Virus record (IMG/VR): IMGVR_UViG_2684623050_000001
Location: 32,001 to 96,000 of that record
DNA: 64,000 nucleotides
Direction: 5' to 3' (one strand)
Origin: a virus
Lineage: Duplodnaviria; Caudoviricetes
Under the pieces are notes generated by a model. The model made no database searches, was not told the DNA's origin, and saw nothing but the letters and a program-made list of their open reading frames with translations. The first letter of the stretch is position 1; each line of letters opens with the position of its first letter. The translations under genes and the position numbers were made by a program. This document shows, in pieces, positions 1-64,000 of the stretch.

Positions 1-2076
1 CAGGTCCTCGTAGCTGTCCTCGCGCTGGGCGATCTCCAGGTCGTAGATCGAAAGCTGGCGCTCGCGCTCGCGGCGCGCGTAGTCGGCCCGGATCTTCTCG
101 GTCGACAGACCCTTCGCGGCCGCGTCGGCGAGGGCCTCGTCCTGGGCCTTCGCCATGTCGGTGCCCCAGATGTCGATCTGGCGACGCTGGCTCTGGATCA
201 TCTCGTCGAAGATCTTGAGCTTCTTGTCCGCCTCGCGCTGGGCGAGGTTGGTCGAGAACTCGGCGCCCGCAGCCTCGATCAGGCGCTGACCGTCAGCGAG
301 CGTCTTGCGCTTGCCGGCGAGCTCCTCGTCGATCTCCTGGAGACGCTTGGCACGCGCGTTCGGGCCGATGCCGGCCGAGCCCGCATAGACGCCCTGGGTG
401 CGCACGCTCTCGCGGCGCTTCTCCAGAGCGTCGATCTCCTTCTGCTGGTCCTGCAGGTCCTTGATGAACAGCTTGAGCGAGGCCTTGGCCGCGGCGCCGC
501 CCAGCTCCTGAACCTCCTTCTTGGCGTCCTTCACCTTGGTGCCGAACAGGTCGAAGTAGGAGACGGCGAACGAGATGCCCGCGCCGACGGCGACCAGCAC
601 CGGGGCCAGCGCGGCGAGCGCGACCGCGGTGGCGAGAATCGCGGTGCGGGTCGCGGCGAGGCCGGCGCGCACGACGTTGAGCGCGTTGACGTAGGTGCCG
701 AGGCTGTTGGCGCCCGTGACGAAGCCCGTGCCGAGCTGCACGATCGCGGCGTAGGTGTTGGTCAGCACCGTCCGGGCGGTCTGGAGCGGCGAGAACATGC
801 CGTTCAGGATCACCTGGGCGAAGTTGGCCGCCGCACCCGCGGCCGAGCCGATGATGTTGACGCCACCGTTGAGCACGCCGATGAAGCCCGCCCACGCGGT
901 CTGCATCAGCCCGACGTTGCCGACGAACCGGGTCTGGGCCGCGAGCGCGTTGTTGTAGACGCTCGGGATCGTGCCGATCGCGATCTGGTAGGCCGTCCAC
1001 TGGGCGCGCGCGTTGCCCAGCGCCGTCATGACCGTGGTCAGGCCGCTCGTGACGACGGACAGCCCGAGGCCCGCGGCCAGCGTGTAGCCGACCGAGATGA
1101 TCTCGTCCTTGAACTGGACGACCTTCTGGATCACCCGGTCGAAGACGCCGATCGCCGTGGTGAGGCCGGAGCCCAGCGCGTCCGCGAAATTGCCGGCCGA
1201 CTTCGAGGTCAGGAAGTCGTTGAGCTCGACGGCCTTGTCCTTGACCGCCTGGAAGAAGCCGGTCTCGTTGCCGCCCACCCGGAGCTGCAGGTTCTGGAAG
1301 GAGTTGGCGATCGTGGCTGCGATACCGTTCCAGGACTGCATCTGAGCCTGGGCGGCGCCGCCGAAGGTGCGCTCCAGCTCGCCCTGGAGCAGGTTGATGC
1401 CGCGGCGCGCCTCGACGGTGCCGGTCGAGAGCTTCTGGACGAGCTCGCCGACGGTGACGCCCATGGAGCGGGCCATCAGCTCCGTGGCGCGCGGGACCGC
1501 CTCGCCGAGCTGCTGGCGCAGTTCTTCCATCTGGATGACGCCCTTGCCCGACATCTGCTGGATGGCGAGCGCGGCGCGCTTCATGACCTCTTCGGACCCT
1601 CCGAACGCCGCGACGGCGTTGACCAGGCCCTGCATCGAGCCCTTCATGGGATCGAGGCCGCCCGAGCGCAGCTTCACGAAGACGTCGGAGAGAGCCTGGA
1701 GCGAGTAGGGCGTCTGGCGCGCGAAGTCCCGGAGCTCCTGGACCTGCTGCTTGGCCTCCTTCAGCGGGTCGGCCGCCGAGGACATGCCCTTCATGAGGGT
1801 GGTGAGGCGCTCGAACTCGGCGTTGACCTTCACGATGTCGCCGGCCCAGCCGGTCGTCACGGTGCGGATGGCGCCAATCGCGGCGGATGCCATGCCCAGC
1901 GTGACGGTGACGTCGCGCAGGGTGCCGAGGAAGTTGGAGCTCGTGGACTGGAGCGCGTTGACCGACGTGATCGTCCGGCCGACGTTCTGCTGAAACTGCT
2001 GGACGCTCTCACCCGCGCGGATCATCCGCGTGGTGAACGAGCCATCGTCCAGTTCGATCTCTACGCGGATTGCCAT
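1..2076 (-). CDS. Tail tape measure protein (N-terminal part; runs off left edge)
   Basis: Manual translation from ATG at 2076: MAIRVEIELDDGSFTTR...FARQTPYSLQALSDVFVKLRSGG...AALAIQQMSGKGVIQMEELRQQLGEAVP, a tape-measure domain. Lies downstream of tail tube and chaperone genes. Absent from the ORF track because there is no stop in the window. Confidence 0.93.
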   Translation of the reverse strand, partial: MAIRVEIELDDGSFTTRMIRAGESVQQFQQNVGRTITSVNALQSTSSNFLGTLRDVTVTLGMASAAIGAIRTVTTGWAGDIVKVNAEFERLTTLMKGMSSAADPLKEAKQQVQELRDFARQTPYSLQALSDVFVKLRSGGLDPMKGSMQGLVNAVAAFGGSEEVMKRAALAIQQMSGKGVIQMEELRQQLGEAVPRATELMARSMGVTVGELVQKLSTGTVEARRGINLLQGELERTFGGAAQAQMQSWNGIAATIANSFQNLQLRVGGNETGFFQAVKDKAVELNDFLTSKSAGNFADALGSGLTTAIGVFDRVIQKVVQFKDEIISVGYTLAAGLGLSVVTSGLTTVMTALGNARAQWTAYQIAIGTIPSVYNNALAAQTRFVGNVGLMQTAWAGFIGVLNGGVNIIGSAAGAAANFAQVILNGMFSPLQTARTVLTNTYAAIVQLGTGFVTGANSLGTYVNALNVVRAGLAATRTAILATAVALAALAPVLVAVGAGISFAVSYFDLFGTKVKDAKKEVQELGGAAAKASLKLFIKDLQDQQKEIDALEKRRESVRTQGVYAGSAGIGPNARAKRLQEIDEELAGKRKTLADGQRLIEAAGAEFSTNLAQREADKKLKIFDEMIQSQRRQIDIWGTDMAKAQDEALADAAAKGLSTEKIRADYARRERERQLSIYDLEIAQREDSYEDL

Positions 2077-2086
2077 CCCACTCGCC

Positions 2087-2427
2087 TCAGAAAGACATTG
2101 CCTTCAGTTCGGCGAGACCTGCGCGGTCGAGCTCCTCTTCGTGTGCTGCCTTACCGGAGCCCGTCATCTTCACGACGGTGCCCATCTGCTGCTGAAGCTT
2201 GTCGAAGGTCTTGCTGTAAGCTTCGGGGCTCTGTGCAGCTGCCATCACCTGCAACAGCCGAAGATCGCGTTCGGCTGAGAGACGATCAATGTTCTTGGAG
2301 TAGAGCCAGAAGGTCCGAAGCGGGAGCTTCAAGACCTTCTGGTGCTCCATGCCGTAGAAGGCGGATACGCGGGTGACGAGGAAGCCGAAGTCGATCGCTT
2401 CTACTCGGCCGCTGCCGGAGGGTTTGC
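2087..2427 (-). CDS. Tail assembly chaperone C-terminal extension (gpT-like, probably reached by -1 frameshift)
   Basis: The -1 frame is open upstream of ATG 2350 (GRVEAIDFGFLVTRVSAFYGMEHQ...) and overlaps the end of 2401..2763. Position between tail tube and tape measure is canonical. Confidence 0.7.
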
Positions 2428-2763
2428 GGGAGCTTCCTTCGCCACGGCGTTCTGCACCGCCTTGGTGCCGTCGTCGTTCTGGGCCGCGGCCATCAGCTTG
2501 TTCAGGTTGGCGAGCGGCATGGCGCGCAGCATCTTGTCGGTCATGGTCGGGAAGGCCCGAAGGATGACCTCGATCACGGTGTTGACCTCGGCTTCGAGGT
2601 CGCCGTCCTGGGCGCCGAGCTTCTGCAGGAGCTTGGTGTTGGCGACGAAGCTCTCGACGGTCACGGGGACCAGTTCGTGCTCCTTGCCGCCGAGCTTGAC
2701 CACGAGCTTGCGCGGGAGATCCACGGCGTCGAGGTCGATGAAGGTGGTGTTGGTGTCGGCCAT
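2401..2763 (-). CDS. Tail assembly chaperone (gpG-like)
   Basis: MADTNTTFIDLDAV...; position directly after major tail gene; purine-rich SD-like GAAGGG upstream. Confidence 0.75.
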   Translation of the reverse strand: MADTNTTFIDLDAVDLPRKLVVKLGGKEHELVPVTVESFVANTKLLQKLGAQDGDLEAEVNTVIEVILRAFPTMTDKMLRAMPLANLNKLMAAAQNDDGTKAVQNAVAKEAPANPPAAAE

Positions 2764-2849
2764 GTTGCCCTTCTGGCGTGCGAAAACTGACCGTAGCGGG
2801 TCTGCCACGGTCAGTCAGTAGTGACTTATCCTTCTGCCGAAGGCAAGGC

Positions 2850-3368
2850 TCAGCCGGAGACTTCGTTGTCGCCGACGACGAAGAGGGTCTTCGTGGTCGG
2901 GTCCGGGTAGCCCTTGAAGGTCGTGTTGTAGATCCGCTCGTCTTCGAGCTTGTAGGCGAACTGGAGCGCGCCCGAGGTCGCGGCCAGCGGGATCGTGAAG
3001 TCGTCGGAGCGGTCGTCCTCGGCGTTCGCCTGCGGGTGGAACCGGAGCTCCTTGGCGATCTTGAGGAGCGACGTGCCGACGGCGTTGGTCACGACGACCT
3101 TCTTGTCGGAGCCGGTGCCGACGAGCTTCGCGCCCGGCATGACCTTCACGAGGTTCTCCAGGGTCGTCTCGGCGAGCGGCACCTTGGCCGTCACGGTGCG
3201 ACCCATGACCACTTCGTCGATCGGCGACTTGCCGAACTGGTCGACCTGGACCTCGTGGGTCTCGGTCTGCACTTCGACCTCGACGCCGCCCTTGGTGTAG
3301 CCGAGATCCTCGTCGCCGAAATACACCAGGCAGACGCCCAGCTTCACGTTCTTGGTGTCAGAAGCCAT
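2850..3368 (-). CDS. Major tail (tube) protein
   Basis: DLGYTKGGVEVEV...VDQFG...VKVPLAE-type siphovirus tail tube motifs; SD AAGGAG. Confidence 0.85.
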   Translation of the reverse strand: MASDTKNVKLGVCLVYFGDEDLGYTKGGVEVEVQTETHEVQVDQFGKSPIDEVVMGRTVTAKVPLAETTLENLVKVMPGAKLVGTGSDKKVVVTNAVGTSLLKIAKELRFHPQANAEDDRSDDFTIPLAATSGALQFAYKLEDERIYNTTFKGYPDPTTKTLFVVGDNEVSG

Positions 3369-3452
3369 TTTCCCTACTCCTTGGTCTGGGCGTCAATCAG
3401 CCCTGACTGACCACATCAGACATGCGATGTCAGTCAGTGATGACTGACAATT

Positions 3453-3854
3453 CTAAAGCAGCACATAGGAGGCGTCCAGATTGATAGACCACTCCTTTCC
3501 ATTTCCGTCCGAGCGCCGGTAGGTAATCGGCAGGGTCTGGGGCAGCAGATGGTTGATCCGCATCACCAGCCGCCCCTCGCTGTCCTTGAACTCGCGCTTG
3601 TAGAGCGTGAGCGCCTTGGAGAGCCGGCCGGCGAGCGGCCAGCCCGTCTCGTCCTTCTGGGCCCGGACGATCGCCTGGAGCGCCCGGCCGCGGTAGTAGC
3701 CCGGCAGCTCGTGGCAGATCTTGATGCCTTCGAGCGGCGTGCGCAGCAGGATGCCGACCTTGGTGTTGGCCGGCATCTCGTGCTCGAACAGGTCCTTGCC
3801 GACGGTGCCCAGCCCTTCCGCGGCCAGGTAGTCGGTGATGCAGTCGATCCTCAT
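3453..3854 (-). CDS. Tail terminator / minor virion protein
   Basis: 133 aa, YLAAEGLGTVGKDLF motif; position before tail tube. Confidence 0.65.
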   Translation of the reverse strand: MRIDCITDYLAAEGLGTVGKDLFEHEMPANTKVGILLRTPLEGIKICHELPGYYRGRALQAIVRAQKDETGWPLAGRLSKALTLYKREFKDSEGRLVMRINHLLPQTLPITYRRSDGNGKEWSINLDASYVLL

Positions 3855-4294
3855 CCCTTGCTCCCAATCACGACGGCCTGAATGACGGCCTTCTCCAGCT
3901 TGGCCTTCTGATCCTCGACGGCGCGCGTCAGGTAGTGGCTCCCGATCTGCCGGCCGGGGTTGGCGTCGCGCTTGGCCGCGGTGCCGGGGCCGGGCCGGGC
4001 ATCGTCGTAGTTCTCGTGGACTTCCATGGCGTATTCATCGACGTCCACGCCGTTGACCTGCCCGCCCGCGACGATCGAGATCGAGAGCCGGCGCCGCAGA
4101 CCCGTGTAGTTGACCTCCTTGCGGATCGACTCCTCCAGATTGTGCTTGTCGACCGGGGCGTTCAGCTTGGCCTCGCGCACGATGGTGTCGGCGCCGCGGT
4201 GCATGGTCTTGCGGGCGTTCTCCGGCACCTTCTCGGCGACGTTGCGCAGCATCGCCATCACGCCCTCGAAGCCCGAGGTCTTGAGCTTAAACAT
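3851..4294 (-). CDS. HK97 gp10-like neck/tail-completion protein
   Basis: AKLNAPVDKHNLEESI...YAMEVHE...YLTRA motifs; true start MFKLKTS at 4294. Confidence 0.75.
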   Translation of the reverse strand: MFKLKTSGFEGVMAMLRNVAEKVPENARKTMHRGADTIVREAKLNAPVDKHNLEESIRKEVNYTGLRRRLSISIVAGGQVNGVDVDEYAMEVHENYDDARPGPGTAAKRDANPGRQIGSHYLTRAVEDQKAKLEKAVIQAVVIGSKG

Positions 4295-4643
4295 CTTCGC
4301 CCTCCCACAGGACGAGCAGGGCCTCGTAGTGGTCGAGGCTGCCGAACACGTCGAGGCGCGGCTCCAGGCTCTCGACGCGCAGCGTCTGGCCCATGATGAC
4401 GAAGCGGTCGCCCAGCCGCGGTGCGGTGTCGACCTCGAACAGGATCTTGGCGCTCGCCGTGTTCTCCTCGGCCGCGCCGCGGGACGCGGAGCCGTCGGTG
4501 CGCACGGACGTGATCGCCACGTTGCGCAGCAGGTGGATGACGCCGACGCGCGCGGGCGCCGGCGCGCCGTAGATCGGCTCACCGGTGCGATTGTGGCCGG
4601 TCAGGCGCGAGAGCATGCCTTCCGCGGTGCCGGTGAACCTCAT
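4287..4643 (-). CDS. Head closure (head-tail joining) protein
   Basis: ~118 aa beta-rich protein (PRLGDRFVIMGQTLRVESLEP); synteny. Confidence 0.6.
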   Translation of the reverse strand: MRFTGTAEGMLSRLTGHNRTGEPIYGAPAPARVGVIHLLRNVAITSVRTDGSASRGAAEENTASAKILFEVDTAPRLGDRFVIMGQTLRVESLEPRLDVFGSLDHYEALLVLWEGEDV

Positions 4644-5419
4644 GGGACGCTCCGATGGATGCCCGGCACGACGAGGATCGCCTCGGCGTTCGGGTGGAAG
4701 ATGTCGTTGCGGACCTCGCCGTAGGCGGGCAGCGACGAATTCGAGGACAGGGCGAGCTCCATCCCGTGGACGCCGGCCTTGCCGTGAGCGTGCGCGACCT
4801 CGGCCGTCTCGATCCCGTGCTCGGCCAGCATGCAGAGCGTGACCTCGTTGAAGGCCGAGAGCAGCGACTGGCGCCAGGTCGAGCGCACGAACAGGCGCGA
4901 GGGCCACTTGCCGTTGCGCCGGTCCCGGAAATGGAAGGCCGGGGTCTCGTTCGAGCCGATCCGGTGCTGAATGAGCGCGGCCCGCTCGCTGATGCCCTGG
5001 GCGGCCGCGGCGATCTTCACCTGCAGGGCCGTCTGCCGCAGCGACTGCTGAAGCTGGGCGATGTCGCGCTCAATCTGAATCGTGATCTCGCGCACGAGAT
5101 AGCCCTGCGTCGCGCTCAGGGTCTCGCTGGCGTGCGCCGGCAGATCGTCAGCATCATCGACGCCCAGATCGCGCGACGCTGCCCTAAGAGCTTCGTGCGC
5201 GATCGTGGCGATCTTCTCGGCGACGATGCCCGTCTCGGTGTCGAGGAAGGCACGGGCGAGGTTGTAGGCCTCCTCCCCTGCCCGCTCGATCATCCGCGGC
5301 GTGCCGAAGTCGAGGGCGCCGAGCGCGTCGGCGTAGATCAGGGACCAGGCGTCCACCAGGCCCTGGTAGCGGGCACCCGCGGCGTCGGCCGCGGGCGTCA
5401 TCAGGTCGGTCGTAATCAT
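4640..5419 (-). CDS. Virion morphogenesis / minor head protein (MuF-like C-terminus)
   Basis: 259 aa; DRRNGKW and FHPN motifs recall MuF-type minor head proteins; in head-tail operon. Confidence 0.45.
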   Translation of the reverse strand: MITTDLMTPAADAAGARYQGLVDAWSLIYADALGALDFGTPRMIERAGEEAYNLARAFLDTETGIVAEKIATIAHEALRAASRDLGVDDADDLPAHASETLSATQGYLVREITIQIERDIAQLQQSLRQTALQVKIAAAAQGISERAALIQHRIGSNETPAFHFRDRRNGKWPSRLFVRSTWRQSLLSAFNEVTLCMLAEHGIETAEVAHAHGKAGVHGMELALSSNSSLPAYGEVRNDIFHPNAEAILVVPGIHRSVP

Positions 5420-6216
5420 GCGCGGGTCGTGACCATCCGGAGCTCGACGTAGCCGTTGAGCTGGTCAAGGGTCTCGCGGGCGATGCCGAGATCGAGCGGC
5501 GCGCCCGAGCGGAACATCGCCGAGCTCTCGCCGACGGTGCGCGACAGCAGGCCCTGGCGCCGGAAGTCGCTGGGCTGGCCGGGCATCAGGATCGCGTTGG
5601 CCTCGACCACCTGCGCGCGCCGCAGCGCCTTCTTGAACCGGTCCGGGAACTCGGCCCAGCGCTCCTCCGTCATCACGGGGAACTCGCGCGGGGTGACGCG
5701 CCAGGAGCAGCCGACGATGCGGTCGCGCCAGCCCTCCTCCTCGGCGTCCTCGCGCACGAAGTAGCCGAGCCGCGTCAGCCGCTGGTAGGCTTCGAGCAGC
5801 GCGGACTGCTTGGTCTCCTTGGTCGCGCGGGCGAAGGCGTCGAGCTTCACCATCTGGGCGGCCGTCAGCTCGGCGCCGGCTAGGCTCTGGAAGGAGTTCT
5901 TGAGCGGCTGGAGCTGGAGCGCCGCGCGCACCAGCCAGGTCTCGTCCTTACGCACGGTGCCGCGGGCCGTGTCGAACTCGATCTCCAGGGTCCGGGCGGC
6001 CATGGCGAGCCCGGCCGGGAGCGTGTTGGCCGCGGCCGGGATCTCGATTGCGATCTCGTTCTCGGGGATCTCGCTCACGAACACGGGATCGAGGACCACG
6101 CGGCCCTCGTCGTCGACGACCGTGTAGGTGATCCCGGTCGGCGAGATCTTCTCGCCGCTGCCGTTCTCCAGCGGCACGAGCACGATGTAGGCCTCGCCGG
6201 CCGGGATGTTGCGCAT
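5416..6216 (-). CDS. Head-tail adaptor protein
   Basis: True start MRNIPAGE at 6216; C-terminal FPDRFKKALRRAQVVEA...SRTVGESS adaptor-like motif. Confidence 0.6.
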   Translation of the reverse strand: MRNIPAGEAYIVLVPLENGSGEKISPTGITYTVVDDEGRVVLDPVFVSEIPENEIAIEIPAAANTLPAGLAMAARTLEIEFDTARGTVRKDETWLVRAALQLQPLKNSFQSLAGAELTAAQMVKLDAFARATKETKQSALLEAYQRLTRLGYFVREDAEEEGWRDRIVGCSWRVTPREFPVMTEERWAEFPDRFKKALRRAQVVEANAILMPGQPSDFRRQGLLSRTVGESSAMFRSGAPLDLGIARETLDQLNGYVELRMVTTRA

Positions 6217-6869
6217 TACTCCGGCGCCTTCTCGTTCTCGTCGGACTGCTCGGTGCCCTTGGCAGCGTCGGCCTCGGGCTGCTCGGTCGGGGTCTCGTCG
6301 GCATCGCCCTCGGCGACGACATCGGGCTCCTCGGGAGCGGGCGTCTCGGGCTCGCGCGTGGTCTCGGAGCTGGCAGCCAGCGCGTCGGCCTGGGCCTTGA
6401 GCTTGGATTCGGCCTTCAGGATCTCCTTGACCAGCTCGTTGATCGAGCGGCCCTTGACCTTCAGCACGTCGCCGATCTCGCGCAGCCCGCCGATGCCCTT
6501 CTTCTCGGCGATCGCTTCGAGCTCCTCCTTGGAGTGGAACGTGAGCGCGAGCGGGTCGAGCTTGGGCTCCTTGGCCTTCTTGGCGTCGGCCTTGGCCTCG
6601 GCCTTCACGTCCTCGTCGCTGGCGCGCGCGAGCGGGGTCAGGACCGGGGCCGGGACGATGGCCGCGCCGTCCATGTTGTCCTGCAGGCCGGGCTTGCCGA
6701 GGCTGTTGCCGTCCTCGTCGACCTCCTCGACCGCGATCGTCGCCGCGATCACGACGAGCTGGCGCTTGGACACCAGGTCGACGGACACGCCGTCCGCGAA
6801 CTCGACCATACCGAAATCGCCGTTGAAGCCTTCCCAGCCGGGCTGGGTGATCTTGATCCGCTTCGCCAT
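6216..6869 (-). CDS. Hypothetical virion-cluster protein with helical LEM/Rho-N-like motif and acidic tail
   Basis: MAKRIKITQPGWEGFNG...; SKEELEAIAEKKGIGGLREIG...RSINELVKEIL; good coding codon usage. Confidence 0.55.
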   Translation of the reverse strand: MAKRIKITQPGWEGFNGDFGMVEFADGVSVDLVSKRQLVVIAATIAVEEVDEDGNSLGKPGLQDNMDGAAIVPAPVLTPLARASDEDVKAEAKADAKKAKEPKLDPLALTFHSKEELEAIAEKKGIGGLREIGDVLKVKGRSINELVKEILKAESKLKAQADALAASSETTREPETPAPEEPDVVAEGDADETPTEQPEADAAKGTEQSDENEKAPE

Positions 6870-6871
6870 TG

Positions 6872-7132
6872 TCAGGCGCCTCCAATCATCTGCTGGAGCT
6901 CGCCGCGCTTGTCGGCCGTCGCGAGCTGGGTGAAGCCGCCGACATGGGTCTCGCCCACGAAGATCTGCGGCAGGGTGTCGAACTGGCCCATGCGGGCGAT
7001 CAGCTCGTCGCGGGCGGCCGGGCTCTCGTTCACGTCGGAATAGGCGAAGGTGAGCTTGCGGGCTTCGGCGAGCTGGACGGCGCGAGAACACCAGATGCAG
7101 TTCTTGCGGCCGTAGATGCGGATGGTCTGCAT
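6872..7132 (-). CDS. grx: Glutaredoxin
   Basis: CIWC active site, TLPQIF cis-Pro motif, HVGGF. Confidence 0.9.
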   Translation of the reverse strand: MQTIRIYGRKNCIWCSRAVQLAEARKLTFAYSDVNESPAARDELIARMGQFDTLPQIFVGETHVGGFTQLATADKRGELQQMIGGA

Positions 7133-7165
7133 CGTGGTCCTCTGTCAGGGGGTTGATACGAAGAA

Positions 7166-7187
7166 GGGCGGGGATCTCTCCCCGCCC
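7166..7187 (-). terminator. Intrinsic terminator after major capsid gene
   Basis: GGGCGGGGA-N4-TCCCCGCCC hairpin followed by TTCTT on the minus strand. Confidence 0.65.
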
Positions 7188-7222
7188 CTCTTTGGTAAGT
7201 CAGTGGTGACTGACCGTCCAGA

Positions 7223-8125
7223 TTAAACGTTGGTGATACCCTTGAGACGGGCGACCGAGTGCGTGGCGCGCAGGACGGTGCCGGCATACCACTTCAGACG
7301 CCAGCGCTGGGCGTCCTTGCCTTCGAGCTTGCCGATCTCCTCGACACGCAGGCCGGCAGAGGCGCCGCCGTAGATGCCGTGGAAGCCGTCGGCCTCGTTG
7401 AGGCGCAGAGCGTAGATCGAGCAGGTGTTCTCGGCCGTGCCCTGGGTCTCGTCGGCGTTCATGTAGTCGTTGATGATGACCGGCGTGCCATCGAACGCCG
7501 GAATCGGGCGGCCGAAGTTCGGGATCATGATCGTGGTGGCGTCGTTGCCGCCCATGGCGCGAAGCAGCTGCTTGATGGCGCGCCAGGTGCCCTTGCGCAT
7601 CATCAGGACGTCGCAGCCGTTCTTCACCGCGTCGCGGAGCTCGTCGAGCATGGTGAAGGTGACGGCCGAGCCGTTGAGGCCGGCGACGAGGGTCTGCTTG
7701 GCCGGCACGAGCTTCTTGATGCCGTCGAACTCCTTGCGGTTCACCGCGGAGTCGCCGTTCACCAGGGTGCGACGGAACTGACGGCCGAGGGCCTTCGCCT
7801 TGGCGGCCAGCTGGATCGCCAGCTGCGGGTTGGTCTCGCTCTGGGTCTCCAGGATGAAGTTGTCCAGATCGACGTGGCCCGCGAGGATGCGGAGCTTGGC
7901 CTGGACCTCATCGAAGGTCGCGGCGCCCTCGGGGATATCCTCGTAGGGGTCGAGGAACGCGCCCTCGGAGAGCTCCTTCTCGCGCACGTAGTCGTAGGCC
8001 TTGCCGTTCACGAACATGAACGGAACCAGGGCGAACATCTCGTCCTGGTCGATGATCTCTTCGATGACGCCGCGCTCCAGGTAGTCCTGGGACAGCTTTT
8101 CCGCCTCTTCACGAAGCAGGGGCAT
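7223..8125 (-). CDS. Major capsid protein (HK97 fold)
   Basis: 300 aa, NGDSAVNRKEFDGIKK, WRLKWYAG; follows scaffold and portal. Confidence 0.92.
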   Translation of the reverse strand: MPLLREEAEKLSQDYLERGVIEEIIDQDEMFALVPFMFVNGKAYDYVREKELSEGAFLDPYEDIPEGAATFDEVQAKLRILAGHVDLDNFILETQSETNPQLAIQLAAKAKALGRQFRRTLVNGDSAVNRKEFDGIKKLVPAKQTLVAGLNGSAVTFTMLDELRDAVKNGCDVLMMRKGTWRAIKQLLRAMGGNDATTIMIPNFGRPIPAFDGTPVIINDYMNADETQGTAENTCSIYALRLNEADGFHGIYGGASAGLRVEEIGKLEGKDAQRWRLKWYAGTVLRATHSVARLKGITNV

Positions 8126-8248
8126 TTCACGTTCTCCTTACTTGATCCGAGGCTCGTCGGGATCAGTCAGTGGTGACTGACAAATTCTAACCCGACGAGC
8201 CAAGCCACTCCAAGCGGAAAAAGTCAGTAGTGACTTATTTTTCCGCGC

Positions 8249-9109
8249 TTAAGCGGACTTCTTTCCGTTCCGGGCCGCGAGAATGGCCGCGATACGGGCA
8301 GAGCCCTTCAGTTCACCATCGCCGATCTTGTCGGAGACCTTGGTGTTGTCGGTGGTATTGGACCGTCCGCCCGGAGCCAGCTTGCCCTTGAGCAGGCGCT
8401 CCTTGTCCGGATGGGCCTCGACCAGCTTCGCGATCGCCGTCTCGAACGGGACCGCCTTGCCCTGGGCGTCGACCAGCTGCGTGCGCTCGGAAGCGCCCTT
8501 GGGCTTGTCGTAGGCCACGGGCACGCCGTTGACCGTCTCGAAGTGGGCGCCGAACTCACGACGGGCGACCGAGGGCGGCAGCACGAGGTTGTCGGCGATG
8601 AACTTCGAGTTCAGGAACGAGGCGCCGACCGTCAGCTCCTCGATCGTCGCCAGCGCGGCAGCCAGCGCGGTGTCCTTCTGGCCGAGGAGGTCGTCCTTGG
8701 CCTTCAGGTCCTTCGTGTGCTGCTCGCCCATGGCCGCCTTCACCCGGTCGAAGTCGCCGCGCTGCTCGGCGAGCGCGAGCTCGTCCGCCTTGCGCTTGTC
8801 CTCGGCAGCGGCCGCATCCGTCACGAGCTTGCGCACCGCTTCGGGATCGAGCCCTTCCCAGGCCTTCAGCTGGCCTGTGAGCGTCTCGATCTGGGTCTTC
8901 TGCTTCATGTTCTCCTTGAGCAGCTTGGCGTCAGCATCGCTGGTGCCGGGCTTGGGCTCGGGAGCGGGCGGGTCCTGGGGCTTCGGCTCCGGCTTGGGCT
9001 CGGGAGCGCCGCCCTCGTTGGGCTTGTCGAAGACGGGCCGGGAGTGGCCGAAGGGATGGGTGAAGATCGAGTGCAGCGGGAAGCTGCGGGCGGTCTTGGT
9101 CACGTTCAT
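8249..9109 (-). CDS. Capsid scaffolding protein
   Basis: Pro-rich N-terminus, coiled coil, position between portal and major capsid gene. Confidence 0.75.
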   Translation of the reverse strand: MNVTKTARSFPLHSIFTHPFGHSRPVFDKPNEGGAPEPKPEPKPQDPPAPEPKPGTSDADAKLLKENMKQKTQIETLTGQLKAWEGLDPEAVRKLVTDAAAAEDKRKADELALAEQRGDFDRVKAAMGEQHTKDLKAKDDLLGQKDTALAAALATIEELTVGASFLNSKFIADNLVLPPSVARREFGAHFETVNGVPVAYDKPKGASERTQLVDAQGKAVPFETAIAKLVEAHPDKERLLKGKLAPGGRSNTTDNTKVSDKIGDGELKGSARIAAILAARNGKKSA

Positions 9110-9190
9110 GGTTCGCTCTCCTCTCGGCACAGTCTCTCGGCCGGTCGGGTTGAAGGGGCGCCGCAGTCTCTCGGGCGCCGATGGTGCGGC

Positions 9191-10789
9191 TTACGCCGCG
9201 GTCTTCTTCTGGTCCTTGTCCGTCACCTGACCCTGCTGGTTGGCCTTCCCAGCGTTCTTGGGCGGTGACTTCGAGGAGCCGGAAGCGTTGGACCCGCCTG
9301 GGGCGGGGAAACCGGTCGGAGGCGAGGTCGCCTCGAACATCTGCTTGGCGCGCTCGACGGGATCGACCGGCCAGGACTTCAGCTCGGCGAGCATCTTGGC
9401 CTTGATCTCCTCGGCGACGCCGGGGAACAGCTTGTCCACGATCTGCTTCATCTGCTCGGAGCGGATGGTCTTGGGCGCCTCGATCAGGCCGAGGTTCTGC
9501 GCGACCGTGAATTCATCGAACAGCGAGCGAACATCGAAGGTCTCGGGATACTTGACCACGCGCTCCTTGAGCGGCGTAGCCTTGTGCCAGAGCAGCACGA
9601 GTTCGTTCAGCTGGTGCTCGACCTGCTCCAGGCTCTGGGCCTTGGTCGTCAGGAGCGAGTTCAGCTTGTCGAAGTCGTAGGCCTTGGCGACGCCCGAGGA
9701 GTTGTCGATGCCGACGGCGTTGTCCTGCTTGGTCCGCTCGCCCGAGGCGCCGGCCGTGTTGTAGATCTCGGCGACGATCTTGTTGATCGCCGTGATGATG
9801 AGCTGGGCCTGGCGCGGGTCCGGGGACAGGTATTCGGGCGCGGCGCCGCCCTCCCCGTCGTAGAGGAAGATGCGCTTCGTCCCCATGTCCACGAGGGCGT
9901 TGTGGGCCTCGGTGCCGGGCAGGACGTTCTGGGCCGGCATGGCGAGCTGCGAGAACGCCTGATCCTGGATGATGGCATCCAGGTTCGACAGGTAGTTCGC
10001 GCTCGCCCGGTCCAGGTAGGCGATGTCGTCGATGAGGCCGGACGCCGAGTAGAGGTTCTCGCCGAGGATGTGGTCGGCGAAGAAGCACGGGACCCGGCCG
10101 ATCGCGACGGGGCCCTGGTCGAGCAGGTCGACGCGCTGGGAGCCGCGCACGTCCTTGATCTCGAACAGCATCCACTCGTTGCGCGTCCAGAGCCGGTAGC
10201 GCACCTTGACCTTACCCGAGGCGTAGATCGGGTCCTTGTCGTCCCGGTAGGTCTCCTGCACGAAGACCCACAGCAGCTCGCCATCGTCGTCATGGAAGCC
10301 CATGTCGAGGATGTTCTGGGGACGGACGAAGTAGGTGTAGACGCGCGCGCCCTGCTCCTTCTCGTCGGCCTGACTCACCGCGTCGTCGGTCTTGGTGGAA
10401 TCGACGAACACCAGCACGCGGCCGAGGATCGAGGTCGCGGTCGAGATGATGCGGATATACTGGTCGATCGTCAGCCCGGAGCGGGTGCAGTTCGCCCAGA
10501 AGTCCTTGAGCTCCTTCGGCGCGTCGTCCTTGCGGATGATGCTGCCCTTGAAGAGATACTTCTGGACGAGCTCCACGATCTCGCGCGTGTGGTTGAACCG
10601 ATACGCGCGTTCGAGGCGATCCTTGTATTCCTTGTCGCCTTCCTTGATGTAGCGGAACACGTTGTCCTTGAACCACTCGCGGCCACCCTCGTAGGTGGCC
10701 TGGAGGAAGTTCCAGTGCGGCAGCTTGCCCTCATAGTCAGGGTGACGCCGCTTGAGCATCTCCTGAAGGACCTTCTGGGCAATCGCCAC
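9191..10789 (-). CDS. Portal protein
   Basis: 532 aa, RHPDY...YEGG...Y.DRLERAYRFN...SGVAKAYDF; follows terminase. Confidence 0.9.
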   Translation of the reverse strand: MAIAQKVLQEMLKRRHPDYEGKLPHWNFLQATYEGGREWFKDNVFRYIKEGDKEYKDRLERAYRFNHTREIVELVQKYLFKGSIIRKDDAPKELKDFWANCTRSGLTIDQYIRIISTATSILGRVLVFVDSTKTDDAVSQADEKEQGARVYTYFVRPQNILDMGFHDDDGELLWVFVQETYRDDKDPIYASGKVKVRYRLWTRNEWMLFEIKDVRGSQRVDLLDQGPVAIGRVPCFFADHILGENLYSASGLIDDIAYLDRASANYLSNLDAIIQDQAFSQLAMPAQNVLPGTEAHNALVDMGTKRIFLYDGEGGAAPEYLSPDPRQAQLIITAINKIVAEIYNTAGASGERTKQDNAVGIDNSSGVAKAYDFDKLNSLLTTKAQSLEQVEHQLNELVLLWHKATPLKERVVKYPETFDVRSLFDEFTVAQNLGLIEAPKTIRSEQMKQIVDKLFPGVAEEIKAKMLAELKSWPVDPVERAKQMFEATSPPTGFPAPGGSNASGSSKSPPKNAGKANQQGQVTDKDQKKTAA

Positions 10790-10801
10790 GACGCCGGCTC
10801 C

Positions 10802-11071
10802 TTACGCCAGGGCCGTGAAGGCGACGCGCGCGCCGGCCTTGTTCGGGGCACGCACGAACAGGGTCAGGCTCGGGTAGTTCAGCGGCAGCGGGCCGGACGC
10901 GCCGCGCAGCTGGTGCGCGGGCGCATCGAGCCCGGGCTCGGCGTCGGAGAGGACGAACAGCACATCGGCCGCGACCGGCAGCGCAGGCGAGGGAATGGTC
11001 TGCAGGAGACCCTGCGCCGGCCCGAGATCGAGCCAGTTCTCCTCGGTGATGTCGGTCTGGGTCGTTGCCAT
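10802..11071 (-). CDS. Hypothetical protein
   Basis: 89-aa ORF with SD (AAGGA) between terL and portal. Confidence 0.55.
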   Translation of the reverse strand: MATTQTDITEENWLDLGPAQGLLQTIPSPALPVAADVLFVLSDAEPGLDAPAHQLRGASGPLPLNYPSLTLFVRAPNKAGARVAFTALA

Positions 11072-11130
11072 GGGTCTGTTCGTCCTTCGGAAGAGCTAGA
11101 TGATAAGTCAGTGCTGACTGATCCACAAGA

Positions 11131-12396
11131 TCACAGCGAAACGCCGAGGATCTTGATCTGACGCACCGGGAATTCGAGATCGAGGCAGTAGCCCAGCGCG
11201 TCGGCCGGGTGCTCGACGCCCGCGCTCTTGTCCACGTCGCGCGAGCCCGGCTTGTAGATCGTCTGCTCGAAGGCGTTGATGACGTGCTTGCAGTTCCGGT
11301 CCACCTTGAGCCGGATCGTGCCGTCGGCCGCCTTGAGCATCCGATTGACCGAGTTCACGCGGTCGGCCACCTTCGGGTGCTTCTTGCGATACTTGAGATT
11401 CTTGAACTCGGCGTCGCGCAGGATGTCGAGGTCGCTCTCGCCGCGGCCGTGGCCGCGCTGGGCGCCGGCCGGGTCCGGGTAGAGAATGATCCGCTTCTTG
11501 TGCTTGAAGAACTTGCGGTCGAGCTCCTGCGCGACCTCTTCGGTCGAGGAACCGGGCAGGATGATCTCGCCCACGATCCAGACCTCGCCGTTGTCCTGCA
11601 GCTGCATGATGACCGACGACATCGGGTCGATGTTGAAGTCCTGCCCGATCCAGATCGGCAGCTGCGGGTTGAAGGCGTAGTCGCCGACGTGGATGTTGCG
11701 GTCGAACGCATGGTAGACGCGGCCGCTCATCGTCTCGAAGCTCGCCTCGAACTCCTGACGGAACGACTTGTCGTCCATGTTCTGGCGCGCGTTCTCGATC
11801 TCCTCCAGCGGGATGAACGGCGACGTGATGGTCGGGAACTGCCAGGACTTGTGCGTGTTGCGGCGCAGCTTGCCCTTCGCGTCGCGATACGTGTCGCCGC
11901 GCTGGCCCTTCATGTAGACGTCGTAGAGCCAGTTGTAGGCCTTGGGCGTCCCGATGATGATGGCGCTGCCGCGGGTCGAGGCGAGCGTCGGCATCAGGAC
12001 CTTGAACCAGGTGTCCGGCTCGATGTCCTGGGCCTCGTCGACCACGACCAGGTGCAGCGCGACGCCGCGCAGGCTGTCCGGCTTGTCCGCGCCCTTGCAC
12101 TCGATCAGCGAGCCGTTGCGCAGCCGGATCGCCATCCGGGTCTCGTTGATCCGCTTGACCCACTTGGCCGGGATCGAATCCTTTAGCTCGTCCCACAGGA
12201 TCGAGCGCGCCATCCCGTAGGTGGGCGCGACATACCAGACCTTCTGCTTGGACTTGGCCGCGGCAGCGGTGACGATCGAGATCCGCGCGAACTGGGTCTT
12301 GCCCCAGCGCCGGCCGGCAACGACCACCTTGACCCGGCGCGGATCGTTGAAGACCGTCGCCTGGCCGTGGTGGAGCTTATACTCAAGCGTCGCCAT
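11131..12396 (-). CDS. terL: Terminase large subunit
   Basis: Walker A AGRRWGKT, Walker B VVVDE, GTP coupling motif, nuclease GQDFN...HPADALGY. Confidence 0.96.
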   Translation of the reverse strand: MATLEYKLHHGQATVFNDPRRVKVVVAGRRWGKTQFARISIVTAAAAKSKQKVWYVAPTYGMARSILWDELKDSIPAKWVKRINETRMAIRLRNGSLIECKGADKPDSLRGVALHLVVVDEAQDIEPDTWFKVLMPTLASTRGSAIIIGTPKAYNWLYDVYMKGQRGDTYRDAKGKLRRNTHKSWQFPTITSPFIPLEEIENARQNMDDKSFRQEFEASFETMSGRVYHAFDRNIHVGDYAFNPQLPIWIGQDFNIDPMSSVIMQLQDNGEVWIVGEIILPGSSTEEVAQELDRKFFKHKKRIILYPDPAGAQRGHGRGESDLDILRDAEFKNLKYRKKHPKVADRVNSVNRMLKAADGTIRLKVDRNCKHVINAFEQTIYKPGSRDVDKSAGVEHPADALGYCLDLEFPVRQIKILGVSL

Positions 12397-13093
12397 CGTC
12401 GCCTTCCTCGACGACGATCGCCTCGTCTTCGTCGACCACGATCGCGGCGTCCTCGTCCTCCACGAGGTCGCCGTCGTCCTCCTCCTGCTTCTCGCGCAGG
12501 GCCTTGATCTGCTCGTCGGTCAGGTTGCGGATCGAGAGCTCCGGCAGCTCGTTCTCGTCGACCTCATCGTGCGCGTTCAGGAGGTCGAAGATCTCCAGGC
12601 GGCCCATCCGGACGATCTTCATCGCCCGCTCGATCGTCTTCAGGTTGCCGTCCTCGGTCGAGAAGGCGCGCCCGTGGCGCTGCGCATCCGCGAGCCGGCC
12701 CATGGCCGCGCGCACGAGGTTGTTGGCGTAGCCGGTGTGTTCCTTCCGGACCTTCTCGATCAGGTGCTTGCGCTCGGCAGAGAGCTGCTCGGCCGTCTTG
12801 GCTGCGGGCACGGGTGCTGCGGCCGTCGCGGTCGTCTTGGCAGCCGCGGCCGTCGCCGTGGCGAGCTCATGGGCGCGCGAGCCCTTCTTCACGCCGTAGC
12901 GGAGGAAGCGCTTGCGCAGCGAGGCCGGCTTCACGCCGTAGCGGCTGCAGATCTCGTTGACCTCTGCGGTGCCGAGTTCCCACAGCTCCTTGATCTGAGC
13001 CCACTCAGCCGGGGTCAGTCGCTTCTCGCCGGAAGCTTCGATGTCCTTTTCCAGGCCCTCGTCGAGCTCCGGAGCCTCTGTCTCATTAGTCAC
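12383..13093 (-). CDS. terS: Terminase small subunit
   Basis: N-terminal HTH (WAQIKELWELG...EICSRYGVKPASLRKR); overlaps terL start. Confidence 0.75.
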   Translation of the reverse strand: MTNETEAPELDEGLEKDIEASGEKRLTPAEWAQIKELWELGTAEVNEICSRYGVKPASLRKRFLRYGVKKGSRAHELATATAAAAKTTATAAAPVPAAKTAEQLSAERKHLIEKVRKEHTGYANNLVRAAMGRLADAQRHGRAFSTEDGNLKTIERAMKIVRMGRLEIFDLLNAHDEVDENELPELSIRNLTDEQIKALREKQEEDDGDLVEDEDAAIVVDEDEAIVVEEGDDGDA

Positions 13094-13125
13094 TGCTGAC
13101 TGACCTTTCCAAGCGCGCGTCCGGA

Positions 13126-13195
13126 GCCGCGTCCCTGTAATAGTAGTATATATAGTTACTTAGTATCTAGTCTTTATCAGGAGCGCGGACTTGGA
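13126..13195. repeat. Imperfect inverted repeat around an AT-rich core, upstream of terS
   Basis: CCGCGTCCCTGTAA-(AT-rich ~33 nt)-TTATCAGGAGCGCGGACTTGGA; related to 27522-27601. Confidence 0.7.
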
Positions 13196-13470
13196 TCTTC
13201 CAAGACAGGCTCTCCGGCTGTGGGCCGGATCAGCTGATAAGCCAGAAGCGTCGGAGCGAGAGATAGCCTGCGTCCGGCTCCATACTTCCGGACGAGGAGC
13301 CCGTGCTGCTCCAGATACCGGATGGAATACTGGAGCGCCTGCGGGGTCGCCTCGTAGGAGAGATCGGCGTGCAGATCGACGAAGCTGAGGTCCCGGCCCG
13401 CATCTGCGGAGCCGAGCACCAGATCCATGATCTCACGCTGCTTTGCTGTGGCTGCGAAGCGCTTGCTCAT
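13177..13470 (-). CDS. Winged-HTH DNA-binding protein
   Basis: TAKQREIMDLV...LSFVDLHADL...PQALQYSIRYLEQHGLLVR: wHTH pattern. Confidence 0.7.
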   Translation of the reverse strand: MSKRFAATAKQREIMDLVLGSADAGRDLSFVDLHADLSYEATPQALQYSIRYLEQHGLLVRKYGAGRRLSLAPTLLAYQLIRPTAGEPVLEDPSPRS

Positions 13471-14396
13471 GTCAGCACCAGGGGTTCGGTCGGCTTCTGC
13501 CGGTCGAATGCGGACAGAGGAAGGCTCTCGGGCAGGACCCGACCCTTGTCCGGGTTCTTCCAGACGCCATACATCGGCGAGGCCAACGTGATCTGTTGCA
13601 GGCTCCGGATCACGCGCCGCGCGTCCATCTCGTCGACCCGGCCCTGGCCCTTGTCGCGGTTGTTGCCGGTCTTCTCCAGCGCCGAGTGCCGGTAGTAGAA
13701 GTCGCGGGCGGCCTGGACGAGCTTCTCCTGCTCGGCCGGCGACTTGCCCGCGATCTCAGCCAGGATGGCCTCGTAGTCGGCCGGGTTCGCCTCGAAATGG
13801 CTGCGGAAGAACTTGAGCCCGGCCTCGAACTTGTTGGCGTTCATCGGCTTGACGAACTTGAACCCGGCCTTCTGCCCGAACAGGTTGAACTTCGACATGG
13901 ACGACTGGATCTCCATGAAGGTGTTCCCCTCCATGCGCGAGACCAGGTTCATCATCCGGTAGCCGCAGCCGATCCCGCGATACATCGTGTCCACGACGAA
14001 GCGCGCGATCACCCGGAAGTTGGCGTTCAGGTAGACGTAGCGGTTGGTGTTGGTGAGCTTGGTCTCGTCTCCACCCGGCTTGAGGCGCGGGAAGGCGACG
14101 TGGCGCTCCTTGAGCAGCCCCTTGGGGTTCGAGGTCACGAGGACGCCGATCGTCTCGCCGTGGAGCGCCAGCTTCCAGAACCGGGGCCCGATCGGCAGGC
14201 TCTCGGCCTTGTAGTGCAGGTCGTGCAGCAGCTCCCAGTCGTCCTTGGTGCCCCGCTCGACGACCATCTCGTCGATCAGCGAAAATCGCGCAGGGGCGCT
14301 TTCACGCGCGATCAGCGTGTCGGGGCCGTCAAACACGACGGTCGCGCTGTGCGACGAACCTCGCGCAACGCTGGGGCATCCAATTTCGAGCGACAT
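13467..14396 (-). CDS. GNAT-fold acyltransferase (predicted DNA-modification, Mom-like clade)
   Basis: LHY motif, IARFVVDTMYRGIGCG (acetyl-CoA binding RGxG), SMSKFNLFGQKAGF; start uncertain. Confidence 0.8.
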   Translation of the reverse strand: MSLEIGCPSVARGSSHSATVVFDGPDTLIARESAPARFSLIDEMVVERGTKDDWELLHDLHYKAESLPIGPRFWKLALHGETIGVLVTSNPKGLLKERHVAFPRLKPGGDETKLTNTNRYVYLNANFRVIARFVVDTMYRGIGCGYRMMNLVSRMEGNTFMEIQSSMSKFNLFGQKAGFKFVKPMNANKFEAGLKFFRSHFEANPADYEAILAEIAGKSPAEQEKLVQAARDFYYRHSALEKTGNNRDKGQGRVDEMDARRVIRSLQQITLASPMYGVWKNPDKGRVLPESLPLSAFDRQKPTEPLVLT

Positions 14397-14575
14397 CTCA
14401 GATCGGGGCGTAGAAGAAAGCTCGAACGAGCAGGGCGGCCCCGCCCAGGCATCCAACGATGCGGGCGAGGTCAATGAAGGTGTCGAGGCTCACGGCTGCG
14501 GGCCGAGCGCGACGAGCACGACGAGGGAGAAAGCTCCGGCGAGGAGCACGCCCCAGAAGGCTTCCCGGATCGTCC

Positions 14576-14863
14576 TCACAGCGTCTCTCCGGCACTCGGA
14601 TTGGTCCAGCGGGTGACGACCGGGCAGGAAACGCCTTCCCGGATGCCGGCCGAGATCGCGCGCCAGGCCATCGCCGGGATGTCCTCGCGGCGCAGGTCTT
14701 CGAGGATGACGGCGCCGTAGGTCTCCGCGGAGACGGCCGCGCGCTCCGAAGCGACCAGGCAGAGGCAATCCACCGTGGTTTCGCGCACCCGGTAGCCCAT
14801 CAGCGGGGCCGAGGAGCGCCAGCCGGAGCGCCGGACGATGAGGATGGTGACGTTCTCGCTCAC
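14576..14863 (-). CDS. Hypothetical protein
   Basis: GTG start overlapping the upstream stop; 95 aa. Confidence 0.4.
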   Translation of the reverse strand: MSENVTILIVRRSGWRSSAPLMGYRVRETTVDCLCLVASERAAVSAETYGAVILEDLRREDIPAMAWRAISAGIREGVSCPVVTRWTNPSAGETL

Positions 14864-15324
14864 GACACGATCTCCCAGTCCTGGGCCAGCAGATCGGACT
14901 GCGAGCACAGCCACGGCACCCGGTTCTTACAGGCCGTGAACATGAACACGTAGGGAAGGCTCATCTTCGAGTGAGCGTCCGGCACCTGAAGCTCCAGATA
15001 CATACCCTTGCCGTTCCAGCCGGCGCGGGCCACGCGCTTGCCGGCCTGCATCGCCTCGACGACCTCGCCGATCCGCAGACCCGTGGTCCGGGGCGCCTCG
15101 GCAGCCGGCGTGGTCAGGATCTTGGCCGCGGTGATGTTGAGGCGATCGGGCGCGCCGCCGAAGGTGATGTTGCCGATCACCAGATCGCCGTTCGTCTTGG
15201 CCTGGATGTCGACCTGCGAGCGCGGCTGTGAGGTCACGACGAGGCCCTCGGGCTCCCGGCTCGTGATGGTCACATCGTGATCGCCGATGACGATCTTGGT
15301 GTGAATGTCGGATTCGGTGCTCAT
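14860..15324 (-). CDS. tad2: DUF2829 / Tad2-like anti-defence sponge with N-terminal extension
   Basis: GKRVARAGWNGKGMYL...PWLCSQSDLLAQDWEIVS matches the DUF2829/Tad2 signature. Confidence 0.8.
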   Translation of the reverse strand: MSTESDIHTKIVIGDHDVTITSREPEGLVVTSQPRSQVDIQAKTNGDLVIGNITFGGAPDRLNITAAKILTTPAAEAPRTTGLRIGEVVEAMQAGKRVARAGWNGKGMYLELQVPDAHSKMSLPYVFMFTACKNRVPWLCSQSDLLAQDWEIVS

Positions 15325-15962
15325 ACTGCTGCCTTCTCGACTTCCACCTTCTCGCGGAAGCGCTTGGTGATGGTGAGGGAGGGACCGAGCTCGTCCTTGA
15401 GGTCGGTGTGGGTGGTCGCGACCATCAGCGTCCGGCCGGCAGCGCGGGCCGCCTTCTGGACGTTGAAGGCGATGACCTTCGCGGTGACGCGATCGAGGAC
15501 GGCGCCGAACTCGTCGGCGACCCACACATCGGCGTTCGAGCCGATGATCTTGGCGAGCTTCACCCGGTAGCGCTGACCGTCGGAGAGCTCGAACGGGCGC
15601 CGGATGAAGATCCAGGCGTCCGAAATGCCGGCCAGACCCAGCAGCCGCAGCCCCTCGGTCATGGAGCCACCCACCTGCTCGATGACGGGCTCGTCCGTGA
15701 GCTCGACCTCGTTGAGATCGGCCACGACCTTGCCGTCGGCGCGCAGCTTGCCCGTCAGGTCGCGCAGGAGCAGCGACTTGCCGGACCCGGACTGGCCGGT
15801 GATGTAGACGACATCGCCCTGGTTCAGCTCGACCAGCAGGTCGTCGTAGACGACGAAGCGCTTGTCGGAGAGGCCCAGACCGAAGGCCTCGGCGACTTCG
15901 AGCACGCGCGGCGTGCGCTCGACCGACGACGAGAAGGCGCGCGAGATCCGGTAGGTGCTCAT
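15321..15962 (-). CDS. ABC-family ATPase (partner of GNAT)
   Basis: GQSGSGKS, LSDGQRYR signature, VADEF, TTH; no permease nearby. Confidence 0.88.
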   Translation of the reverse strand: MSTYRISRAFSSSVERTPRVLEVAEAFGLGLSDKRFVVYDDLLVELNQGDVVYITGQSGSGKSLLLRDLTGKLRADGKVVADLNEVELTDEPVIEQVGGSMTEGLRLLGLAGISDAWIFIRRPFELSDGQRYRVKLAKIIGSNADVWVADEFGAVLDRVTAKVIAFNVQKAARAAGRTLMVATTHTDLKDELGPSLTITKRFREKVEVEKAAV

Positions 15963-16411
15963 GCGCCGAGCTCCGGATCGTCATCGCCGTCGTCGAGGAT
16001 GATGACCTCATCGTCGGTCGGCTCGCCATATTCGGCCAGCTCCACGAGGTCGCCGCGCATCAGCTCCATCGCGCCGATCCAGCGCAGCGCCTCCTGCTCA
16101 ACCCGCTTGCCGGCCGGCGTGCGCAGCGCGAGATCGAAGAAGCCCTCGCGCTCGCCCTTGCACGAGACGATCACCAGCGCGCCCTCGACCTCGCCGGCCT
16201 TGAGCCGGGCCAGGATGCGCTCGACCATCTCGACGGCCTCCTGATCGACCTTGGGCCGACGGACGCGCTTCTTCTTCTCGACCTTCTCCGGCACCCAGGC
16301 CGAGCGGGTCTTGATCGAGATGATCTTCGGCTCCGCGGCGCGCGCCTCCTCGGCCGCCTTCCGCTTGGCGTCGATCTCCTTGATGAGCGGGTTGTTCTCG
16401 AAATCAGGCAT
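15959..16411 (-). CDS. Hypothetical protein
   Basis: 150-aa ORF, coupled stops and starts. Confidence 0.55.
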   Translation of the reverse strand: MPDFENNPLIKEIDAKRKAAEEARAAEPKIISIKTRSAWVPEKVEKKKRVRRPKVDQEAVEMVERILARLKAGEVEGALVIVSCKGEREGFFDLALRTPAGKRVEQEALRWIGAMELMRGDLVELAEYGEPTDDEVIILDDGDDDPELGA

Positions 16412-16658
16412 GGGAAGTCACCACTGACTGACAGGTGCGGACAAGCCGATCCTGGCTCGGCAGGCGCTTGATCGACCCGAGATAGAGAGCGTTGGCGAGG
16501 TAGCCCCGGCGCGCGCGGTCGCGGGCCGTGAAGTTCCAGGCGAGCCCGTCGCGGGTGCGCCAGAAGGCGTGGTAGCGCCCGAAGCGGTTGCGCTGGAAGC
16601 GCATCCGGGTCCCGCCGCAGACGAGCGCGACGAGGATGCAGTTGGCCGGGAAGCGCAT
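16404..16658 (-). CDS. Hypothetical basic protein
   Basis: 84-aa ORF coupled to the ParB-like gene. Confidence 0.4.
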   Translation of the reverse strand: MRFPANCILVALVCGGTRMRFQRNRFGRYHAFWRTRDGLAWNFTARDRARRGYLANALYLGSIKRLPSQDRLVRTCQSVVTSHA

Positions 16659-17332
16659 CAGGCAGCGACCCCGAAGGCGTCGAGGAAGCCCATGAGGGCG
16701 TCCGCGCCGGTCTCGCCGGTCTCACCCTCGATCTTGGCGATGAAGGCCTTCACGCGCCGGCCCTGCTCGACCGTGAGCTTGCCGAAGCCGAGCGCATCCG
16801 CGACCCGCATGGTCGACGTGTCGACGGCCGCGGCCTTCTTGGTGTTCTCGACCTGCTGCTCCTCGACGGCCTCGGAGATGTCCTCGACGAAGGCGCTCTC
16901 GTCGAACTCGGCCGGGTCCTCGGTGAGGAAGCTGAGCTCCTTGGCCTCGTAGCCGAGCAGGTTGACGTCCACGTCGTCCTCGCCGGCGAGCCAGGTCAGG
17001 CTCTCGCGGATCTGGGCGGTGTCGTAGTCCTGGGTGGACGCCTTGTTGTCGGCCAGGCGCATCGCCTCGGCCTGGGCGTCGGAGAGACCCTTCACCACGA
17101 CGGCCGGGACGGACTTGAGGCCCATCTCGATCGCAGCCAGGCGCCGGCCGTGGCCCGCGATGATCTCGCCGTTCTCGCGCAGGATCAGCGGCTGGGTCCA
17201 GACGCCCGCGCCGCGGATGACGCCGACGAGCTTCTTCGTCGTCTCCGGCGTGTGCTTCTTGGCGTTCTTCGCGTAGGGCTTGAGCTTGCCGATCGGCCAG
17301 TGCTCGATGGGCAGGTCAGTCAGCGTCGTCAT
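16658..17332 (-). CDS. ParB/Srx-like N-terminal domain protein
   Basis: LKPYAKNAKKH...GEIIAGHGRRLAA...RLADN. Confidence 0.88.
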   Translation of the reverse strand: MTTLTDLPIEHWPIGKLKPYAKNAKKHTPETTKKLVGVIRGAGVWTQPLILRENGEIIAGHGRRLAAIEMGLKSVPAVVVKGLSDAQAEAMRLADNKASTQDYDTAQIRESLTWLAGEDDVDVNLLGYEAKELSFLTEDPAEFDESAFVEDISEAVEEQQVENTKKAAAVDTSTMRVADALGFGKLTVEQGRRVKAFIAKIEGETGETGADALMGFLDAFGVAA

Positions 17333-17534
17333 CGGCCCAGTCCTTGATGATGTCGTAGAGGTCGCGCTCGGTGGGCTCGTTGTCCCGGATGCGAGGCTCG
17401 AAGTTCTCCCCGCAGCCGCAGGTGCGGCAGGCGGGATTGCGGTTCACCCGCCCGGTCGAGAAGAAGAGGCAGCTCCGGCAATCCTCGAACCGGGGCTCGA
17501 TGCGCTCGTGAACCCGAATGCCGCGATCACGCAT
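17316..17534 (-). CDS. Small Cys-rich (Zn-binding) protein
   Basis: CRSC...CRTCGCG; overlaps both ParB-like genes. Confidence 0.5.
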   Translation of the reverse strand: MRDRGIRVHERIEPRFEDCRSCLFFSTGRVNRNPACRTCGCGENFEPRIRDNEPTERDLYDIIKDWADDDAD

Positions 17535-18225
17535 CGAGGGCGTCCGGGAAGTCGACGGTTGCGGGAGCGGTCTTGCCGAGCAGCAGGTGGACCAGCGCGT
17601 CGCCGGCATTCTGGAGCTCGGAGCCGGCCGTGAAGCCCTGGCGCTTCTGGGTCCGGGCGATCAGCTCGGCGAGCTTGTCGGCGTCGCCCTCGGGCACCTG
17701 GAAGCGCATGACCCGGTGGGTCTTCGGGGCGGCCGGGAGCTTGGGCTCCTCGGGATCGCTCGTGGCATCCGATTCGGACTCGCCAGCGTCGAGATCGAGC
17801 TTGTCGAGCGCTATATCGACCGACGAGAAGATCTGCGTAATGTCGTCGTTGCTCCAGGGGAGAATTTCCTGAAAGTCGAAGCCGTCACCAAAGCCCTTGA
17901 GCAGTTCCGCCAGCTCGATGGCGTCGTCACTGCCGTAGCGCTCGTTCAGGACCAGGCCGATCTGCTTGGCCTCGTCTTCGGAGATCGGTCCCAGGTTCAG
18001 CACCGGGATCAGCGGCACCTTGAGCTGAACGCAAATCTGAACGCGATGCTCGCCGCTCAGAATTTCGAGGTCCTTGCCGTTTTCGCGAACGACAATGGAT
18101 TCGATCAGACCAAGCCGACGGATCGACGCCGTAAGCTTCGCCTCGTTCTCGGGTGAAACGTGGTTGGTGTTCCACGAGTTCGGCACCAGCCGGTCCGGTG
18201 GAAGCGAGAGGGCCTTGGGATACAT
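17527..18225 (-). CDS. ParB/Srx-like domain protein
   Basis: LVPNSWNTN...SIRRLG...EILSGEHR...LNERYG. Confidence 0.85.
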   Translation of the reverse strand: MYPKALSLPPDRLVPNSWNTNHVSPENEAKLTASIRRLGLIESIVVRENGKDLEILSGEHRVQICVQLKVPLIPVLNLGPISEDEAKQIGLVLNERYGSDDAIELAELLKGFGDGFDFQEILPWSNDDITQIFSSVDIALDKLDLDAGESESDATSDPEEPKLPAAPKTHRVMRFQVPEGDADKLAELIARTQKRQGFTAGSELQNAGDALVHLLLGKTAPATVDFPDALDA

Positions 18226-18289
18226 GGGAGCCTGTGATAAGTCAGTGGTTACTTACCATAGGCGAAGCGGAAGGCAAGGTAAATCAGTG

Positions 18290-19984
18290 GTGACTGATCG
18301 CGTCACGATGGCCCGCGGGGTCGTCAACGCGCAGCTCGTCGGGGCCTCGAAGGAGGTCAAGGCGATGGCGCACGAGGTTCTCAGCTACGCCGTCGAGGGC
18401 GCTGAGTTTTCAGCGGCCTTCGGGCCGGGCAAGTGGGACGGTCGATCCTCCTTCTTCGCGAACGCGACCTGCCGGTTCCCGGCCGGCTTCGCCCACATGC
18501 TCCACGCGGAGCTCACGCGCCGCGGCGTGAAGGTCCAGATCGCAGCCAACCCGCTGCCGAAGCCCAAGGGCTCTCCGGACGTCCTGAGCGACGAGGAGCG
18601 CGACGGAGATCCCCGCTACGCCTATCAGCCCCGCACGATCCGGCAGCTGCTGAAGCACGGCCGCGGCATCGCCCAGATCGCCACGGGCGGCGGCAAGTCG
18701 CGGATCGCCCGGCTCGGCGCGCGGGCGCTGCGCATGCCCACCCTCTTCATCACGACGCGCGGCGTGCTGATGCACCAGATGAAGGAGGGCTTCGAGGAGG
18801 ACGGCTGGCGCGTCGGCGTGATCGGTGACGGCGAGTGGTCCCCGGTGCGCGGCATCAACGTCGCGATGGTGCAGACCCTGATGGCCCGGCTCGCCGAGGG
18901 CTCGGTCGAGAAGGAGCTCACCGCGATCATCGAGCGCCGGGCGCGCGCCGAGGAGCAGGAGAAGCTCGACCTCAAGAAGTCCATGAAGGCCTCGAACGCC
19001 AAGCCCGGCGACATCCACAAGATGCTCGACCGGCTGGAGAAGCGCCAGGAGAGCGAGCGGCTCTCGGACGAGGCCCTGGCGAAGGAAGCGACCGCGAAGG
19101 CCGATCGCCAGAACAAGCTGCGCGCGACCACGATCAAGTTCCTGGAGATGATCGAGTTCGTGATCGGCGAGGAGGCGCACGAGGCGGGCGGCAACAGCTA
19201 CTTCGAGATCCTGCGCCACTGCAAGAACGCCCACTACCGGCTGGCGCTGACCGCGACGCCCTTCATGCGGGACGACGCCGAGGACAACATGCGCCTCATG
19301 GCCGCGTTCGGCCCGATCCTGATCCAGGTCACGGAGAAGGAGCTGATCGACAAGGGCATCCTGGCGACGCCCTATTTCAAGTATGTGGACACGAGCCCGC
19401 CCAAGGCCCTGTTCAAGACCACGCCCTACCAGCGCGCCTACAAGGTCGGGATCTCCGAGAACTCGATCCGGAACGCGGTGATCGTCAACGAGGCGATGAA
19501 GGGCGTGCGCGCCGGCCTGCCGGTGATGATCCTGGTTCAGCACAAGGCGCACGGGGTCAACGTGCAGACCGCGCTGGAGACGGCCGGCGCCAAGGTCCGC
19601 TTCATCCAGGGCGAGGACAACCAGAAGGCCCGCAAGGCGGCGCTGGCCGGGCTGAAGACCGGCTCGATCGAGGTCCTGATCGGCACGACGATTCTGGACG
19701 TCGGCGTCGACGTTCCGGCCGTCGGTATGGTCATCCTGGCCGGCGCCGGCAAGGCAGAGGTCGCGCTCCGGCAGCGGATCGGTCGCGGGCTGCGCGCCAA
19801 GAAGGGTGTCCCGAATATCGCCTTCATTCTCGACTTCGTGGACAAGCAGAACACCCATCTGCGCGACCACGCCCGGCAGCGCCGCGGCATCGTCGAGGCC
19901 ACGCCTGGATTCGCCGAGCGCATCCTGCTCCCGAACCAGGACTTCCCCTGGCACCTGCTCGTTTCGGCAGCGCAGGCCGCGTAG
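18290..19984 (+). CDS. SF2 (DEAH-like, UvsW/ResIII-type) helicase
   Basis: Q motif YQ, ATGGGKS, EEAH, LTATP, LDVGVDVP, QRIGRGLR. Confidence 0.92.
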   Translation: MTDRVTMARGVVNAQLVGASKEVKAMAHEVLSYAVEGAEFSAAFGPGKWDGRSSFFANATCRFPAGFAHMLHAELTRRGVKVQIAANPLPKPKGSPDVLSDEERDGDPRYAYQPRTIRQLLKHGRGIAQIATGGGKSRIARLGARALRMPTLFITTRGVLMHQMKEGFEEDGWRVGVIGDGEWSPVRGINVAMVQTLMARLAEGSVEKELTAIIERRARAEEQEKLDLKKSMKASNAKPGDIHKMLDRLEKRQESERLSDEALAKEATAKADRQNKLRATTIKFLEMIEFVIGEEAHEAGGNSYFEILRHCKNAHYRLALTATPFMRDDAEDNMRLMAAFGPILIQVTEKELIDKGILATPYFKYVDTSPPKALFKTTPYQRAYKVGISENSIRNAVIVNEAMKGVRAGLPVMILVQHKAHGVNVQTALETAGAKVRFIQGEDNQKARKAALAGLKTGSIEVLIGTTILDVGVDVPAVGMVILAGAGKAEVALRQRIGRGLRAKKGVPNIAFILDFVDKQNTHLRDHARQRRGIVEATPGFAERILLPNQDFPWHLLVSAAQAA

Positions 19985-20004
19985 ATCCAGCTATAGAGAG
20001 CAGC

Positions 20005-20205
20005 ATGAGCAACGCACGCAAGCCGGTCGATCCGGTCCACTTCTTCGATGCGCGGGGCAATCACGTCTCGCGTCTCGATCGCCTGGAGCAGGAGAACGCC
20101 CGGCTCCGGGCCCGCAACGAACGGCTCGTGGCGATGCTGCGGGCCCTGAAGCGCAAGGCCGCTCTCGCGGGCGACCAGGCTCCCGACGTCACCACCCTTC
20201 ACTAA
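20005..20205 (+). CDS. Small coiled-coil hypothetical protein
   Basis: MSNARKP...RLEQENARLRARNERL. Confidence 0.45.
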   Translation: MSNARKPVDPVHFFDARGNHVSRLDRLEQENARLRARNERLVAMLRALKRKAALAGDQAPDVTTLH

Positions 20206-20285
20206 CCCCTCCCCTGCCAAATTCTGTAGCCCGAACAAGGGCTTAGTGCGGCTTCCATCATCAGTCAGCAGTGACTTAGCATCCC

Positions 20286-20876
20286 ATGAGCACCACCCTT
20301 CCCCGCTACATCGCCCTCTGCGGCAACCCGAAGGCCGGCAAGACGCTGGTCCAGACGATCCTGCAGCAGGACTACGGCGTCCAGCCGATCGACGACGGGC
20401 TCCCCTTGCGCGAGATCGCCGTCCAGCAGTTCGGGCTGACCTGGGATCAGGTCTCGACCCAGGCCGGCAAGACCGAGTTCGTCGACGTCAACGGCCAGCC
20501 CTGGCAGATCCGCAAGATCCTCGGCGAGATCGGCAACGCGCTGGAAGACAAGTTCGGCCGCAACATCCTGCCGGCGCTCGCCATCCCGCGCGCCGAGCGT
20601 GAGCACCCGGACGCGAAGGCCTTCTCCTTCGGCTCGGTGCGCCGCGATCAGGGCCTCGTCTACCGGGACCGGCTCGGGATGGTGATCGGCGTCCGGAACC
20701 CGCTGGCGCCGCCCACGGGCAACGAGTTCGACACCTTCGACGAGACCATCGTCGATTTCTGGATCGAGAACGACGGCGTGAGCATCGACAACCTCAAGCG
20801 CGAGGTCGCCGCGGCGCTCAAGCACTGGGACGCGCTGATGCACTGCGCCCAGACGATCGCTCGGAGGGCTGCGTGA
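20286..20876 (+). CDS. Deoxynucleoside monophosphate kinase-like P-loop protein
   Basis: IALCGNPKAGKT, PLREIA, RKILGEIG, IENDG. Confidence 0.75.
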   Translation: MSTTLPRYIALCGNPKAGKTLVQTILQQDYGVQPIDDGLPLREIAVQQFGLTWDQVSTQAGKTEFVDVNGQPWQIRKILGEIGNALEDKFGRNILPALAIPRAEREHPDAKAFSFGSVRRDQGLVYRDRLGMVIGVRNPLAPPTGNEFDTFDETIVDFWIENDGVSIDNLKREVAAALKHWDALMHCAQTIARRAA

Positions 20877-20991
20877 TGGCCTGGTTCCGCTTTTGGGTGA
20901 ACGCCGCCCTGACCGCCCAGGGTCTCTCCATCGCCTACTGGACGGCTGTCTCGAATGAGGCGGCCGACCTGATCGAGAAGGATCTCCAGCC

Positions 20992-21693
20992 ATGACCTGG
21001 GGAGGCCTCACCGCGACCAACGGGCACGCGGAGCTCGACACCAGCCGCGTCCGGCAGGGCCTCGACTTCTTCGAGGTCCGATCCGACGGCTCCGGCGAGC
21101 TGCTGGGCTGGGTCCAGGGCATCGACGGCGTTCAGGTCGAGCGCGAGAAGTCCGAGCGGATCACCTTCAACACGGTCGATGTCGACGACGAGGACATGAG
21201 CTTCGTGGTCGAGAGCGACGAGTTCGGTGCGGTCGAGATCCGCGACCAGCCGATCCTGTCGTTCCGGGTGCGCGAGCGCAAGATCACCTACCGCGGCGCC
21301 GATCTCGACCAGAGCCCGAAGCCCTACGAGAACGAGACGCCGCGCTACGCCACCCGCACGCACGGGACCGCCTGGGGCAGCATCAACTACACCTGGCGCG
21401 CGCTCGCGGTCTCAGCCGAGGAAGCCGAGCTCCTGTTCGACTATCCCGAATTCGTGCCCCACACGCCCAAGCCCAACATGCACGAGGTCGCCGGCCTGCT
21501 CGAAGAGGAGCTGTTCCACGGCAAGCTCCCGAGGGCGCCGCAGCTCGAAGGCGTGAACTACGCAGAAACGGATGCTCACGAGCTTGCTCGACAGATCACG
21601 AGAGCCGTGACGAAGGAGCACGAGCGGAGCAATCTCGGTGGATCGTGGACGCCCTCCTATCCCGGCCGCGCCGGCTCGGGGTTCCAGTCATGA
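20992..21693 (+). CDS. Hypothetical protein
   Basis: 233-aa ORF, SD AAGGA. Confidence 0.55.
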   Translation: MTWGGLTATNGHAELDTSRVRQGLDFFEVRSDGSGELLGWVQGIDGVQVEREKSERITFNTVDVDDEDMSFVVESDEFGAVEIRDQPILSFRVRERKITYRGADLDQSPKPYENETPRYATRTHGTAWGSINYTWRALAVSAEEAELLFDYPEFVPHTPKPNMHEVAGLLEEELFHGKLPRAPQLEGVNYAETDAHELARQITRAVTKEHERSNLGGSWTPSYPGRAGSGFQS

Positions 21694-22172
21694 GCGGCTT
21701 CCGCAAGCAGAACTTCTGCGACCTGCTCGATCCGTTCCAGGAGGAGTTCAACCGGTTCATGCTGGGCGAGCTTCTCGGCAGCGGGGAGAGCCGCGTCGTC
21801 TACGCCCAGCCCGACGGCAAGAATCTGGTCTTCAAGGTCGAGGCCGGCTGGAACAAGGGCGAGTTCCACAACGTCCGTGAGTGGAACCTCTGGAAGGAGC
21901 TTGAGGACTATCCCGACGCCCGCGCCTGGCTGGCGCCCTGTCGCGCGATCTCCGAGGGCGGGAAGATCCTCGCCCAGGCCCGCGTGCGCCCGCTCAAGGG
22001 GATCGAGGAGCTCAAGGGCATCAAGATCCCCGACTTCCTCGGTGACTGCCACTGGGGCAACCTCGGGCACTACAAGGGCCGGATCGTCTGCCACGACTAC
22101 GCCTACAACCGGGTCAGCGAGAAGGCGGCCCGCAGCTTCCGGCTCATCAAGAACCGGCGCGAGGACGGGTAG
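21690..22172 (+). CDS. Small protein-kinase-like fold protein
   Basis: G-loop LGSGESRVVY, VFKV, NVRE helix, catalytic-loop DCHWGN, DY. Confidence 0.65.
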   Translation: MSGFRKQNFCDLLDPFQEEFNRFMLGELLGSGESRVVYAQPDGKNLVFKVEAGWNKGEFHNVREWNLWKELEDYPDARAWLAPCRAISEGGKILAQARVRPLKGIEELKGIKIPDFLGDCHWGNLGHYKGRIVCHDYAYNRVSEKAARSFRLIKNRREDG

Positions 22173-22265
22173 CGTTCCGGGTCCGTTCCCTACCCGTTAA
22201 CCGGGCCTTAACGTAAGCATGGGCGAATCCGCTTGTCAGCGACTTCGCGAAACGGAAATCCGCCC

Positions 22266-22946
22266 ATGCTCACCATAGCTTGCCTCTCCCAGAAGGGTGG
22301 CGTCGGTAAAAGCACCCTCACCCGACTGATCGCCCGCAGCTACGCGGCTGCCGGCTGGCGCGTGAAGATCGCCGACCTCAACACCAAGCAGAAGACGTCC
22401 GTGGACTGGGCCTCGCTCCGGATGGAAGCGAACCTGGAGCCGTCCGTCTCGGCCGAGCCCTTCGCCAACGTGCGCCAGGCGCTCCTGCAGTCGATGAACT
22501 ACGACCTCATGGTGTTCGACGGCCGCCCCGATTCCGAGACCGCGGGCCGTGACGTCGCCAAGGAGGCAGACCTCATCATCGTGCCGACCTCGGTCGCGCT
22601 CGACGACCTCGCCCCGCAGGTGAAGTTCGCCCACGAGCTGATCTCCAACGGCATCGAGCGCAAGCGCATCCTCTTCGTCATCAACCAGACGGGCGAGAGC
22701 CAGGTCGAGGTCAACGACGCGCGCGAGTATGTCCGGGTCGCCGGCTACGGCGTCTGCGAGACCCACATCTCGGCCAAGCCCAGCTACCGGACCGCGCAGA
22801 ACACCGGCCGCGCCCTGAACGAGACCACCTTCCCCTCGCTCAATGAGCGCGCCGACGCCCTGATGCAGGAGGTCGTGGATAAGGTCGCCGAGCTCGATCC
22901 CCGCGCCTCCCAGCGTGCCTCCCTGATCGCCAAGGTGCCCGCATGA
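22266..22946 (+). CDS. parA: ParA/MinD-family partition ATPase (type Ib)
   Basis: Deviant Walker A QKGGVGKST, DLNTKQ, ADLIIVP. Confidence 0.93.
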   Translation: MLTIACLSQKGGVGKSTLTRLIARSYAAAGWRVKIADLNTKQKTSVDWASLRMEANLEPSVSAEPFANVRQALLQSMNYDLMVFDGRPDSETAGRDVAKEADLIIVPTSVALDDLAPQVKFAHELISNGIERKRILFVINQTGESQVEVNDAREYVRVAGYGVCETHISAKPSYRTAQNTGRALNETTFPSLNERADALMQEVVDKVAELDPRASQRASLIAKVPA

Positions 22947-23371
22947 GCCGTCTGAAGATCGCCCCGCCTCCCATGCCGGCCGAGCCGGCGCCCGAAGTCG
23001 TTCCAGAGCCCGTAGAGGCGCCCTCCCCTGCTCCGGCTCCCAAGGTCGACGCGCGTCCCTCGCGGCTGTCTGCGGCCCCGCCCAAGCTCGCGCAGGCCCC
23101 GATCAACCTGCACCTGCCCAGCGAAGGCTTCGTCGACCTCAATTTCAAGGTCGAGCCCGAGCTGCGCCAGCGCTTCAAGCTCGAAGCCGTCCGCCGCGGC
23201 ATGTCGAACAAGGAGCTGCTCGAAGCCTGCTTCACCGTCTACCTGGAGACGTTCCCCTCGGACGAGCCCATGCCGACCATCAAGCGTCCGACAGCAGAGA
23301 CGCTCGCCCGGCGTCGGGAGAAGCGGCTGGAGCGCGAGAAGCGTCTCGAACGCATCCGGTCGCGCCAATGA
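22943..23371 (+). CDS. Putative ribbon-helix-helix partition partner (ParG-like)
   Basis: VDLNFKVEPELRQRFKLEAVRRGMSNKELLE RHH pattern; ATGA-coupled to parA. Confidence 0.7.
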   Translation: MSRLKIAPPPMPAEPAPEVVPEPVEAPSPAPAPKVDARPSRLSAAPPKLAQAPINLHLPSEGFVDLNFKVEPELRQRFKLEAVRRGMSNKELLEACFTVYLETFPSDEPMPTIKRPTAETLARRREKRLEREKRLERIRSRQ

Positions 23372-23580
23372 GCGCCGGCCCCGAGGAGATCGACCTGCTG
23401 GAGCTGGCCCGCGAGCTCATGCGGCAGTTCACGCCCGAGGAGAGAACCGAAGTGGTCCGCGAAGCGGACCGTCTCGGGATCTCCGAGGAATACGTCGTCC
23501 TCGAAGCCATCCTGCAGCTCGATCTGTCCGAGTTCGCGCACGGGGAATTGGGGAGTGGGGAGCCTGGGACCCAAGGATGA
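23368..23580 (+). CDS. Small acidic hypothetical protein
   Basis: 70 aa, coupled to the RHH gene. Confidence 0.45.
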   Translation: MSAGPEEIDLLELARELMRQFTPEERTEVVREADRLGISEEYVVLEAILQLDLSEFAHGELGSGEPGTQG

Positions 23581-23756
23581 TCGCCGGGGATCTGGTGCCT
23601 CTCCCAAGGACCGGCCGGAGATGCTGGTGGACACCCGAGGCATAGCCCAGAGCGCGTGAGTGTGGCTCTAGGACATCACTGTGTCTCAAAAACTACAGTG
23701 ACAAACGTGCAACGTGATGCGCGCGTGCATCAGTGTGTCACGCGCGCATCAGTGTG

Positions 23757-24137
23757 TCATGCTTGCTCGTCAAGCACTAATTCGACGCAATGCATAAGAA
23801 AACGCTTGAAGTCTGCGAAGTTGTCGAAGCGAAAACATTGCTTCTGCAATGTAATGTTTTCGTCAAAGTTAAGATCAGAGCATGCATAATGCGCATCGTT
23901 AAGCGTGCGCACAACGACGTGATGAAAGCTGTCGTGCTTGCGTTCGATGCGCACAGCGTCGATGTAGTGAAACTGCATCACAAGCATTTCAACGCGCTCG
24001 CTGTAAGCGTCAAAATCGTCGCGCGCGCTCATGTCAGTGCGATAGTCTGCGAAGCTGTCGAACGCGCTCATCAGCGCTTGCTCTTGCGCGAGCTTGCGTG
24101 TCTCAGCGTTCATCTCAGCGATATCTTGAAGCGTCAT
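23757..24137 (-). CDS. Gly/Pro/Trp-free hypothetical early protein (126 aa)
   Basis: MTLQDIAEMNAE...; GAGAG-type SD; no G, P or W. Confidence 0.7.
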   Translation of the reverse strand: MTLQDIAEMNAETRKLAQEQALMSAFDSFADYRTDMSARDDFDAYSERVEMLVMQFHYIDAVRIERKHDSFHHVVVRTLNDAHYACSDLNFDENITLQKQCFRFDNFADFKRFLMHCVELVLDEQA

Positions 24138-24197
24138 GACGAAAACTCTCTGTGTTGCTGACAAATGCTTGTCGCATGCGTTCGCATTGCAAGTCAA

Positions 24198-24389
24198 TCA
24201 CTGCTGACTGACTTTTTCGAGCTTTTTGCGCGCGCGATGCTTCGCGACACGCAAGCGCGCATCTTCGTCTCTGTGCGACGCGACAAGCGCTAGATAAGCT
24301 TCGCGTGCGCGTTGCTTCTCTGTGCGAAGCTCGCTCAGACGCGCTTCGATTGACGCGATTTCAGCGCGCAGAGCGTCAGACTTGCACAT
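24198..24389 (-). CDS. Gly/Pro/Trp-free coiled-coil protein (63 aa)
   Basis: LRAEIASIEARLSELRTEKQ heptads; no G, P or W. Confidence 0.55.
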   Translation of the reverse strand: MCKSDALRAEIASIEARLSELRTEKQRAREAYLALVASHRDEDARLRVAKHRARKKLEKVSQQ

Positions 24390-24449
24390 AGCGTTTGCTT
24401 CTCATGAGAGCGTCGCACAGCGCGTTCGCGCGCTCTGAGCTAGTGAGAG

Positions 24450-24478
24450 CGCTAGAGACGCGCGAAGCGTCTCTAGCG
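24450..24478 (-). terminator. GG/CC-free 12-bp hairpin after the 24492 gene
   Basis: CGCTAGAGACGC-GCGAA-GCGTCTCTAGCG; no clear U-tract. Confidence 0.55.
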
Positions 24479-24491
24479 TGCGTCTGAGCGC

Positions 24492-25106
24492 TTAGAGCGC
24501 GACGTTCAGCGCTTTCGCGAGACGCTTCGTCGTCGTCGCGCTCAGATTGAGCTTGTAAGCGACTTTGTTCATGTCGTCGCGCGTCTCTGTCAGCACGTCG
24601 AACATTTGCAGCGCATTGATGCTAGAGCTTGACTGAGTGTCAGCAGTGCTTGCAGCGATGCTGCGAGCGTAGCGCGAAATCAGTTGCTCTTTCGTCGCGT
24701 CGCACTTGAGCGCGTCGCACAGCGACGCTTGAGCGTCAGCGTGCGTCATGCTCTTGTCAGCTTTCGTCAGATTGAGAGCAGTCAAGAAAACGTGCTTGCT
24801 GTAGACGTTCAGCGCTTCAGCTTTGACAGCAGCGCGCGCGACGTTGAACACTTTCTCAGCGCTGTAGACGTTGAAACGCTTGTTGCGACGCTCTTGACGA
24901 TTGATGAAGTCAGCAGCGACGTTCGCAGTGTGCATGACTTCGCAAACGACGTCTGACGCGAAGTCAGCGCGAAGCGACTTGAACGTCTTGAAAATGTTTT
25001 CGTTAGCGTTGTTCTCGCGCTCATAAGCTTCGCGAGCGTCGAAAGCAGAAGTGAGAGCGAGCTTGTAAGCAGTGACAGCTTCGTTCTTCGCGACGTTGTT
25101 GCTCAT
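24492..25106 (-). CDS. Gly/Pro/Trp-free putative wHTH protein (204 aa), paralog of 26363..27271
   Basis: ANVAADFINRQERRNKRFNVYSAEKV vs AAVDTAFVNRTQHDGSRYNVYAIDKV; ASTADTQSSSSINALQMFDVL vs ASTAPTQASSTMQALETLGVV. Confidence 0.85.
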   Translation of the reverse strand: MSNNVAKNEAVTAYKLALTSAFDAREAYERENNANENIFKTFKSLRADFASDVVCEVMHTANVAADFINRQERRNKRFNVYSAEKVFNVARAAVKAEALNVYSKHVFLTALNLTKADKSMTHADAQASLCDALKCDATKEQLISRYARSIAASTADTQSSSSINALQMFDVLTETRDDMNKVAYKLNLSATTTKRLAKALNVAL

Positions 25107-25143
25107 GTCTGTGTCTCTCTGTGTTTGTGTGCTGACAAGAGAC

Positions 25144-25171
25144 AATTTAGTCAGTTCGCATTGAGAGTCAA
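25144..25171 (-). promoter_or_regulatory. Sigma70-like promoter TTGACT-N16-TAAATT for the island gene, overlapped by the 18-bp palindrome at 25168
   Basis: Direct reading of the minus strand. Confidence 0.55.
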
Positions 25172-25666
25172 TCAGCACTGAGTGACTTTTTGCAGAAAAT
25201 AGGAATTTTCTTCTGAGACGCATTCTTGCTCTTGACAGTAGCAAGCGAGCAACACGAGCGTGTGCGCAATCTACATGCGCACAATTCAATGATGCACGAT
25301 GTATTGCGCACGATTTAAGAGCGCTTGATCGAGTGATGCGCGAGCGATCGAGCCCGCGCCGCGCCATGGGTCTCTACCGAAGCCCGCCCCAAGCCGTTCC
25401 TAATTTCCGGAACCGGATGGGTCAACGGCGTCCGCCCATGGCAGCCCGATCCCTCCCATGGCACTCCATGGGGCACCAATGCGAAAATATCGTCTCAGGA
25501 GGCCCGTGGAAGCCCGCGGCAGGCTCCGGAGCTGTCCACGGTGCTCCGGACCCTCCCATGGGGCTCCTGCGCGCCCCTGTGCGATCCCATGGGCTGATCG
25601 AGCGCAACGATATGGGGCGCCCCTCGCGAGACGCCCCTCTGTGTGTCGCGCGTGCTGCGCTACCCC

Positions 25667-25987
25667 TTACGCGAACGCTTCCTCGCGCAGCTCCAGTGCT
25701 TCGGCGCGCTCGCGGGCCTTGCGGTCGATCATGCGCTTGCGCTCGGTGCGGCGTCGCGCGATCTCACGCTCCGCATCCTCGACGTAGAAGCTGTCGAGCT
25801 CTCCCTCGACGAACTCACGGTAGGGCACGCCCAGGGCCCGAGCGACACGCATTTCCATTTTCTCCTCTTGGTCGATGATCTTGCTGAGATGCTGCTTCTG
25901 GACGTTCGGAGCAGCGGCGAGGGCGGCATTCGTGAACTCGATCGCGTCGGCGAGGGCGTTGACGACAGAAGAAACGAGATGGCGCAT
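25667..25987 (-). CDS. Hypothetical protein (106 aa)
   Basis: MRHLVSSVVNAL...; GG-free leader upstream. Confidence 0.55.
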   Translation of the reverse strand: MRHLVSSVVNALADAIEFTNAALAAAPNVQKQHLSKIIDQEEKMEMRVARALGVPYREFVEGELDSFYVEDAEREIARRRTERKRMIDRKARERAEALELREEAFA

Positions 25988-26004
25988 TGGTTGATCTCTT
26001 GTCT

Positions 26005-27314
26005 TGTGAAGCGCTGCGCTTCGTTGCTGACAAGAATGACTATGCACTACGAAATGTATGGATAGAACTGGTGCGTTGTGGTGCAGTATGGGGCGACATG
26101 GATATTAGGATACGTCTCCGGCACGGGACGCGGCCCCACCCCACGGCCTCCCATGGGACCCCGCGGCAGGCCGTGGATCACCGGACCGTGCCCATGGGAA
26201 GCCGAGGAAAGCCGGACCGTGGAGGACCGTGGCCTGCCATGGACCATACCAGGGCCCGCCCCTAGCCGTTCCTAATTCCCAGAACCGGAAGCGCGGGCTC
26301 CCATGGGGCGGACCGAGGCAAGAGAAAGGGGCGCACAGGGCGCCCCAGTCTCGTCTCGGGTCTTAGGCGGCCTTCTGGATCTTCTCCTTGAGCGCCGCGG
26401 TGATCGGGGCGTCGGTCAGGGTGAAGGTGGGGTTGCGGCTCGATCCCTCGCGCTTGACAACCCCGAGGGTCTCCAGGGCCTGCATGGTCGAGGACGCTTG
26501 GGTCGGCGCGGTGCTCGCGGAGACCGTGTGGCGCGTCAGGTGCTTCCGGACCGCGATCTCGACCCCATACTTGTCCGAGGCGCACGCCTTGGCGAGTTCG
26601 AGGCTGAAGGCGTGCCCCGCGGCTTGCAGCGCGAAGATCGACTTGAGGCAGGCGCGGTTGATGGCGTTCTTGACCTCACCCGCGTCGCTGCCGAGGGCGC
26701 GCAGGATGTCGACCACTTTGTCGATGGCGTAGACGTTGTAGCGCGACCCGTCGTGCTGCGTGCGGTTCACGAAGGCGGTGTCGACAGCGGCTGCGATCAG
26801 CACGCGGGCCGGAGCCTTGGAGACGCCCATGCCCTCCCGCGCCTTCTTCAGGGTGCGCTGGATGTTGTGGCCGTCGCCTTTCTTCTGGAGCTCGAACTGG
26901 GCGCGCTCGTCGATCGCGGCGTTGATGGTGCGCTGGGCCATCTCGATGTCCGTGTCGTCGAGCAGGTCCATCAGCTCCCGGAAGCTCGGGCCGGTCGGGG
27001 TAGCGGGCGCTTGGAGCTCGTCGCGCATCTCCTCGGCAGCGATCTCCTGAGCCACGAGATCGAGGACCGCATCGGACGCCTCGGCCTCTTGGACCGGCAG
27101 GTCTGCGAAGGTCTCTTCGAGGCTCAGTTGGATCGCGGCGAGGCGCTCGCTCTCGGCAGCGGCGTCGCGGGTGGCGATCATGGCGTCGTGCTGGAGTTCT
27201 CCGAAGTTGACGTTGATCTTCGGGGCGTCGTTCTTGAAGGACTTGCGGGTGCGAGCGGTCTTAGCGGTCATCTGTCTGTCTTTCGTCTGTGAAGCGCTGC
27301 GCTTCGTTGCTGAC
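26005..27314. repeat. Identical 27-bp leader repeat (26005-26031, 27288-27314) containing a GAAGCG/CGCTTC hairpin
   Basis: TGTGAAGCGCTGCGCTTCGTTGCTGAC in the 5' UTRs of two adjacent genes. Confidence 0.85.
26363..27271 (-). CDS. Putative wHTH protein with acidic N-terminus (302 aa)
   Basis: C-terminal STAPTQASSTMQALETLGVVKREG...TFTL resembles a wHTH recognition helix plus wing; hairpin at ~26327-26346 downstream. Confidence 0.75.
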   Translation of the reverse strand: MTAKTARTRKSFKNDAPKINVNFGELQHDAMIATRDAAAESERLAAIQLSLEETFADLPVQEAEASDAVLDLVAQEIAAEEMRDELQAPATPTGPSFRELMDLLDDTDIEMAQRTINAAIDERAQFELQKKGDGHNIQRTLKKAREGMGVSKAPARVLIAAAVDTAFVNRTQHDGSRYNVYAIDKVVDILRALGSDAGEVKNAINRACLKSIFALQAAGHAFSLELAKACASDKYGVEIAVRKHLTRHTVSASTAPTQASSTMQALETLGVVKREGSSRNPTFTLTDAPITAALKEKIQKAA

Positions 27315-27521
27315 GAAGACTAGAAACGATATTTAGGCTAGGGATGCTACTGGCACGTTATGGAAGCTCTAAGCTTCTGGATACACGCTCGCGTGCTCTA
27401 TATACGTGAGAGCCGATCTCCGGGCGCGCCATGGGAGGCCGAGGAGCCCCTTGGGTCGCCGGTGCCTGCCATGAAATCCCATGGGAGCCCGTGGGTCGCC
27501 GGACGCTTGGAAATCCAAGAG

Positions 27522-27601
27522 CTCCAAGTCCGCGTTCCTGTAAATAGGTATATACAGGTAGATAGTAGGTAATAGGTTTTTACAGGAACGCGGACTTGGA
27601 G
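27522..27601. repeat. Perfect 23-bp inverted repeat around a 34-nt AT-rich TAGGT-repeat core
   Basis: CTCCAAGTCCGCGTTCCTGTAAA / TTTACAGGAACGCGGACTTGGAG. Confidence 0.9.
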
Positions 27602-28329
27602 ATTTCCATGGGATCTCCGGCGACCCGAGGCGTTCCGTGGATCGTTCCAGGGCCCGCCCCTGGCCGTTCCTAAATTCCGGATCAGGAAGACAGACCGCTG
27701 CCGGTGCCCCTCAAGCGGTCCGGACGAGACCTCGGGGCACCGGTCAGCAGCGTCAGCAACAAGCAGGCACAGAGAGAGCCCAGAGGCAGCTGCGCGTCCG
27801 GCGCGCTGCGCTTGCAGTGATAGAGATACAGCAGCGATCGTGGCGAGGCTACCGGATGCGTGTGGGCGTCCAAGGTGTTCGGGGATCGGTGGACGTAGAG
27901 GGAAACGGGCGCCGCGCGGCCGTGTCTATCTGATCCCTCTCCCAGCTATTCCCCACTCCCCGGCTCTCTATGGGCTCACACACGCTGGCGTCTCTCTAGG
28001 GGCTGTCTCTCCCCTCCCCTACGCGCTCCCCACAGACGCTCTCTCGCTCGTGTCTCTCTGATGCTGATGCGCTCTATTCGTTGGATGCGTCGCTCGCTTC
28101 GCTCAGAGCATCACACAGCGCGTTTCGTTCGTTCTGTGTCTCTCTGACGCTCTCACATGCTTCCCGACGCTCTATGAGCTTCTCATGCGATTTGCCCCTA
28201 AGACGCTCTCGATCGGGTCCATGTCTCTCTAGAGCTGATTGATGGTTTTGGGCTGCGAAATCGGGCTGCTCGGGCTCATGTCCCCTGATGAGACATTTTC
28301 CGCAAAATCGCGTTCGCATTGGATTTTGA

Positions 28330-28458
28330 TGGGACATCCATAGGACATCCAGGTGACATCCATGGGACATCGGTGAGACATTCGCGGCCCTCGCCCGATA
28401 GTTCGCATTGAGGTTCGAGGGGACATGCAGGTGACGTCCATGGGACATCCATGAGACA
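28330..28458. repeat. Two clusters of 11-bp tandem repeats (iteron/centromere-like)
   Basis: TGGGACATCCA-type units at 28330, 28341, 28352, 28363, 28374 and 28419, 28430, 28441, 28452. Confidence 0.85.
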
Positions 28459-28561
28459 GGCCTGGCCTCTCCGGACCGTGGCCTGTGTGAGCCTGGACCA
28501 GGCTTCCATGGACCGGGTGCTCTACGAAGAAGGGGCGCCCGTGGTGCGCCCCTGTGTGGTC

Positions 28562-28915
28562 CTAGTCCTCGCTCTCCTTCCGGAGCTGCTCACGGTCGTC
28601 GAGATCATCCACGATGTCCCAGACCTTCCCCTCCCAGTCGTCGTTGTCGTCGGGGAACTCGTTCTCGCCGAGCCTGCGGAACTCTTCGACATGCGCGTTC
28701 ACGGGATAGTGGAGCTTCCGGAAGGCTCTCTTGAGCTCCAGCAGCTCCTCCTCGGTGGGTGGCGTGTCTCGATCGAAGTCGATGTCCCTGGTGTCGCCTC
28801 CCGAGCCCGAGCCGCCCCGTTCGTAGCCGAAGCGCGCCGCGATCTCCTCGATGTCGCCGTCGCTGCCCTCGCTGCGCTCGTAGGTGACTTCGAGGCTGTA
28901 GTTGATGCTGGTCAT
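28562..28915 (-). CDS. Highly acidic hypothetical protein
   Basis: 117 aa, D/E-rich; own promoter and terminator (28531-28553). Confidence 0.65.
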   Translation of the reverse strand: MTSINYSLEVTYERSEGSDGDIEEIAARFGYERGGSGSGGDTRDIDFDRDTPPTEEELLELKRAFRKLHYPVNAHVEEFRRLGENEFPDDNDDWEGKVWDIVDDLDDREQLRKESED

Positions 28916-28985
28916 GACGCTCTCGCTCTGTCGATAGATGCACTATGCGCGAGAGACGTCGGCATGTCGGTTGGGAGCTCGCGGC

Positions 28986-29408
28986 TCAATACCAATACCA
29001 GTCCGCGGTCTGTGCGGGTCCGGAGAGCGGCGCCGTGGTCACGCTCTTGGTGTAGATGCAGGTCCGCTCGTAGTAGGCGGGTGGCTGGCCCTTGTAGCGC
29101 ACGCAGTCGTAGACGCCGGTCCGCTTCTGCACCGTGACCACGGTCCCCTTGGGGATGACGACGCAGCGGCGCCCGGCCGTGGCTGGGATGGTCGGTCCTT
29201 CCGCGAGCTCGGCGAAGGCACGCCGGCCGCGCGCCTGCTCCAATGGGTTCTTCTTGTCGAGCACCATCAGCATGATGCGGTCAAAATCCGCGACGCTCTG
29301 GCAGGCAGGAAGATCCCGCTTGACCGTGTAGGGGCCAGGAGCCTCGGTCTCGGCATGGGCAGCCGTGGTGAGGAGCAGGGACGCGAGGATGAGGGCATGT
29401 GTCTTCAT
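28986..29408 (-). CDS. Secreted/periplasmic protein
   Basis: Signal peptide MKTHALILASLLLTTAAHA; four Cys. Confidence 0.6.
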   Translation of the reverse strand: MKTHALILASLLLTTAAHAETEAPGPYTVKRDLPACQSVADFDRIMLMVLDKKNPLEQARGRRAFAELAEGPTIPATAGRRCVVIPKGTVVTVQKRTGVYDCVRYKGQPPAYYERTCIYTKSVTTAPLSGPAQTADWYWY

Positions 29409-29441
29409 GCCTTCGCATGTAGCTCGCGATCGTAGGGCCTG

Positions 29442-29972
29442 TCAGGTGGCGTCGGCGCTTTCGGCGCCCTGCTCCTTCAGCATCACCTGAATGCGCTCCC
29501 AGGTGGCCGCGTAGGTCTGTGGCAGCCGGTTCTGGTATTGGTAGTGGGCGGCGCGCTTGTAGAGCGGGTGAGCGCGGATCATGGCGTTCCTAGCCATGCT
29601 CTCGGTCGTTCGCTTCTCGTAGATGCGGGTCGCGCTTGGGTCGGTCTGCGGCTTCACGCGACGGATGGCCGGGTAGTGGACGCCCTTCTCCTGGCGTTCG
29701 ATGTGGAGCGCGCGCCTGGCAGCCGAACGGGCCTCTTTGCGCTGCCATGGCGTCGGCAGATGGCAGACGCGGAGCTCGACCTCTAGGAGCGTTCGCTGGC
29801 GAGCCGAGAGACCGGTGTAGGTGAGCCTCTGCTCGATCTCCTTGCGTCGCGCCTCGATCTGCTCGGGCGTGTCGATGTAGGACGCATCGGCGTGGATGCG
29901 AGCCGCTTCTTCAGGGGTGAGACTGCGTGTGAGCGTGCGGCCGTCGGCGCGCGATTGACGCTTGATGGTCAT
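29442..29972 (-). CDS. Hypothetical basic protein
   Basis: 176-aa ORF. Confidence 0.45.
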   Translation of the reverse strand: MTIKRQSRADGRTLTRSLTPEEAARIHADASYIDTPEQIEARRKEIEQRLTYTGLSARQRTLLEVELRVCHLPTPWQRKEARSAARRALHIERQEKGVHYPAIRRVKPQTDPSATRIYEKRTTESMARNAMIRAHPLYKRAAHYQYQNRLPQTYAATWERIQVMLKEQGAESADAT

Positions 29973-30030
29973 GGCTGGTTCGCGGTATAGGGTCCGAATC
30001 CCTACATCGCGAACCAGCGCGCAGGCGAAA

Positions 30031-30306
30031 TCAGTGCTTGAGACCGCCCAGACCGCGGGCGTGGTCGATCACCTGGTCGACGACGTAGGGGACGTGGCGC
30101 GCGTTCAGGGTGAGCAGGCGCTGGGCCTTGCGCAGCTTCTCCAGCCGGTCCTGGGGCTGCTGGAAGAAGGTCGAGGGCTCGTTGTCCAGGATCTCCTGGG
30201 CCGCGGCCTCGGCTAGGTCCGCGACCAGTTGCAGCGGGTCCAGCTCGTTCTGCGGCCGCAGGCCCTGATTGATGCCGAGCTCCTTGAGGATCTCCTCGCC
30301 TTTCAT
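30031..30306 (-). CDS. Hypothetical protein
   Basis: MKGEEILKE..., SD AAGGA. Confidence 0.5.
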   Translation of the reverse strand: MKGEEILKELGINQGLRPQNELDPLQLVADLAEAAAQEILDNEPSTFFQQPQDRLEKLRKAQRLLTLNARHVPYVVDQVIDHARGLGGLKH

Positions 30307-30374
30307 CACGGTGTTCCTTCTCGTCGTCGTCTCGTGGACGTCGCTGTCGAGAGTGAGGTAGCGGCCCGATGCCA

Positions 30375-30788
30375 TCAACCCCTCCCCTTCAGCGCCTTGG
30401 CCTTCCGGCGCGCATGACGGTTGCCGGTCTGGGTTAAGGGGCGATTGAAGTTCAGGTAGTCGTCCACGATCGTTTGGGTCATCATGGTCTTCCCCTGCCG
30501 GCGCCCGTGCTCCAACGTGAGCTTCTCGATCTGCATGCGGGTGTTGGCGTCGACCCGGTAGGCGTTCGAGGCGATGTCGTGGGCCACCTGGTCCAGGTGG
30601 GCGCGGATCTCGACGGCGATGGTCTGGTCCTCGCACTTGATGTCGACGCCAACGCCGGCGCCGCGCATCAGCAGGAAGCGCACATGCTCCTCGGCCTGGG
30701 CCTTCACCCGCTCGATCTCGTCGCCGACGACCGTGATGTCGGTGTGGCCGTCGAGGATGCGGACGGTGATGTCGGGGCGCTCAGTCAT
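30375..30788 (-). CDS. Hypothetical protein
   Basis: 137 aa, coupled operon. Confidence 0.55.
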   Translation of the reverse strand: MTERPDITVRILDGHTDITVVGDEIERVKAQAEEHVRFLLMRGAGVGVDIKCEDQTIAVEIRAHLDQVAHDIASNAYRVDANTRMQIEKLTLEHGRRQGKTMMTQTIVDDYLNFNRPLTQTGNRHARRKAKALKGRG

Positions 30789-31059
30789 TGGGCATGCGTC
30801 CTTGGCTGCGCAGCACCCATTCGATCTGGAGCTCGTTGCGCAGGCGGGTGAGGTAGGCGAACACGCGGGCGTAGGTCCGCGCCCCGCCGCGGGTCTTGAC
30901 GTGGACGTGGACGTTGCGGATGCCCTTGGCGAAGAGATCCATCAGGGCCTTCTCCGCGGTGATGACCGCGGTCCGCTCGGCGCCGGAGACCTTCAGGGCG
31001 CCGTTGGGTGTGGTGAGGACGACGTAGACGTCCTCGGGGAGCGCGAGGTCGCGGCTCAT
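30781..31059 (-). CDS. Hypothetical protein
   Basis: 92 aa, coupled operon. Confidence 0.5.
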   Translation of the reverse strand: MSRDLALPEDVYVVLTTPNGALKVSGAERTAVITAEKALMDLFAKGIRNVHVHVKTRGGARTYARVFAYLTRLRNELQIEWVLRSQGRMPND

Positions 31060-31382
31060 CGGGATGCCTCGGCGATGAACTCGCAGATCGCCCGTGCGGG
31101 ATTCGGCAGCTCGGGCTGCATCAGAGCCTCGCGGGCCTGCTCCATCGCCGCATCGAACTCGGCGATTACATCCTCGGGGATGATGTCGTCGAACGCCTCG
31201 GCAACATCGAGCAGCGTCTGGAGCGTGCGCAGGTCGATGGTCACGGTGCCCGGCATGAGGCGCACGTAGTCGCTGCCGTCGAGACGCTGGATCGTCTGAG
31301 CGATCTGACCGCCCGGAGCATCAGTCTGCTCGATGATGCGCTCGCCCGGCAGCATGCGGGTGATGGTGTCTTGGTTCTGCAT
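31056..31382 (-). CDS. Hypothetical protein
   Basis: MQNQDTITRM..., downstream of promoter 31416-31444. Confidence 0.55.
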   Translation of the reverse strand: MQNQDTITRMLPGERIIEQTDAPGGQIAQTIQRLDGSDYVRLMPGTVTIDLRTLQTLLDVAEAFDDIIPEDVIAEFDAAMEQAREALMQPELPNPARAICEFIAEASR

Positions 31383-31453
31383 GTCTCTGCTCGCTGTGTG
31401 CTCTGCGATGATTTGACTATCGCAGAGCAAATTCGGCATGTCGGCTGGAACGA

Positions 31454-32044
31454 CTAGGCGGCGTTCGTGCGGTAGTCTTTGACGACTTCCACGACGACGC
31501 TGGATTCTGGGGCGCTCGCGGCGATCGTGACGGTCGTCAGGCCCCAGGCGGTGCTGTCCATCGACATCCAGCTGTTCTGCTCGGCAGTCTTGTTGGGGCT
31601 GAACTCGCTGTGGACATGCACGGCGTTGTTCGGCTCGGCGAGGAATGCAGCGGCGATACGCTCGGCTTCCTCGGAGATCTGGGCGCGCAGGGTCGGCTCG
31701 GCGCAGGCGGCGTCTCGCATCTGCTCCTCGCAGTCGAAGACGATCTTCATGGACGCACGGAACTGCTCTACGGCTTCGGCAGCGGTCTCGAACACGAGGA
31801 CTGCGGTGATGTCCGGGCCGCAATCGGTGTAGGCGAACAGGGTCTTGCCCTGGCTCGCGGCGATCAGCGCGTGCGAGTGCTTGTCGGTCTCGTATTCGTA
31901 GTGGGTGTCCGGCAGGTCGGCATCGTCTGGCGCTGTGTCGCAGGTCAGGACCGGGCCGTTGTTGCTCTCGATCAGCGTCACGACGACGTGATCGTAGTCG
32001 ATGGTCGAGGCGTCGCTGTGGCTGGTGATGTGTTGGATGGTCAT
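31454..32044 (-). CDS. Acidic hypothetical protein
   Basis: 196 aa, GG-free leader. Confidence 0.6.
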   Translation of the reverse strand: MTIQHITSHSDASTIDYDHVVVTLIESNNGPVLTCDTAPDDADLPDTHYEYETDKHSHALIAASQGKTLFAYTDCGPDITAVLVFETAAEAVEQFRASMKIVFDCEEQMRDAACAEPTLRAQISEEAERIAAAFLAEPNNAVHVHSEFSPNKTAEQNSWMSMDSTAWGLTTVTIAASAPESSVVVEVVKDYRTNAA

Positions 32045-32115
32045 CGCGTGCTCTCGCTAAGTCGTTGCTGACATTGCGTTTATAGCAATGTCAGCGCTGT
32101 CTGTGCGCGGGGTCT

Positions 32116-32553
32116 CTAGGCGGCGAGACGGTTCTCGTCGTGCCACTCGCGCTGCGCGACGCCGAGGTAGAGAACGGCCTTCCGGCAGAGCGGCGAGGCC
32201 GCCTGGCAGCTCCGGACGTGGCGCGCGGCGTCGTCGTCGGAGAGGAAGATCGGCAGGTCGTCCCAGCGCTGAATGATCGGGCCACTCTCCATTGTCTCGA
32301 ACACGCCCCAGCCGCGCGCCAGCGCCGTCTCCTGGTCCTCGTTGGTCCAGGTGGGCATCACGTCGTCGATGGGCGTGTCGCCGATCCGCAGCGTGCCGGG
32401 GACCACGCAGTCGGCAGGGTTGCCGCTCTCGATCAGCGGTAGGACCACGGCGACCGCTCGGCTGGCCGGCGCTGGGGAAGTCGCGCCGTTCCTAAACGGG
32501 TCGCTGACCTGACCCTCGTAGTCGCGATCGTCCTCGAACGGAGAGATGCTCAT
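32116..32553 (-). CDS. Hypothetical protein
   Basis: 145 aa; palindrome directly upstream. Confidence 0.55.
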   Translation of the reverse strand: MSISPFEDDRDYEGQVSDPFRNGATSPAPASRAVAVVLPLIESGNPADCVVPGTLRIGDTPIDDVMPTWTNEDQETALARGWGVFETMESGPIIQRWDDLPIFLSDDDAARHVRSCQAASPLCRKAVLYLGVAQREWHDENRLAA

Positions 32554-32649
32554 CTTAAGTCACCCGTGACTTACTTGTTTCGACAAAACTATATTTACGA
32601 TTACTTGTCGGTTAGTCGGGTGGGGCTGTGTGGCCCCACCCTGGCGATG

Positions 32650-34266
32650 CTAGTCCCAGCGGTCGATCCGGTGGATGGACGAGCCGACGTTCGTCGTCAC
32701 CCGGATCAGCGGCGACGGATGATTGTCGCCCACCCGCACGCCGTTGGCGCTCTGGTCGTCCTGGTTCTCCAGCGAGCCGTCATTGGAGAACGCCTCGATC
32801 GTCGAGCGGATCTCGTGCAGGTCCCCGTGCAGGCACGAGGGGAACAGGGCGAGGCCGGAGCTCTTGGAATCGACCGCGCCGCGCAGCAGGAAGATCGCGG
32901 TCTTGCTATACTGCGGGTAGGCGTCCTCGCCCGCATACATGGGCGGCAGCAGGCTGATCCCCGGAACCTCGACCCAGGCGCCGACCGGCAGATTCCAGAA
33001 CTCGGTGGCCTTGCCCCGCGGGTAGACATACCAGGCGATCGGGTTGCGGGCCTCCTCGCGGTCCCAGAGCAGGATGGGCGGACTGTCGGGCTCGACGGCC
33101 GCGGTCAGCCCGATCATCTTCATCATGGTCGCCGTGAGGACCTCGATCTTGAGGGCGTCGGGCAGCACGGTCCGGGCGAACTTCGACCAAGTGATCGGCG
33201 CCGGCGCGCGGGCGACCACATCGAGCGAGGCCATGCGCTGCGTGCCCTTGGCCTTGAGATGCCCGAACACGCCGCCCGCGGCCGGCGCCACCCGCACGGC
33301 CTTCGGCTGCCAGAGCAGCGTCAGATCCTCGATCCGGGCGTGACGCCGCTTGAGCGAGGGAGCCAGGCCGAGCCGCTCGATCTTCTTCTCCGCGACCGCG
33401 ATGTTGCCGGTCGTCGGCGCCACCTGGGCGCGCTGGTAGCGCAGCGGGGCGACCTTGGCGCCGAACTCCCGCTTGAGCTGCTCCACGTCCTTGCCGATCT
33501 TGAGGGCATCGAGCAGCGTGCCGAGCATCGTCGAGCGCGGCTTCGCCCAGCCGGCCGGGGCCATCGCGACCGCCTTCCAGACCACGTTGTTCGCTGCCGC
33601 GCCGCGCTTGCCCGCACGGGTCGAGTGGAGCTCGTGCAGGAACTGGGCGGCGTCCACGAACTTCTCGGACGAGGCGAGCACGTCGGCCTTCAGGAGATTG
33701 AGCGCCTGGGCCACGACGTCGGCCTTGTAGTCGATCAGCCCGTGCGAGAGCGTGCCGTAGTCCTGGCGCTTCTCGGCCATCGCCTCGAACGCCGACTTCG
33801 CCCGGTCCATGAAGACCTGCTCGCGATGCGGCTGGATGGCGAAGTGGGTGAATCCGCCCGCTTCCGGCGTGCCCCACATGCGCTCCTTGGACAGGAACAC
33901 GCCCGTCACCCGCGCCTCGCGGACCAGGACCCGCATGTGATCAACCGCGGCGAGATAGGTCTCGGGGGCCTGCTGGCTGCCCCAGATCGCCGGGAACTGC
34001 CGGCCGTCGTCGGCGATATAGACCAGCCCGCCGAAGTTGCGGATGAAGGTCTTGCAGCAGTTGCAGGTGTGATACTGCCGCTGCCCGGCCGGCACCTTGG
34101 ACAGGTAGGTCTCGTAGAGCGCGTCCGTGTCGACGTCGGTCGTGAACAGGTGCCGCCCGTGCTCCGTGAAGCCGGCGAGGAAATGCTTCTGGAGCGCTCG
34201 GACCATCGGGTCGAAGTCTTCGCCCGTGATGTGCGTGTGATGCTCGTCGGTTCCCGTGATCGTCAT
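32650..34266 (-). CDS. Phage protein with HTCNCC metal-binding motif (538 aa)
   Basis: RQYHTCNCCKTFIRNFGGLV; WTHF-like FTHF, YQR, LHEIRSTIEAFS motifs. Confidence 0.7.
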   Translation of the reverse strand: MTITGTDEHHTHITGEDFDPMVRALQKHFLAGFTEHGRHLFTTDVDTDALYETYLSKVPAGQRQYHTCNCCKTFIRNFGGLVYIADDGRQFPAIWGSQQAPETYLAAVDHMRVLVREARVTGVFLSKERMWGTPEAGGFTHFAIQPHREQVFMDRAKSAFEAMAEKRQDYGTLSHGLIDYKADVVAQALNLLKADVLASSEKFVDAAQFLHELHSTRAGKRGAAANNVVWKAVAMAPAGWAKPRSTMLGTLLDALKIGKDVEQLKREFGAKVAPLRYQRAQVAPTTGNIAVAEKKIERLGLAPSLKRRHARIEDLTLLWQPKAVRVAPAAGGVFGHLKAKGTQRMASLDVVARAPAPITWSKFARTVLPDALKIEVLTATMMKMIGLTAAVEPDSPPILLWDREEARNPIAWYVYPRGKATEFWNLPVGAWVEVPGISLLPPMYAGEDAYPQYSKTAIFLLRGAVDSKSSGLALFPSCLHGDLHEIRSTIEAFSNDGSLENQDDQSANGVRVGDNHPSPLIRVTTNVGSSIHRIDRWD

Positions 34267-34514
34267 GTGTAAGTCACCTGTGACTGACTGTTGTTGACAA
34301 GATTATATTGACGAAATCGCGTCGGCTTATCTTCTGGAAGCTTTCGGGCGACGACGGCGAGATCTGTCGCGCTGGGTCCAATCCTTGTCCCGGACCCAGT
34401 GCTTGCGCGGCCGGGCGCCGACGAAGATCGGCAGGTAGAGCGGCTCGATCGGGTTGACCAGGCGGATCACGTTGCGGAAGCTGCGAGCCCAGCCCGCCCG
34501 GTTGCGGTCGAGGC

Positions 34515-34823
34515 TCATCTGGGGAAGGGCGGCTTGTCGTTCGGGTCCGTGACCTCGACGCAGATCACCTTGCCCTCGTCGCGCTGGGACCAGCGGTTGA
34601 TCTCCCGAGCGCACGTCCCGCAGTAGTAGGCGCGGGTCGACGTGTTGAACCAGTTCTCGCCCTTGATGACCCGCTGGCATCGGGTGACGTTGCAGTTGCC
34701 GTCGAAGATGCCCTTGAGGATCGCCTTCTCGCGAGCCTCGGCGCCCTCACGAATCATGCTGACGGCCGCGGGCGGCAGCGGGTTGCGCAGACGGCGCTGC
34801 AGGTTCTTGGCGTAAGCGCCCAT
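34515..34823 (-). CDS. Zn-finger hypothetical protein
   Basis: CNVTRC...YYCGTCAREIN. Confidence 0.55.
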   Translation of the reverse strand: MGAYAKNLQRRLRNPLPPAAVSMIREGAEAREKAILKGIFDGNCNVTRCQRVIKGENWFNTSTRAYYCGTCAREINRWSQRDEGKVICVEVTDPNDKPPFPR

Positions 34824-35068
34824 CAGTCCCTCTCGTGTGGCTGGAGTTCGTCGTAGAGGTCGCACCAGTCCTGCCCGTTGGGGCCACGGGTGCCGCGGGT
34901 GTTCTGCATGACCTCGCTCTGATGCAGCGCGAGATCAGCGACGCTGCGAAAGCGGCGCGCGTGACGCCGATCCCGATCGTGAATGACATGCGCTGCGGCG
35001 AAGGTGATGACGGCGCCGGCCAGGGCGCCGAGCACGCCGCCGAGGGTGAGCCAGTAGGTCTCCATCAC
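34823..35068 (-). CDS. Small membrane protein
   Basis: N-terminal hydrophobic helix. Confidence 0.5.
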   Translation of the reverse strand: MMETYWLTLGGVLGALAGAVITFAAAHVIHDRDRRHARRFRSVADLALHQSEVMQNTRGTRGPNGQDWCDLYDELQPHERD

Positions 35069-35271
35069 TCGTCCTCGAACAGATCGGCATCGGTCACGAG
35101 GCAGTCGGTGCCGCTGCCGATCGCGAAGAGGCCGTCGGACGCCTCCTTCAGCAGGTGGCGCTTGCGCGCGTCGGGCTCGGTCGCGACCATCTTCGCGATG
35201 GTGTCGCCCGCGAGGGTCGCCGCTTCCGCCGCAATGACGGCGAGCGAGGGCGTGTAGTAGGAGCGGCTCAT
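35065..35271 (-). CDS. Hypothetical protein
   Basis: MSRSYYTPSL..., coupled. Confidence 0.45.
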   Translation of the reverse strand: MSRSYYTPSLAVIAAEAATLAGDTIAKMVATEPDARKRHLLKEASDGLFAIGSGTDCLVTDADLFEDE

Positions 35272-35717
35272 TGATGCGCGTCCTTCTCGTCGATGAAGCG
35301 GCAGATCTCTTTGCGAGCGGCCTCGCACATGGTCTCTTCGAGATCCGAGCGGTCGAACCAGTCTTCGATCTCCTCCTTGGAGGGCTGATTGTCCCAGCCG
35401 TCCGTCATGGTCGCGATCTCTTCCACGTCGTAGATCGCGACCGCAGCCCCGCGCCGGCGCATCTCCTCCAGGCATCGCGTGAGCTGGATGTCGGTGAGCT
35501 TGCTGGCATCGAAGGGCTCGGCGAGGATCTCCCAGCGGTCCACGCCGATCACAAGGATCAGCGAGCGGCCGGTGTCCCACTTCACGCCGATCTGCCGGAC
35601 GGTCTCATTGACGAAGGAGACGATGCCCTCGGTGCCGGCCGGGATCGGGCACGGGTCGTTCGGCATCTCGATCAGGCGAATGCGGTCGCCGATCTTGGGG
35701 AGCGATTGCTCAGTCAT
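35268..35717 (-). CDS. DUF4314 domain protein
   Basis: GDRIRLIEMPNDPCPIPAGTEGIV...VKWDTGRSLILVIGVD. Confidence 0.8.
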   Translation of the reverse strand: MTEQSLPKIGDRIRLIEMPNDPCPIPAGTEGIVSFVNETVRQIGVKWDTGRSLILVIGVDRWEILAEPFDASKLTDIQLTRCLEEMRRRGAAVAIYDVEEIATMTDGWDNQPSKEEIEDWFDRSDLEETMCEAARKEICRFIDEKDAHQ

Positions 35718-35899
35718 TCGTGACTTACCCTCTTGCGTGTCGATTTCTGATGCTCTGACAATACGTTAGAGCAGTCGGCAACGCTTGCGGTGTGTGCTGG
35801 TAAGTCAGCTCTGACTGATTCGAGGCGCATGCGCAAGTGGCAAGAAAGTCACTGGTGACTGACTGCCCCTTGAAATCGCCCATGGATGCGCGATTATTT

Positions 35900-36210
35900 G
35901 GGAGTGGACCGGACGGTGAACCGCCCGGCCCTTCTAGCGAGTGGCTACCCGAGCTTGCAGCGGAGGATCAGGGACCAGCTGGTCCTCCGCACTCGTTTCC
36001 ACTTCACCAGAATGCTGATGCGTGGCTTGAACCACATCATCGGCTACTCCTTTTCGTGACCGAGCGATGCCGTCGCCCGCAGGCACCCAGCGGCTCACTG
36101 GGCACGGGGCGTCTGGTCGCCCTGGCGTTCTCGCTCGATCACAAGCTCACTCTCGCACGCGTGCGCGAGGCTCTCAACTGGAGCCATGCGGCGGCACGCT
36201 GCCATGGGTG
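35900..36210. ncRNA. Candidate structured non-coding RNA
   Basis: Nested helices (GAGTGGA/TCCACTT, CGAGTG/CACTCG, GCGGAGGATCAG/CTGGTCCTCCGC, GTGACCGAGCGA/TCGCTCGATCAC); atypical codon usage. Confidence 0.5.
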
Positions 36211-36224
36211 ACGCCTGAAACGAG

Positions 36225-36246
36225 AAAAGGGGCCCGAAGGCCCCTT
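36225..36246 (-). terminator. Intrinsic terminator
   Basis: AAGGGGCC-CGAA-GGCCCCTT with T-run on the minus strand. Confidence 0.7.
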
Positions 36247-36248
36247 CC

Positions 36249-36428
36249 CTACTCCTCGAACACCATCACGCGCCCTTCAGACCCAGCCAGCCGGAGAGCC
36301 AGGCGCTCGGCCTTCTTCCGTGTTCGCTTGTGGGCGACGACAGCGGGCACCATGAACGCTCGCCCGTTCGAGTGCTCCACCGTCACCGTCCAGCCCCGCT
36401 GGGTCTTCAGGATGCCGTAGAAGGTCAT
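36249..36428 (-). CDS. Small hypothetical protein (59 aa, not in ORF track)
   Basis: MTFYGILKTQRGWTVTVEHSNG...; ATGA coupling. Confidence 0.5.
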   Translation of the reverse strand: MTFYGILKTQRGWTVTVEHSNGRAFMVPAVVAHKRTRKKAERLALRLAGSEGRVMVFEE

Positions 36429-36658
36429 GACTCGATCCGCTCGATGGTCTTGGCGACGTTCTCGGGGTCGGCGGCGATGAGCGCGGCCTTAATCGCGCGC
36501 ATCATGATGGCCTGGTCGTCGGGGCTGTATTCCTCCAGGGGACGAACGGGGCATTCGCCCCGCTCGCTCCCGTAGCGACGCATCCAGAGGCGCCGCAGGG
36601 TCAGCATCCAGGCTCTCGTGGCAAAGAGAACCTGATCCGACGTGGGCTCGACGGCCAT
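36425..36658 (-). CDS. Hypothetical protein
   Basis: 77 aa, coupled. Confidence 0.5.
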   Translation of the reverse strand: MAVEPTSDQVLFATRAWMLTLRRLWMRRYGSERGECPVRPLEEYSPDDQAIMMRAIKAALIAADPENVAKTIERIES

Positions 36659-37692
36659 CAGGCCGCGAGCTGATCCGCGCGGCCGACCACACCGTTCTCG
36701 GACGGCGGGTTGATGCGCACGTCGTAGCGGACGCCGGCCTCGACCAGCGTGCCGGTCTCCGCAGGGGTCAGATCGAAGAACACGTTCTTCTCCACGATCC
36801 GGGTGTGGAGCTTCACGAGCAGCGCATCGACCGCGGCCAGCCTGTCGGCGTAGCGATCGGCGTCGGCGCTGTCGTCGTTCGCGACGGTCTTGAGAGCGGC
36901 GAGCTCCTGCTCGACCATCGCCTTCTCCTCGCGCAGCTCGCCGATGACCTCGGCCTGCTGCTTGACCGTCTCGTCGAGCTCCTCGATCGTCGCCGTCTGG
37001 CTCTCGATCGCCAGGTTGCGGGACTGAAGCACGTCCATCAGGTGCCCGTGCTTCATCTGGCGATCTTCGATCTCGCCTTCGAGCAGAGCGGCGTGCTCCT
37101 GGAGCCCCTCGACTTCGCCGGTGAGCTTCTCGATCACGCGGGCGATGATGCCCTTCTCGTTCTCCTCGCCGCCGTAGGTGCCGACGAAGCCCGACGCGAT
37201 GATCGCCTCGAAGATGGTCTCGATGACCTCGGCCGGGTCGTAGCCGTTCTCCGGCAGCTGCGGGTAGATCTTGCGGAGCGCGAGGTCGATCTCGGCGAAG
37301 GTCTCCTCGTCGAGCGCGAGCTCCGTGTTCTTCTCGCGGATCACCTGGCCGAGGTGGTTGATGGTCTCGGCCCCCTTGGCGAGCGTGCCGGCCGCGGCGT
37401 TCATGAGGAGCGCGCTGGTCTGCTCCTGCTCCAGCTTCTTCAGGAGCTCGTTGCGGTAGTGGTCGATGACGTCGTTCAGCTCGCGGATCGTGACGTCGCG
37501 GTCGGCGATCATCTGGAACTGGTCGGACTTGAGCAGGCTGCCCAGGTGCGAGGCGACGTTGACGGTGCGCTCGTTGGTCTCGGTCTCGGCAGCGCGGGCG
37601 CGACGGAAGGCGCGGATCGAGAAGCCACTCAGAAGGCCGGACAGGCCGAGCGAGGCAGCGGCGACGAGATTGGTGGTGCTGAGGATGTCCAT
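36658..37692 (-). CDS. Membrane-anchored coiled-coil protein
   Basis: N-terminal TM followed by long acidic heptads. Confidence 0.65.
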   Translation of the reverse strand: MDILSTTNLVAAASLGLSGLLSGFSIRAFRRARAAETETNERTVNVASHLGSLLKSDQFQMIADRDVTIRELNDVIDHYRNELLKKLEQEQTSALLMNAAAGTLAKGAETINHLGQVIREKNTELALDEETFAEIDLALRKIYPQLPENGYDPAEVIETIFEAIIASGFVGTYGGEENEKGIIARVIEKLTGEVEGLQEHAALLEGEIEDRQMKHGHLMDVLQSRNLAIESQTATIEELDETVKQQAEVIGELREEKAMVEQELAALKTVANDDSADADRYADRLAAVDALLVKLHTRIVEKNVFFDLTPAETGTLVEAGVRYDVRINPPSENGVVGRADQLAA

Positions 37693-37756
37693 GTCGATCT
37701 TTCTCTGTGTGCGCTCACTCAGCGCTGACTGACTATAGCGCTCGCGTGTCGGCGTT

Positions 37757-38659
37757 TCAGAAGAGAAAACGCACGAGCGCGAGGCAGATGACGACGGCGA
37801 TGAGCGGGACGGCCGCAACACCCACCTTCGGCGCACCGGGGACCGCGATCGGTGCGGCCCCGGATTGGAGATCGTCCTCCCAGCTCTCGCCGAGCTGAAG
37901 GTGCTGCGTGTCGGTCGCGGCAACCTGGATGAGGACGGGAAGCTTGGAGATCGCGACCCCGAAGCCCCAGAACTGGCCGGGGTTGAGGGTGCGCAGGCCG
38001 AGTGCCTCGTCGCTTTTCAGCGGGAAGCCCAGGTTGTTCGCCGCGGCGTTGCGGTCGAGCACCTGCCCCACCCGGCCGATCAGCCAGGTGTTGCACTCGG
38101 ACACGGCGCTCTTGGAGATCTTGGCGAGGCGCTGGGTCGCGAGGATACCCGTGAAGCCCCGCTTGCGCCCCTGGCTCATCAGGGTGTGGATCGAGGCGCG
38201 CGAGGCCGCCCCGCCGTCCTGGGGCGCGTAGCGGTGCGCCTCGTCGAGCACGATGAACACGGGCTGCCACAGCGCGCGCGGCGCGGCCATCAGGGCGTCG
38301 ATCAGGCCGGCGATGATGCGGCGCTGGATCTCCAGATGCTGCGCGTCCTCGAACTGCAGGACGACGGACATCTGCCCCTTGAGGATGTCGTGGGCGAGGT
38401 TGGCGACGTTCTTGGGCGTCACCTTCATCTTCGAGCGCGGCCCGCCCACGATCACGTAGGGGTGAGCCTGGCGCAGGGTGTGGAACTCACCCTCGGGGTC
38501 GATGACGATGTGGAGCGCGGCGCCCCAGGTCTGCTCCAGGACCTTCCGGACGGTGTAGGTCTTGCCGCTGCCGGTGTTGCCGACGATCGCCAGGTGGGTG
38601 CCGATCAGCTTGCCCGCGTCGATGGCTATGTCGTTGCCGTCGTGCGTTGTCCCGATCAT
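37757..38659 (-). CDS. HerA/DUF87-family ATPase with C-terminal TM
   Basis: HLAIVGNTGSGKT, IDPEGEF, LDEAHRYAPQ, GRKRG, ATQR. Confidence 0.88.
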   Translation of the reverse strand: MIGTTHDGNDIAIDAGKLIGTHLAIVGNTGSGKTYTVRKVLEQTWGAALHIVIDPEGEFHTLRQAHPYVIVGGPRSKMKVTPKNVANLAHDILKGQMSVVLQFEDAQHLEIQRRIIAGLIDALMAAPRALWQPVFIVLDEAHRYAPQDGGAASRASIHTLMSQGRKRGFTGILATQRLAKISKSAVSECNTWLIGRVGQVLDRNAAANNLGFPLKSDEALGLRTLNPGQFWGFGVAISKLPVLIQVAATDTQHLQLGESWEDDLQSGAAPIAVPGAPKVGVAAVPLIAVVICLALVRFLF

Positions 38660-38742
38660 CGCTAAGTCGCTCTCGCGCTGTTTCGCTGTTGAGCTACACA
38701 ATGCGCGAGAGCAGTCGGCTGCGCTACTGGCGCAGCGTGGCG

Positions 38743-39315
38743 TCAGCTTTCACCAAGCTCGGCCTTGAGACGGGCCAATTGCGCCCGCTTGTCGGCCTCG
38801 GCTGCCGCGCGAGCCGCTTCCTTGCGCTGCGCGATGGCCGCACCGAGCCGTTCGCGCGTCTCGACCAATGCCGTCTCCAGCGCCGGGATCACGGTCTCGA
38901 AGCCGTGACTTTCGGACGGCAGTTCGGGCACAGCCTCATACTCACGCCGCAGCTCGATCCGGTAAGTCCCGATCTCGATGTAGGTGAGACCATTCGCCGG
39001 CGAACGGGCGATCTTGCCCGCGAAGTCCGTATAGCAACGATGCCTGTCAAGGTTGTCATACTTGAACCGTTCGAGATAGTGCGGTTCCGGCAAGTGCAGA
39101 CGATCCCAGGCGTCCTTACTGCCCTTGGCCCAACCCAACACATGCTCGACCGCGAGAGCGCGGAGCTTCTCGGCCAGCTCCGGCAGCGTGACCGCAACCA
39201 GCTCGCCCGTGTCATGCTTCTTCGTGTAGGCGTAGTCCCCGTATTCGTCCGAGACGATCTTGTAGGGGAGAACATGGACGGGATGCAGCTCCTCGCCCTC
39301 GTGATCGGTCTGCAT
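38743..39315 (-). CDS. Hypothetical protein
   Basis: 190 aa, SD AAGGAGG. Confidence 0.6.
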   Translation of the reverse strand: MQTDHEGEELHPVHVLPYKIVSDEYGDYAYTKKHDTGELVAVTLPELAEKLRALAVEHVLGWAKGSKDAWDRLHLPEPHYLERFKYDNLDRHRCYTDFAGKIARSPANGLTYIEIGTYRIELRREYEAVPELPSESHGFETVIPALETALVETRERLGAAIAQRKEAARAAAEADKRAQLARLKAELGES

Positions 39316-39335
39316 GGTTTGATCCTCCTTCCTGG

Positions 39336-39668
39336 TCAGTCGACCGTGTAGCCCTCGACGCTCACGCCCTCGGCATCCGTGGCGTCACCCGTCGGCATCC
39401 AGCCCTTCTGCACCGCCCCTGCTGCGGCGCCTGCGGCTGCTCCGACGAGGGCGCCGGTGACGGGGCTCGAAGAGGTCGAGCGGCTCGTCGTGGTCGCTGG
39501 CCGTGCCGGAACCGCGGGCCGCGCGATCGACGGCGCCCGCACCGAAATCGTCGGCGCCCGCACCGAGACCGTCGCCGGGAACGCCTCCCGCGAGGTCAGC
39601 ATCAGCGTGGCGCCCGCGCACTGGATCACCAGGGCCGCGGTCAGCAGAGTAGACCATCCGTTCCTCAT
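39336..39668 (-). CDS. Putative exported low-complexity protein
   Basis: Signal-like N-terminus, (T/I)SVRAP repeats. Confidence 0.45.
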   Translation of the reverse strand: MRNGWSTLLTAALVIQCAGATLMLTSREAFPATVSVRAPTISVRAPSIARPAVPARPATTTSRSTSSSPVTGALVGAAAGAAAGAVQKGWMPTGDATDAEGVSVEGYTVD

Positions 39669-39737
39669 CTTACTCTCCCTCGAAGGGACGGCTCTCGCCG
39701 TCCTCGATGATGGTTCCGTCGTCGGTGACGATGCGGC

Positions 39738-40193
39738 TCATGCGGCGAAGTCCCGCCAGTTGCCGGCGTAGTCGGTCGGCAGCGGCGCCGGGCCGTCCAC
39801 GAGATCGGTCGAGCACAGGCCCTCGTCGATCTTGTGCTGATGGCGCTCCCGGAAATGCTCGATGGGCTTGGAGAGCACGCGCGCGACCTCGGTGGCCTCG
39901 CACTCGTCGGCCGACAGCTCGGCCGCGCCGCAATAGGCGAGGATCGCGATGCCGATTCCACCGACCTCCTGGGCCGGGTCGCCGGGCGGCCGGGCGTAGA
40001 CCTTGGCAGCCAGGCGCTCGATGCGCCCGAGCGGGTAGCCCTCGGCCTGGGCCAGCTCGATCGCCTCCTCCAGGACCCGCTCGACGCGGACCTTGCGGGT
40101 GACGGGGCCGAAGGCGGCCTTGCACCAGGAGAACGTGATGGCCTGGCGCCGATCGCGCCCGAGGCCGGTGAAGAAGTTGATGACCTTGCTCAT
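39738..40193 (-). CDS. MazG-like / all-alpha NTP pyrophosphohydrolase-like protein
   Basis: RVLEEAIELAQAEG...GDPAQEVGG acidic helices. Confidence 0.55.
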   Translation of the reverse strand: MSKVINFFTGLGRDRRQAITFSWCKAAFGPVTRKVRVERVLEEAIELAQAEGYPLGRIERLAAKVYARPPGDPAQEVGGIGIAILAYCGAAELSADECEATEVARVLSKPIEHFRERHQHKIDEGLCSTDLVDGPAPLPTDYAGNWRDFAA

Positions 40194-40281
40194 GTCCCTC
40201 TCGTGTGTGGTCAGTCAGTCGTGACTGATGCGCGTGCATATAGCGATCCGGACGCGGCGCTTGCGTCGGGATCGCGTGGGC

Positions 40282-40560
40282 TCAGTTCGTGCGGCCGAGA
40301 TCGACCGGATTCTCGCCGACGACGCGGGGATCGCGGCTCATGGTGATGAGGGTCTCCATGATCGTCGGATTCTTGAGCGCGACGGCCAGCGCCATCAGGA
40401 GCGTGCCCTGCTTCTGCTGCGCCTCGGTCAGACCGTCAGCGCCGAGCTTCGCGGTCGAGAACACCTTAAAGGTGCCGTCCTCCTTGAGGATCACGCCCGC
40501 GTCACCCTCCTCGATCGGGGCGGAAACGAAATCGTCAGCGGTCAAGAGGGCCTTGGTCAC
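40282..40560 (-). CDS. Hypothetical protein
   Basis: GTG start with SD AAGGAG. Confidence 0.55.
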   Translation of the reverse strand: MTKALLTADDFVSAPIEEGDAGVILKEDGTFKVFSTAKLGADGLTEAQQKQGTLLMALAVALKNPTIMETLITMSRDPRVVGENPVDLGRTN

Positions 40561-41072
40561 AAAGTTGCTCCTTCTGTGGAAAAGTCGGTTTTCATGCACA
40601 TCAATCCACAGCCTCGGGCTCGCGGATAGGCTTGCATTCCTGTCTCGGGTGCGGAACAAACAGGGAACGGAACGGAGTCGATTCGCCGCAATTAACCCAC
40701 CAGAAAGTCAGAAGCCCCGGAGCGGGGCGTCCGGGGCTTCCTGCGGTAGATCTTCTTGCTCGAAACCACCTTTGGGCGGAAAGGGCCCTTGGTCAGAGCT
40801 TGAGCATACGGGTTTCGTTTCTTGAGCTTGTCACTCATGTTCCTATCTCGTCATCTGCACTCAATCTGTGTAGCACGCTGAACGCGGCGCTACACAAAAA
40901 TGACACGGCAAGAGCTTGGCCGTGAGGGTGCGACACTCTGTCAGGGCGCCGTCGCAGTGAATGCCCGATTACAGGGCTGCCGCTGTCCAAAATTCGGACA
41001 CGGTTCATGTGGAAACGAACACAGAACCGTGACCCGGAGCACACACCTGGGCACGTATGGGGATTGGTCTCG

Positions 41073-41738
41073 ATGGCTGAAGTGGGTCACATTGAGTTCG
41101 AGGCCGCTGTCGATCGGATGAAGCTCAGGTTGAACCTGGCTGCCGCCGACGTCGTGCGGGAGATGGGTGGACAGTTCAATCCGGACGCCATGGTGCGGCA
41201 GGCTTCCCAAAGCCTCGACGAGGCCGCGCGCGAGCTTCTCATGTTCGGCGGCGACCTCTGGCCCTACGGCGAGGAGTCCCCTCCCCCGCTCTCCTATGCG
41301 GACAACATCATCCCTTTCGCCAAACGCTCCGCGCGATCCGCCCTAACTAGGACCCGCGCGGCTGCCGGCGCCGTGGCCCGCAGCGTCGTGGTGATCGCCG
41401 GCATCCTCGTGCTGGCCGCGGCGACGACGGACAAGGTGAATCTGCCCGGCATGCCGGCAGTGGCCGCCTACATCTACTCCAAGAACCCCGATCCGCAGCT
41501 CGTCCGCTACGTCGAGCACAAGGGCAAGTTCATGCGGGTCGAGGCGCGCCGCGTGCCCGGCGAGCCCTTCGACGTTCTCCACATCACCGACATTCGCCCG
41601 AGCGAGGAAGCGGTCGCCCTCGACCTCGTGGCCGACCCGTTCGAGACCGACACCACGGTCGCGGGCGGCGACGTTCCGGGTTTCGACGGCAAAGGGCGTC
41701 GGCTCGCGCCCGACGCCCTAACCGCGAACCAGAGCTAG
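41073..41738 (+). CDS. Lone plus-strand single-pass membrane protein
   Basis: TM segment VVVIAGILVLAAA; opposite orientation to its neighbours. Confidence 0.55.
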   Translation: MAEVGHIEFEAAVDRMKLRLNLAAADVVREMGGQFNPDAMVRQASQSLDEAARELLMFGGDLWPYGEESPPPLSYADNIIPFAKRSARSALTRTRAAAGAVARSVVVIAGILVLAAATTDKVNLPGMPAVAAYIYSKNPDPQLVRYVEHKGKFMRVEARRVPGEPFDVLHITDIRPSEEAVALDLVADPFETDTTVAGGDVPGFDGKGRRLAPDALTANQS

Positions 41739-42082
41739 AACATGCCCCACATATCCGCCCAGTCCGGGTCCTTGGCCTGCTTGTAGGCCGCGGCTCCACT
41801 GGGCGCAGGTGTCTCGGGCGCCGCAGGTTTCTGCGCTTCGCCCTTTCGCCCGTTCGCTGCTTCGACCAGACGCTCCACGTAGCCGGCGAGCGCCTTGCGG
41901 GCCCGACGATACTGAGGCGGGGTCATGCGGTCGTCGTAGAGCGGGAGCTTGGCGTTGATGTCGGCAAGGAAGCCGGCGTCCGGACCGTCGCCGAACCCCT
42001 CCCCTGCCAGGCGTTTGATCGCCCGCTTCACCGCCTCGTCGTTGCGCTCCAGGAGCGCGAGGATCGTCTCCGACGTGTGCAT
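41735..42082 (-). CDS. Hypothetical protein ending WGMF
   Basis: MHTSETILALLERND...DMWGMF. Confidence 0.6.
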   Translation of the reverse strand: MHTSETILALLERNDEAVKRAIKRLAGEGFGDGPDAGFLADINAKLPLYDDRMTPPQYRRARKALAGYVERLVEAANGRKGEAQKPAAPETPAPSGAAAYKQAKDPDWADMWGMF

Positions 42083-42363
42083 CAGCGGCCCTCCCACATC
42101 GCCTTGAGTTTCGCCACGCCGGCCTTGGCTTCGTCGTGGTCGTATTTCGGGTGGCGCTTCCAGAACTCCAGCTTCTTCTCGCACATGGTCAGCTCGACCC
42201 GTGCGCGCCGCTGCTCCTCACGGTCCTTGGTCGACTTCGCGATGAAGTCGAGCATGAGGTAGTTCTCGTAGTGGCGCAGATAGGCTTTGGTGCCGTTCAT
42301 GCGCCACACGTCAATCTTGACGCCTTCGCCGCTCTTGTTGTCGGCGTAGAAGATCGCAGCCAT
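42082..42363 (-). CDS. Hypothetical protein
   Basis: 93 aa; ELTMCEKKLEFWKRHP. Confidence 0.6.
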   Translation of the reverse strand: MAAIFYADNKSGEGVKIDVWRMNGTKAYLRHYENYLMLDFIAKSTKDREEQRRARVELTMCEKKLEFWKRHPKYDHDEAKAGVAKLKAMWEGR

Positions 42364-42432
42364 TGCTGTTCTCTCGTCTTGTTTCGACTGAGAGAAGATC
42401 GCACGCAGAACTCGGCGTGTCGGTTGGCGCGT

Positions 42433-42648
42433 CTAGGAGGATGTGAAGCCCGCGTGTCGGAAGGCCGGGTGTTCCATGCCGGTCGTAGCTGTGGCGTGGT
42501 GAACCTGCTCGACGCTCTCGATCTTCGGGCAGCCATGCATGGTCGAGGCGGCCCGCTGGACGTTCGTGCCGGCGACCTCGGCCGACGGCGCCTCGACCAC
42601 GACGACGTGCGTGTGGCCAAGGCGCGAAAGGGTGACGCGGTAGCGCAT
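42433..42648 (-). CDS. Hypothetical protein
   Basis: SD AGGAGG; 71 aa. Confidence 0.45.
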   Translation of the reverse strand: MRYRVTLSRLGHTHVVVVEAPSAEVAGTNVQRAASTMHGCPKIESVEQVHHATATTGMEHPAFRHAGFTSS

Positions 42649-42657
42649 GATTCCCTC

Positions 42658-42906
42658 CTACTCGTCGTAGAGCTCGACCGCGAACACCGCGTCCAGGTCG
42701 ATGAAGGTGCGCTGCGGCTCGGTCGTGGCCCGGCCGCTGGTGTCGGACGGCTCCTCGATCACGAGCACCGGACCGGCCTGGGTCGCGATCAGCCGATGGG
42801 CGCCGGCGTGCTTACCGGCCAGCGTCGTGACCTCGATGTGGTAGCCCTCGCCCTCCTGGCGCTTCTCGATCTCGGCGATGATCGCCTTGAATTTGACCGC
42901 GTGCAT
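42658..42906 (-). CDS. Hypothetical protein
   Basis: 82 aa; beta-rich. Confidence 0.5.
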   Translation of the reverse strand: MHAVKFKAIIAEIEKRQEGEGYHIEVTTLAGKHAGAHRLIATQAGPVLVIEEPSDTSGRATTEPQRTFIDLDAVFAVELYDE

Positions 42907-42944
42907 GTCGCCCTCTCGCTCGGTAGCGATTTCGCTACCCTCAC

Positions 42945-43430
42945 AAAAGGACGGGCGCCCAAGCCGTTAAGCCTGGGCGCCCGCGAAAGGTATGAGAGAC
43001 AGGTGGTGTCCCGATTTCGACTCAGCGCCCTCGGGACCACGGACGGAGCGTCTGGTGCTGCCCTTCCCTCCCCTTGACGTGGGCGATCTCCGGCTGGGTT
43101 AAGGTCGTCAGCATCGACCCGCTGTTCAGCGATTCTTGGCGCAATCTCTGCCGGCCCCTCACGGGGATTCACGTTGGCGATCGCGTTGCCTGGCCCTGTG
43201 CTCGGGCCCTGTGCCTCCGTTCGAGGCGGGCTGTCGATTTCGTGCGGCAGGCTCACCGAGGCTGCAATGTCCTCGTCTCTCGCCTTGTGGGGCCGCTATC
43301 GTAACTGGGTGATGCCGTCAGGCGCTGGTCAGAACTTCATGACGATCTCCTTTGCGTCTCGTGTTGTCGCGCTACACGTCACTGCCGAAGCTCAGTGTGT
43401 CTCTTGCGCGCTCGCTGTCGCTGTTGACTT
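42945..43430 (-). ncRNA. Candidate ~480-nt transcript with an MKF minigene and structured non-coding body
   Basis: Promoter 43435-43457, SD AAAGGAG + ATG AAG TTC TGA (43329-43340), multiple hairpins, terminator at ~42945-42982. Confidence 0.45.
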
Positions 43431-43510
43431 AGACAAGATGCACTGACGAACGAGGGTAAGCTACTCGCTCATCAATGGTATCTCGCGTTCGCTAAACCGC
43501 CCTTCCGCTG

Positions 43511-43894
43511 TTAGGCGGCGACGGGCATCGGGACCGACGTCGGGGCGGCGTAGGGCACGCTCACCGAGACGAAGGTGTAGAGGGTGCGCGGATCGACGGC
43601 CTTCGCCTTGTCCGCGGCCTTGGCCTGGCGCGCTTCGAGCGCGTCGACCACGGTGCGCAGATCGGCGGGGCGGCCGACGTTGGCGACGAAGGCGCCCGGC
43701 TGGCCGGCGAGGAACTGACCGAGGAAGCCGATCTGCACGCTCTGCACGGTGCCCTTGACCTCGCCGTCGGTGCAGCTGACGGTCACGTCCTCGTTCTGAC
43801 GGACGTTCACGAAGGCTTCGGTGCCGAGGAGCAGGTCGTAGAGGCCCATGCCGTTGGTGACGGAAGCCTTGGGCGCGTTCACGGTGATGTTCAT
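43511..43894 (-). CDS. Hypothetical protein
   Basis: 127 aa. Confidence 0.55.
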   Translation of the reverse strand: MNITVNAPKASVTNGMGLYDLLLGTEAFVNVRQNEDVTVSCTDGEVKGTVQSVQIGFLGQFLAGQPGAFVANVGRPADLRTVVDALEARQAKAADKAKAVDPRTLYTFVSVSVPYAAPTSVPMPVAA

Positions 43895-43908
43895 GTGGTC
43901 TTTCGCTT

Positions 43909-44421
43909 TCAGAGGGAGGCGGTGCGCATGATCTTGCGACCATACGCAGTGCAGGACGGGCGAGCGCCGATCCCGCGGTTATACAGGGAGACACCAGCGC
44001 AGCCGGCCCCTCCCCGATTGATGGCCGCGCGCAGGTAGCGCATCGCGCCCCTGATGTTGTCGCGGCAGTTGAAGACGTTCCGCACGCCCATCGCCCGAGC
44101 GGTGCCACGGGTGAGCTGGCCGGCGCCCGAGGCCGACGAGTGCGGATTCTTGGCGCGGCAGTTGTAGCCGCTCTCGATCTTGATGACGGCGTGGGCGAGC
44201 CGGTTGGGGACGCCGGCCGCGGCCGCTTCCTGGCTGACGATCTGCTGGACCGAACCGCCCTCGGCCTGGCCGGTGAGACGGTTGAGGCGGGTGTTGATCC
44301 CGTGAACCGGCGCTTCCACACGACCGAGCAGGCGGTCGAAGAAGCTGTCCTGGGCCTGGGCCCCGGTGGCTGCGGTCAAGGTCGTCAATGCGACCAGGGC
44401 CGCGCTCATCGTAAGGCGCAT
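43909..44421 (-). CDS. Lytic transglycosylase (SLT domain) with signal peptide
   Basis: IKIESGYN (catalytic E), SASGAGQL, YNRG. Confidence 0.88.
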   Translation of the reverse strand: MRLTMSAALVALTTLTAATGAQAQDSFFDRLLGRVEAPVHGINTRLNRLTGQAEGGSVQQIVSQEAAAAGVPNRLAHAVIKIESGYNCRAKNPHSSASGAGQLTRGTARAMGVRNVFNCRDNIRGAMRYLRAAINRGGAGCAGVSLYNRGIGARPSCTAYGRKIMRTASL

Positions 44422-44680
44422 GGCCTTCTCCTTGTTGCTCTCCAGTGCGCTCAGTAAGTCAGCGCTGACTGATTATAGCAGTGCGCGCTTGGCGTTTTCA
44501 AAGCGATCGACACAGACCGGACTCAGAGGCGGCGTGGAATGCGCGACGTTGCTCTGTGAGACGCGCGAACGCTTTCGAGCATCGCTGATGCGTCGCGAGC
44601 GAACCGACGCTGTGCGAGCTTCTGAGAGCGTCGCAGATCGCGTCCTAGCGAGAGAGCGAAGTCGCTGTTTCGCGAAACGC

Positions 44681-44706
44681 AAAAGCCCCGCACGAGGGCG
44701 GGGCTT
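44681..44706 (-). terminator. Intrinsic terminator
   Basis: AAGCCCCG...CGGGGCTT with T-run on the minus strand. Confidence 0.65.
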
Positions 44707-44729
44707 AGGGTCGTCAGCAGGGGAGGGCG

Positions 44730-45344
44730 CTAGGTGATTCCGAGCGCCCGATTGGCGTAGCTCAGGATGCGAGCCTGCCGGTCGGCGTCGGGCGGGTTCT
44801 TGGCCTCGTAGCGGATGACTTCGAGGACCTGGCGCACATCGTCGAGCGGGATCGGGTCGGTGCTCGGACCCTCGACCTCGATCATCTCCTCAAACAGACC
44901 TTCCGACAGCATGCGAACCACGCCGAGCAGCCGGCGCCAGTTGGGGTTCTGATCCATCCAGCGCTCCGGGGAGGGGCCCTTCTCCTCCAGCTCGATCGCC
45001 CGCGTCACGAGCCGCGCCAGCGAACCCAGGCCCGAGGAATCGTCCTTGTAGCCCTCATGCCGGAACTGCGGCCCGCCGACGTAGCGGAAGCGCTCGGCCT
45101 TGCCGTCCTCACCGACGAGATCGAGGAAGCCGGGCCACTGGTTCTCGGGGCTGAACGCCAGCGAGCGAATCCAAGCATCGTCGCCCTCACCCACGAACGG
45201 CTGGTAGACCACGAGCGGCTCCAGGGTCTCGCTGTGTCGGCCGACGGTCAGCACGGTGTAGAGATCGCCCGTCCTGAAATGCTGCCAGATCGAACCGTTG
45301 CCGGGCGCGTGGTCTGGAATGGGCGGAAGCTGCTTGACCGACAA
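44730..45344 (-). CDS. DUF1653-domain protein
   Basis: WQHFRTGDLYTVLTVGRHSETLEPLVVYQ...WIR...RF. Confidence 0.75.
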   Translation of the reverse strand: MSVKQLPPIPDHAPGNGSIWQHFRTGDLYTVLTVGRHSETLEPLVVYQPFVGEGDDAWIRSLAFSPENQWPGFLDLVGEDGKAERFRYVGGPQFRHEGYKDDSSGLGSLARLVTRAIELEEKGPSPERWMDQNPNWRRLLGVVRMLSEGLFEEMIEVEGPSTDPIPLDDVRQVLEVIRYEAKNPPDADRQARILSYANRALGIT

Positions 45345-45376
45345 GAGATTTCTCCTTTCGCTAAGTCGCTGGGTGG

Positions 45377-45577
45377 CTATTTCGTGAAGACCAGGGTCCG
45401 GAAGACCTCGATCTCGGCGATGGCCGCTTCCATCCGCATCTTTGCCTCGGAGGAGAGGTCATTCATCTCCTGCGGGTCTTCCTCGTCGGTGAGGCTGCGC
45501 AGGGAAAGGATGGCGTTGTTGCACTGCCGGATGGCAGCGAGCCGGCGCTTCTCGCGCTCCTTCTGAGCGTCTGTCAC
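45377..45577 (-). CDS. Hypothetical protein
   Basis: 66 aa, coupled. Confidence 0.45.
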   Translation of the reverse strand: MTDAQKEREKRRLAAIRQCNNAILSLRSLTDEEDPQEMNDLSSEAKMRMEAAIAEIEVFRTLVFTK

Positions 45578-46008
45578 TCCGGCCGCTCCCAGTGCTTGAT
45601 CGCCGCGTCGCCGATCAGCAGCGCGACCGAGCCGACCAGAACGTCGGACATGGCGACGAGGCCGTTGGGCTGTCGCGTCACAAGGCCGGACCGGAGCATC
45701 GCCGAGGCCCAGAGCTTCGTGGCGATCATGTTGACCGGCCGACCCTCGACCTTGCCGTCCTCGTTGCAGAAGCAGCGGCAGGCCTGCGGCTCGGTGATGA
45801 TCGGCTGCGGCATCAGCTTCCGGACGCTCGCCTCGTCGGCGTAGGTCAGAAGCGCGATGTCCAGCTCGATCGTGTCGAAGCTGGCGACCGGCTCGATGTA
45901 GCCGTCGACCGCCTTCTGAAGCTGGCCGAGATAGGGCTCGCCGTCGAGCGTGTCCTCGACCGTCACGCGGTTGTCGGGGTGGATGATGATGACGTGGCCG
46001 CTGGGCAT
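45574..46008 (-). CDS. DUF3846-like protein
   Basis: LQKAVDGYIE...CNEDGK...PVNMIAT...DVLVGSV. Confidence 0.75.
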   Translation of the reverse strand: MPSGHVIIIHPDNRVTVEDTLDGEPYLGQLQKAVDGYIEPVASFDTIELDIALLTYADEASVRKLMPQPIITEPQACRCFCNEDGKVEGRPVNMIATKLWASAMLRSGLVTRQPNGLVAMSDVLVGSVALLIGDAAIKHWERPE

Positions 46009-46057
46009 CTTGCTTCGCTCCTTCGCTTTTAGGCTGTTTCGCTAAATCGCGGCGTCG

Positions 46058-46630
46058 CTACTCTGCGAGGATCGCGGCGATGCGCTTGAACTTGTCGAGC
46101 GACACCGAGCCGATGCGCTCGACGTGAACGGTCCGGTTCGGCTGGATGCGGCCGTTGATGCCGTGCCCGTGCAGCCGGAGCTCCTCGTCGTCGGAGCTGC
46201 GCTCTGTGCGGAAGCCGAGGGCTTGAAGCTCGGGCTCCTGCGCCACAATCCAGGACTTCTGCTCCAGGTGGGCGGCGTAGTGCTCGCGTCGGTTCGCGAG
46301 AGCCCCGACCGACGCATCGAGAATCCGCTTCTGGACCTCGCGCACGATACGCTCGACGGGTCGGGTGATGTCGAATTTGCCGTGGGCGCACCGATACTCG
46401 TCGCCCATCGGCATGTAGGGGTAGTAGGGAATCTCGTCCGGGAAGACGCCGATCTGAACGCGGCTCCCGCAGTTCCCGCAGTTCGTCTGCTCGGCGACCC
46501 GCACGCGATCCTTCCCGATCAGGAAGGACATGCTCCAATGATGACCGAAACCCTCGTCCTTCCGGAGATCGGTGCCGCCCAGGTCGATACAGAGCGCAGC
46601 GACGAACTCCATGAACTGCTTCTCTTCCAT
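46058..46630 (-). CDS. Hypothetical protein
   Basis: 190 aa. Confidence 0.6.
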   Translation of the reverse strand: MEEKQFMEFVAALCIDLGGTDLRKDEGFGHHWSMSFLIGKDRVRVAEQTNCGNCGSRVQIGVFPDEIPYYPYMPMGDEYRCAHGKFDITRPVERIVREVQKRILDASVGALANRREHYAAHLEQKSWIVAQEPELQALGFRTERSSDDEELRLHGHGINGRIQPNRTVHVERIGSVSLDKFKRIAAILAE

Positions 46631-46704
46631 CGCTCTTTCGCTCCTTCGCTGTGTGGCTGTTTCGCGATGTAGCGAAGGCGGGGATTGCTCCCCGCCCTCG
46701 TGAC

Positions 46705-47598
46705 TTAGAGGCTCATGAGGATCTTGAGCGCCGCGGCGAGCACGCTCTTGTCGTGGAGCTTGATCTTGTTGCCCGAGCGCACCGCGATCTTGAGCGCGGG
46801 GAACAGCGCCATCATCTGCCCCGACTGCGAGCGCGCGGTGCCCTCGCCGAGCCCCGTCGCCTTGAGGGCGTTCGTGAGCTCCACGCCCGTCATCTCGCCG
46901 CCCGGAGCGGCAGCCAGGGCCCGGAAGGCGATCTGCGTGTAGGTCGAGGGCAGACGCTCGTTGGCGACGCTCACGAGGAGATTCTCGAACTTCTCGCGGA
47001 CCTTCTTCTGCGCGGGGCAGGCGGCGATCACGGCGGCCTTGTGGGCGGCGAGATCGGCCGGCGCCTCGCCGTCGGTGAGGACGAAGATCTCGGCCGGCAG
47101 GTCGTTGAGGCCCTGGCGCACGCGGCCGGTGCCGGCGCTCGTCTTCTTGACCGCCTTCGCGGGCTTGGCAGCCGCGGCAGTCGCAGCGGCATCGGCGTCG
47201 AGGCTGGTGTCGTCGGCCGGCTGCTCGGCGTAGATCGCGTCGCGCTGCTCCTCGACCTCGATCTCCGCGCCGATCGCGTCGGCCAGGTCCTCGGTCACTT
47301 CGGTCTCCGGCGTGTCGGTGCCGCTCGCGACGATCGCCTCGTCGTCGCCGCCCTCGATCTCGGTCGCTTCCATCGAGACGGTCTCGGTGTCGGCCGCAGC
47401 CTCACCGGCCTCGATCATCTCCTCGACGGGCTCCTCGACGACCGGCTCCTCTCGGACCTCGGTCTGCTCGGGCGCGGCGTCGGCGACGGCCTCGATCTCC
47501 TGGATGTCGCCCTCGTCGATGTCGAGGTCGGCGAGGAGCAGGTCGATGTCGGCGTTCTGATCGACGTTGAGCGCGGCAGTGTTCGTGTTGACGTCCAT
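46705..47598 (-). CDS. Acidic N-terminus + C-terminal wHTH-like protein
   Basis: D/E-rich N-half; GTARSQSGQMMALFPALKIAVR wing motif. Confidence 0.7.
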   Translation of the reverse strand: MDVNTNTAALNVDQNADIDLLLADLDIDEGDIQEIEAVADAAPEQTEVREEPVVEEPVEEMIEAGEAAADTETVSMEATEIEGGDDEAIVASGTDTPETEVTEDLADAIGAEIEVEEQRDAIYAEQPADDTSLDADAAATAAAAKPAKAVKKTSAGTGRVRQGLNDLPAEIFVLTDGEAPADLAAHKAAVIAACPAQKKVREKFENLLVSVANERLPSTYTQIAFRALAAAPGGEMTGVELTNALKATGLGEGTARSQSGQMMALFPALKIAVRSGNKIKLHDKSVLAAALKILMSL

Positions 47599-47740
47599 TG
47601 TATGTCTTCCCTCTGTGTGAGCGCTGTGTGCTGCGCTGTGCTGTTGACTATTACGTTATAGCTTCAGCAACTCGGCGTGTCGGCTGGAACACAATGGAAG
47701 ACCAGCGGCTTTCGTGCTTCGCTAAACCGCTGGATCGCGA

Positions 47741-48058
47741 CTAGGCGACGACGCGCAGGTAGGGCGCGTGCTTCGGCTTCACCTTCGACGGCGGACGGTA
47801 GCCGGCGCCGACCGGGGCAGGGCGGTTCTCGGGGCACCAGGGATGGGGCATCGCCGCGGTCGGGAAGACCATGCGCTGGCGCTCCATCTTGTCGTGGAGC
47901 TTGGTCTCGCCGGCCCGCAGCAGCTCGAAATCGCCGGCCTTGCCGTCGAGCTGGTAGAAGGTGATGCGGCTCGCATCGAACTCGGCTCGGCTGACGCCCG
48001 GCTCCTCGTTCGCGTTGAACTGCGCGAGGGTCAGATTGTCGTTCACACCCACGAACAT
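47741..48058 (-). CDS. Hypothetical protein
   Basis: 105 aa. Confidence 0.5.
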   Translation of the reverse strand: MFVGVNDNLTLAQFNANEEPGVSRAEFDASRITFYQLDGKAGDFELLRAGETKLHDKMERQRMVFPTAAMPHPWCPENRPAPVGAGYRPPSKVKPKHAPYLRVVA

Positions 48059-48059
48059 G

Positions 48060-48353
48060 CTAACTCACCACTGACTGATTGTTGGAGGGACGGGTCTGCG
48101 GGCGCAGGTTGCCCAGAAGACCCATGACGACGACGCCGAGCTGCGCCACGATCCACATCGGGATGCCGATCACGATGAAGCCGGCGATGAAGCAGAGCAC
48201 CAGGAAGGCGAATCCGAACAGGCGCAGAAACTCGGCCGGGGCGTTCCAGACGCCGCGCTCGAAGCCGAGCCAGACCGAGTTCAGGTAGCTCGGGTTGGGA
48301 GCGCCTTCGAGGCCGCGCAGCGCGCGGGTCTTGAACTTACGCGGCTGCCGCAA
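48060..48353 (-). CDS. Membrane protein
   Basis: Long hydrophobic segment. Confidence 0.45.
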   Translation of the reverse strand: MRQPRKFKTRALRGLEGAPNPSYLNSVWLGFERGVWNAPAEFLRLFGFAFLVLCFIAGFIVIGIPMWIVAQLGVVVMGLLGNLRPQTRPSNNQSVVS

Positions 48354-48906
48354 GGTCGATCTCCGTCGTGTCGAAGGGGAGGGTGAAGCTCTGCCAGCGA
48401 ACGCCCTTGAAGAAGCAGGCCATCATGACCTCGACGTCGTAGTCGGCCGCGTGAGCGGCGCCGGTGCTGTAGGGGACGTCGAAGGCCGCGCAGAGCTTGC
48501 CGAGGTTCGGGACCGAACCCTCGGGCGTCGCGCAGCGGCCCTCAAGCATGGTGTCGAACCAGGGCGTCTTGATCTCGGTGAGGCCGATCCGCTTCAGCTC
48601 GTAGTTGGTGAAGGGCGCATCGAAGCCATCGCCGTTGTGGGCGACGATCAGATCGGCGTCGGAGAGGCGCTTGTGAACCTCGGGCGCGACGTCCTTCCAG
48701 ACCGGGCAGCCGGCAAGATCCGAGATCGAGATCTTGTGGACCTTCTGCGCTGCCGCGTCGATCGCGCGCTGCGGATTGATCCGCTGCACGTAGCGGTCGA
48801 TCAGCTTCTCGGTGCGCAGATCGTAGGTCAGCAGCGCGACCTCGATGATGCGGTGATCGCCGGGCGCGAGGCCCGTCGTCTCGGTGTCGTAGCCGACGAC
48901 CTTCAT
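48337..48906 (-). CDS. DEDDh 3'-5' exonuclease (DnaQ/epsilon-like)
   Basis: DTETTG, AHNGDGFD, AHAADYD. Confidence 0.92.
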   Translation of the reverse strand: MKVVGYDTETTGLAPGDHRIIEVALLTYDLRTEKLIDRYVQRINPQRAIDAAAQKVHKISISDLAGCPVWKDVAPEVHKRLSDADLIVAHNGDGFDAPFTNYELKRIGLTEIKTPWFDTMLEGRCATPEGSVPNLGKLCAAFDVPYSTGAAHAADYDVEVMMACFFKGVRWQSFTLPFDTTEIDLAAAA

Positions 48907-49418
48907 CACGCGGCGCTCCGGATGCTGTAGTCGCGGTGGCCGCGCCAGGCGTGCATCAGCTGCGCCATCGTCTCCTCGAAATCGTGGTTCTCGTGCTGGA
49001 TCGCGATGCCGCCCATCGCCGTCCAGGCGTCGCAGTTGCGGTCCCAGTCGTCGATCAGGATGTCGCCGGGCGCGTGCATGAACAGCGGCTTGTTCTTGCC
49101 GCCCATGACCGGCAGGACCGTCACGTTGGCGCCCAGGTGCTCCCGGACCCACTCGCGCTTCTGGAGCGCGACGCGCTGGTAGTCGGAGCGCGGGCAGGCC
49201 GTCAGGATGATCGGCTCCATGTCGGCGATCTGCCGGTAGAACTCCAGCGCGCCGGGGCAGACCGGCATGTCGCGGAAATAGGTCCCGTGACCCGTGATCT
49301 TGGCCCACATATCGTTGTCGAGCATCGACTTGTGGTCGACGCCGAACAGCGCCGGGAAATGCGCGTCGAAATCGGCCATCACGCCGTCGAGATCGAGGTA
49401 GAGGCGGCGGGTCGTCAT
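48906..49418 (-). CDS. HAD-family 5'(3')-deoxyribonucleotidase
   Basis: DLDGVMADF, ILT, KREW, LIDD. Confidence 0.88.
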   Translation of the reverse strand: MTTRRLYLDLDGVMADFDAHFPALFGVDHKSMLDNDMWAKITGHGTYFRDMPVCPGALEFYRQIADMEPIILTACPRSDYQRVALQKREWVREHLGANVTVLPVMGGKNKPLFMHAPGDILIDDWDRNCDAWTAMGGIAIQHENHDFEETMAQLMHAWRGHRDYSIRSAA

Positions 49419-49774
49419 TGCGGTGCGTGCTCCTTCAGTTCCTGACGGGCGCGGTAGATGAGCTGGGCGATGTCCCAGTCCACGAGCCCGGACACGGTGT
49501 CGTAGATGCCGTCCACGATGCACCAGAGCTCCCGCCCGGTGATCTGGCCGTCCGAGAATCGCAGCTGGGCGTCGGCGAGTGTGCCTAAAGCCTTGCGCGT
49601 GATCTCGTCTTTCATTGTCGCCCATTCGCTTTTCAGCGGCTTCGCGGGTTCGCGCTTGGGCGATCTGAGTTTCGTGGCGAGCTCCCGGAGCAGCCCCGAG
49701 GCGGGGTTGTCGGGCCTCAGTCGGTCCAGGGCCTTCGCCCCGGCCTCACAAGCGATTGCGTGACGCTCGCTCAT
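49415..49774 (-). CDS. Hypothetical protein
   Basis: 119 aa, SD GAGGA, promoter 49812-49840. Confidence 0.5.
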   Translation of the reverse strand: MSERHAIACEAGAKALDRLRPDNPASGLLRELATKLRSPKREPAKPLKSEWATMKDEITRKALGTLADAQLRFSDGQITGRELWCIVDGIYDTVSGLVDWDIAQLIYRARQELKEHAPQ

Positions 49775-49859
49775 TCATCCTCTCAATGTGCAAACGCTCT
49801 CGCGTCACTCTGTTATAGCGACGCGAGAGCGGCAGTTCAGTCAGTGCTGACTGGTTTCT

Positions 49860-51383
49860 TTAGGCAGCCTTCAGGTGCTTCGAGAGGGCCTTGCGGCACA
49901 TCTTGAGCTCCTTCTCGATCTCCCGCAGCGACTTGCCGGCCTTGTGGAGCTCGGTCGCCTTGAGGAGCTTCTCGGCGTAGGTGAGCACCGTGCTGACCTC
50001 GGCCGGGGCAGGGGCCTTCTGGGCGAACGCCGGCTTGGCGACCTTCTTCGGCTTCGACTTGCGCTTGGGCGCGTTGACGATCTCCTTCACCAGGCTGTTG
50101 GTGATGGCGAAGTCGCCGAACTTCTTGGTGCGCAGCACCAGGCGCCCGGTCTTGCCGTCGTCACGGGTGGCCGCGACCTCGTAGTCGCCGTCGTCCAGCT
50201 TCTTCGAGCCCCTGATCCGCACCCAGTTGCCGGGGATCGCACGATCCCAGGCCGTCTGCGCCTTGGGCTTCTCGGGCACCACCGGCGCCGGGGCAGGGGA
50301 GGGCGCAGCCTCGGTGCCCTTCAGCTCCTCGCCGAGCTTGGCCTTGACCGCCTTGGCGTCGATCTTGGGCCGCTCCTCGATCTTGCGAACCGGGTTGAGC
50401 GCGGCCGGCAGACCAGGAGCGGCGCCGGTCTGAGTGACGGTGAGCGCGGTCTCCTTGTCCTTCACGAAGGAGCCGCCCACGACGACCTCTTCGAGCACAC
50501 CGACGTGATTGCCGGCGACGACGTTGGCGACGATGCCCCGCGCCTCCTTGGCAGTCAGCGCTGACTTATACTCCGAGACAGCCTTGTGAGCGGAGCCGTC
50601 GAGCAGCGCGACCAGGTGGTAGGCCGAGCAGCGCATCTTGCCGCCGTTGTAGTTCTCCGGGATCGCGATGACGTCGGCGGGATCGACCTTCACCAAGAAG
50701 ACGGAATCGCCATACTGGCCGTAGCTCGCCGAGCAGACGTGCAGGCCGGAGCCGCACTGCGCACGGTCGACGCGGATCTTGTCGAGCGGCATCGAGACGC
50801 GCGAGCCGAGACGCTGCATAACCCGGCCGGTGTGATGGTCGGCGAAGGTGTCGGGGCCCTTCTTGTCGAGGAACTTGTAGAGGACGATGCAGCCGTCGTC
50901 GGCGATCGGCAGATCCATCTTCTTCACGAAGGCGAGGAGCTCGTCCGCGGTGTGCTTGTGGTCGAGACGAGCGAAGCGCTCCAGGAACCGGGTGAGGCTG
51001 GTGCCGCCGTTCATCGCGGTGTCCTCGATCGCCTTCTCCAGCGCCGAAGCGTCCTCGATCTTGACGCCGGCAGCGGTCGAGATCGCGAGCTTGGAGACGC
51101 CGTTCTCGACCTTCTCCTCGACCGTGACCGCGCCGCCCGTGACCTCGGCGATGCGCTTGGCGAGGCTGAACTGGTCGAGGTCGATCTCGATGCAGGCGCT
51201 CAGATCACTGCCGGACGCAGCAGCTTCGGCCGTCGCCTTGGCGAGCGGCACGAGCACCGCGTCCAGAATCGCCGCAGTGCGCCAGCTCTCCTGGCCGAAC
51301 ACCTGGCTCTTGCCGTCGGACGTGAAGAGAGTCACGCCGTTCTTGGAGACGATCGCTCCGGAAACGCAGATCTTGTTGCTCAC
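49860..51383 (-). CDS. rIIB: rIIB-like protein
   Basis: DLPIADDGCIVLYK...CGSGLHVCS...VKVDPADVIAIP...KMRCSAY; follows rIIA. Confidence 0.85.
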   Translation of the reverse strand: MSNKICVSGAIVSKNGVTLFTSDGKSQVFGQESWRTAAILDAVLVPLAKATAEAAASGSDLSACIEIDLDQFSLAKRIAEVTGGAVTVEEKVENGVSKLAISTAAGVKIEDASALEKAIEDTAMNGGTSLTRFLERFARLDHKHTADELLAFVKKMDLPIADDGCIVLYKFLDKKGPDTFADHHTGRVMQRLGSRVSMPLDKIRVDRAQCGSGLHVCSASYGQYGDSVFLVKVDPADVIAIPENYNGGKMRCSAYHLVALLDGSAHKAVSEYKSALTAKEARGIVANVVAGNHVGVLEEVVVGGSFVKDKETALTVTQTGAAPGLPAALNPVRKIEERPKIDAKAVKAKLGEELKGTEAAPSPAPAPVVPEKPKAQTAWDRAIPGNWVRIRGSKKLDDGDYEVAATRDDGKTGRLVLRTKKFGDFAITNSLVKEIVNAPKRKSKPKKVAKPAFAQKAPAPAEVSTVLTYAEKLLKATELHKAGKSLREIEKELKMCRKALSKHLKAA

Positions 51384-53757
51384 TTGCTGTTCTCCTTGCG
51401 GGAAATGTAACGCTGACCCAACTGTTCAGCGAAATCGAGGAAGTCTTCGCGCTGCGTCTGGGTCATCATGAGGAACTTCGACTTGTCGAAGACTTCCAGC
51501 AATCCCAGGTGCTCGACGCGGGTCTGAAGAGGCTCCCGTCCTTGAAGCCGGTGGCCTCAAGCTCGCAGACGATGTTGCGGTATTCCTCAACGAGCTTGAG
51601 GATCTCGGTGGACTCGGACTTGTCGAGATGGTCCGAGGAAGCCCAGCGCTGATGCAGGACGGTCTTCGCCATCAGCCACCAGGTCCAGGCGTCGTCGCGA
51701 TCCGCGTCGTCGGTGTAGGGCTCACGCACAGCGGCGTGAGCGAAGCGACGCGAATGGGCGATCATCATGCCGGCGAGCTCCGAACCCATCTTGCTCGGGT
51801 TCGAGGCGAGCAGCGCCAGCTTCACGTAGAGGGCCTCGTAGGGCTTGTTCAGCGCGAGCCGGGCGCGGAGCTTCTCCAGGACCAGCGTTTCCAGACGCGG
51901 GATGTTCTGGCCCTGCAAAAAGTCCATGTCGGACCGCTTCCAAATCATTGCTACCTCGCCGATGTGCTTCTTGATGAGATCCAATACCAAATGCGCGTTG
52001 GGCGGCTGTCGGGTCAGGTAAAACGCGGGCTTGTAGTCGACAGATGTTGCCTTCACGCCGAAGTAGGCGGCCGGCATGAAGATGCGGGGAGAGACGTGGC
52101 ACTCGCGGGTCGCGTAGAGCGTGATATCGTCCTTCGAGTAGGTCTCGCGGTCGCGATACTGGTCCCACGAAAGCTTGATGAAGCGAGGCGGGCAGGGCGG
52201 TCCGAACTGCTCCTTCGGCTTCTCGGCCTCGGGAATCACCTTCACAGCCGGCTTGAGGTCGATGACCTCGATGCCGAGCTTCTTCCCCTGCTCCAGAATG
52301 ACCTTGCGCTGGCTCTCCTTGAGCTTGCCGATCAGGATGTAGCCGCGCTCGGCCTTCCTCGCCTCGATCTTGTTCTGGGCGAGGAAGATGCGGGGCTTCC
52401 GCCAGCGGCCGTGAAAGCTGTAGGTGCGGTCCCGGTCGGGCTTGTTGGCCGCAATGGGCTTCTCGCGCTGCGTCACCTTGATGTGCAGGAGCTTCAGCAC
52501 GTCGGCCTTGGTCGCGAGCCGCGCCACCGAGCGCTTGGCGTATTCGGTGGCGTCCCGCTCGAACGAGAAGCCCCGGCCGTGCTTGTGGCTCGCGATCTGC
52601 CGCAGGCCCCTCCGGCGATGCTTCATCGTGCCGAGGAAGATCTTCGCCTGCTCGCGCTCGGAGAAGCCGCGATTCGACATCACGTAGAGGGCGTAGCCGC
52701 GCGCGATCGCCTCGATGCCGGTGAGGAGCTTCTCGTTCTCGTTCTGCGCCTCGATATAGACCTTCTCGGCCGGCAGCTTGTTGCGCTTGGCGTCCTTGTA
52801 GGCCTCCTTCAGGAAGCCCTTCAGGTAGTGGTTCACCCGACCCTGGCAGCGGCCGACGACGCCTGCCAGCACCTTCTTGAGCGTGCCGACCGTCTGATCG
52901 TTGTAGGACAACGCCTCGCGCGAGGGTGTGACCGAGATCGAGGACGGCGGGGCGTAGATGATGAAGGAGCGGTTGTTGAAGGTCATATCGCGCAGCCGCG
53001 AGATGTAGGCTTGAAGCTCCTCGTGCGTGTCCAGCGGGTAGAGAACGTTGGCGTAGAGGACCTGGACCTTCGCGATGTTGCGGCGCGACAGGTAGCCGAG
53101 GCCGAAGCCGTTGCGCTTGAGCTCCGTGTAGTCGGGCGCGCTGAGACGCTCGCCGTTGAGGTCGACGACCATGCCGCCTTCCTGAACGACCTGCTTGAGC
53201 GCGCTCTCGATCTTGTCGCGCATGCCGACGGCCAGCGGCACCGAGACCGTCAGGCCGGTCCCATCGGTGCGCGACTTCATCATGACCTTGGCGCCGGGCG
53301 TGCCGTTCGTGGTCGGGTCGCCGACGTGCATCGCGTAGAGGGTCGAGATGCCCTGGTGACGCGAGATCACGGTGAAGTGGTCGGAGATCGCGAACGGGGC
53401 CTTGGAGCCGAGGCCGAAGCCGCCCGTCTGGTTGTCCTGGCCCTCCTTCGTCGAGGCGAAGAGGGTGCAGTAGATGTCGGCGATGCGGTCGTCGGCGATG
53501 CCGGGGCCCTGGTCCTCGACGATCAGCTCGTCGTCCGAGAGCGTCACCTTGACCGGCTCGCTCTCCTTGCCGACCATCGCGTGCGCGTCGATGGCGTTGC
53601 AGACGATCTCTCGGACCGCGGCACGCTCCTTGTCGCGGTAGAGGCTGTCGGACATGATCTTGAAGGCCGCAGCAGACGCCTTCACCTGGAAGGCGTGCGT
53701 CTTGCCGCCTCCGATGATGACGTGGCTGTCCGGCTCAGTGACGTGGGTCACTTGCAT
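51380..53757 (-). CDS. rIIA: rIIA-like GHKL ATPase protein (apparent 1-nt frameshift near 51536)
   Basis: SLYRDK..AVREIVCNAIDAH, DQGPGI, ASTK, GGFGLGSKAPF; C-terminus continues in the -1 frame to a TGA overlapping the rIIB start. Confidence 0.88.
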
Positions 53758-53862
53758 GGGCGCGTCTCTCGCTCTCTGTGTGTGCGCTGCGCGTCTCAGT
53801 CAGCGCTGACTGACTTGTTATAGCGACAAAATCGCGGCGTTTCAGTCAGCGCTGAGTGATTT

Positions 53863-54465
53863 TTAATGGAGCGACAAGGACGCCTTCTCCTCGCCCCACT
53901 CCTTCATCGAGCGGACGATGACCTCGGTGCAGTCCTTGGCCCGGTCCTCCAGATCCGTCCGGAAGATGTGGGCCACGTTGGCGTGGTCGATCATCATCGC
54001 CAGGCCCTCGCAGACCATCTGGTGATGCCACTGGTAGCCGAGGTTCGCCGGCGCCTTGCCCTCGGCCTCCTCGTAGAAGGGGAGGGGACGCAGGATCAGC
54101 ACCGTGTCGAAGAACTGGTCGGTCAGGTGGACGGCCCGATCGACGTAGGCCTTGACCCGCTCACCCAGCTCCGCGTGATCGTGCATGCGGATGTCGGCGA
54201 GCAGGTAGCCGGCGAGACACAGCGGCGTCCGGTCGGTGATCGCCGGCCGTGGCAGCTTGCGCATCATCTCCTCGTAGTGATCGAGGTAGGCCTCCTGCGC
54301 GTCGATGCGGACGGAGAAGGGGAGGGTGGGGTCGACGAGGTTGAAGCCCTTCTCCTTCATGATCTCGGCCGTGTTGAACGTGTGGTAGTGAAGGCTCAGG
54401 CCTTCCGAGAGCAGCCGGCAGAGCGTGGACTTGCCGGTGCGGCTCGCTCCTGCGAATCCGAACAT
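53863..54465 (-). CDS. P-loop nucleotide kinase / AAA_28-like ATPase
   Basis: GASRTGKST, ITDRTP. Confidence 0.75.
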   Translation of the reverse strand: MFGFAGASRTGKSTLCRLLSEGLSLHYHTFNTAEIMKEKGFNLVDPTLPFSVRIDAQEAYLDHYEEMMRKLPRPAITDRTPLCLAGYLLADIRMHDHAELGERVKAYVDRAVHLTDQFFDTVLILRPLPFYEEAEGKAPANLGYQWHHQMVCEGLAMMIDHANVAHIFRTDLEDRAKDCTEVIVRSMKEWGEEKASLSLH

Positions 54466-54719
54466 GGTAAACCTTTGTATGGCTTGTAGAATTTCCCAAA
54501 CCGCTTGGTTTGGATGAAGCGATTGACGGGCGTGAAGTCCTGCTCCCCGCCCGTCTTCGACGAGACGCGGGCGACCTCGACCTCGATCACACGCTGAAGA
54601 CCGCACACCGTCTGTTTGCGGCGCACGGTCTCCAGTCGGTCGATGCGGACGAGCCGAAGCTCGTCCGTGTGACGTGGGTAGAGGTCGCGCCAGATCTGAC
54701 CGACGCGAACCGGGGTCAC
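54396..54719 (-). CDS. Hypothetical protein
   Basis: VRVGQIWRDLYPR motif. Confidence 0.45.
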   Translation of the reverse strand: MTPVRVGQIWRDLYPRHTDELRLVRIDRLETVRRKQTVCGLQRVIEVEVARVSSKTGGEQDFTPVNRFIQTKRFGKFYKPYKGLPCSDSQERAAPASPRSAGCSRKA

Positions 54720-55390
54720 GCGGCGTTACCCTTCACGATGGCCGCAGCGGCTTCCTCGGGCTCGGCTTCGAGCCACTTGGTCCCGAGGCCACCCGGCAAC
54801 GCAACGAACTCAGCAGCGCGATTATCGCAGCGACGCGCGAGCATGCCGCCCGGTCGCATCTGCTCGCGGATCACGTCGCCGACGAGACCCCGCGACGCGC
54901 CGTCGGCAGCGCGAAGGATGCCGCCCGAGGCGAACCCGCCGACGCCGGTTGAACCGAACCCACCGGTGCCGCGCTCCGTCTCGTCGAGCTCCTCGACCTC
55001 ATCGAAGATCGCGCGGTAGACAGGCACGATCACGCCCTGCGCGATGCGGTCGCCGGGCTTGACCACGAACTGCTGGTGCGTGGTGTTGTGGATCACGACA
55101 CCGATGCCGCCGCGGTAGTCCGCGTCGATCACGCCCGGCCCGTTGTGGACGGTGATGCCGGACTTGGCCGACAGGCCGGAGCGCGGGCAGACCAGCAGCG
55201 CCAGGCTCGCCGGCAGGGCGATCGCGATGCCGGTCGGGAACAGCTTGTGCTCGCCGGGCGCCACGACGCTCGCATGCGGGATGTCGGCGTGCAGATCCAT
55301 ACCGGCCGCGAAGTCGGAGCCGTAGACGGGCAGGATCGCGGTCTCGGTGAGACGCTTCACCTGGAGACGGAAAGGGGCGACGGCGTTCAA
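54716..55390 (-). CDS. dut: dUTPase with C-terminal extension
   Basis: AGMDL, PRSGL, GVIDADYRG, GDRIAQ, RGTGGFGSTG. Confidence 0.96.
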   Translation of the reverse strand: MNAVAPFRLQVKRLTETAILPVYGSDFAAGMDLHADIPHASVVAPGEHKLFPTGIAIALPASLALLVCPRSGLSAKSGITVHNGPGVIDADYRGGIGVVIHNTTHQQFVVKPGDRIAQGVIVPVYRAIFDEVEELDETERGTGGFGSTGVGGFASGGILRAADGASRGLVGDVIREQMRPGGMLARRCDNRAAEFVALPGGLGTKWLEAEPEEAAAAIVKGNAA

Positions 55391-55671
55391 GCGGCTTCTC
55401 CGACGATGATCTTGGCGCGCTGCTCGGCGGCCTTGAGGGCGAAATCACTGCCGGCGAGGACGGCTTCCTCGTCGGTGTCGAAGGGGCCGTGCAGGACCAC
55501 CTTCATCTTGGTGCCGATGTCAGCGAGTGTGACCTCGGGCATGAAGAAGAAGTAGAAGCCCGCGGGCTGCTCCTCTCCTTGCGGGACCTCGGTGATCTGG
55601 ACGGGGACACGGGCGAACGTCGCGCCCGTGCCCTCATCGACCAGCTCAACGAACTCGGTTCTCGTGCTCAT
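55387..55671 (-). CDS. Hypothetical protein
   Basis: HGPFDTDEEA motif; 94 aa. Confidence 0.55.
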   Translation of the reverse strand: MSTRTEFVELVDEGTGATFARVPVQITEVPQGEEQPAGFYFFFMPEVTLADIGTKMKVVLHGPFDTDEEAVLAGSDFALKAAEQRAKIIVGEAA

Positions 55672-55701
55672 TGAACCCTCGTTAGTCAGTAGTGACTGAA
55701 A

Positions 55702-56229
55702 TTACTTCTCGGCGTTGGAGATCACCAGCGGCTCCACGCGCAGCCGGATCGGCTTGTCGCTGTAGAGATACTGGCCGGACCACTGCCGATACTCGTCGTT
55801 GACCGTCCGGTAGAAGATGTATTCTCCGGACGAGCCCCAGGTGCCCTCGTCGGAGGGCGTCTGGTCGAGCGTGTAGGCGTAGCTCGGGCCGGCGTCGTTG
55901 CGCTTGATCGCCGTCGGCTTGGTCAGGCGCTTCGAGCCGGACGTCACCTTACCCTTCACGACGTCGTAGGCGATCGGCTGACCCGCCTGGTTCATCAGCA
56001 CGATGTAGCCGATGGCGCCGGGCTTCGAGGTCAGCTCGATGCGCCAGCGGATGTTGTCGATCTCGGCGTTCTCGGTGAACGAGATGGCGTTGGCCGCTTC
56101 CTGGGCCTTGCGGGACTGCTCGTTCTTGACGGTGTTGGTCTGGGACGTCGCCGGCATATTGCAGGCGCCGAGGGCGAGAGCGAGGCTGGCGAGCGCCAGG
56201 CCGGGGAAGAAGGAACGACGGAACGGCAT
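55702..56229 (-). CDS. Lipoprotein
   Basis: Lipobox LGAC after a hydrophobic signal. Confidence 0.75.
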   Translation of the reverse strand: MPFRRSFFPGLALASLALALGACNMPATSQTNTVKNEQSRKAQEAANAISFTENAEIDNIRWRIELTSKPGAIGYIVLMNQAGQPIAYDVVKGKVTSGSKRLTKPTAIKRNDAGPSYAYTLDQTPSDEGTWGSSGEYIFYRTVNDEYRQWSGQYLYSDKPIRLRVEPLVISNAEK

Positions 56230-56236
56230 GGACGGA

Positions 56237-56644
56237 TCAGACCTCGCAAGCAGCGGCGTTGAGGGATTCGGGCGCGTCGGCGCGGAAGATGGCCTTGTTC
56301 ATCTTCGAGGCGTCGGCGTTGTAGCGGGCGGCGATGTCCCGGCAGGACTGCTGCTGGCCGAAGAACTCGGTCCGCAGGTAGACCCGCTCCTTCGGGTCGG
56401 TCTCGGCGTCGAGCGCCTTCTTGTGCGCCCGGAGCTGGGCGACGCGGGCGTCGAAGACCTTGTTCAGGTCGCGGAACCGCTCGTAGGACGAGATGATGTT
56501 GTTGGTCTCCAGCGTCTTGCTGATGACCCGGCCGGGCGCCGTCGCGACGCTACCGATCGTGCCGACGGTCGAGGCGACGATGCCCAGACCGCCGAGAGCG
56601 ACGATCCCGACGATGCAGTAGCCGAAAAGCTTGGTGGGGCTCAC
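56237..56644 (-). CDS. N-terminally anchored membrane protein
   Basis: GTG start, SD AAGGAG, TM then helical domain (ARYNADA). Confidence 0.65.
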   Translation of the reverse strand: MSPTKLFGYCIVGIVALGGLGIVASTVGTIGSVATAPGRVISKTLETNNIISSYERFRDLNKVFDARVAQLRAHKKALDAETDPKERVYLRTEFFGQQQSCRDIAARYNADASKMNKAIFRADAPESLNAAACEV

Positions 56645-56669
56645 AGATTTCTCCTTCGCTAGATAGCGG

Positions 56670-57548
56670 TTAAGCGGCTTCGCGGACGTCGACGTTGCCG
56701 TCGTAGTCCTGATCGAAGACGGCCTCGTTCGCGAGAAGCTTGCGGTGCTGAATCCAGCCGCGCAGGTTCCCGTGAAGGTGCGGGTTCTTCCAGGGCCGCT
56801 TCGTGAGGCCGGTGGAAATGTCGGGCGTCGCCTGGTGCTCGGCCGGCGAGGCGTGAACGGGCTTCGAGACGACGAGACGCTCGTAGCGGGCGAGCTCGGC
56901 CTTGAAGTCGCCGTTGCCGTCGAACGGCTCGATCGTGAGCCGCGCGCAGCGGGCGGTGGAGAGGACCAGGAGCTCCTGCACCGTGAGCGTGCCGCGCTCG
57001 TTCTCGGAGCAGTAGGGCAGGTGCCACTGACCGTTCTGGAGCAGGCGCGGGCTCGACAGCGCCATCGCGGCGTCAATCTGGCCCGCAAGCACCTGGATCT
57101 CGGGCTGGGCGCCGGCATCGAGACGCAGGGCGAAGAAATTCTCCCAGTCGGTCGAGGTCACGAGGACGTCGATCGAGCCGAACCATTCGAGCGGCCGGTT
57201 GGCCCACTGCTTATGCAGGCCGACGCCGGTCAGGATGCGCACGCCGAGCTTGGTCATGTGGGCCATGCCGAGCCAAGTCGCCTGGGCGACGAACTTGCGC
57301 CAGCCGGTCATCTTCTCGACCGAAGCCATGCCCGGACGGTTCATCTCGTAGCCGAGCGGCTGGACGATCGACTCCTGCAAGAGCCGCTTGACGGGCACCG
57401 CGCGCGAGGAGCGGCCGTTCCGCGAGAAGACGCGGTGGGTCATGAACTCGGCGTGGATGAAGCGCGGGTAGCGCAGGTGAAGCGTGGTCAGACGAACGCC
57501 GTCGGGCGACAGGCTGTCCTCGATCACGCGAGCAAAGATCGTGTTCAC
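56670..57548 (-). CDS. thyX: Flavin-dependent thymidylate synthase
   Basis: RFIHAEFMTHRVFSRNGRSSRA, HKQWANR, LRLDAGAQPEI. Confidence 0.92.
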   Translation of the reverse strand: MNTIFARVIEDSLSPDGVRLTTLHLRYPRFIHAEFMTHRVFSRNGRSSRAVPVKRLLQESIVQPLGYEMNRPGMASVEKMTGWRKFVAQATWLGMAHMTKLGVRILTGVGLHKQWANRPLEWFGSIDVLVTSTDWENFFALRLDAGAQPEIQVLAGQIDAAMALSSPRLLQNGQWHLPYCSENERGTLTVQELLVLSTARCARLTIEPFDGNGDFKAELARYERLVVSKPVHASPAEHQATPDISTGLTKRPWKNPHLHGNLRGWIQHRKLLANEAVFDQDYDGNVDVREAA

Positions 57549-57720
57549 GTTGATGTCCTCTATGTGCGGGAAGGGGAGGAGCGTTGGGCCGAGGGCGCAC
57601 CTGCAAACCCTCGCTCCTCCCCGGTGCCTGTTCCCAGGCAGCGCTGCGTGTCTCAGTCAGCGCTGACTGATTTGTTATAGCGAGCGAGACGCGGCGTTTC
57701 GCTCGAAAAAGTGCGGAAGC

Positions 57721-60309
57721 TTACGCTGCCGCCTTCTCGTCCTCGTCGCCCTCGCGGAAGTCGATCGGGCAGGCGCCGGCCCCGCAATCGACGTGCTCGA
57801 AGCCGATCTCCTCCTTGACCGCGTTGTCGTTCGCGATCTCAGCGGCGATCTTCTCGAACTCCAGCTTCGTGACCGGCTGCTCGGGCTGATACTCGTAGGC
57901 CGTGGTGTCGGACTGCGGCATCACCGAGCAGCAACGGATCGAGAACTGGCCCTCGATCAGCGTGGTCAGGAACTGGTCGAAGCTGACGGTCTTCGGGTCA
58001 TACTTCAACGTGTAGCTGATCTGGTTCCCGGACTCCTCCAGCGGGGTCTCGCCGTCATCGTCCACGCCCGTGAGCCAATACTTCTCCAGCAGGCGCAGGA
58101 ACTGATACTGCTCCTCCGGGGTCGCCTCGGCCGCGGTCACGACCCATTCCCCACCGTCCAGTTCGCAGATCGTGGGCTTGGTCGGGAAGCCGACGATCGT
58201 GGTGCCGGAGTAGGACTTGAGCTCGCGAACCGGGTAGCCCTTCTCGCGATAGACCTGGATCAGCGGGTCATCGTGACGGAACTGCACCCAGCGCAGGAAC
58301 TCGCGCATCGACGGCAGGTGCGCGCCCTCGGTCAGGCCGAACAGCTTCGACGTGGTGCCGGCCGGCTTGAACGTCGTGTTCGTGTGCGGCACGACCACGC
58401 CGAGCTCCTCGGCATACTCCTCGGCCTCCTCGACGATCGCCCGCTTGAAGCGCGAGACGGTCTGCCAGAGCTCCTGCGACTTCTCCTCGTCGATCAGGTC
58501 GTGCCAGGTGAAGCCGAAGCGAGCGTAGGCCCACTCGTGGAAGCCCGTCATGCCGACGCCGATGCGGTTCGTGCGCTTGACCTCGCGGCCGTAGAGGCAG
58601 TCCATCAGGTTCGTGCGCATCAGCATGCGAACGGCCGTCCGGAAGGCGTCCTCGGCGTCGTCGTCCCAGGCCCAGAGCCGCTGATCGGCCGAGAGATCCT
58701 GGTCGTTGCGCCAGAGCGTCCCGGCGTGGAACGGAACGACGTCCGCGATCACGCAGTAGGCGCCGAGCATCAGCAGGCAGATCTCGCCGCAGGGGTTCGT
58801 AATCATCGGCCAACCCATGCGGGCGCAGGCCATGACCAGATCCTTCATGAGCGGCAGGGTCTCGGGGTCGAGCTGGAACTTGGCGCTCTCGGCGACGAGA
58901 CCGTCGAGGTAGCTGTCGAGCCCGTCCATCTTCCGGGTCAGCTTGTCCTGGTTGATGAAGCCCGGCTCGCCCGTGCCGTCGTGATAGGCGGCATGCGCAG
59001 CCGCACGCAGCACGCGGTAGGCGTGAGCCTCGTCCTCGGTGATGCGGGCGAAGAAGCCGAACGCCCGGCCCTTACGCAGAGCCTGGAGACGCGCTTCGAG
59101 GATCGGGCCGTCGGCGTAGCCGGCGCACATCGCATGGACCTTGCGGACCGCGGTCCGGAACTCCTCGTCGATCGTGACCGAGTTGTTCGAGCTCCAGAGG
59201 AAGCCGCCCCGCTTGATCGAGATGAAGTCGAGGACGGAGCGATCCTTCCAGAACTTCGTCGCCATGCGAGCAGCGCGACGGGCACCGCCCACGAGCACGC
59301 ACTCGGCCGCGTAGTGGTCGGCGTAGAGAGCGGCCAGCCACGGGGCCATGCCGGCGTCACGGACGGCCGCGATCGACTTCACCGCACCCATCAGCGGGCC
59401 CGGACCCGACGCGGGGCGCCCCTGCATACCCATGATCGGGGCGCCGTTCGGACGGACATCCGAGAAGTCGAGGATCAGGACCTCCTCGCGGCGACGCTCG
59501 AAGGCGAAGCGCTCGATGATCTCGATGGCCTTGGCCCAGCCCTCGCGGCTGTCGGGCACCTTGAACGTCGTGATCTTGCGGCCCTGGTAGAGATGACGCG
59601 CGTCACGCTCGGTCAGGAAGCCGGTGATCTTGCCCGAGGCTACGTCGTCGTGACCCCAGCCGATGACCGGGACGACGATCGGCATCTGGTTGAGATCGGC
59701 GCGGATCATCGCGTCGGAGTAGTCGCGGCCGACGCCCGAGCCGTTCAGCAGCAGGTAGAACAGCAGGAAGGTGGTCGCCGAGGTCGAGCAGTTGGTGAAG
59801 ACCTCCATGTTGCGCGTGCGCTGGGTCTCGTCGCCGTGCTGCAGGTGCCGGCCGGACATGAGCAGCGAGGCCTGGCGCAGGTGATGATGCGAGCGGTCGA
59901 ACTCGCGCGCCCAGGCGGGCGGGTTGCTCGTCCATTCCTCGTTGGTGCTGGTCGCCTCGGGGTCGAAGTCGGGCGACAGCATCGCGTTGCCGATCGCGAC
60001 GCGGCGCGCCACGTCGGCCCATTCCTCCATCTCGATCTTCTCGTGCGGGATGAACCAGCCCTGCACGCGCTCGCCGTCGCCCGAGTCCACGAAATACTCG
60101 GTCGGCGTGCCGTAGCCCTGCGCCTTGGCGAAGCGGGCGATCTGGCTGTCGAGGGAGGTCTTGTCGTCGCGCGGGATGTCGAAGGTGACGACGGTCTCGG
60201 CCGAGACGGGCTTCTTGATCTTGCGGTTCACGGTCCGGTCGGCGACCGCCTGCCCCATGCCGGGGAAGTAGGAGCGCGCTTCGGGAATGAGGGTGTTGGT
60301 GGACGTCAT
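57721..60309 (-). CDS. nrdJ: Class II (B12-dependent) ribonucleotide reductase
   Basis: NC, NPCGEI, KPAGTTS, C-terminal CGAGACP. Confidence 0.93.
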   Translation of the reverse strand: MTSTNTLIPEARSYFPGMGQAVADRTVNRKIKKPVSAETVVTFDIPRDDKTSLDSQIARFAKAQGYGTPTEYFVDSGDGERVQGWFIPHEKIEMEEWADVARRVAIGNAMLSPDFDPEATSTNEEWTSNPPAWAREFDRSHHHLRQASLLMSGRHLQHGDETQRTRNMEVFTNCSTSATTFLLFYLLLNGSGVGRDYSDAMIRADLNQMPIVVPVIGWGHDDVASGKITGFLTERDARHLYQGRKITTFKVPDSREGWAKAIEIIERFAFERRREEVLILDFSDVRPNGAPIMGMQGRPASGPGPLMGAVKSIAAVRDAGMAPWLAALYADHYAAECVLVGGARRAARMATKFWKDRSVLDFISIKRGGFLWSSNNSVTIDEEFRTAVRKVHAMCAGYADGPILEARLQALRKGRAFGFFARITEDEAHAYRVLRAAAHAAYHDGTGEPGFINQDKLTRKMDGLDSYLDGLVAESAKFQLDPETLPLMKDLVMACARMGWPMITNPCGEICLLMLGAYCVIADVVPFHAGTLWRNDQDLSADQRLWAWDDDAEDAFRTAVRMLMRTNLMDCLYGREVKRTNRIGVGMTGFHEWAYARFGFTWHDLIDEEKSQELWQTVSRFKRAIVEEAEEYAEELGVVVPHTNTTFKPAGTTSKLFGLTEGAHLPSMREFLRWVQFRHDDPLIQVYREKGYPVRELKSYSGTTIVGFPTKPTICELDGGEWVVTAAEATPEEQYQFLRLLEKYWLTGVDDDGETPLEESGNQISYTLKYDPKTVSFDQFLTTLIEGQFSIRCCSVMPQSDTTAYEYQPEQPVTKLEFEKIAAEIANDNAVKEEIGFEHVDCGAGACPIDFREGDEDEKAAA

Positions 60310-60396
60310 CGTGTTGCTTCTTGCTCTCGGTTCAGAGGGGCACGCATCGTAAATAAGTCAGTGATGACTGACCATTCTTGACACGCGAAAAACGGC

Positions 60397-60963
60397 CTAC
60401 GCTGCCATGCGGAATGAGCCGCGCATCATGGCGAGCGAACGCCGAAACTCGTCGGTGAGGACACCGGCTTCCGCCACGGCGATGGCGTCGGCCAGGTGCT
60501 CGTTGTCGGCGATCAGCGGACCGGTCGCCTTGCCGCGGGCCCGCAGCCAGTCGGCGTGAGGATACTTGGCGACCATCGCCTCGATCATCTCACCCTTGCT
60601 CGCGTAGGGCTTCACGACGGCCTTGGTCTCCAACGGCATGATCTGTGTCACCGGAATCGGCGACGAGGCCAGGATGCCGACGACGATGCCGAAGGCGCGG
60701 CTCGACTTCGCGTCCTGGGCGCCCGAGGGGACCTCGGTGAAGATCGCGCTGACACCGGCCGCTTCCTGAAGGAAGGCCGTGGACAGCTTCTGCGACCGCA
60801 CGAGGTCGTCGGCCGTAACGCGGACGGTCTTGTTCGGGTTCTTCTTGGTCACGATCAGCCGCAGCCCGGTGAGTTCGAGCTCCAGGGTGTCGAGATCGAG
60901 CAGCATCCGAGCCATTCCCCAGTGGGTGAAGCTCGGATCGTTCGCAAGGATGGGGATCTTCAT
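60397..60963 (-). CDS. ruvC: RuvC-like Holliday junction resolvase
   Basis: NDPSFTHWG, TEVP, ASKGEMI, EHLADAIA. Confidence 0.85.
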   Translation of the reverse strand: MKIPILANDPSFTHWGMARMLLDLDTLELELTGLRLIVTKKNPNKTVRVTADDLVRSQKLSTAFLQEAAGVSAIFTEVPSGAQDAKSSRAFGIVVGILASSPIPVTQIMPLETKAVVKPYASKGEMIEAMVAKYPHADWLRARGKATGPLIADNEHLADAIAVAEAGVLTDEFRRSLAMMRGSFRMAA

Positions 60964-61256
60964 GCGTATGCGCCCCAGTTTTCGGGGACGTCCTCTGGTT
61001 CGGGAGCCGGCAGCGGCGCCGGGTCCATGGGAAAATTGGGATACCGACGAATGGCCGGCGTCAAATCGGTCATGAACTCCCTGGAGTAGACTTCCAGGGT
61101 CATCGAGGCCGGACGGGTCACGACGCGATGAGGGGTCGCGTCGCCGCACTCCTCGAACCGCATCGTCTCAGCCGCACGCATCTCGCAGTTGCCGAGCTGG
61201 CCCTTGAAGACCGTGCCGTCGTCGAAGGTGATGGTGACGTTGGAGCCGGGGCGCAT
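60960..61256 (-). CDS. Hypothetical protein ending WGAYA
   Basis: 98 aa, coupled. Confidence 0.5.
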   Translation of the reverse strand: MRPGSNVTITFDDGTVFKGQLGNCEMRAAETMRFEECGDATPHRVVTRPASMTLEVYSREFMTDLTPAIRRYPNFPMDPAPLPAPEPEDVPENWGAYA

Positions 61257-61831
61257 CAGAACATGCCCCAGCTGGCGTTGTCCTCGCCGAGATCCTCACG
61301 GGTCACGACGATGGCTTCGAGCTCCTTGCGCTCGGCCTCCTGCGCCAGCCGGATCTGCTCGCGCTTGAACTCGACCCGCTGTCGGGCCTCCTCCTGAAGC
61401 CGCGGCTTGATCCGCTGCGCTAGGTCGGCGACCAGCATGTCGTATTCGTTCCGCCCGATGTAGTCGTTGCGGTCGCGCGCCTTCCACGGCTGGCTCGGGT
61501 TGAGCCTCTGATGCTGGTAGGCGGGGCCGGCATCGTCTCCCGTCCGCAGCCGGATGTAGATGACGTCCACCCAGAGATCCTGGATGTCGATGAAGTTGCC
61601 GTTCCCGACGATCATCACGCCGCTGGTGTCGGTGCTCGCCTTGGCGATCTCGTGCTCGGGCGTGTAGTGGACGTCGGACACTGCCATCAGCGGACCTCTG
61701 CGGCCCTCGATCGCGCCCGTCGTGACCTCGAAGGGCATCCCGTTGATACGAAACACCCGGCCGTTCTCGTAGACGCCCTGAAGGAGCGCCTCTTGCCCGA
61801 TGAGGCCCTGGAACTCCTCGGCGAAGGGCAT
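61256..61831 (-). CDS. Hypothetical protein ending WGMF
   Basis: MPFAEEFQ...DNASWGMF. Confidence 0.6.
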   Translation of the reverse strand: MPFAEEFQGLIGQEALLQGVYENGRVFRINGMPFEVTTGAIEGRRGPLMAVSDVHYTPEHEIAKASTDTSGVMIVGNGNFIDIQDLWVDVIYIRLRTGDDAGPAYQHQRLNPSQPWKARDRNDYIGRNEYDMLVADLAQRIKPRLQEEARQRVEFKREQIRLAQEAERKELEAIVVTREDLGEDNASWGMF

Positions 61832-62328
61832 TAGAACATGCCCCAGGCGTCGTTGTCCGCGTAGCGCTCCGACTGCTCGACCAGAGCCTCGGCCTCGCGC
61901 TCCGTCTCCTCGCGCTTGAGGCGGTCGAGGGTCTGAACGGCCAGGTAGTCGACGTAGGAGGAGAGCTGCCAGCCGGCCGTGTCGGCGTCCTCGAACCCAC
62001 CGGCCTTGGCGCAGACCTGGCTCAGGCTGACGGCGAGCTTGGGCAGGAACCGATCCACGTTCTTCAACGGGATGTCGATCACCGGCCACTCGTCCGAGTC
62101 CATCAGCTCGAATTCGAGGATGTAGGGGTCACGCTTGCCGCGGCGCGCGCTCTTGAACAGCAGGTCGGTCCCGCCGTTGAAGGGCACGGTCTTGCCGCTC
62201 TTGGTCGAGCCCTCGCCGAAGTGAGCGTAGAGCTTGGTCGGGCCCGGCAGCATGTGAGCTTCGCCGGTCGCCGCCTTCTGCAGGATGGCGAGAACCTCGT
62301 CCGCCGCCTGCTCCTCGATCTCTGTCAT
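61831..62328 (-). CDS. Hypothetical protein ending WGMF
   Basis: MTEIEEQ...DNDAWGMF. Confidence 0.65.
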   Translation of the reverse strand: MTEIEEQAADEVLAILQKAATGEAHMLPGPTKLYAHFGEGSTKSGKTVPFNGGTDLLFKSARRGKRDPYILEFELMDSDEWPVIDIPLKNVDRFLPKLAVSLSQVCAKAGGFEDADTAGWQLSSYVDYLAVQTLDRLKREETEREAEALVEQSERYADNDAWGMF

Positions 62329-62367
62329 CTCCGTTCCTCAGTCAGTGCTGACTTACTAGATATAGCG

Positions 62368-62571
62368 TCAATGAAGCGGCTTTTCACATCGCTTCAGTTG
62401 GGCTTTCACGTTGGCGAGGTTCCGGTGATCGGAAGGGGTCGCCGACGTGATGATGAAGCAGCCCGTCAGGACGTAGGTCCAGCGCAGGTGGTTCTTCTTC
62501 GTCTTCTCGATGGTCCAGCCCTCGCGCTTCTTCTGGCGCGCGAGAGCGTTCATGTCGCCCTTGAGGCTCAT
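62368..62571 (-). CDS. HicA-like small protein
   Basis: GWTIEKTKKNHLRW...SATPSDHRNLAN. Confidence 0.65.
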   Translation of the reverse strand: MSLKGDMNALARQKKREGWTIEKTKKNHLRWTYVLTGCFIITSATPSDHRNLANVKAQLKRCEKPLH

Positions 62572-62873
62572 GGCGTCACCTGCAAGCCGTAGCCCGCAAG
62601 GGCGGCGTCGATCTCCTTGATCTGGCGCTCGAAGTAGGTGCGCATCAGCGTGCGCAGAACATCGAGTTCCGGCTCCCCGTCGAGGACGATCATGTCGGCC
62701 TCGTCGCCCGGACGCTTGCGCGTGGCATAGTCGCGCATCGGGTATTCCAGCTGCACCCGCACGAACTCGGGTCGATCCCGACGGTTGAGAATGCCGAGCT
62801 GCGTCGCGTAGTCCTTGCGACGCCGCGTCATGGACGCGATGGCTTCGAGATCCCGGCTGCTGACGGACTTCAT
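62568..62873 (-). CDS. Hypothetical protein
   Basis: 101 aa, coupled. Confidence 0.5.
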   Translation of the reverse strand: MKSVSSRDLEAIASMTRRRKDYATQLGILNRRDRPEFVRVQLEYPMRDYATRKRPGDEADMIVLDGEPELDVLRTLMRTYFERQIKEIDAALAGYGLQVTP

Positions 62874-63157
62874 GCGGCGTCCTCGATCTCGACGCCCATC
62901 TCCGCGAGCTCGTGCTCCGTGCGGTCAATGACCAGCTCGAAGTGACGCTCCATCGTGCGCAGCAACGCGAAGCCAAGGTCGGTGTTGAAGCGAGCCTCCT
63001 CGACGAACGCCTTGCGAGCCGCCGGCGAGAAGATCACCTTGGCATGAGCAAACTCTTTGGTCTGACCGCGCAGCTCTGCGGGGAGCCGTTCCTTGGCGTG
63101 CTTACGCTCGCTCGTTTTAACAGCGATCTTCTGGATCTGGTCAGTGGTGAGCTTCAC
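62870..63157 (-). CDS. Hypothetical protein
   Basis: GTG start, MKLTTDQIQ... Confidence 0.5.
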   Translation of the reverse strand: MKLTTDQIQKIAVKTSERKHAKERLPAELRGQTKEFAHAKVIFSPAARKAFVEEARFNTDLGFALLRTMERHFELVIDRTEHELAEMGVEIEDAA

Positions 63158-64000
63158 GCTGCGATCTCCTCGATAACGCTGTCGCCGCGTGCCTTCTTGC
63201 GGACGACGATGGTGTTGCGGACCCAATCCTTGAGATCGGAGTGGCTGATGATGAAGACGGTCCCGCGCTCGCGAGCCTTCTCCTCCAGGATCATCGTCAG
63301 ACGCTCGATGCCGGCCGGACACAGGGCGTTGTCGATCTCGTCGCCGATGAAGAGGTCGATCGGCTTCGTGGCGCGCGAGGCGACGAGATCCTGAAGGGCC
63401 ATCGCCGCAGCGATTCGGACCTTGCGCTTCTCGCCGCCCGAGATGGCCGCGAACTCGTCGCCGCCCTGGTCGTGGGTGACGTCGATGGCGAACCGCTCCT
63501 TCAGGTTGCCCTTGGCGTCCTTGGTCAGGGTCGACCAGGTGGCGTGGCAGTTGCCGTCGGAGAGGGCGCCGAGATACTTGGCCGTCTGCGAGTTCAGGAA
63601 CGGCGTGATCTCGTCCAGGAGCTCGGCGCGGGCGCCGGCCGGGGCGAACACCTTGGCAACCGCCTCGGCGACTTCGAGCGCCACGGTCGCCTTGCCGACG
63701 TGCTCGATCGCGTCCTTGACCTCCTGCTCCAGCTGCAAGACCTTGGCCTCGGAGCGCTCCTTGGCCGCGAGATGCGGATTGACCTCGGCCTTGAGCCGGT
63801 CGATTCCCTCCTTGATCGTGCGCGCCTCGTGCGACTTGGCCCGGATGTCCGCCTGGAGCCGGTCGTCGTCGCGCAGGGATGCTCTCAGAGCGTCGCACAG
63901 CGCGTTGGTCGCGCTGACGTCAGTCATTGATGCGCGATACGCTTCCAAGCGCTCAGTGACGCTCTGATGCGATTTCAGCGCTGTTTCATGCGCTGCTTTC
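63154..64000 (-). CDS. sbcC: SbcC/Rad50-like (gp46-type) recombination ATPase, C-terminal part
   Basis: Coiled coil then ISGGEKRK signature, DEIDNAL, IISH; start lies beyond the right edge. Confidence 0.88.
   Translation of the reverse strand, partial: KAAHETALKSHQSVTERLEAYRASMTDVSATNALCDALRASLRDDDRLQADIRAKSHEARTIKEGIDRLKAEVNPHLAAKERSEAKVLQLEQEVKDAIEHVGKATVALEVAEAVAKVFAPAGARAELLDEITPFLNSQTAKYLGALSDGNCHATWSTLTKDAKGNLKERFAIDVTHDQGGDEFAAISGGEKRKVRIAAAMALQDLVASRATKPIDLFIGDEIDNALCPAGIERLTMILEEKARERGTVFIISHSDLKDWVRNTIVVRKKARGDSVIEEIAA

What the first reader, a model, noticed from the sequence alone, without database searches (positions are those of the whole stretch)
23673..25352. 1.5-kb island with no GG/CC dinucleotide, encoding only Gly/Pro/Trp-free proteins
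Seen: elsewhere in this GC-rich genome GG or CC occurs every few bases. Here 23673-25201 has none, there is one GG at 25202, and none again until 25353, with abrupt edges. The three genes inside (126, 63 and 204 aa) contain no Gly (GGN), Pro (CCN) or Trp (TGG). Their ribosome-binding sites are GAGAG-like rather than GGAGG, and the hairpin at 24450-24478 is built without GG/CC. Inference: strong selection against a GG-directed event. The best explanation is bulky modification of GG sites in virion DNA that blocks host RNA polymerase, so the first genes expressed must be GG-free. An alternative is a PAM-free (type I-F CC/GG or NGG) or restriction-proof anti-defence island.
Basis: partly seen in the sequence, partly recalled or inferred. 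Interest (0 to 1): 0.97.

Follow-up and report, generated by a model that had tools for sequence, protein, structure and literature searches.

The report
GG/CC-free operon in a phage-plasmid
A 118-kb plasmid-like phage and dozens of its relatives keep one small regulator operon written entirely without the DNA step GG/CC, so its proteins have no glycine, proline or tryptophan, which implies that some still unidentified factor reads this tiny DNA word and that this operon must escape it.

Summary
Window 23673-25201 has no GG or CC (a 1531-bp gap). There is one GG at 25202 and none again until 25353. The next-longest gap is 80 bp in the window and 115 bp in the 5.6-Mb genome.

The tract is an operon on a 117.7-kb siphovirus-type phage-plasmid. 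It has a sigma70-like promoter and three minus-strand genes, and it ends at a hairpin. Its first gene encodes a winged-helix DNA-binding protein, and a normally composed paralog lies 1.3 kb away.

The trait is inherited and selected:
- GG/CC-free tracts of 0.4-1.4 kb cover this gene in most relatives, down to about 40% protein identity.
- 62 of 127 short-form family proteins have no Gly, Pro or Trp.
- Listed substitutions in near relatives create no GG/CC.
- One derived clade (M. oryzae type) has lost the trait.
- One lineage bans only BCC/GGV.

The constraint is symmetric for GG and CC, so it acts at the DNA-duplex level.

- The replicon avoids many restriction sites genome-wide, including GG/CC-containing ones.
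- The candidate ParB/ABC-ATPase/GNAT-like module is equally conserved in the relaxed clade.

Type I-F was not found in the sampled host family. The agent remains unknown.

This scan noted the same phenomenon before on other DNA (at least 21 genomes). Five literature searches found nothing in print.

The parts
23673..25201 (.). Core tract without any GG or CC (1529 bp)
   Evidence: gap of 1531 between GG/CC at 23671 and 25202. 214 are expected from composition. It is unique in the 5.6-Mb genome.
25203..25352 (.). Second GG/CC-free stretch (150 bp) upstream of the promoter, separated from the core by the single GG at 25202. It carries TGCGCA-type palindromes.
   Evidence: Its function is not tested.
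25144..25171 (-). Sigma70-like promoter of the operon (TTGACT-16-TAAATT) with the core CAATGCGAAC in the spacer
   Evidence: (the only promoter-like hit in 23500-25500). This is a consensus match only; no transcript data exist.
24492..25106 (-). Gene 1: 204-aa protein, pI 9.1, with no Gly, Pro or Trp. It has a helical N-domain plus a C-terminal winged-helix DNA-binding domain. It is the family member found in every related tract.
   Evidence: AlphaFold2 model pLDDT 92.4. VIA Z 7-8.3 to MarR, RosR, MecI and linker-histone winged helices over residues 84-203. No Pfam or PHROG family.
24451..24477 (-). Inter-genic hairpin, 11-bp stem and 5-nt loop, built without GG/CC. The same GAGACGCGCGAAGCGTCTC motif recurs twice at the 3' end of the tract in L008.
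24198..24389 (-). Gene 2: 63-aa basic, probably coiled-coil protein with no Gly, Pro or Trp. It is replaced by 33 other (also GG/CC-free) letters in the relative held by run X3.
24180..24217 (-). Second copy of the promoter region (84% identical to 25154-25191), in front of gene 3
   Evidence: (repeat D9)
23757..24137 (-). Gene 3: 126-aa acidic protein (pI 4.8) with no Gly, Pro or Trp. It is related to a 231-aa ORF in the tract of L007.
   Evidence: BLASTP 4e-13. Only one near-length homolog was found.
23715..23751 (-). 3' stem-loop (perfect stem 11-13 bp) 6 nt after the stop of gene 3. The tract ends 42 nt further on.
   Evidence: Comparable stems of at least 10 bp lie at the 3' edge in 7 of 9 loci. 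Stems of at least 9 bp occur near 8 of about 400 random control positions.
26363..27271 (-). Long paralog (302 aa) of gene 1 with ordinary composition (13 Gly, 9 Pro). It is the internal control showing that the fold tolerates these residues.
   Evidence: (BLASTP 5e-13, 27% over 159 aa)

Best explanation
The tract is one transcription unit of a temperate, siphovirus-type phage-plasmid. It runs from a host-type promoter through a winged-helix DNA-binding regulator gene and two small accessory genes to a terminal hairpin.

Long-standing purifying selection removes every occurrence of the duplex step GG/CC from this unit. The proteins have therefore given up glycine, proline and tryptophan, the ribosome-binding sites are GAGAG-like, and the hairpins use only GC/CG stacks.

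The most likely reason is exemption. A sequence-reading protein factor acts on DNA that carries this short word by cutting, marking or blocking it. This one operon has to stay intact and transcribable while that factor is active, probably as the first host-polymerase-transcribed unit after entry. This is the logic of the pre-early (first-step-transfer) region of phage T5, where only sites in the first-expressed DNA matter.

The word that is read differs between lineages. It is CC here, only BCC (not ACC) in the M. extorquens element, and nothing in the M. oryzae clade. This is how the specificity of an enzyme or binding protein evolves.

Shown: the absence, its conservation, its selection, its symmetry, and the lineage-specific word.

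Inferred: that the unit is early, that the agent works on duplex DNA, and what the agent is. It may be encoded by the host or the phage and is unidentified.
For: Reality and uniqueness.

Conservation:
- GG/CC-free tracts at the family gene measure 750 bp in L008, 979 in L013, 830 in L014, 1373+246 in L015, 951+272 in L016/L017, 455+326 in L012, 501+189 in L006/L010, 458 in L011, 942 in L030, 804 in L031, 526+381 in L032 and 1294 in L034.
- In G108 (L004/L005) they measure 506 and 390 bp.
- In L019 the tract holds a divergent family member on the other strand.

Protein level:
- 392 profile hits were found, and 193 proteins were held.
- Of 127 short forms, 62 have 0 G/P/W, 45 have 1-8, and 20 have more than 8.
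- The 66 long paralogous forms have 8-20 (median 15) in the last 190 residues, so the fold does not require the depletion.

Ancestral state: the relaxed clade P0012-P0019 is monophyletic (100/100) and nested among zero-G/P/W lineages, with the long paralog as outgroup.

Ongoing selection.

Duplex-level symmetry:
- Partly relaxed proteins regain Gly:Pro at 91:46, like the long forms at 623:343.
- In L007 sense-strand ACC has returned at 8 of 32 opportunities and sense-strand GGT at 2 of 15.

Lineage-specific word:
- In L007, 21 of 22 tolerated sites are ACC/GGT.
- The NCC census in the tract is ACC 21, TCC 1, GCC 0, CCC 0. In the flanks it is 560, 618, 1229, 656.
- That gives 2057 bp free of BCC/GGV with one exception.

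Transcription-unit shape:
- The last upstream GG/CC lies 53-72 nt before the ATG in 6 of 10 loci (L008, L013, L014, L012, L006, L011).
- That position is at the -35/spacer of a sigma70-like promoter. A strict scan found the promoter in the window, L012 and L006. The others are 8-of-12 matches read by eye.
- The 3' edge lies beside a perfect stem of at least 10 bp in 7 of 9 loci. Stems of at least 9 bp occur near 8 of about 400 control positions.

Precedent for the logic: in T5-like phages, R-M and CRISPR work only if their sites lie in the first-step-transfer region (passages of PMC10644984).
Against: - No agent was identified. No defence or toxin family was found among 10 unannotated replicon proteins (PADLOC), and Pfam found nothing informative.
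- Nothing shows when the operon is expressed. No RNA data could be laid, and the one RNA-library hit is a contig that may be DNA.
- The tract is not shown to be at a virion DNA end. It lies about 10.6 kb from the terminase genes, and in the two IMG/VR records classed as having terminal repeats it is not near a contig end.
- The flanks are of ordinary composition. A classical nuclease that kills by one cut anywhere would not be escaped unless only this unit is exposed.
- The transcription-unit boundary is not universal. In the window the tract runs 97 nt (with the 150-bp extension, about 250 nt) upstream of the ATG, and in L016 and L015 it runs 274 and more than 400 nt upstream. L006 and L011 carry 5-6 CC within the first 40-175 nt of the coding region.
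- The only complete relaxed element differs from constrained ones in many genes at once, so nothing can be pinned on one gene. It lacks rIIA/rIIB and has methyltransferase-domain proteins, TcmP/DUF5131 and HEPN-Toprim.
Confidence: 0.45

Rival explanations
1. First reader's favoured idea. The phage marks its own virion DNA at GG/CC with a bulky group that host RNA polymerase cannot read through. The first operon to be transcribed from incoming DNA must therefore contain no markable site.
For: - A terminase-linked module is present: ParB-like (phrog_930), ABC ATPase (phrog_293, phrog_11143), a 335-aa partner (phrog_886) and a small wHTH (phrog_900).
- The nearest named atlas clusters of the 335-aa partner are GNAT acetyltransferases (score 0.96, 211 shared features). 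This is a lead only.
- A GNAT coupled with an ABC ATPase was predicted in print to acylate a DNA base (passage of PMC7824862).
- The idea fits the promoter-to-hairpin shape, the strand symmetry and a word that differs between lineages.
Against: - The module is intact and 57-82% identical in the M. oryzae element, whose ortholog carries 71 GG/CC.
- The replicon avoids restriction sites genome-wide, including CCCGGG, GGATCC and TGGCCA. That would be unnecessary if GG/CC were protected by a bulky mark.
- Pfam found no GNAT domain.
- No nucleotide-replacement enzymes were recognised.
Confidence: 0.15
2. RNA-level cause. An endoribonuclease or RNA-modifying toxin (from the host or the phage) acts on GG and on CC in single-stranded RNA, and only this transcript has to survive it.
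For: - The edges coincide with a promoter and with terminal hairpins.
- The ribosome-binding sites are GG-less.
- In L013 the only GG/CC near the 3' end lie inside a 12-bp stem, where they would be double-stranded in RNA.
Against: - It needs two different RNA words of equal weight. GG and CC are equally banned, and Gly and Pro return at the unconstrained ratio.
- The CC excess seen in partly relaxed genes is what codon usage predicts: fully relaxed orthologs show GG:CC of 18:53 and 17:47.
- In the window, L015 and L016 the free tract runs 100-400 nt upstream of the predicted start.
Confidence: 0.12
3. Self-exemption. The operon's own winged-helix protein (or its long paralog) binds GG/CC-rich iterons such as the CCATGG arrays that start 12 bp from the tract, and coats or silences neighbouring DNA. 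Its own unit stays expressed because it offers no foothold.
For: - The one constant of all tracts is this gene.
- The protein is a winged-helix DNA binder.
- 16 of the window's 28 CCATGG lie in 25364-28511, with 10-11-bp spacing.
- In several relatives a CCC/GGG half-site abuts the -35.
Against: - The relaxed clade keeps the putative recognition helix (TQSSSSINALQMF) unchanged, yet its gene carries 56-71 GG/CC.
- Avoiding a 6-bp site does not require removing every GG/CC.
- Binding was not tested.
Confidence: 0.1
4. PAM-free island. The tract cannot be targeted or sampled by CRISPR systems that use CC/GG PAMs (type I-F, some type II).
For: - The absence is strand-symmetric.
- In T5 relatives, CRISPR targeting works only within the first-step-transfer DNA (PMC10644984 passages). 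A small PAM-free early region could therefore suffice.
Against: - There is no Cas1 in the host genome.
- Csy3 was found in 0 of 201 sampled genomes of the host family, with the E. coli control positive.
- GG/CC sits in the promoter -35/spacer of 6 of 10 loci, and the flanks are normal, so adjacent protospacers remain available.
- The Cas9_PI search was empty but its control was silent, so type II is untested.
Confidence: 0.06
5. Mutational erosion. A CC-specific cytosine deaminase (APOBEC-like, acting on transcribed DNA) has simply mutated all targets away, without selection on function.
For: - G+C falls from about 0.65 to 0.53-0.57 in the tract.
- The tract begins about where DNA is melted by polymerase.
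- A BCC preference recalls the context rules of deaminases. This comparison is recalled, not tested.
Against: - The ORFs are intact and conserved down to about 40% identity.
- GC and CG dinucleotides are enriched (observed/expected 1.84 and 1.65), rather than the deamination products TC, CT, GA and AG.
- The listed substitutions in relatives include many transversions, and 17 changes to G or C all avoid creating GG/CC. That is selection, not one-way decay.
Confidence: 0.04

Closest known systems
Pre-early (first-step-transfer) region of phage T5 and relatives
   Same: It is a short, first-expressed part of a ~120-kb siphovirus genome whose freedom from recognition sites decides whether nuclease defences work. 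[quoted passage not shown] Both use host-type promoters and encode small proteins of unknown function.
   Different: - T5 lacks particular 6-bp sites in about 10 kb of terminal repeat. Here a 2-bp step is absent from 1.5 kb, at the cost of three amino acids.
- No homology to T5 pre-early genes was found (no PHROG hit for the 204-aa protein).
- A terminal position and two-step entry are not shown.
- The element is a temperate phage-plasmid with RepC and ParA.
Genome-wide restriction-site avoidance and PAM depletion in phages
   Same: Selection removes short words that a host system reads. The same replicon shows it classically, with GTAC 0 of 184 expected and CTCGAG 0 of 145 expected. PAM depletion in phages is described in PMC4246573, of which I saw only the search listing and the start of the abstract.
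   Different: Classical avoidance is genome-wide and concerns 4-6-bp words. Here it is confined to one operon, is absolute, concerns a dinucleotide, and reshapes the protein alphabet.
Predicted ABC ATPase + GNAT DNA-base acylation system with ParB-like partners
   Same: The replicon carries ParB-like, ABC-ATPase and GNAT-like ORFs just upstream of the terminase. Such a pair was predicted to acylate a DNA base (PMC7824862 passage). It is the only candidate writer of a mark.
   Different: The activity is untested anywhere. Its presence does not co-vary with the tract, because it is conserved in the relaxed M. oryzae element. Pfam did not detect a GNAT domain here.
T4 Alc-type template discrimination (transcription shut off on ordinary but not on modified DNA)
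   Same: In both cases a phage factor lets polymerase work only on DNA of a given chemical or compositional class. A jumbo-phage analogue is described in a passage of PMC7824862.
   Different: Alc distinguishes C from 5-hydroxymethyl-C over the whole genome. Here the distinction would be the presence or absence of a dinucleotide in one operon. No Alc-like protein was found.

Membership tests
T5-type pre-early / first-step-transfer region | Lies in the terminal DNA segment that enters the cell first | not testable with these tools
   No virion ends are known. No raw reads held the stretch, and the laid contigs showed no places where molecules begin or end (table 6).
T5-type pre-early / first-step-transfer region | Free of the recognition sites of nuclease defences while the rest of the genome is not | tested here: inconclusive
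   The tract is free of every GG/CC-containing site but contains other palindromes such as AAGCTT, GCATGC and GCGCGC. The rest of the replicon itself avoids many sites.
T5-type pre-early / first-step-transfer region | Encodes homologs of T5 pre-early proteins (A1, A2, Dmp) | tested here: not met
   No PHROG or Pfam family was found for the 204-aa protein, and only sub-threshold Pfam hits for the 63-aa and 126-aa proteins. A deoxyribonucleotidase-like gene exists elsewhere (48906-49625) and is present in only 1 of the 5 related records searched (4 complete IMG/VR relatives plus the M. oryzae plasmid).
CRISPR PAM depletion (type I-F CC PAM) | Hosts carry a system that uses the depleted motif as PAM | tested here: not met
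   Cas1 was found in 0 of 1 (own genome). Csy3 was found in 0 of 201 sampled genomes of the host family with a positive control. These are samples, not proof of absence.
CRISPR PAM depletion (type II NGG PAM) | Hosts carry Cas9 | tested here: inconclusive
   Cas9_PI was found in 0 of 201 genomes, but nothing matched in any control genome.
ABC ATPase-GNAT predicted DNA acylation module as the writer of a GG/CC mark | ABC ATPase and GNAT acyltransferase encoded together with ParB-like proteins | tested here: inconclusive
   The ABC ATPase (PF00005, 3.6e-13; phrog_293, phrog_11143) and a ParB-like protein (phrog_930) are present. The 335-aa partner has no Pfam GNAT hit but its nearest atlas clusters are GNAT (a lead only).
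ABC ATPase-GNAT predicted DNA acylation module as the writer of a GG/CC mark | Presence or loss co-varies with the GG/CC-free tract | tested here: not met
   The ABC ATPase is 75% identical, the 335-aa partner 82% and the ParB-like protein 58% in the relaxed M. oryzae element.
MarR-like / winged-helix DNA-binding proteins (for the 204-aa protein) | Winged-helix fold (three helices plus a beta hairpin) | tested here: met
   The model has pLDDT 92.4 with helix 152-168 followed by strands 172-176 and 182-186. VIA gives Z 7-8.3 with rmsd 1.9-3.2 over 72-84 residues. These Z values indicate a common fold only.
MarR-like / winged-helix DNA-binding proteins (for the 204-aa protein) | Sequence membership in a curated family | tested here: not met
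   There are no Pfam or PHROG hits. Foldseek found nothing in the PDB at E <= 0.001. Two uncharacterised phage proteins in BFVD share the whole fold (E 1.5e-9 and 2e-7).

The most novel reading that the evidence does not exclude
A previously undescribed protein factor reads the two-base duplex step GG/CC, with lineage-specific three-base variants such as BCC. It could be a new kind of host defence or a phage-made DNA mark. It governs the first moments of infection or the maintenance of a whole superfamily of ~110-120-kb phages and phage-plasmids. These phages have answered by rewriting one regulator operon in a 14-dinucleotide, 17-amino-acid alphabet.
Probability: 0.5. Interest if true: 0.95.

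Novelty: new variant of a known kind. Interest (0 to 1): 0.88.

Why it matters
Motif avoidance usually reveals what a host or phage enzyme recognises. Here the avoided word is only two bases long, the avoidance is absolute, and it is confined to one operon. It is old enough to have removed three amino acids from a widespread protein family. That is a natural experiment in two respects.
- It points to an unknown reader of GG/CC, whether a defence, a DNA mark or a transcription block.
- It shows that a folded DNA-binding protein and its partners can be built and evolve for a long time without Gly, Pro or Trp. A normally composed paralog next door serves as the control.

The lineage that bans only BCC and the clade that lost the ban give ready-made comparison material.

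Tried and rejected
Hypermutation as a one-off event was rejected, because the trait is conserved and selected.

A structural need for G/P/W-free proteins was rejected, because the long paralogs carry 8-20 such residues in the same domain.

Strand asymmetry (GG banned more strictly than CC on the mRNA strand) looked promising but was dropped:
- Fully relaxed orthologs show the same CC excess.
- Gly:Pro returns at the unconstrained ratio.
- L007 shows no asymmetry.

Looking for a causal gene by presence or absence:
- The deoxyribonucleotidase is in 1 of the 5 related records searched, G304 only.
- rIIA is in 4 of 4 complete IMG/VR relatives and in C2 but not in the relaxed M. oryzae element.
- The M. 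oryzae methyltransferase-domain protein and TcmP are in 0 of 4 (both answers were empty, without a positive control among the records searched).
- With one complete relaxed element these are anecdotes. L028 (relaxed, 148-kb contig) was not held and so was not searched.

Searches that found nothing useful:
- PADLOC on 10 unannotated proteins gave 0 families.
- Pfam on 10 C2-specific proteins gave only DUF4314.
- NCBIfam gave nothing beyond dUTPase, a ThyX-like protein and ParB.
- No named phage in the phages collection encodes the family (tblastn, E <= 1e-3).
- Only one plasmid record does.
- The relaxed clade shows no residual banned 3- or 4-letter word.

Sequencing runs:
- No run held half of the words. 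X1 and X2 are near-identical low-depth contigs, and X3 and X4 are relatives.
- No raw reads were laid, so there is no evidence on expression, ends or modification.
- Only 40 of 287 difference rows were printed, and the substitution test uses those rows only.

Literature: searches found no description of a GG/CC-free phage region. Supplementary files were not consulted.

Full report
OBSERVATION

The window has 10,462 GG or CC dinucleotides in 64,000 bases, about one every six bases. Between 23671 and 25202 there is none, a gap of 1531. After the single GG at 25202 there is again none until 25353. The next-longest gap in the window is 80. In the whole 5.6-Mb genome the next-longest gap is 115.

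The base composition of the tract predicts 214 GG+CC, and 2000 shuffles never gave fewer than 175. The tract keeps 53-57% G+C by alternating G and C (observed/expected: GC 1.84, CG 1.65).

Three minus-strand ORFs of 204, 63 and 126 aa fill it, and each has no Gly, Pro or Trp.

The depletion is at the nucleotide level, not only the protein level:
- Recoding these already G/P/W-free proteins with the replicon's codon usage gives a mean of 136 GG/CC (minimum 110 of 2000).
- Shuffling the island's own codons among synonymous positions still gives 41.7 at codon junctions (minimum 30).
- The observed number is zero.
- 341 non-coding bases are also free.

Two of the three ribosome-binding sites read ACAGAGAG. 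By comparison, 50 of 103 ordinary genes of the replicon have GGAG/GAGG/AGGA.

CONTEXT

The window is part of contig C2, a 117,697-bp replicon of 65% G+C beside a 5.4-Mb chromosome. C2 carries:
- Plasmid functions: RepC, and ParA with a ribbon-helix-helix partner.
- A full set of siphovirus-type structural and packaging genes.
- A large replication and recombination set: a DnaE-type polymerase, helicase, SbcCD, UvsX/RecA-like, RNR, dUTPase and a ThyX-like protein.
- rIIA and rIIB.

C2 is collinear with a 116,758-bp plasmid of Methylobacterium oryzae, annotated with a terminase, major capsid, tape measure and repC. Related IMG/VR contigs are 116-119 kb. C2 is therefore a temperate phage-plasmid.

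ANATOMY

The only sigma70-like site in 23500-25500 is TTGACT-16-TAAATT at 25171-25144 on the minus strand, 38-65 nt before the ATG of the 204-aa gene. An 84% identical copy of that region precedes the 126-aa gene.

The 204-aa protein gives a confident model (pLDDT 92.4). The model has a helical N-terminal half and a C-terminal winged helix:
- VIA Z is 7-8.3 to MarR, RosR, MecI and linker-histone domains over residues 84-203.
- Foldseek probabilities are about 0.9 for MarR-type chains, but no E-value is below 0.001.
- The protein belongs to no Pfam or PHROG family.

It is a paralog of the 302-aa ORF at 26363-27271, which has ordinary composition (13 Gly, 9 Pro). A perfect 11-13-bp stem lies 6 nt after the last stop codon, and the tract ends 42 nt later.

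THE TRAIT IS INHERITED

A word-based search gave 43 homologs of the 204-aa protein, most of them without Gly, Pro or Trp even at 42% identity. The DNA of relatives was fetched with the family alignment.

Genome collection: 1 locus.

Viral contigs: 13 loci, examined.
- 10 carry a GG/CC-free tract of at least 400 bp at or beside the gene: L008 750, L010 501+189, L011 458, L012 455+326, L013 979, L014 830, L015 1373+246, L016 and L017 951+272, and L019 404+263+234. In L019 the tract holds a divergent family member on the other strand.
- L007 and L018 are partly relaxed.
- L009 is fully relaxed.

Metagenome contigs: 8 loci.
- Five are constrained: L029 830, L030 942, L031 804, L032 526+381, L034 1294.
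- L033 is the record of L019.
- L027 (the record of L009) and L028 are relaxed.

The M. oryzae plasmid ortholog has 71 GG/CC in 609 bp. In the host family, 2 of 301 sampled genomes (own genome included) encode the protein.

A profile search of 1.84 billion representatives found 392 proteins. Of the 193 family proteins I held:
- 127 are short forms. Of these, 62 have no G/P/W, 45 have 1-8, and 20 have more.
- 66 are long forms (the paralog type), with 8-20 (median 15) in their last 190 residues.
The fold therefore tolerates these residues, and the depletion is specific to the short-form lineage.

On a maximum-likelihood tree rooted with the long paralog, the relaxed M. oryzae-type proteins form one clade (100/100) nested among G/P/W-free lineages. 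The constrained state is ancestral and was lost once in this sample.

THE TRAIT IS UNDER PRESENT-DAY SELECTION

Contigs of two public runs hold relatives about 93-96% identical to the tract.
- In X4, 37 substitutions are listed within the tract and 17 of them are to G or C. None creates a GG or CC. Random placement of the same changes creates 9.7 on average and never zero in 5000 trials.
- In X3, 11 substitutions are listed and one creates a CC, at 25142/3, between the -10 and the predicted start.
- Only 40 of 287 difference rows were printed, so this is a sample.

WHAT KIND OF CONSTRAINT

(a) It is symmetric.
- GG and CC are both absent on the sense strand.
- Partly relaxed proteins regain Gly and Pro at 91:46, the ratio of the unconstrained long forms (623:343).
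- An apparent excess of sense-strand CC in partly relaxed genes is what codon usage predicts, since fully relaxed orthologs show 18:53 and 17:47.
- GG on one strand is CC on the other, so a single reader of the duplex step is the economical explanation. An RNA-level cause would need two words of equal weight.

(b) It has roughly the shape of a transcription unit.
- In 6 of 10 loci the last upstream GG/CC lies 53-72 nt before the ATG, at the -35 or in the spacer of a sigma70-like promoter. Strict matches were found in the window, L012 and L006. The others are 8-of-12 matches read by eye.
- At the 3' side a perfect stem of at least 10 bp lies within -94..+45 of the edge in 7 of 9 loci. Stems of at least 9 bp occur near 8 of about 400 random positions.
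- Exceptions must be told. In the window, L016 and L015 the free tract runs 97, 274 and more than 400 nt upstream of the ATG. L006 and L011 carry 5-6 CC in the first 40-175 nt of the coding region.

(c) The banned word differs between lineages.
- In the M. extorquens element (L007), 21 of 22 tolerated sites are ACC (GGT on the other strand).
- The NCC census of its 2-kb tract is ACC 21, TCC 1, GCC 0, CCC 0. The flanks give 560, 618, 1229, 656.
- Pro codons occur only after A-ending codons.
- 2057 bp are free of BCC/GGV with one exception.
- ACC/GGT has returned at 8 of 32 and 2 of 15 synonymous opportunities, against 0.56-0.67 in ordinary genes. The narrowing is therefore recent and shows no strand bias.
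- Its close relative L008 bans every CC, and the relaxed clade shows no residual word.
A word that shifts by one position between close relatives is the behaviour of a protein's recognition pocket.

Modification.

The replicon escapes restriction by avoidance on a grand scale. Observed against expected counts are:
- GTAC 0 of 184
- CTCGAG 0 of 145
- ATCGAT 1 of 52
- TGATCA 1 of 34
- TTCGAA 0 of 30
- ACGCGT 2 of 28
- CACGTG 0 of 21
- GTGCAC 0 of 14
- ACATGT 0 of 10
- CCCGGG 2 of 38 (GG/CC-bearing)
- GGATCC 1 of 32 (GG/CC-bearing)
- TGGCCA 2 of 27.5 (GG/CC-bearing)

The M. oryzae element avoids a partly different set (CAGCTG 0 of 50, but not CTCGAG, CCCGGG, GGATCC or TGGCCA). A genome that must purge BamHI-, SmaI- and MscI-type sites is not protected by a blanket mark on GG/CC.

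A candidate marking module does exist just upstream of the terminase:
- a ParB-like protein, an ABC ATPase and a small wHTH;
- a 335-aa partner whose nearest atlas clusters are GNAT acetyltransferases (a lead only);
- a GNAT coupled to an ABC ATPase was predicted in print to acylate a DNA base (PMC7824862, passages read).
But the module is intact and 57-82% identical in the relaxed M. oryzae element. Its presence does not track the tract.

PAM.
- The host has no Cas1.
- Csy3 was found in 0 of 201 sampled genomes of the host family, with the control positive.
- The Cas9 search had a silent control.
- GG/CC in promoter spacers and normal flanks would leave protospacers available.

MOST LIKELY WORKING

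I read the tract as an operon that must remain intact and transcribable while a GG/CC-reading factor is active on other DNA. That is the logic known from the T5 pre-early region, where defences succeed only if their sites lie in the first-expressed DNA (PMC10644984, passages read). The differences from T5 are large: a dinucleotide rather than a hexamer, 1.5 kb rather than 10 kb, no shared genes, and no evidence for a terminal position. The agent is unidentified.

The operon's lead gene is a winged-helix protein. Arrays of CCATGG-type iterons with 10-11-bp spacing begin 12 bp from the tract. Two further promoters with the same CAATGCGAAC core sit beside such iterons at about 28312 and 28401. 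I therefore infer that the protein is an early regulator or origin-binding factor for this region. This is inference only.

The rivals, in order of my odds, are: own-DNA modification (0.15), an RNA-level agent (0.12), self-exemption from the operon's own DNA-binding protein (0.10), PAM avoidance (0.06) and mutational erosion (0.04).

EARLIER NOTES OF THIS SCAN

The same phenomenon was noted before on other DNA: 27 notes in at least 21 genomes, among them Pseudomonas ~110-kb phages and rhizobial, SSU5-like and Methylobacterium phage-plasmids. These are unchecked AI notes.
- I took from them the lead that the banned word may differ between lineages. I tested it here and it holds in L007.
- I took the lead on the ParB/ABC/GNAT module. 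I tested it here, and its presence does not track the tract, which agrees with most of those follow-ups.
- One note's claim of strand dependence is not borne out by my tests.
- A terminal position proposed in another note could not be tested.

NOVELTY

Five full-text searches found no description of a GG/CC-free phage region or of G/P/W-free phage proteins. As a kind, this is motif avoidance, which is known. As an instance, it is a local, absolute, dinucleotide-level purge that rewrites a protein family's alphabet and has a lineage-specific word. It lies far from described cases and points to an unknown reader.

Noticed in passing
whole contig C2 (window 1-64000 and beyond): There is extreme genome-wide avoidance of palindromic sites. 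Observed against expected: GTAC 0 of 184, CTCGAG 0 of 145, ATCGAT 1 of 52, CCCGGG 2 of 38, TGATCA 1 of 34, GGATCC 1 of 32, TTCGAA 0 of 30, ACGCGT 2 of 28, TGGCCA 2 of 27.5, CACGTG 0 of 21, GTGCAC 0 of 14, ACATGT 0 of 10. The related M. oryzae plasmid avoids a partly different set (CAGCTG 0 of 50).
   Followed up: partly
window 25360-25595, 26140-26310, 27425-27640, 28355-28515: 16 of the window's 28 CCATGG lie in four intergenic blocks that start 12 bp from the tract. At 28334-28460 they form 11-bp-periodic iterons (GACATCCATGG). They are likely binding arrays for the winged-helix paralogs or an origin.
   Followed up: partly
window 25144-25191, 24180-24217, ~28312-28330, ~28401-28420: Four promoter-like regions share the core CAATGCGAAC between the -35 and -10. 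The two outside the tract have weak -35 hexamers overlapped by iterons, as if they depend on an activator.
   Followed up: no
window 26005-26031 and 27288-27314: A 27-nt repeat, 100% identical, with an internal hairpin lies in the GG/CC-free leaders (70-71 nt) of the 302-aa paralog and of the ORF at 25667-26047. The leaders of neighbouring early genes are thus also free of GG/CC, although their coding regions are not.
   Followed up: no
window 27522-27601: A 30-nt inverted repeat (90% complementary) surrounds an AT-rich 20-nt core between the iteron blocks. Together they look like a replication origin.
   Followed up: no
window 28030-28163: A GG/CC-poor stretch (gaps of 53 and 80) with three copies of the leader-like motif AGAGAGACA lies downstream of a 16-codon ORF that starts at 28222. 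It may be a small RNA or a leader peptide.
   Followed up: no
window 13177-17332: A terminase-linked module consists of a ParB-like protein (16658-17332), an ABC ATPase (15321-15962), a 335-aa GNAT-like partner (13467-14474) and a small wHTH (13177-13470). It is a split form of a DNA-acylation system predicted in print, and it is conserved in the M. oryzae plasmid.
   Followed up: partly
window 49860-53757: rIIA and rIIB homologs occur in a siphovirus-type phage-plasmid. rIIA is present in 4 of 4 complete IMG/VR relatives but was not found in the M. oryzae plasmid, the one complete element that lost the GG/CC ban.
   Followed up: partly
L024 7593-10309 and 18160-19449; L026 18505-20297 (M. oryzae plasmid): The relaxed element carries genes not found in C2: TcmP with a DUF5131 partner, a HEPN/Toprim protein, and two methyltransferase-domain proteins. 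TcmP and one of the methyltransferase-domain proteins were also searched in the four complete relatives and not found; those answers were empty and had no positive control.
   Followed up: partly
L004 and L005 (genome G108, contig C3): A genome of another genus in the host family has two partial copies of the family gene about 2.2 kb apart. One has an in-frame TGA, and both lie in GG/CC-free stretches of 390-506 bp.
   Followed up: no
window 24216-24407: In the relative held by run X3 the 63-aa gene is replaced by 33 other letters that are themselves free of GG/CC. In X4, 827 other letters stand between 24197 and 24550. The accessory genes of the operon turn over while the ban is kept.
   Followed up: no

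Follow-up and report, generated by a model that had tools for sequence, protein, structure and literature searches.

A GG/CC-free island on a phage-plasmid encodes a glycine-, proline- and tryptophan-free paralog of a neighbouring gene

The replicon and its GG/CC-free island

The 64,000-nt window analysed here (coordinates below are those of the window unless stated) belongs to a 117,697-bp contig, C2, that is separate from the chromosome of its host. This replicon is an SSU5/RHEph10-like phage-plasmid: its TerL is 66% identical to that of RHEph10 and 58% to that of SSU5, RHEph10 and a Methylobacterium plasmid both give tblastn matches to most of its ORFs, it encodes a ParA with Pfam matches, and C2:1173-2360 is 67% identical to a region annotated as repC in NZ_CP090351. 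A published account describes pLM21S1 and RHEph10 as having a RepC-like system (PMC5537653).

The feature under study is an island of 1680 bp on the minus strand (23673..25352) that contains a single GG (25202-25203) and no CC, and whose G+C content is ~54% versus 65% for the replicon. Between 23673 and 25201 neither GG nor CC occurs, whatever the strand or frame and whether the DNA is coding or not, and the nearest flanking occurrences are at 23671-23672 and 25353-25354, so that the island edges are sharp to a few bp. The longest wholly GG/CC-free run is 1531 bp, while the maximum elsewhere in all four contigs of the 5.6-Mb genome is 115 bp; across the replicon GG/CC has a mean spacing of 6.1 bp and the longest gap expected is ~60 bp. 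The ban is local, since the GG/CC odds ratio in the rest of the replicon is 0.78 compared with 0.82 in the chromosome.

Three genes, all on the minus strand and all without glycine, proline or tryptophan codons, lie inside the island. Gene A (24492..25106) encodes a 204 amino acid protein with a pI of 9.1. Gene B (24198..24389) would encode a basic, coiled-coil-like protein of 63 amino acids (pI 10.1) that matches no family in Pfam or PHROGs; it is probably a real gene, and small basic ORFs come after A in several related islands. Gene C (23757..24137) encodes an acidic protein (pI 4.8) of 126 amino acids from its ATG, or 146 from a TTG at 24197; a 31% identical homolog lies within the island of related locus L016, and a 98% identical protein is encoded on a 2250-nt contig.

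Gly, Pro and Trp are missing because GGN, CCN and TGG codons are impossible without GG or CC. The effect goes well beyond these three amino acids: GCC, ACC, TCC, CGG and AGG also have counts of zero in the island, so Ala, Thr, Ser and Arg codons are hit as well, and the absence of GG and CC includes ~400 bp of non-coding DNA. The ban thus holds along leader and untranslated regions, within coding frames and across the junctions of codons, and in terminator hairpins, and here in genes B and C in addition. Its target is nucleic acid (DNA or RNA) and not protein, and the reduced amino acid alphabet is a by-product. The preliminary description of this locus had proposed that gene A was rebuilt from a reduced alphabet; the alphabet is reduced, but the primary cause is the GG/CC ban on DNA or RNA. 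Codons ending in G or C are retained in the island wherever the ban permits (GC3 is 0.65), and this persistence of a host-like codon bias argues that the island evolved in place. When 12 islands (12.3 kb) are pooled, the observed/expected ratio is 0.03 for GG/CC and 1.8 for GC and CG, and the sole other under-represented word is GTAC, which is avoided replicon-wide as well.

Gene A as a diverged copy of its neighbour

The second ORF of interest, the normal paralog of gene A (26363..27271, minus strand), encodes 302 amino acids and has 152 GG/CC in its 909 bp, a GC3 of 0.91 and a G+P+W content inside its family's range of 5-13%. Both ORFs exist as first described, A is indeed free of Gly, Pro and Trp, and the reported alignment of A with the C-terminal two-thirds of its neighbour holds at two levels: BLASTP aligns A residues 18-172 with paralog residues 116-272 (27% identity over 159 residues, E = 5e-13), and hhalign, with 39 sequences on each side, aligns A 8-204 with paralog 106-302 over 196 columns (probability 99.9%, E = 1.8e-33). 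The N-terminal ~105 residues of the paralog are missing from A. All 12 predicted secondary-structure elements pair one to one between the two proteins, in agreement with the earlier expectation of a common fold, and the A and paralog clades are separated with 100% SH-aLRT support. Pairwise alignment, profile comparison and tree support the earlier suggestion that A arose as a duplicate of its neighbour and has since diverged from it.

The alignment also indicates how the banned residues were replaced. In 11 columns 60% or more of the paralog sequences have Gly, Pro or Trp, and in all 11 the residue is G or P; the A family has A, D, S, E or N in place of P, and N, S, D, E, A or R in place of G. 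The individual replacements that had been quoted for this pair, P>D, G>D and G>N at A positions 156, 170 and 75, respectively, are family-wide.

The AlphaFold2 model of A has a pLDDT of 92.3. In VIA-align, A residues ~90-203 give Z scores of 7-8.3, a range that the tool rates "middling", to MarR, RosR, histone H1 and PadR chains (rmsd 1.9-3.2 Å over 72-84 residues), and Foldseek gives a probability of ~0.9 with an E value of only ~0.1. These models agree with the winged-helix-like C-terminus proposed earlier, a predicted helix-turn-helix plus β-hairpin wing, at the level of fold only. A thus resembles MarR/PadR/ArsR-type regulators in this predicted superposition, and differs from them in that Pfam gives no family at E ≤ 0.1 for either A or the paralog, PHROGs gives none, sequence profiles do not place A among MarR or HTH proteins, and for its N-terminal helical half there is no clear match. 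A further feature of A is a Ser/Thr/Gln-rich helix, TxxTQSSSSINALQ, that is followed by a β-hairpin.

Island boundaries coincide with a predicted transcription unit

A predicted σ70-type promoter of A (25144..25171, minus strand) consists of TTGACT, a 16-nt spacer and TAAATT, and is a consensus match only; downstream of it are the leader motif GTCAGCA (25136) and then a purine-rich, GG-free ribosome-binding region, ACAGAGAGA. A second, 84% identical copy of this promoter region (24180..24217, minus strand) lies upstream of C and overlaps the end of B (the copies form repeat family D9, 24180-24217 and 25154-25191). Past the A stop codon is a hairpin (24451..24477, minus strand) with 11-bp arms and a GCGAA loop, built of GC and CG steps only, and in relatives the minimal islands close with equivalent hairpins. 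A short hairpin at the island's 3' edge, CACTGT ... ACAGTG (23674..23702, minus strand), is a putative terminator, and the first GG comes directly after it.

Outside the island, a 65-nt element (D2, 25355..25419) begins exactly at the island end, and copies of it lie upstream of ORF 25667-26047 (26227-26291) and upstream of the paralog (27625-27689). A 27-nt leader (D16, D17; 27288..27314, minus strand), identical at 26005-26031, contains GTCAGCA and a GAAGCGC/GCGCTTC hairpin, and from this shared leader it follows that the paralog and ORF 25667-26047 have A's class of promoter and leader. Dense arrays of CCATGG/CCGTGG/CCGCGG boxes spaced ~10-11 bp apart stand beside the island (D3, D4, D12; inverted repeats I2-I4), and a ParA + RHH gene pair ends 92 bp from its other edge; the arrays may be sites of this adjacent ParA/RHH partition system.

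Among related loci the nearest GG/CC upstream of the A start codon is at a median distance of 56 bp, with 7 of the 13 loci falling at 46-56 bp, and in five loci inspected by eye it falls inside the predicted -35 element or spacer. Downstream of the A stop codon the median distance is 103 bp, directly past the hairpins, against a background spacing of 5-9 bp. Since these limits lie at the predicted -10/transcription start and at the terminator hairpins, it is a transcription unit that is protected, and the whole predicted transcript, untranslated regions and terminator included, lacks GG and CC. In this window and in loci L024, L025 and L008 the ban reaches 100-450 bp beyond the start codon on its upstream side, an extent that fits a transcription unit only with additional promoters or small genes in that stretch. 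The only RNA data, a single 2250-nt metatranscriptome contig, span the island of a relative and show its neighbours at similar depth.

Conservation and relaxation of the ban among relatives

A-family representatives (n = 43, 42-100% identity) contain 0-3.1% G+P+W, and 25 of the 43 contain none, which bears out the earlier view of a natural protein family with a 17-amino-acid alphabet; paralog family members contain 5.1-12.7% (among 120 of 237 matches listed). An exhaustive profile search added 124 new representatives, taken at the 50% identity level, whose G+P+W counts in the C-terminal ≤200 residues are bimodal: 69 proteins have 0-9 (37 of them zero) and 55 have 12-22. At the DNA level, 10 of 13 related islands examined, including that of the cultured Rhizobium phage RHEph10, have 0-6 GG/CC within gene A, and several lineages diverged to ~42% protein identity have none over 1.5 kb.

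A clade of eight sequences with 100% support, nested inside the A clade, has 64-71 GG/CC in the gene, yet only 3 G/P/W in 202 residues. The tree places this clade as derived, so the ban was secondarily relaxed there; these orthologs show that a protein can remain poor in Gly, Pro and Trp after the DNA or RNA constraint has gone. In leaky islands the residual occurrences on the sense strand are 14 GG and 49 CC, which is no strand bias beyond normal, as normal genes likewise have two to three times more CC than GG; this counts against an agent that acts on RNA.

Proposed explanation

We regard it as highly probable that one copy of a duplicated early-region winged-helix regulator, without the N-terminal ~105 residues, is under a transcription-unit-wide GG:CC ban with its fold kept. 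On this reading the phage-plasmid duplicated the regulator and has kept one shortened copy under the ban; substitutions of the kinds P>A/D/S and G>N/D/S/E have preserved the fold, and the loss of Gly, Pro and Trp is a consequence. What the ban is for can be suggested only tentatively. The word-free unit might let its message escape an activity that recognises GG/CC and inactivates ordinary G+C-rich messages, an idea that we put forward as plausible but on the doubtful side. The protected target would be RNA, or DNA strands melted for making RNA, and the likeliest agent would be an endoribonuclease, belonging either to an abortive-infection or toxin system of the host or to a shut-off by the phage itself. 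Expression of A (by prediction a form of the regulator that only binds DNA), B and C could then continue while other transcripts are cut. Duplication under the ban and escape of the message, taken together, form the best explanation we can offer, though we would put it somewhat short of an even chance. In a broader form, that this is a natural "target-free expression cassette" in which a regulator, and sometimes its neighbours, is rewritten without a 2-nt word against a GG/CC-keyed nuclease or blocker, from host or element, acting on RNA or transcribed DNA, the idea comes close to evenly balanced without reaching that point. We know of no GG- or CC-specific RNase, and none was recognised on the replicon among the 60 of ~129 ORFs scanned with Pfam and the 10 each searched in PHROGs and PADLOC.

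The island would be a natural counterpart of an engineered system. Early-region parallels exist in T5, whose first-step-transfer DNA has no EcoRI sites, and in T7, whose gene 0.3 encodes Ocr; these are early-entering, site-poor, counter-defence regions, and share with the island the plan of a small early unit without target sites whose products act before or despite host attack. They differ in occupying the leading DNA end and in lacking 6-bp sites, whereas the island is internal, ~11-12 kb from the terminase genes, and two-step entry is to our knowledge not known for SSU5-like phages. The engineered system is MazF "single protein production", in which, according to two reports, an ACA-less mRNA remains translatable while other mRNAs are cut (PMC9102682, PMC5408214). 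There, as the island boundaries suggest here, the entire transcript including its untranslated regions must be word-free; it is, however, man-made and uses a 3-nt word and a known RNase, whereas the island is natural and avoids two complementary 2-nt words.

Alternative explanations

An RNA-directed agent needs two words on one strand and a reader of duplex DNA only one, the GG:CC step, and DNA-level models are therefore more economical. The foremost of these, which we consider unlikely, is that a cassette without the GG:CC step evades PAM-dependent CRISPR (type I-F CC, or Cas9 NGG-like) or another GG-keyed nuclease or binder, and so guards an early operon, for counter-defence or regulation, that the element could not survive having silenced. 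A single duplex word accounts for the loss of both GG and CC, and the replicon, which carries ~19,400 GG/CC sites, more than a whole genome could purge, could on this account protect only a critical unit. The arrangement of a winged-helix gene with small acidic and basic ORFs may also loosely resemble the layout of acr-aca operons.

The replicon clearly evolves through word avoidance. GTAC occurs 0 times where 184 are expected, and CTCGAG (0/145), CACGTG (0/21) and GTGCAC (0/15) are likewise missing; at least nine 6-mers besides CTCGAG have been purged, while GGCC and CCGG are not avoided. Ordinary restriction appears to have been met already by this replicon-wide purge of GTAC, CTCGAG and other 6-mers. 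The island shares with such restriction-site avoidance the selection of a short DNA word away from a sequence-keyed enemy, but its word has only 2 nt, is confined to one transcription unit of 0.65-2 kb and costs three amino acids, so the island does not show the genome-wide depletion of a 4-8 bp site that is classical for restriction. Depletion of the type I-F PAM has been reported for Pseudomonas aeruginosa phages, as genome-wide and statistical (PMC12174588), and involves the same CC/GG pair and the same escape from recognition; the ban in the island is instead local and nearly absolute, and GG/CC is not depleted genome-wide (0.78 versus 0.82, above). Type I-F is, moreover, rare in the host's order: 4 of 401 genomes carry its marker Csy3, as do 0 of 12 from the host's family. 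Cas1 occurs in 112 of the 401, but the host itself has neither Cas1 nor a CRISPR array; Cas9_REC was matched in 1 of the 401 by a search that is probably insensitive, as its control set was silent. GG/CC is also tolerated in the -35/spacer region, where a protospacer could begin and yet extend into the unit, and the element would die just the same from a cut anywhere else in its 118 kb.

Less probable again is a bulky modification at GG/CC sites, with the site-free unit readable by unmodified host RNA polymerase. Limits at the -10/transcription start and at the terminator are as compatible with blocked elongation as with a target in RNA, and the replicon has nucleotide-metabolism genes (ThyX-like, dUTPase/dCTP-deaminase-like, 5'-nucleotidase, class II RNR, and DnaE fused to a UDG-like domain). 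Sequence-specific insertion of 7-deazaguanine at short motifs is described for phage CAjan (PMC7544227). The replicon, however, has no match to TGT/DpdA, C5-methylase, N4/N6-methylase or Dam (PF01702, PF00145, PF01555, PF02086), all matches being chromosomal, and no DNA-modifying enzyme was found among the 60 Pfam-scanned ORFs. The purpose given in the preliminary description, expression from modified DNA, thus finds no support on the replicon. Other early and late genes with normal GG/CC density must be transcribed too, and the element is also a plasmid replicated in the host.

Alternatively, the unit might be a hole in a protein coat, a silencer or roadblock that binds degenerate CC..GG boxes and extends from them across G+C-rich DNA. 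We think this improbable. The box arrays flank the island and neighbouring units, one array plus the 65-nt element ends precisely where the island begins, and the ParA + RHH pair is close to its other edge; but the paralog and ORF 25667-26047 lie between the same arrays at full GG/CC density, and the promoter, which should matter most, tolerates GG/CC in five lineages.

A mutational origin, in which GG/CC is eroded by a context-specific process (e.g. by a CC-specific ssDNA cytosine deaminase where transcription is very high) while purifying selection keeps the proteins working, is very improbable. The fall in G+C from 65% to 54%, the G>A type of G>D and G>N, and an extent equal to the transcription unit would agree with it. 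Erosion should not, however, leave such sharp edges, a 1.8-fold enrichment of GC and CG, or a count of zero over 1.5 kb in several diverged lineages; P>A, P>D and G>R are neither C>T nor G>A, and CC is not lost in excess from the non-template strand. Weakest of all is selection at the protein level against Gly, Pro and Trp (e.g. through tRNA depletion by an anticodon nuclease, or for protease resistance) with the DNA pattern secondary, which the G/P/W-poor relaxed orthologs might suggest, but which is already contradicted by the ban in non-coding DNA and codon junctions, in Ala, Thr, Ser and Arg codons and well upstream and downstream of the ORF, while the relaxed clade is nested and derived and its three G/P/W gains are, by a rough estimate, about what neutral re-acquisition would give.

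Implications

An absolute, conserved and local dinucleotide ban implies a strong GG/CC-reading activity outside the systems tested here, and the island offers a handle for finding it through the natural strict and relaxed alleles. If our reading is correct, there would be a dinucleotide-specific activity, for defence or shut-off, that has yet to be described, together with an evolution-tested family of well-folded proteins with a 17-amino-acid alphabet. The family is a natural reduced-alphabet experiment, with at least 69 predicted winged-helix representatives that have 0-9 G/P/W (37 none), and its normal sister family reveals the substitutes, N, D, S or E for structural Gly and A, D or S for Pro. 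Two scales of word avoidance coexist on this one replicon, 4-6-mers genome-wide and a 2-mer in a single operon. For annotation, host-trained gene finders fail in GG/CC-free DNA; the RHEph10 island is annotated on the opposite strand.

An island without GG or CC on a phage-plasmid

Dinucleotide counts on both strands gave zero GG and zero CC between positions 23673 and 25201; the first GG past this run is at 25202 and the following GG/CC is at 25353, and we refer to the nearly GG/CC-free stretch 23673–25352 (minus strand) as the island. On C2, the replicon that carries it, GG/CC dinucleotides are spaced 6.1 bp apart on average and the longest expected gap is ~60 bp, and the next longest GG/CC-free gap in all four contigs of this genome (5.6 Mb) is 115 bp. 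The G+C content falls from ~65% outside to ~54% in the island. The GG/CC odds ratio is 0.78 in the rest of C2 versus 0.82 in the chromosome, so there is no depletion outside the island. The codons GCC, ACC, TCC, CGG and AGG do not occur in it, and G/C-ending codons are still favoured where they are permitted (GC3 0.65), a retained host-like preference on which we set aside an origin by import of foreign AT-rich DNA.

The island holds three minus-strand ORFs, A (24492–25106, 204 aa, pI 9.1), B (24198–24389, 63 aa, pI 10.1) and C (23757–24137, 126 aa, pI 4.8). Because no reading frame can encode GGN, CCN or TGG without GG and CC, the A protein is free of Gly, Pro and Trp (G/P/W), and the spurious ORFs of the island all lack these residues for the same reason. 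No function match came from Pfam, PHROGs or the ESM Atlas for A, B, C or the adjoining normal 302-aa paralog of A (26363–27271, minus strand), nor any family name for A or the paralog; PADLOC returned nothing for 10 neighbouring ORFs of no assigned function, and C has a single homolog match, at 98% identity.

C2 is a separate replicon of 117,697 bp beside a 5.4 Mb chromosome of 68.5% G+C. Its large terminase is 66% identical to that of Rhizobium phage RHEph10 and 58% to that of Salmonella phage SSU5. Further genes encode head and tail proteins, a RepC-like initiator, ParA together with an RHH protein, RecA, a DnaE polymerase, a class II RNR, a gp32-like SSB and an rIIA-like protein. The replicon is therefore a phage-plasmid of the SSU5/RHEph10 type, most closely related, among named elements, to a plasmid of Methylobacterium oryzae. 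The DnaE-type polymerase (C2:106836–110240; positions 9836–13240 of locus L011) has at its C-terminus a domain like uracil-DNA glycosylase (Pfam UDG E 3.5e-9, residues 979–1081), a fusion also remarked in the RHEph10 annotation.

The A protein and its paralog

The preliminary description had named two ORFs, A and its neighbour, as a recoded copy and its normal paralog with exchanged Gly and Pro residues; both are present on the minus strand, and their alignment is upheld by BLASTP (E 5e-13) and by profile–profile comparison (probability 99.9%, E 1.8e-33, 196 columns), which pairs A residues 8–204 with paralog residues 106–302. The exchanges proved to be family-wide: 11 columns are at least 60% G/P/W in the paralog family, all of them G or P, and at these columns Pro is replaced in the A family by A/D/S/E/N and Gly by N/S/D/E/A/R. 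In confident AlphaFold models built from 39-sequence alignments (pLDDT: A 92.3, paralog 87.0), the 12 secondary-structure elements of A correspond to the last 12 of the paralog in the same order, with a helix, a beta-hairpin and a helix at the end. VIA-align places A residues ~90–203 of the model on MarR, RosR, histone-H1 and PadR winged helices (Z 7–8.3) and Foldseek agrees weakly, so the winged helix that had been guessed is supported at the level of predicted fold.

Conservation among relatives

All 43 A-family cluster representatives (42–100% identity) contain 0–3.1% G+P+W, with none in 25 of them, versus 5.1–12.7% in the 120 paralog-family proteins listed. Exhaustive profile searching turned up 394 relatives, and in the 124 new representatives among the best 150 the G+P+W count of the C-terminal ≤200 residues is bimodal, 0–9 in 69 (zero in 37) and 12–22 in 55. 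A quick maximum-likelihood tree (IQ-TREE) was built from the full set of 43 A rows and, to represent the paralogs, from the C-terminal 210 residues of every third of the 120 listed (40 sequences); in it the branch separating the two families has 100% SH-aLRT support.

A-gene islands of 0.63–2.0 kb are found in related viral contigs and in RHEph10, and the A gene contains 0–6 GG/CC in 10 of 13 loci; it contains 64–71 in the M. oryzae plasmid and a related contig, whose "relaxed" A orthologs nevertheless have just 3 G/P/W per 202 residues. In the tree the relaxed orthologs form a clade of 8 rows, with 100% support, that arises from within the strict members, those under the ban. From this conservation, the relaxed orthologs and their nested position, we conclude that the GG/CC ban is ancestral, acts on the nucleic acid and can be lost. 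A had no tblastn match in a phage collection, and the GTDB representative genomes searched held one locus only.

The sole island of RHEph10 lies at 98,833–100,055 of NC_034248.1 (L008 10525–11747). Its 204-aa A homolog was found by profile comparison only (hhalign E 4e-5) and is antisense to the GenBank CDSs gp097 and gp098, both on the island's plus strand; the annotation at gp097/gp098 is probably wrong.

In three of three SSU5-like enterobacterial phages, a syntenic pair of genes for proteins of 216 aa and ~67 aa, adjoining a repressor-like gene (L014 42371–43275, SSU5_119/120; L035 and L036 3001–3930), contains GG/CC 1.4–2.9-fold more rarely than its locus does on average, in raw counts not normalised for local G+C, and a 154-bp GG/CC-free gap lies over SSU5_119. 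Comparison of the 216-aa protein with A (hhalign E 0.11) and of the ~67-aa protein with B (no BLASTP alignment) did not show homology; the pair may represent the same phenomenon in weaker form, and we take it as a hint only.

What is banned and where the ban ends

In 12 pooled islands (12.3 kb), the observed/expected ratio of GG/CC is 0.03, while those of GC and CG rise to 1.8; GTAC is the only other di-, tri- or tetranucleotide that stands out. At every locus examined (n = 13) the ban extends beyond the A ORF. The median distance from the start codon to the closest upstream GG/CC is 56 bp (46–56 bp in 7 of the 13), and that from the stop codon to the closest downstream one is 103 bp, against a background spacing of 5–9 bp. 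As read from the sequences, the upstream GG/CC falls within the predicted -35/spacer region in L016, L020, L021, L022 and L023, and the downstream limit comes right after one or two hairpins built of GC/CG in L017, L020, L027 and the window (23674–23702). The predicted sigma-70-like promoter of A is at 25171–25144 on the minus strand (TTGACT, 16 nt, TAAATT), and the region upstream of C is an 84% copy of the A promoter region. From these limits we conclude that the protected object is a transcription unit, with ends that are predicted from sequence; we hold with high confidence that the ban is selective, acts at the nucleotide level and covers the whole unit. One 2250-nt contig of metatranscriptome run X5 covers 23625–25193 in pieces, with 36 and 162 extra letters at its ends, but because contigs covering the neighbouring DNA reach a similar depth, this run does not demonstrate transcription of the island.

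CTAG is avoided 4–5-fold in C2 and the chromosome (ratio 0.23–0.29) and is at expectation (0.99) inside islands, probably a by-product of forced GCT and AGC codons.

Possible agents of the ban

Avoidance of sequence words, depletion of PAMs and engineered mRNAs free of a given word all have precedents. In the literature searched we found no description of genes lacking GG/CC or of phage proteins lacking G/P/W, and to our knowledge a conserved, near-absolute dinucleotide ban limited to one operon, and the 17-letter protein family that results, are new.

We suggest that one transcription unit would be immune at the nucleic-acid level. A, which shares the promoter/leader class of its paralog (a GTCAGCA leader and a 65-nt upstream element), would be a version of an early regulator that only binds DNA; its message would offer an activity keyed to GG/CC nothing to act on, so that A and its neighbours could go on being made while other messages are disabled. 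We tentatively propose an RNA-level nuclease as the agent, because the limits of the ban fit a transcript. A reader of duplex DNA, a PAM-type or other nuclease, would be more economical in needing one word rather than two, and we regard it as unlikely. CRISPR with a CC/GG PAM is unlikely as far as type I-F and the host's own Cas1 and arrays are concerned: the host has no Cas1 and no CRISPR array, Cas1 occurs in 112 of 401 genomes of the host order and a type I-F marker in 4, and the Cas9 search in the order was probably insensitive. The suggestion in the preliminary description that A is built for expression from modified DNA fits the limits of the ban as well as an RNA-level nuclease does, but no DNA-modification gene support was found on C2, and we consider it improbable.

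Other readings were set aside. A mutational process on the non-template strand would leave a strand signal and none was seen, and a strand-specific ban showed nothing past the usual CC>GG bias. Selection for unstructured mRNA is excluded: the predicted folding energy of strict A genes is -0.32 to -0.37 kcal/mol per nt and that of relaxed orthologs -0.32. Purine/pyrimidine alternation or Z-DNA fails because AA/TT, AG/CT and GA/TC are not depleted. Ordinary restriction avoidance was rejected on two grounds: islands keep GCGC, CGCG, TCGA, GATC and CATG at expectation, and restriction words are purged replicon-wide. Observed/expected counts of GTAC are 0/184 in C2, 0/119 in RHEph10 and 0/172 in the M. 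oryzae plasmid (NZ_CP090351.1), versus a chromosome ratio of 0.66. Other C2 counts are CTCGAG 0/145, ATCGAT 1/52, CACGTG 0/21, GTGCAC 0/15, TTCGAA 0/31, TGATCA 1/35, ACGCGT 2/29, CCCGGG 2/38, GGATCC 1/32, TGGCCA 2/27, CACCTC 3/72 and CCCCC 5/83; several purged words are lineage-specific, and GGCC and CCGG are at expectation.

Gene content was compared between complete elements, two strict (C2 and RHEph10) and one relaxed (the M. oryzae plasmid). An rIIA-like ORF, a 116-aa ORF and a 93-aa ORF are in the first two and missing from the third, an association across three elements that we offer as a lead. Among the larger genes, the rIIA-like ORF (763 aa, GHKL ATPase; matched in RHEph10 gp161) alone is present in step with the strict ban in these three; a 507-aa ORF beside it, in the rIIB position, matched neither RHEph10 nor the M. 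oryzae plasmid. The two ORFs lie in window 49860–53757.

Neighbouring repeats, leaders and operators

An operator-like palindrome, AGTCAG-NN-CTGACT (AGTCAGCGCTGACT palindromes), has 41 matches at ≤2 mismatches versus 0.43 expected, and probably corresponds to the 18-bp palindrome mentioned in the preliminary description. About 27 sites are in the window (e.g., 11106–11119, 44457–44470, 49839–49852, 53798–53811, 57655–57668 and 62340–62353), often immediately following a TATAAC-like -10, where a leader begins. Its half-site GTCAGCA opens the leaders of A, C, ORF 25667–26047 and the paralog. Intergenic arrays of CC-N2-GG boxes (CCATGG, CCGTGG, CCGCGG, CCGAGG) at ~10–11 bp spacing occupy 25353–25640, 26078–26366 and 27360–27700, and could be bound by the winged-helix proteins or by the adjacent ParA/RHH pair; with each array goes one conserved 65-nt element (25355–25419, 26227–26291 and 27625–27689) that lies upstream of a transcription unit. 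At 28301–28470, GGGACATCCAT-like 11-bp tandem repeats form two blocks, with 7 copies in register, and resemble an iteron array or a centromere. In the leaders of A, C, ORF 25667–26047 and the paralog, a purine-rich ACAGAGAGA-type sequence takes the place of a GGAGG Shine-Dalgarno, and an identical 27-nt leader segment with a GAAGCGC/GCGCTTC hairpin precedes ORF 25667–26047 (26005–26031) and the paralog (27288–27314).
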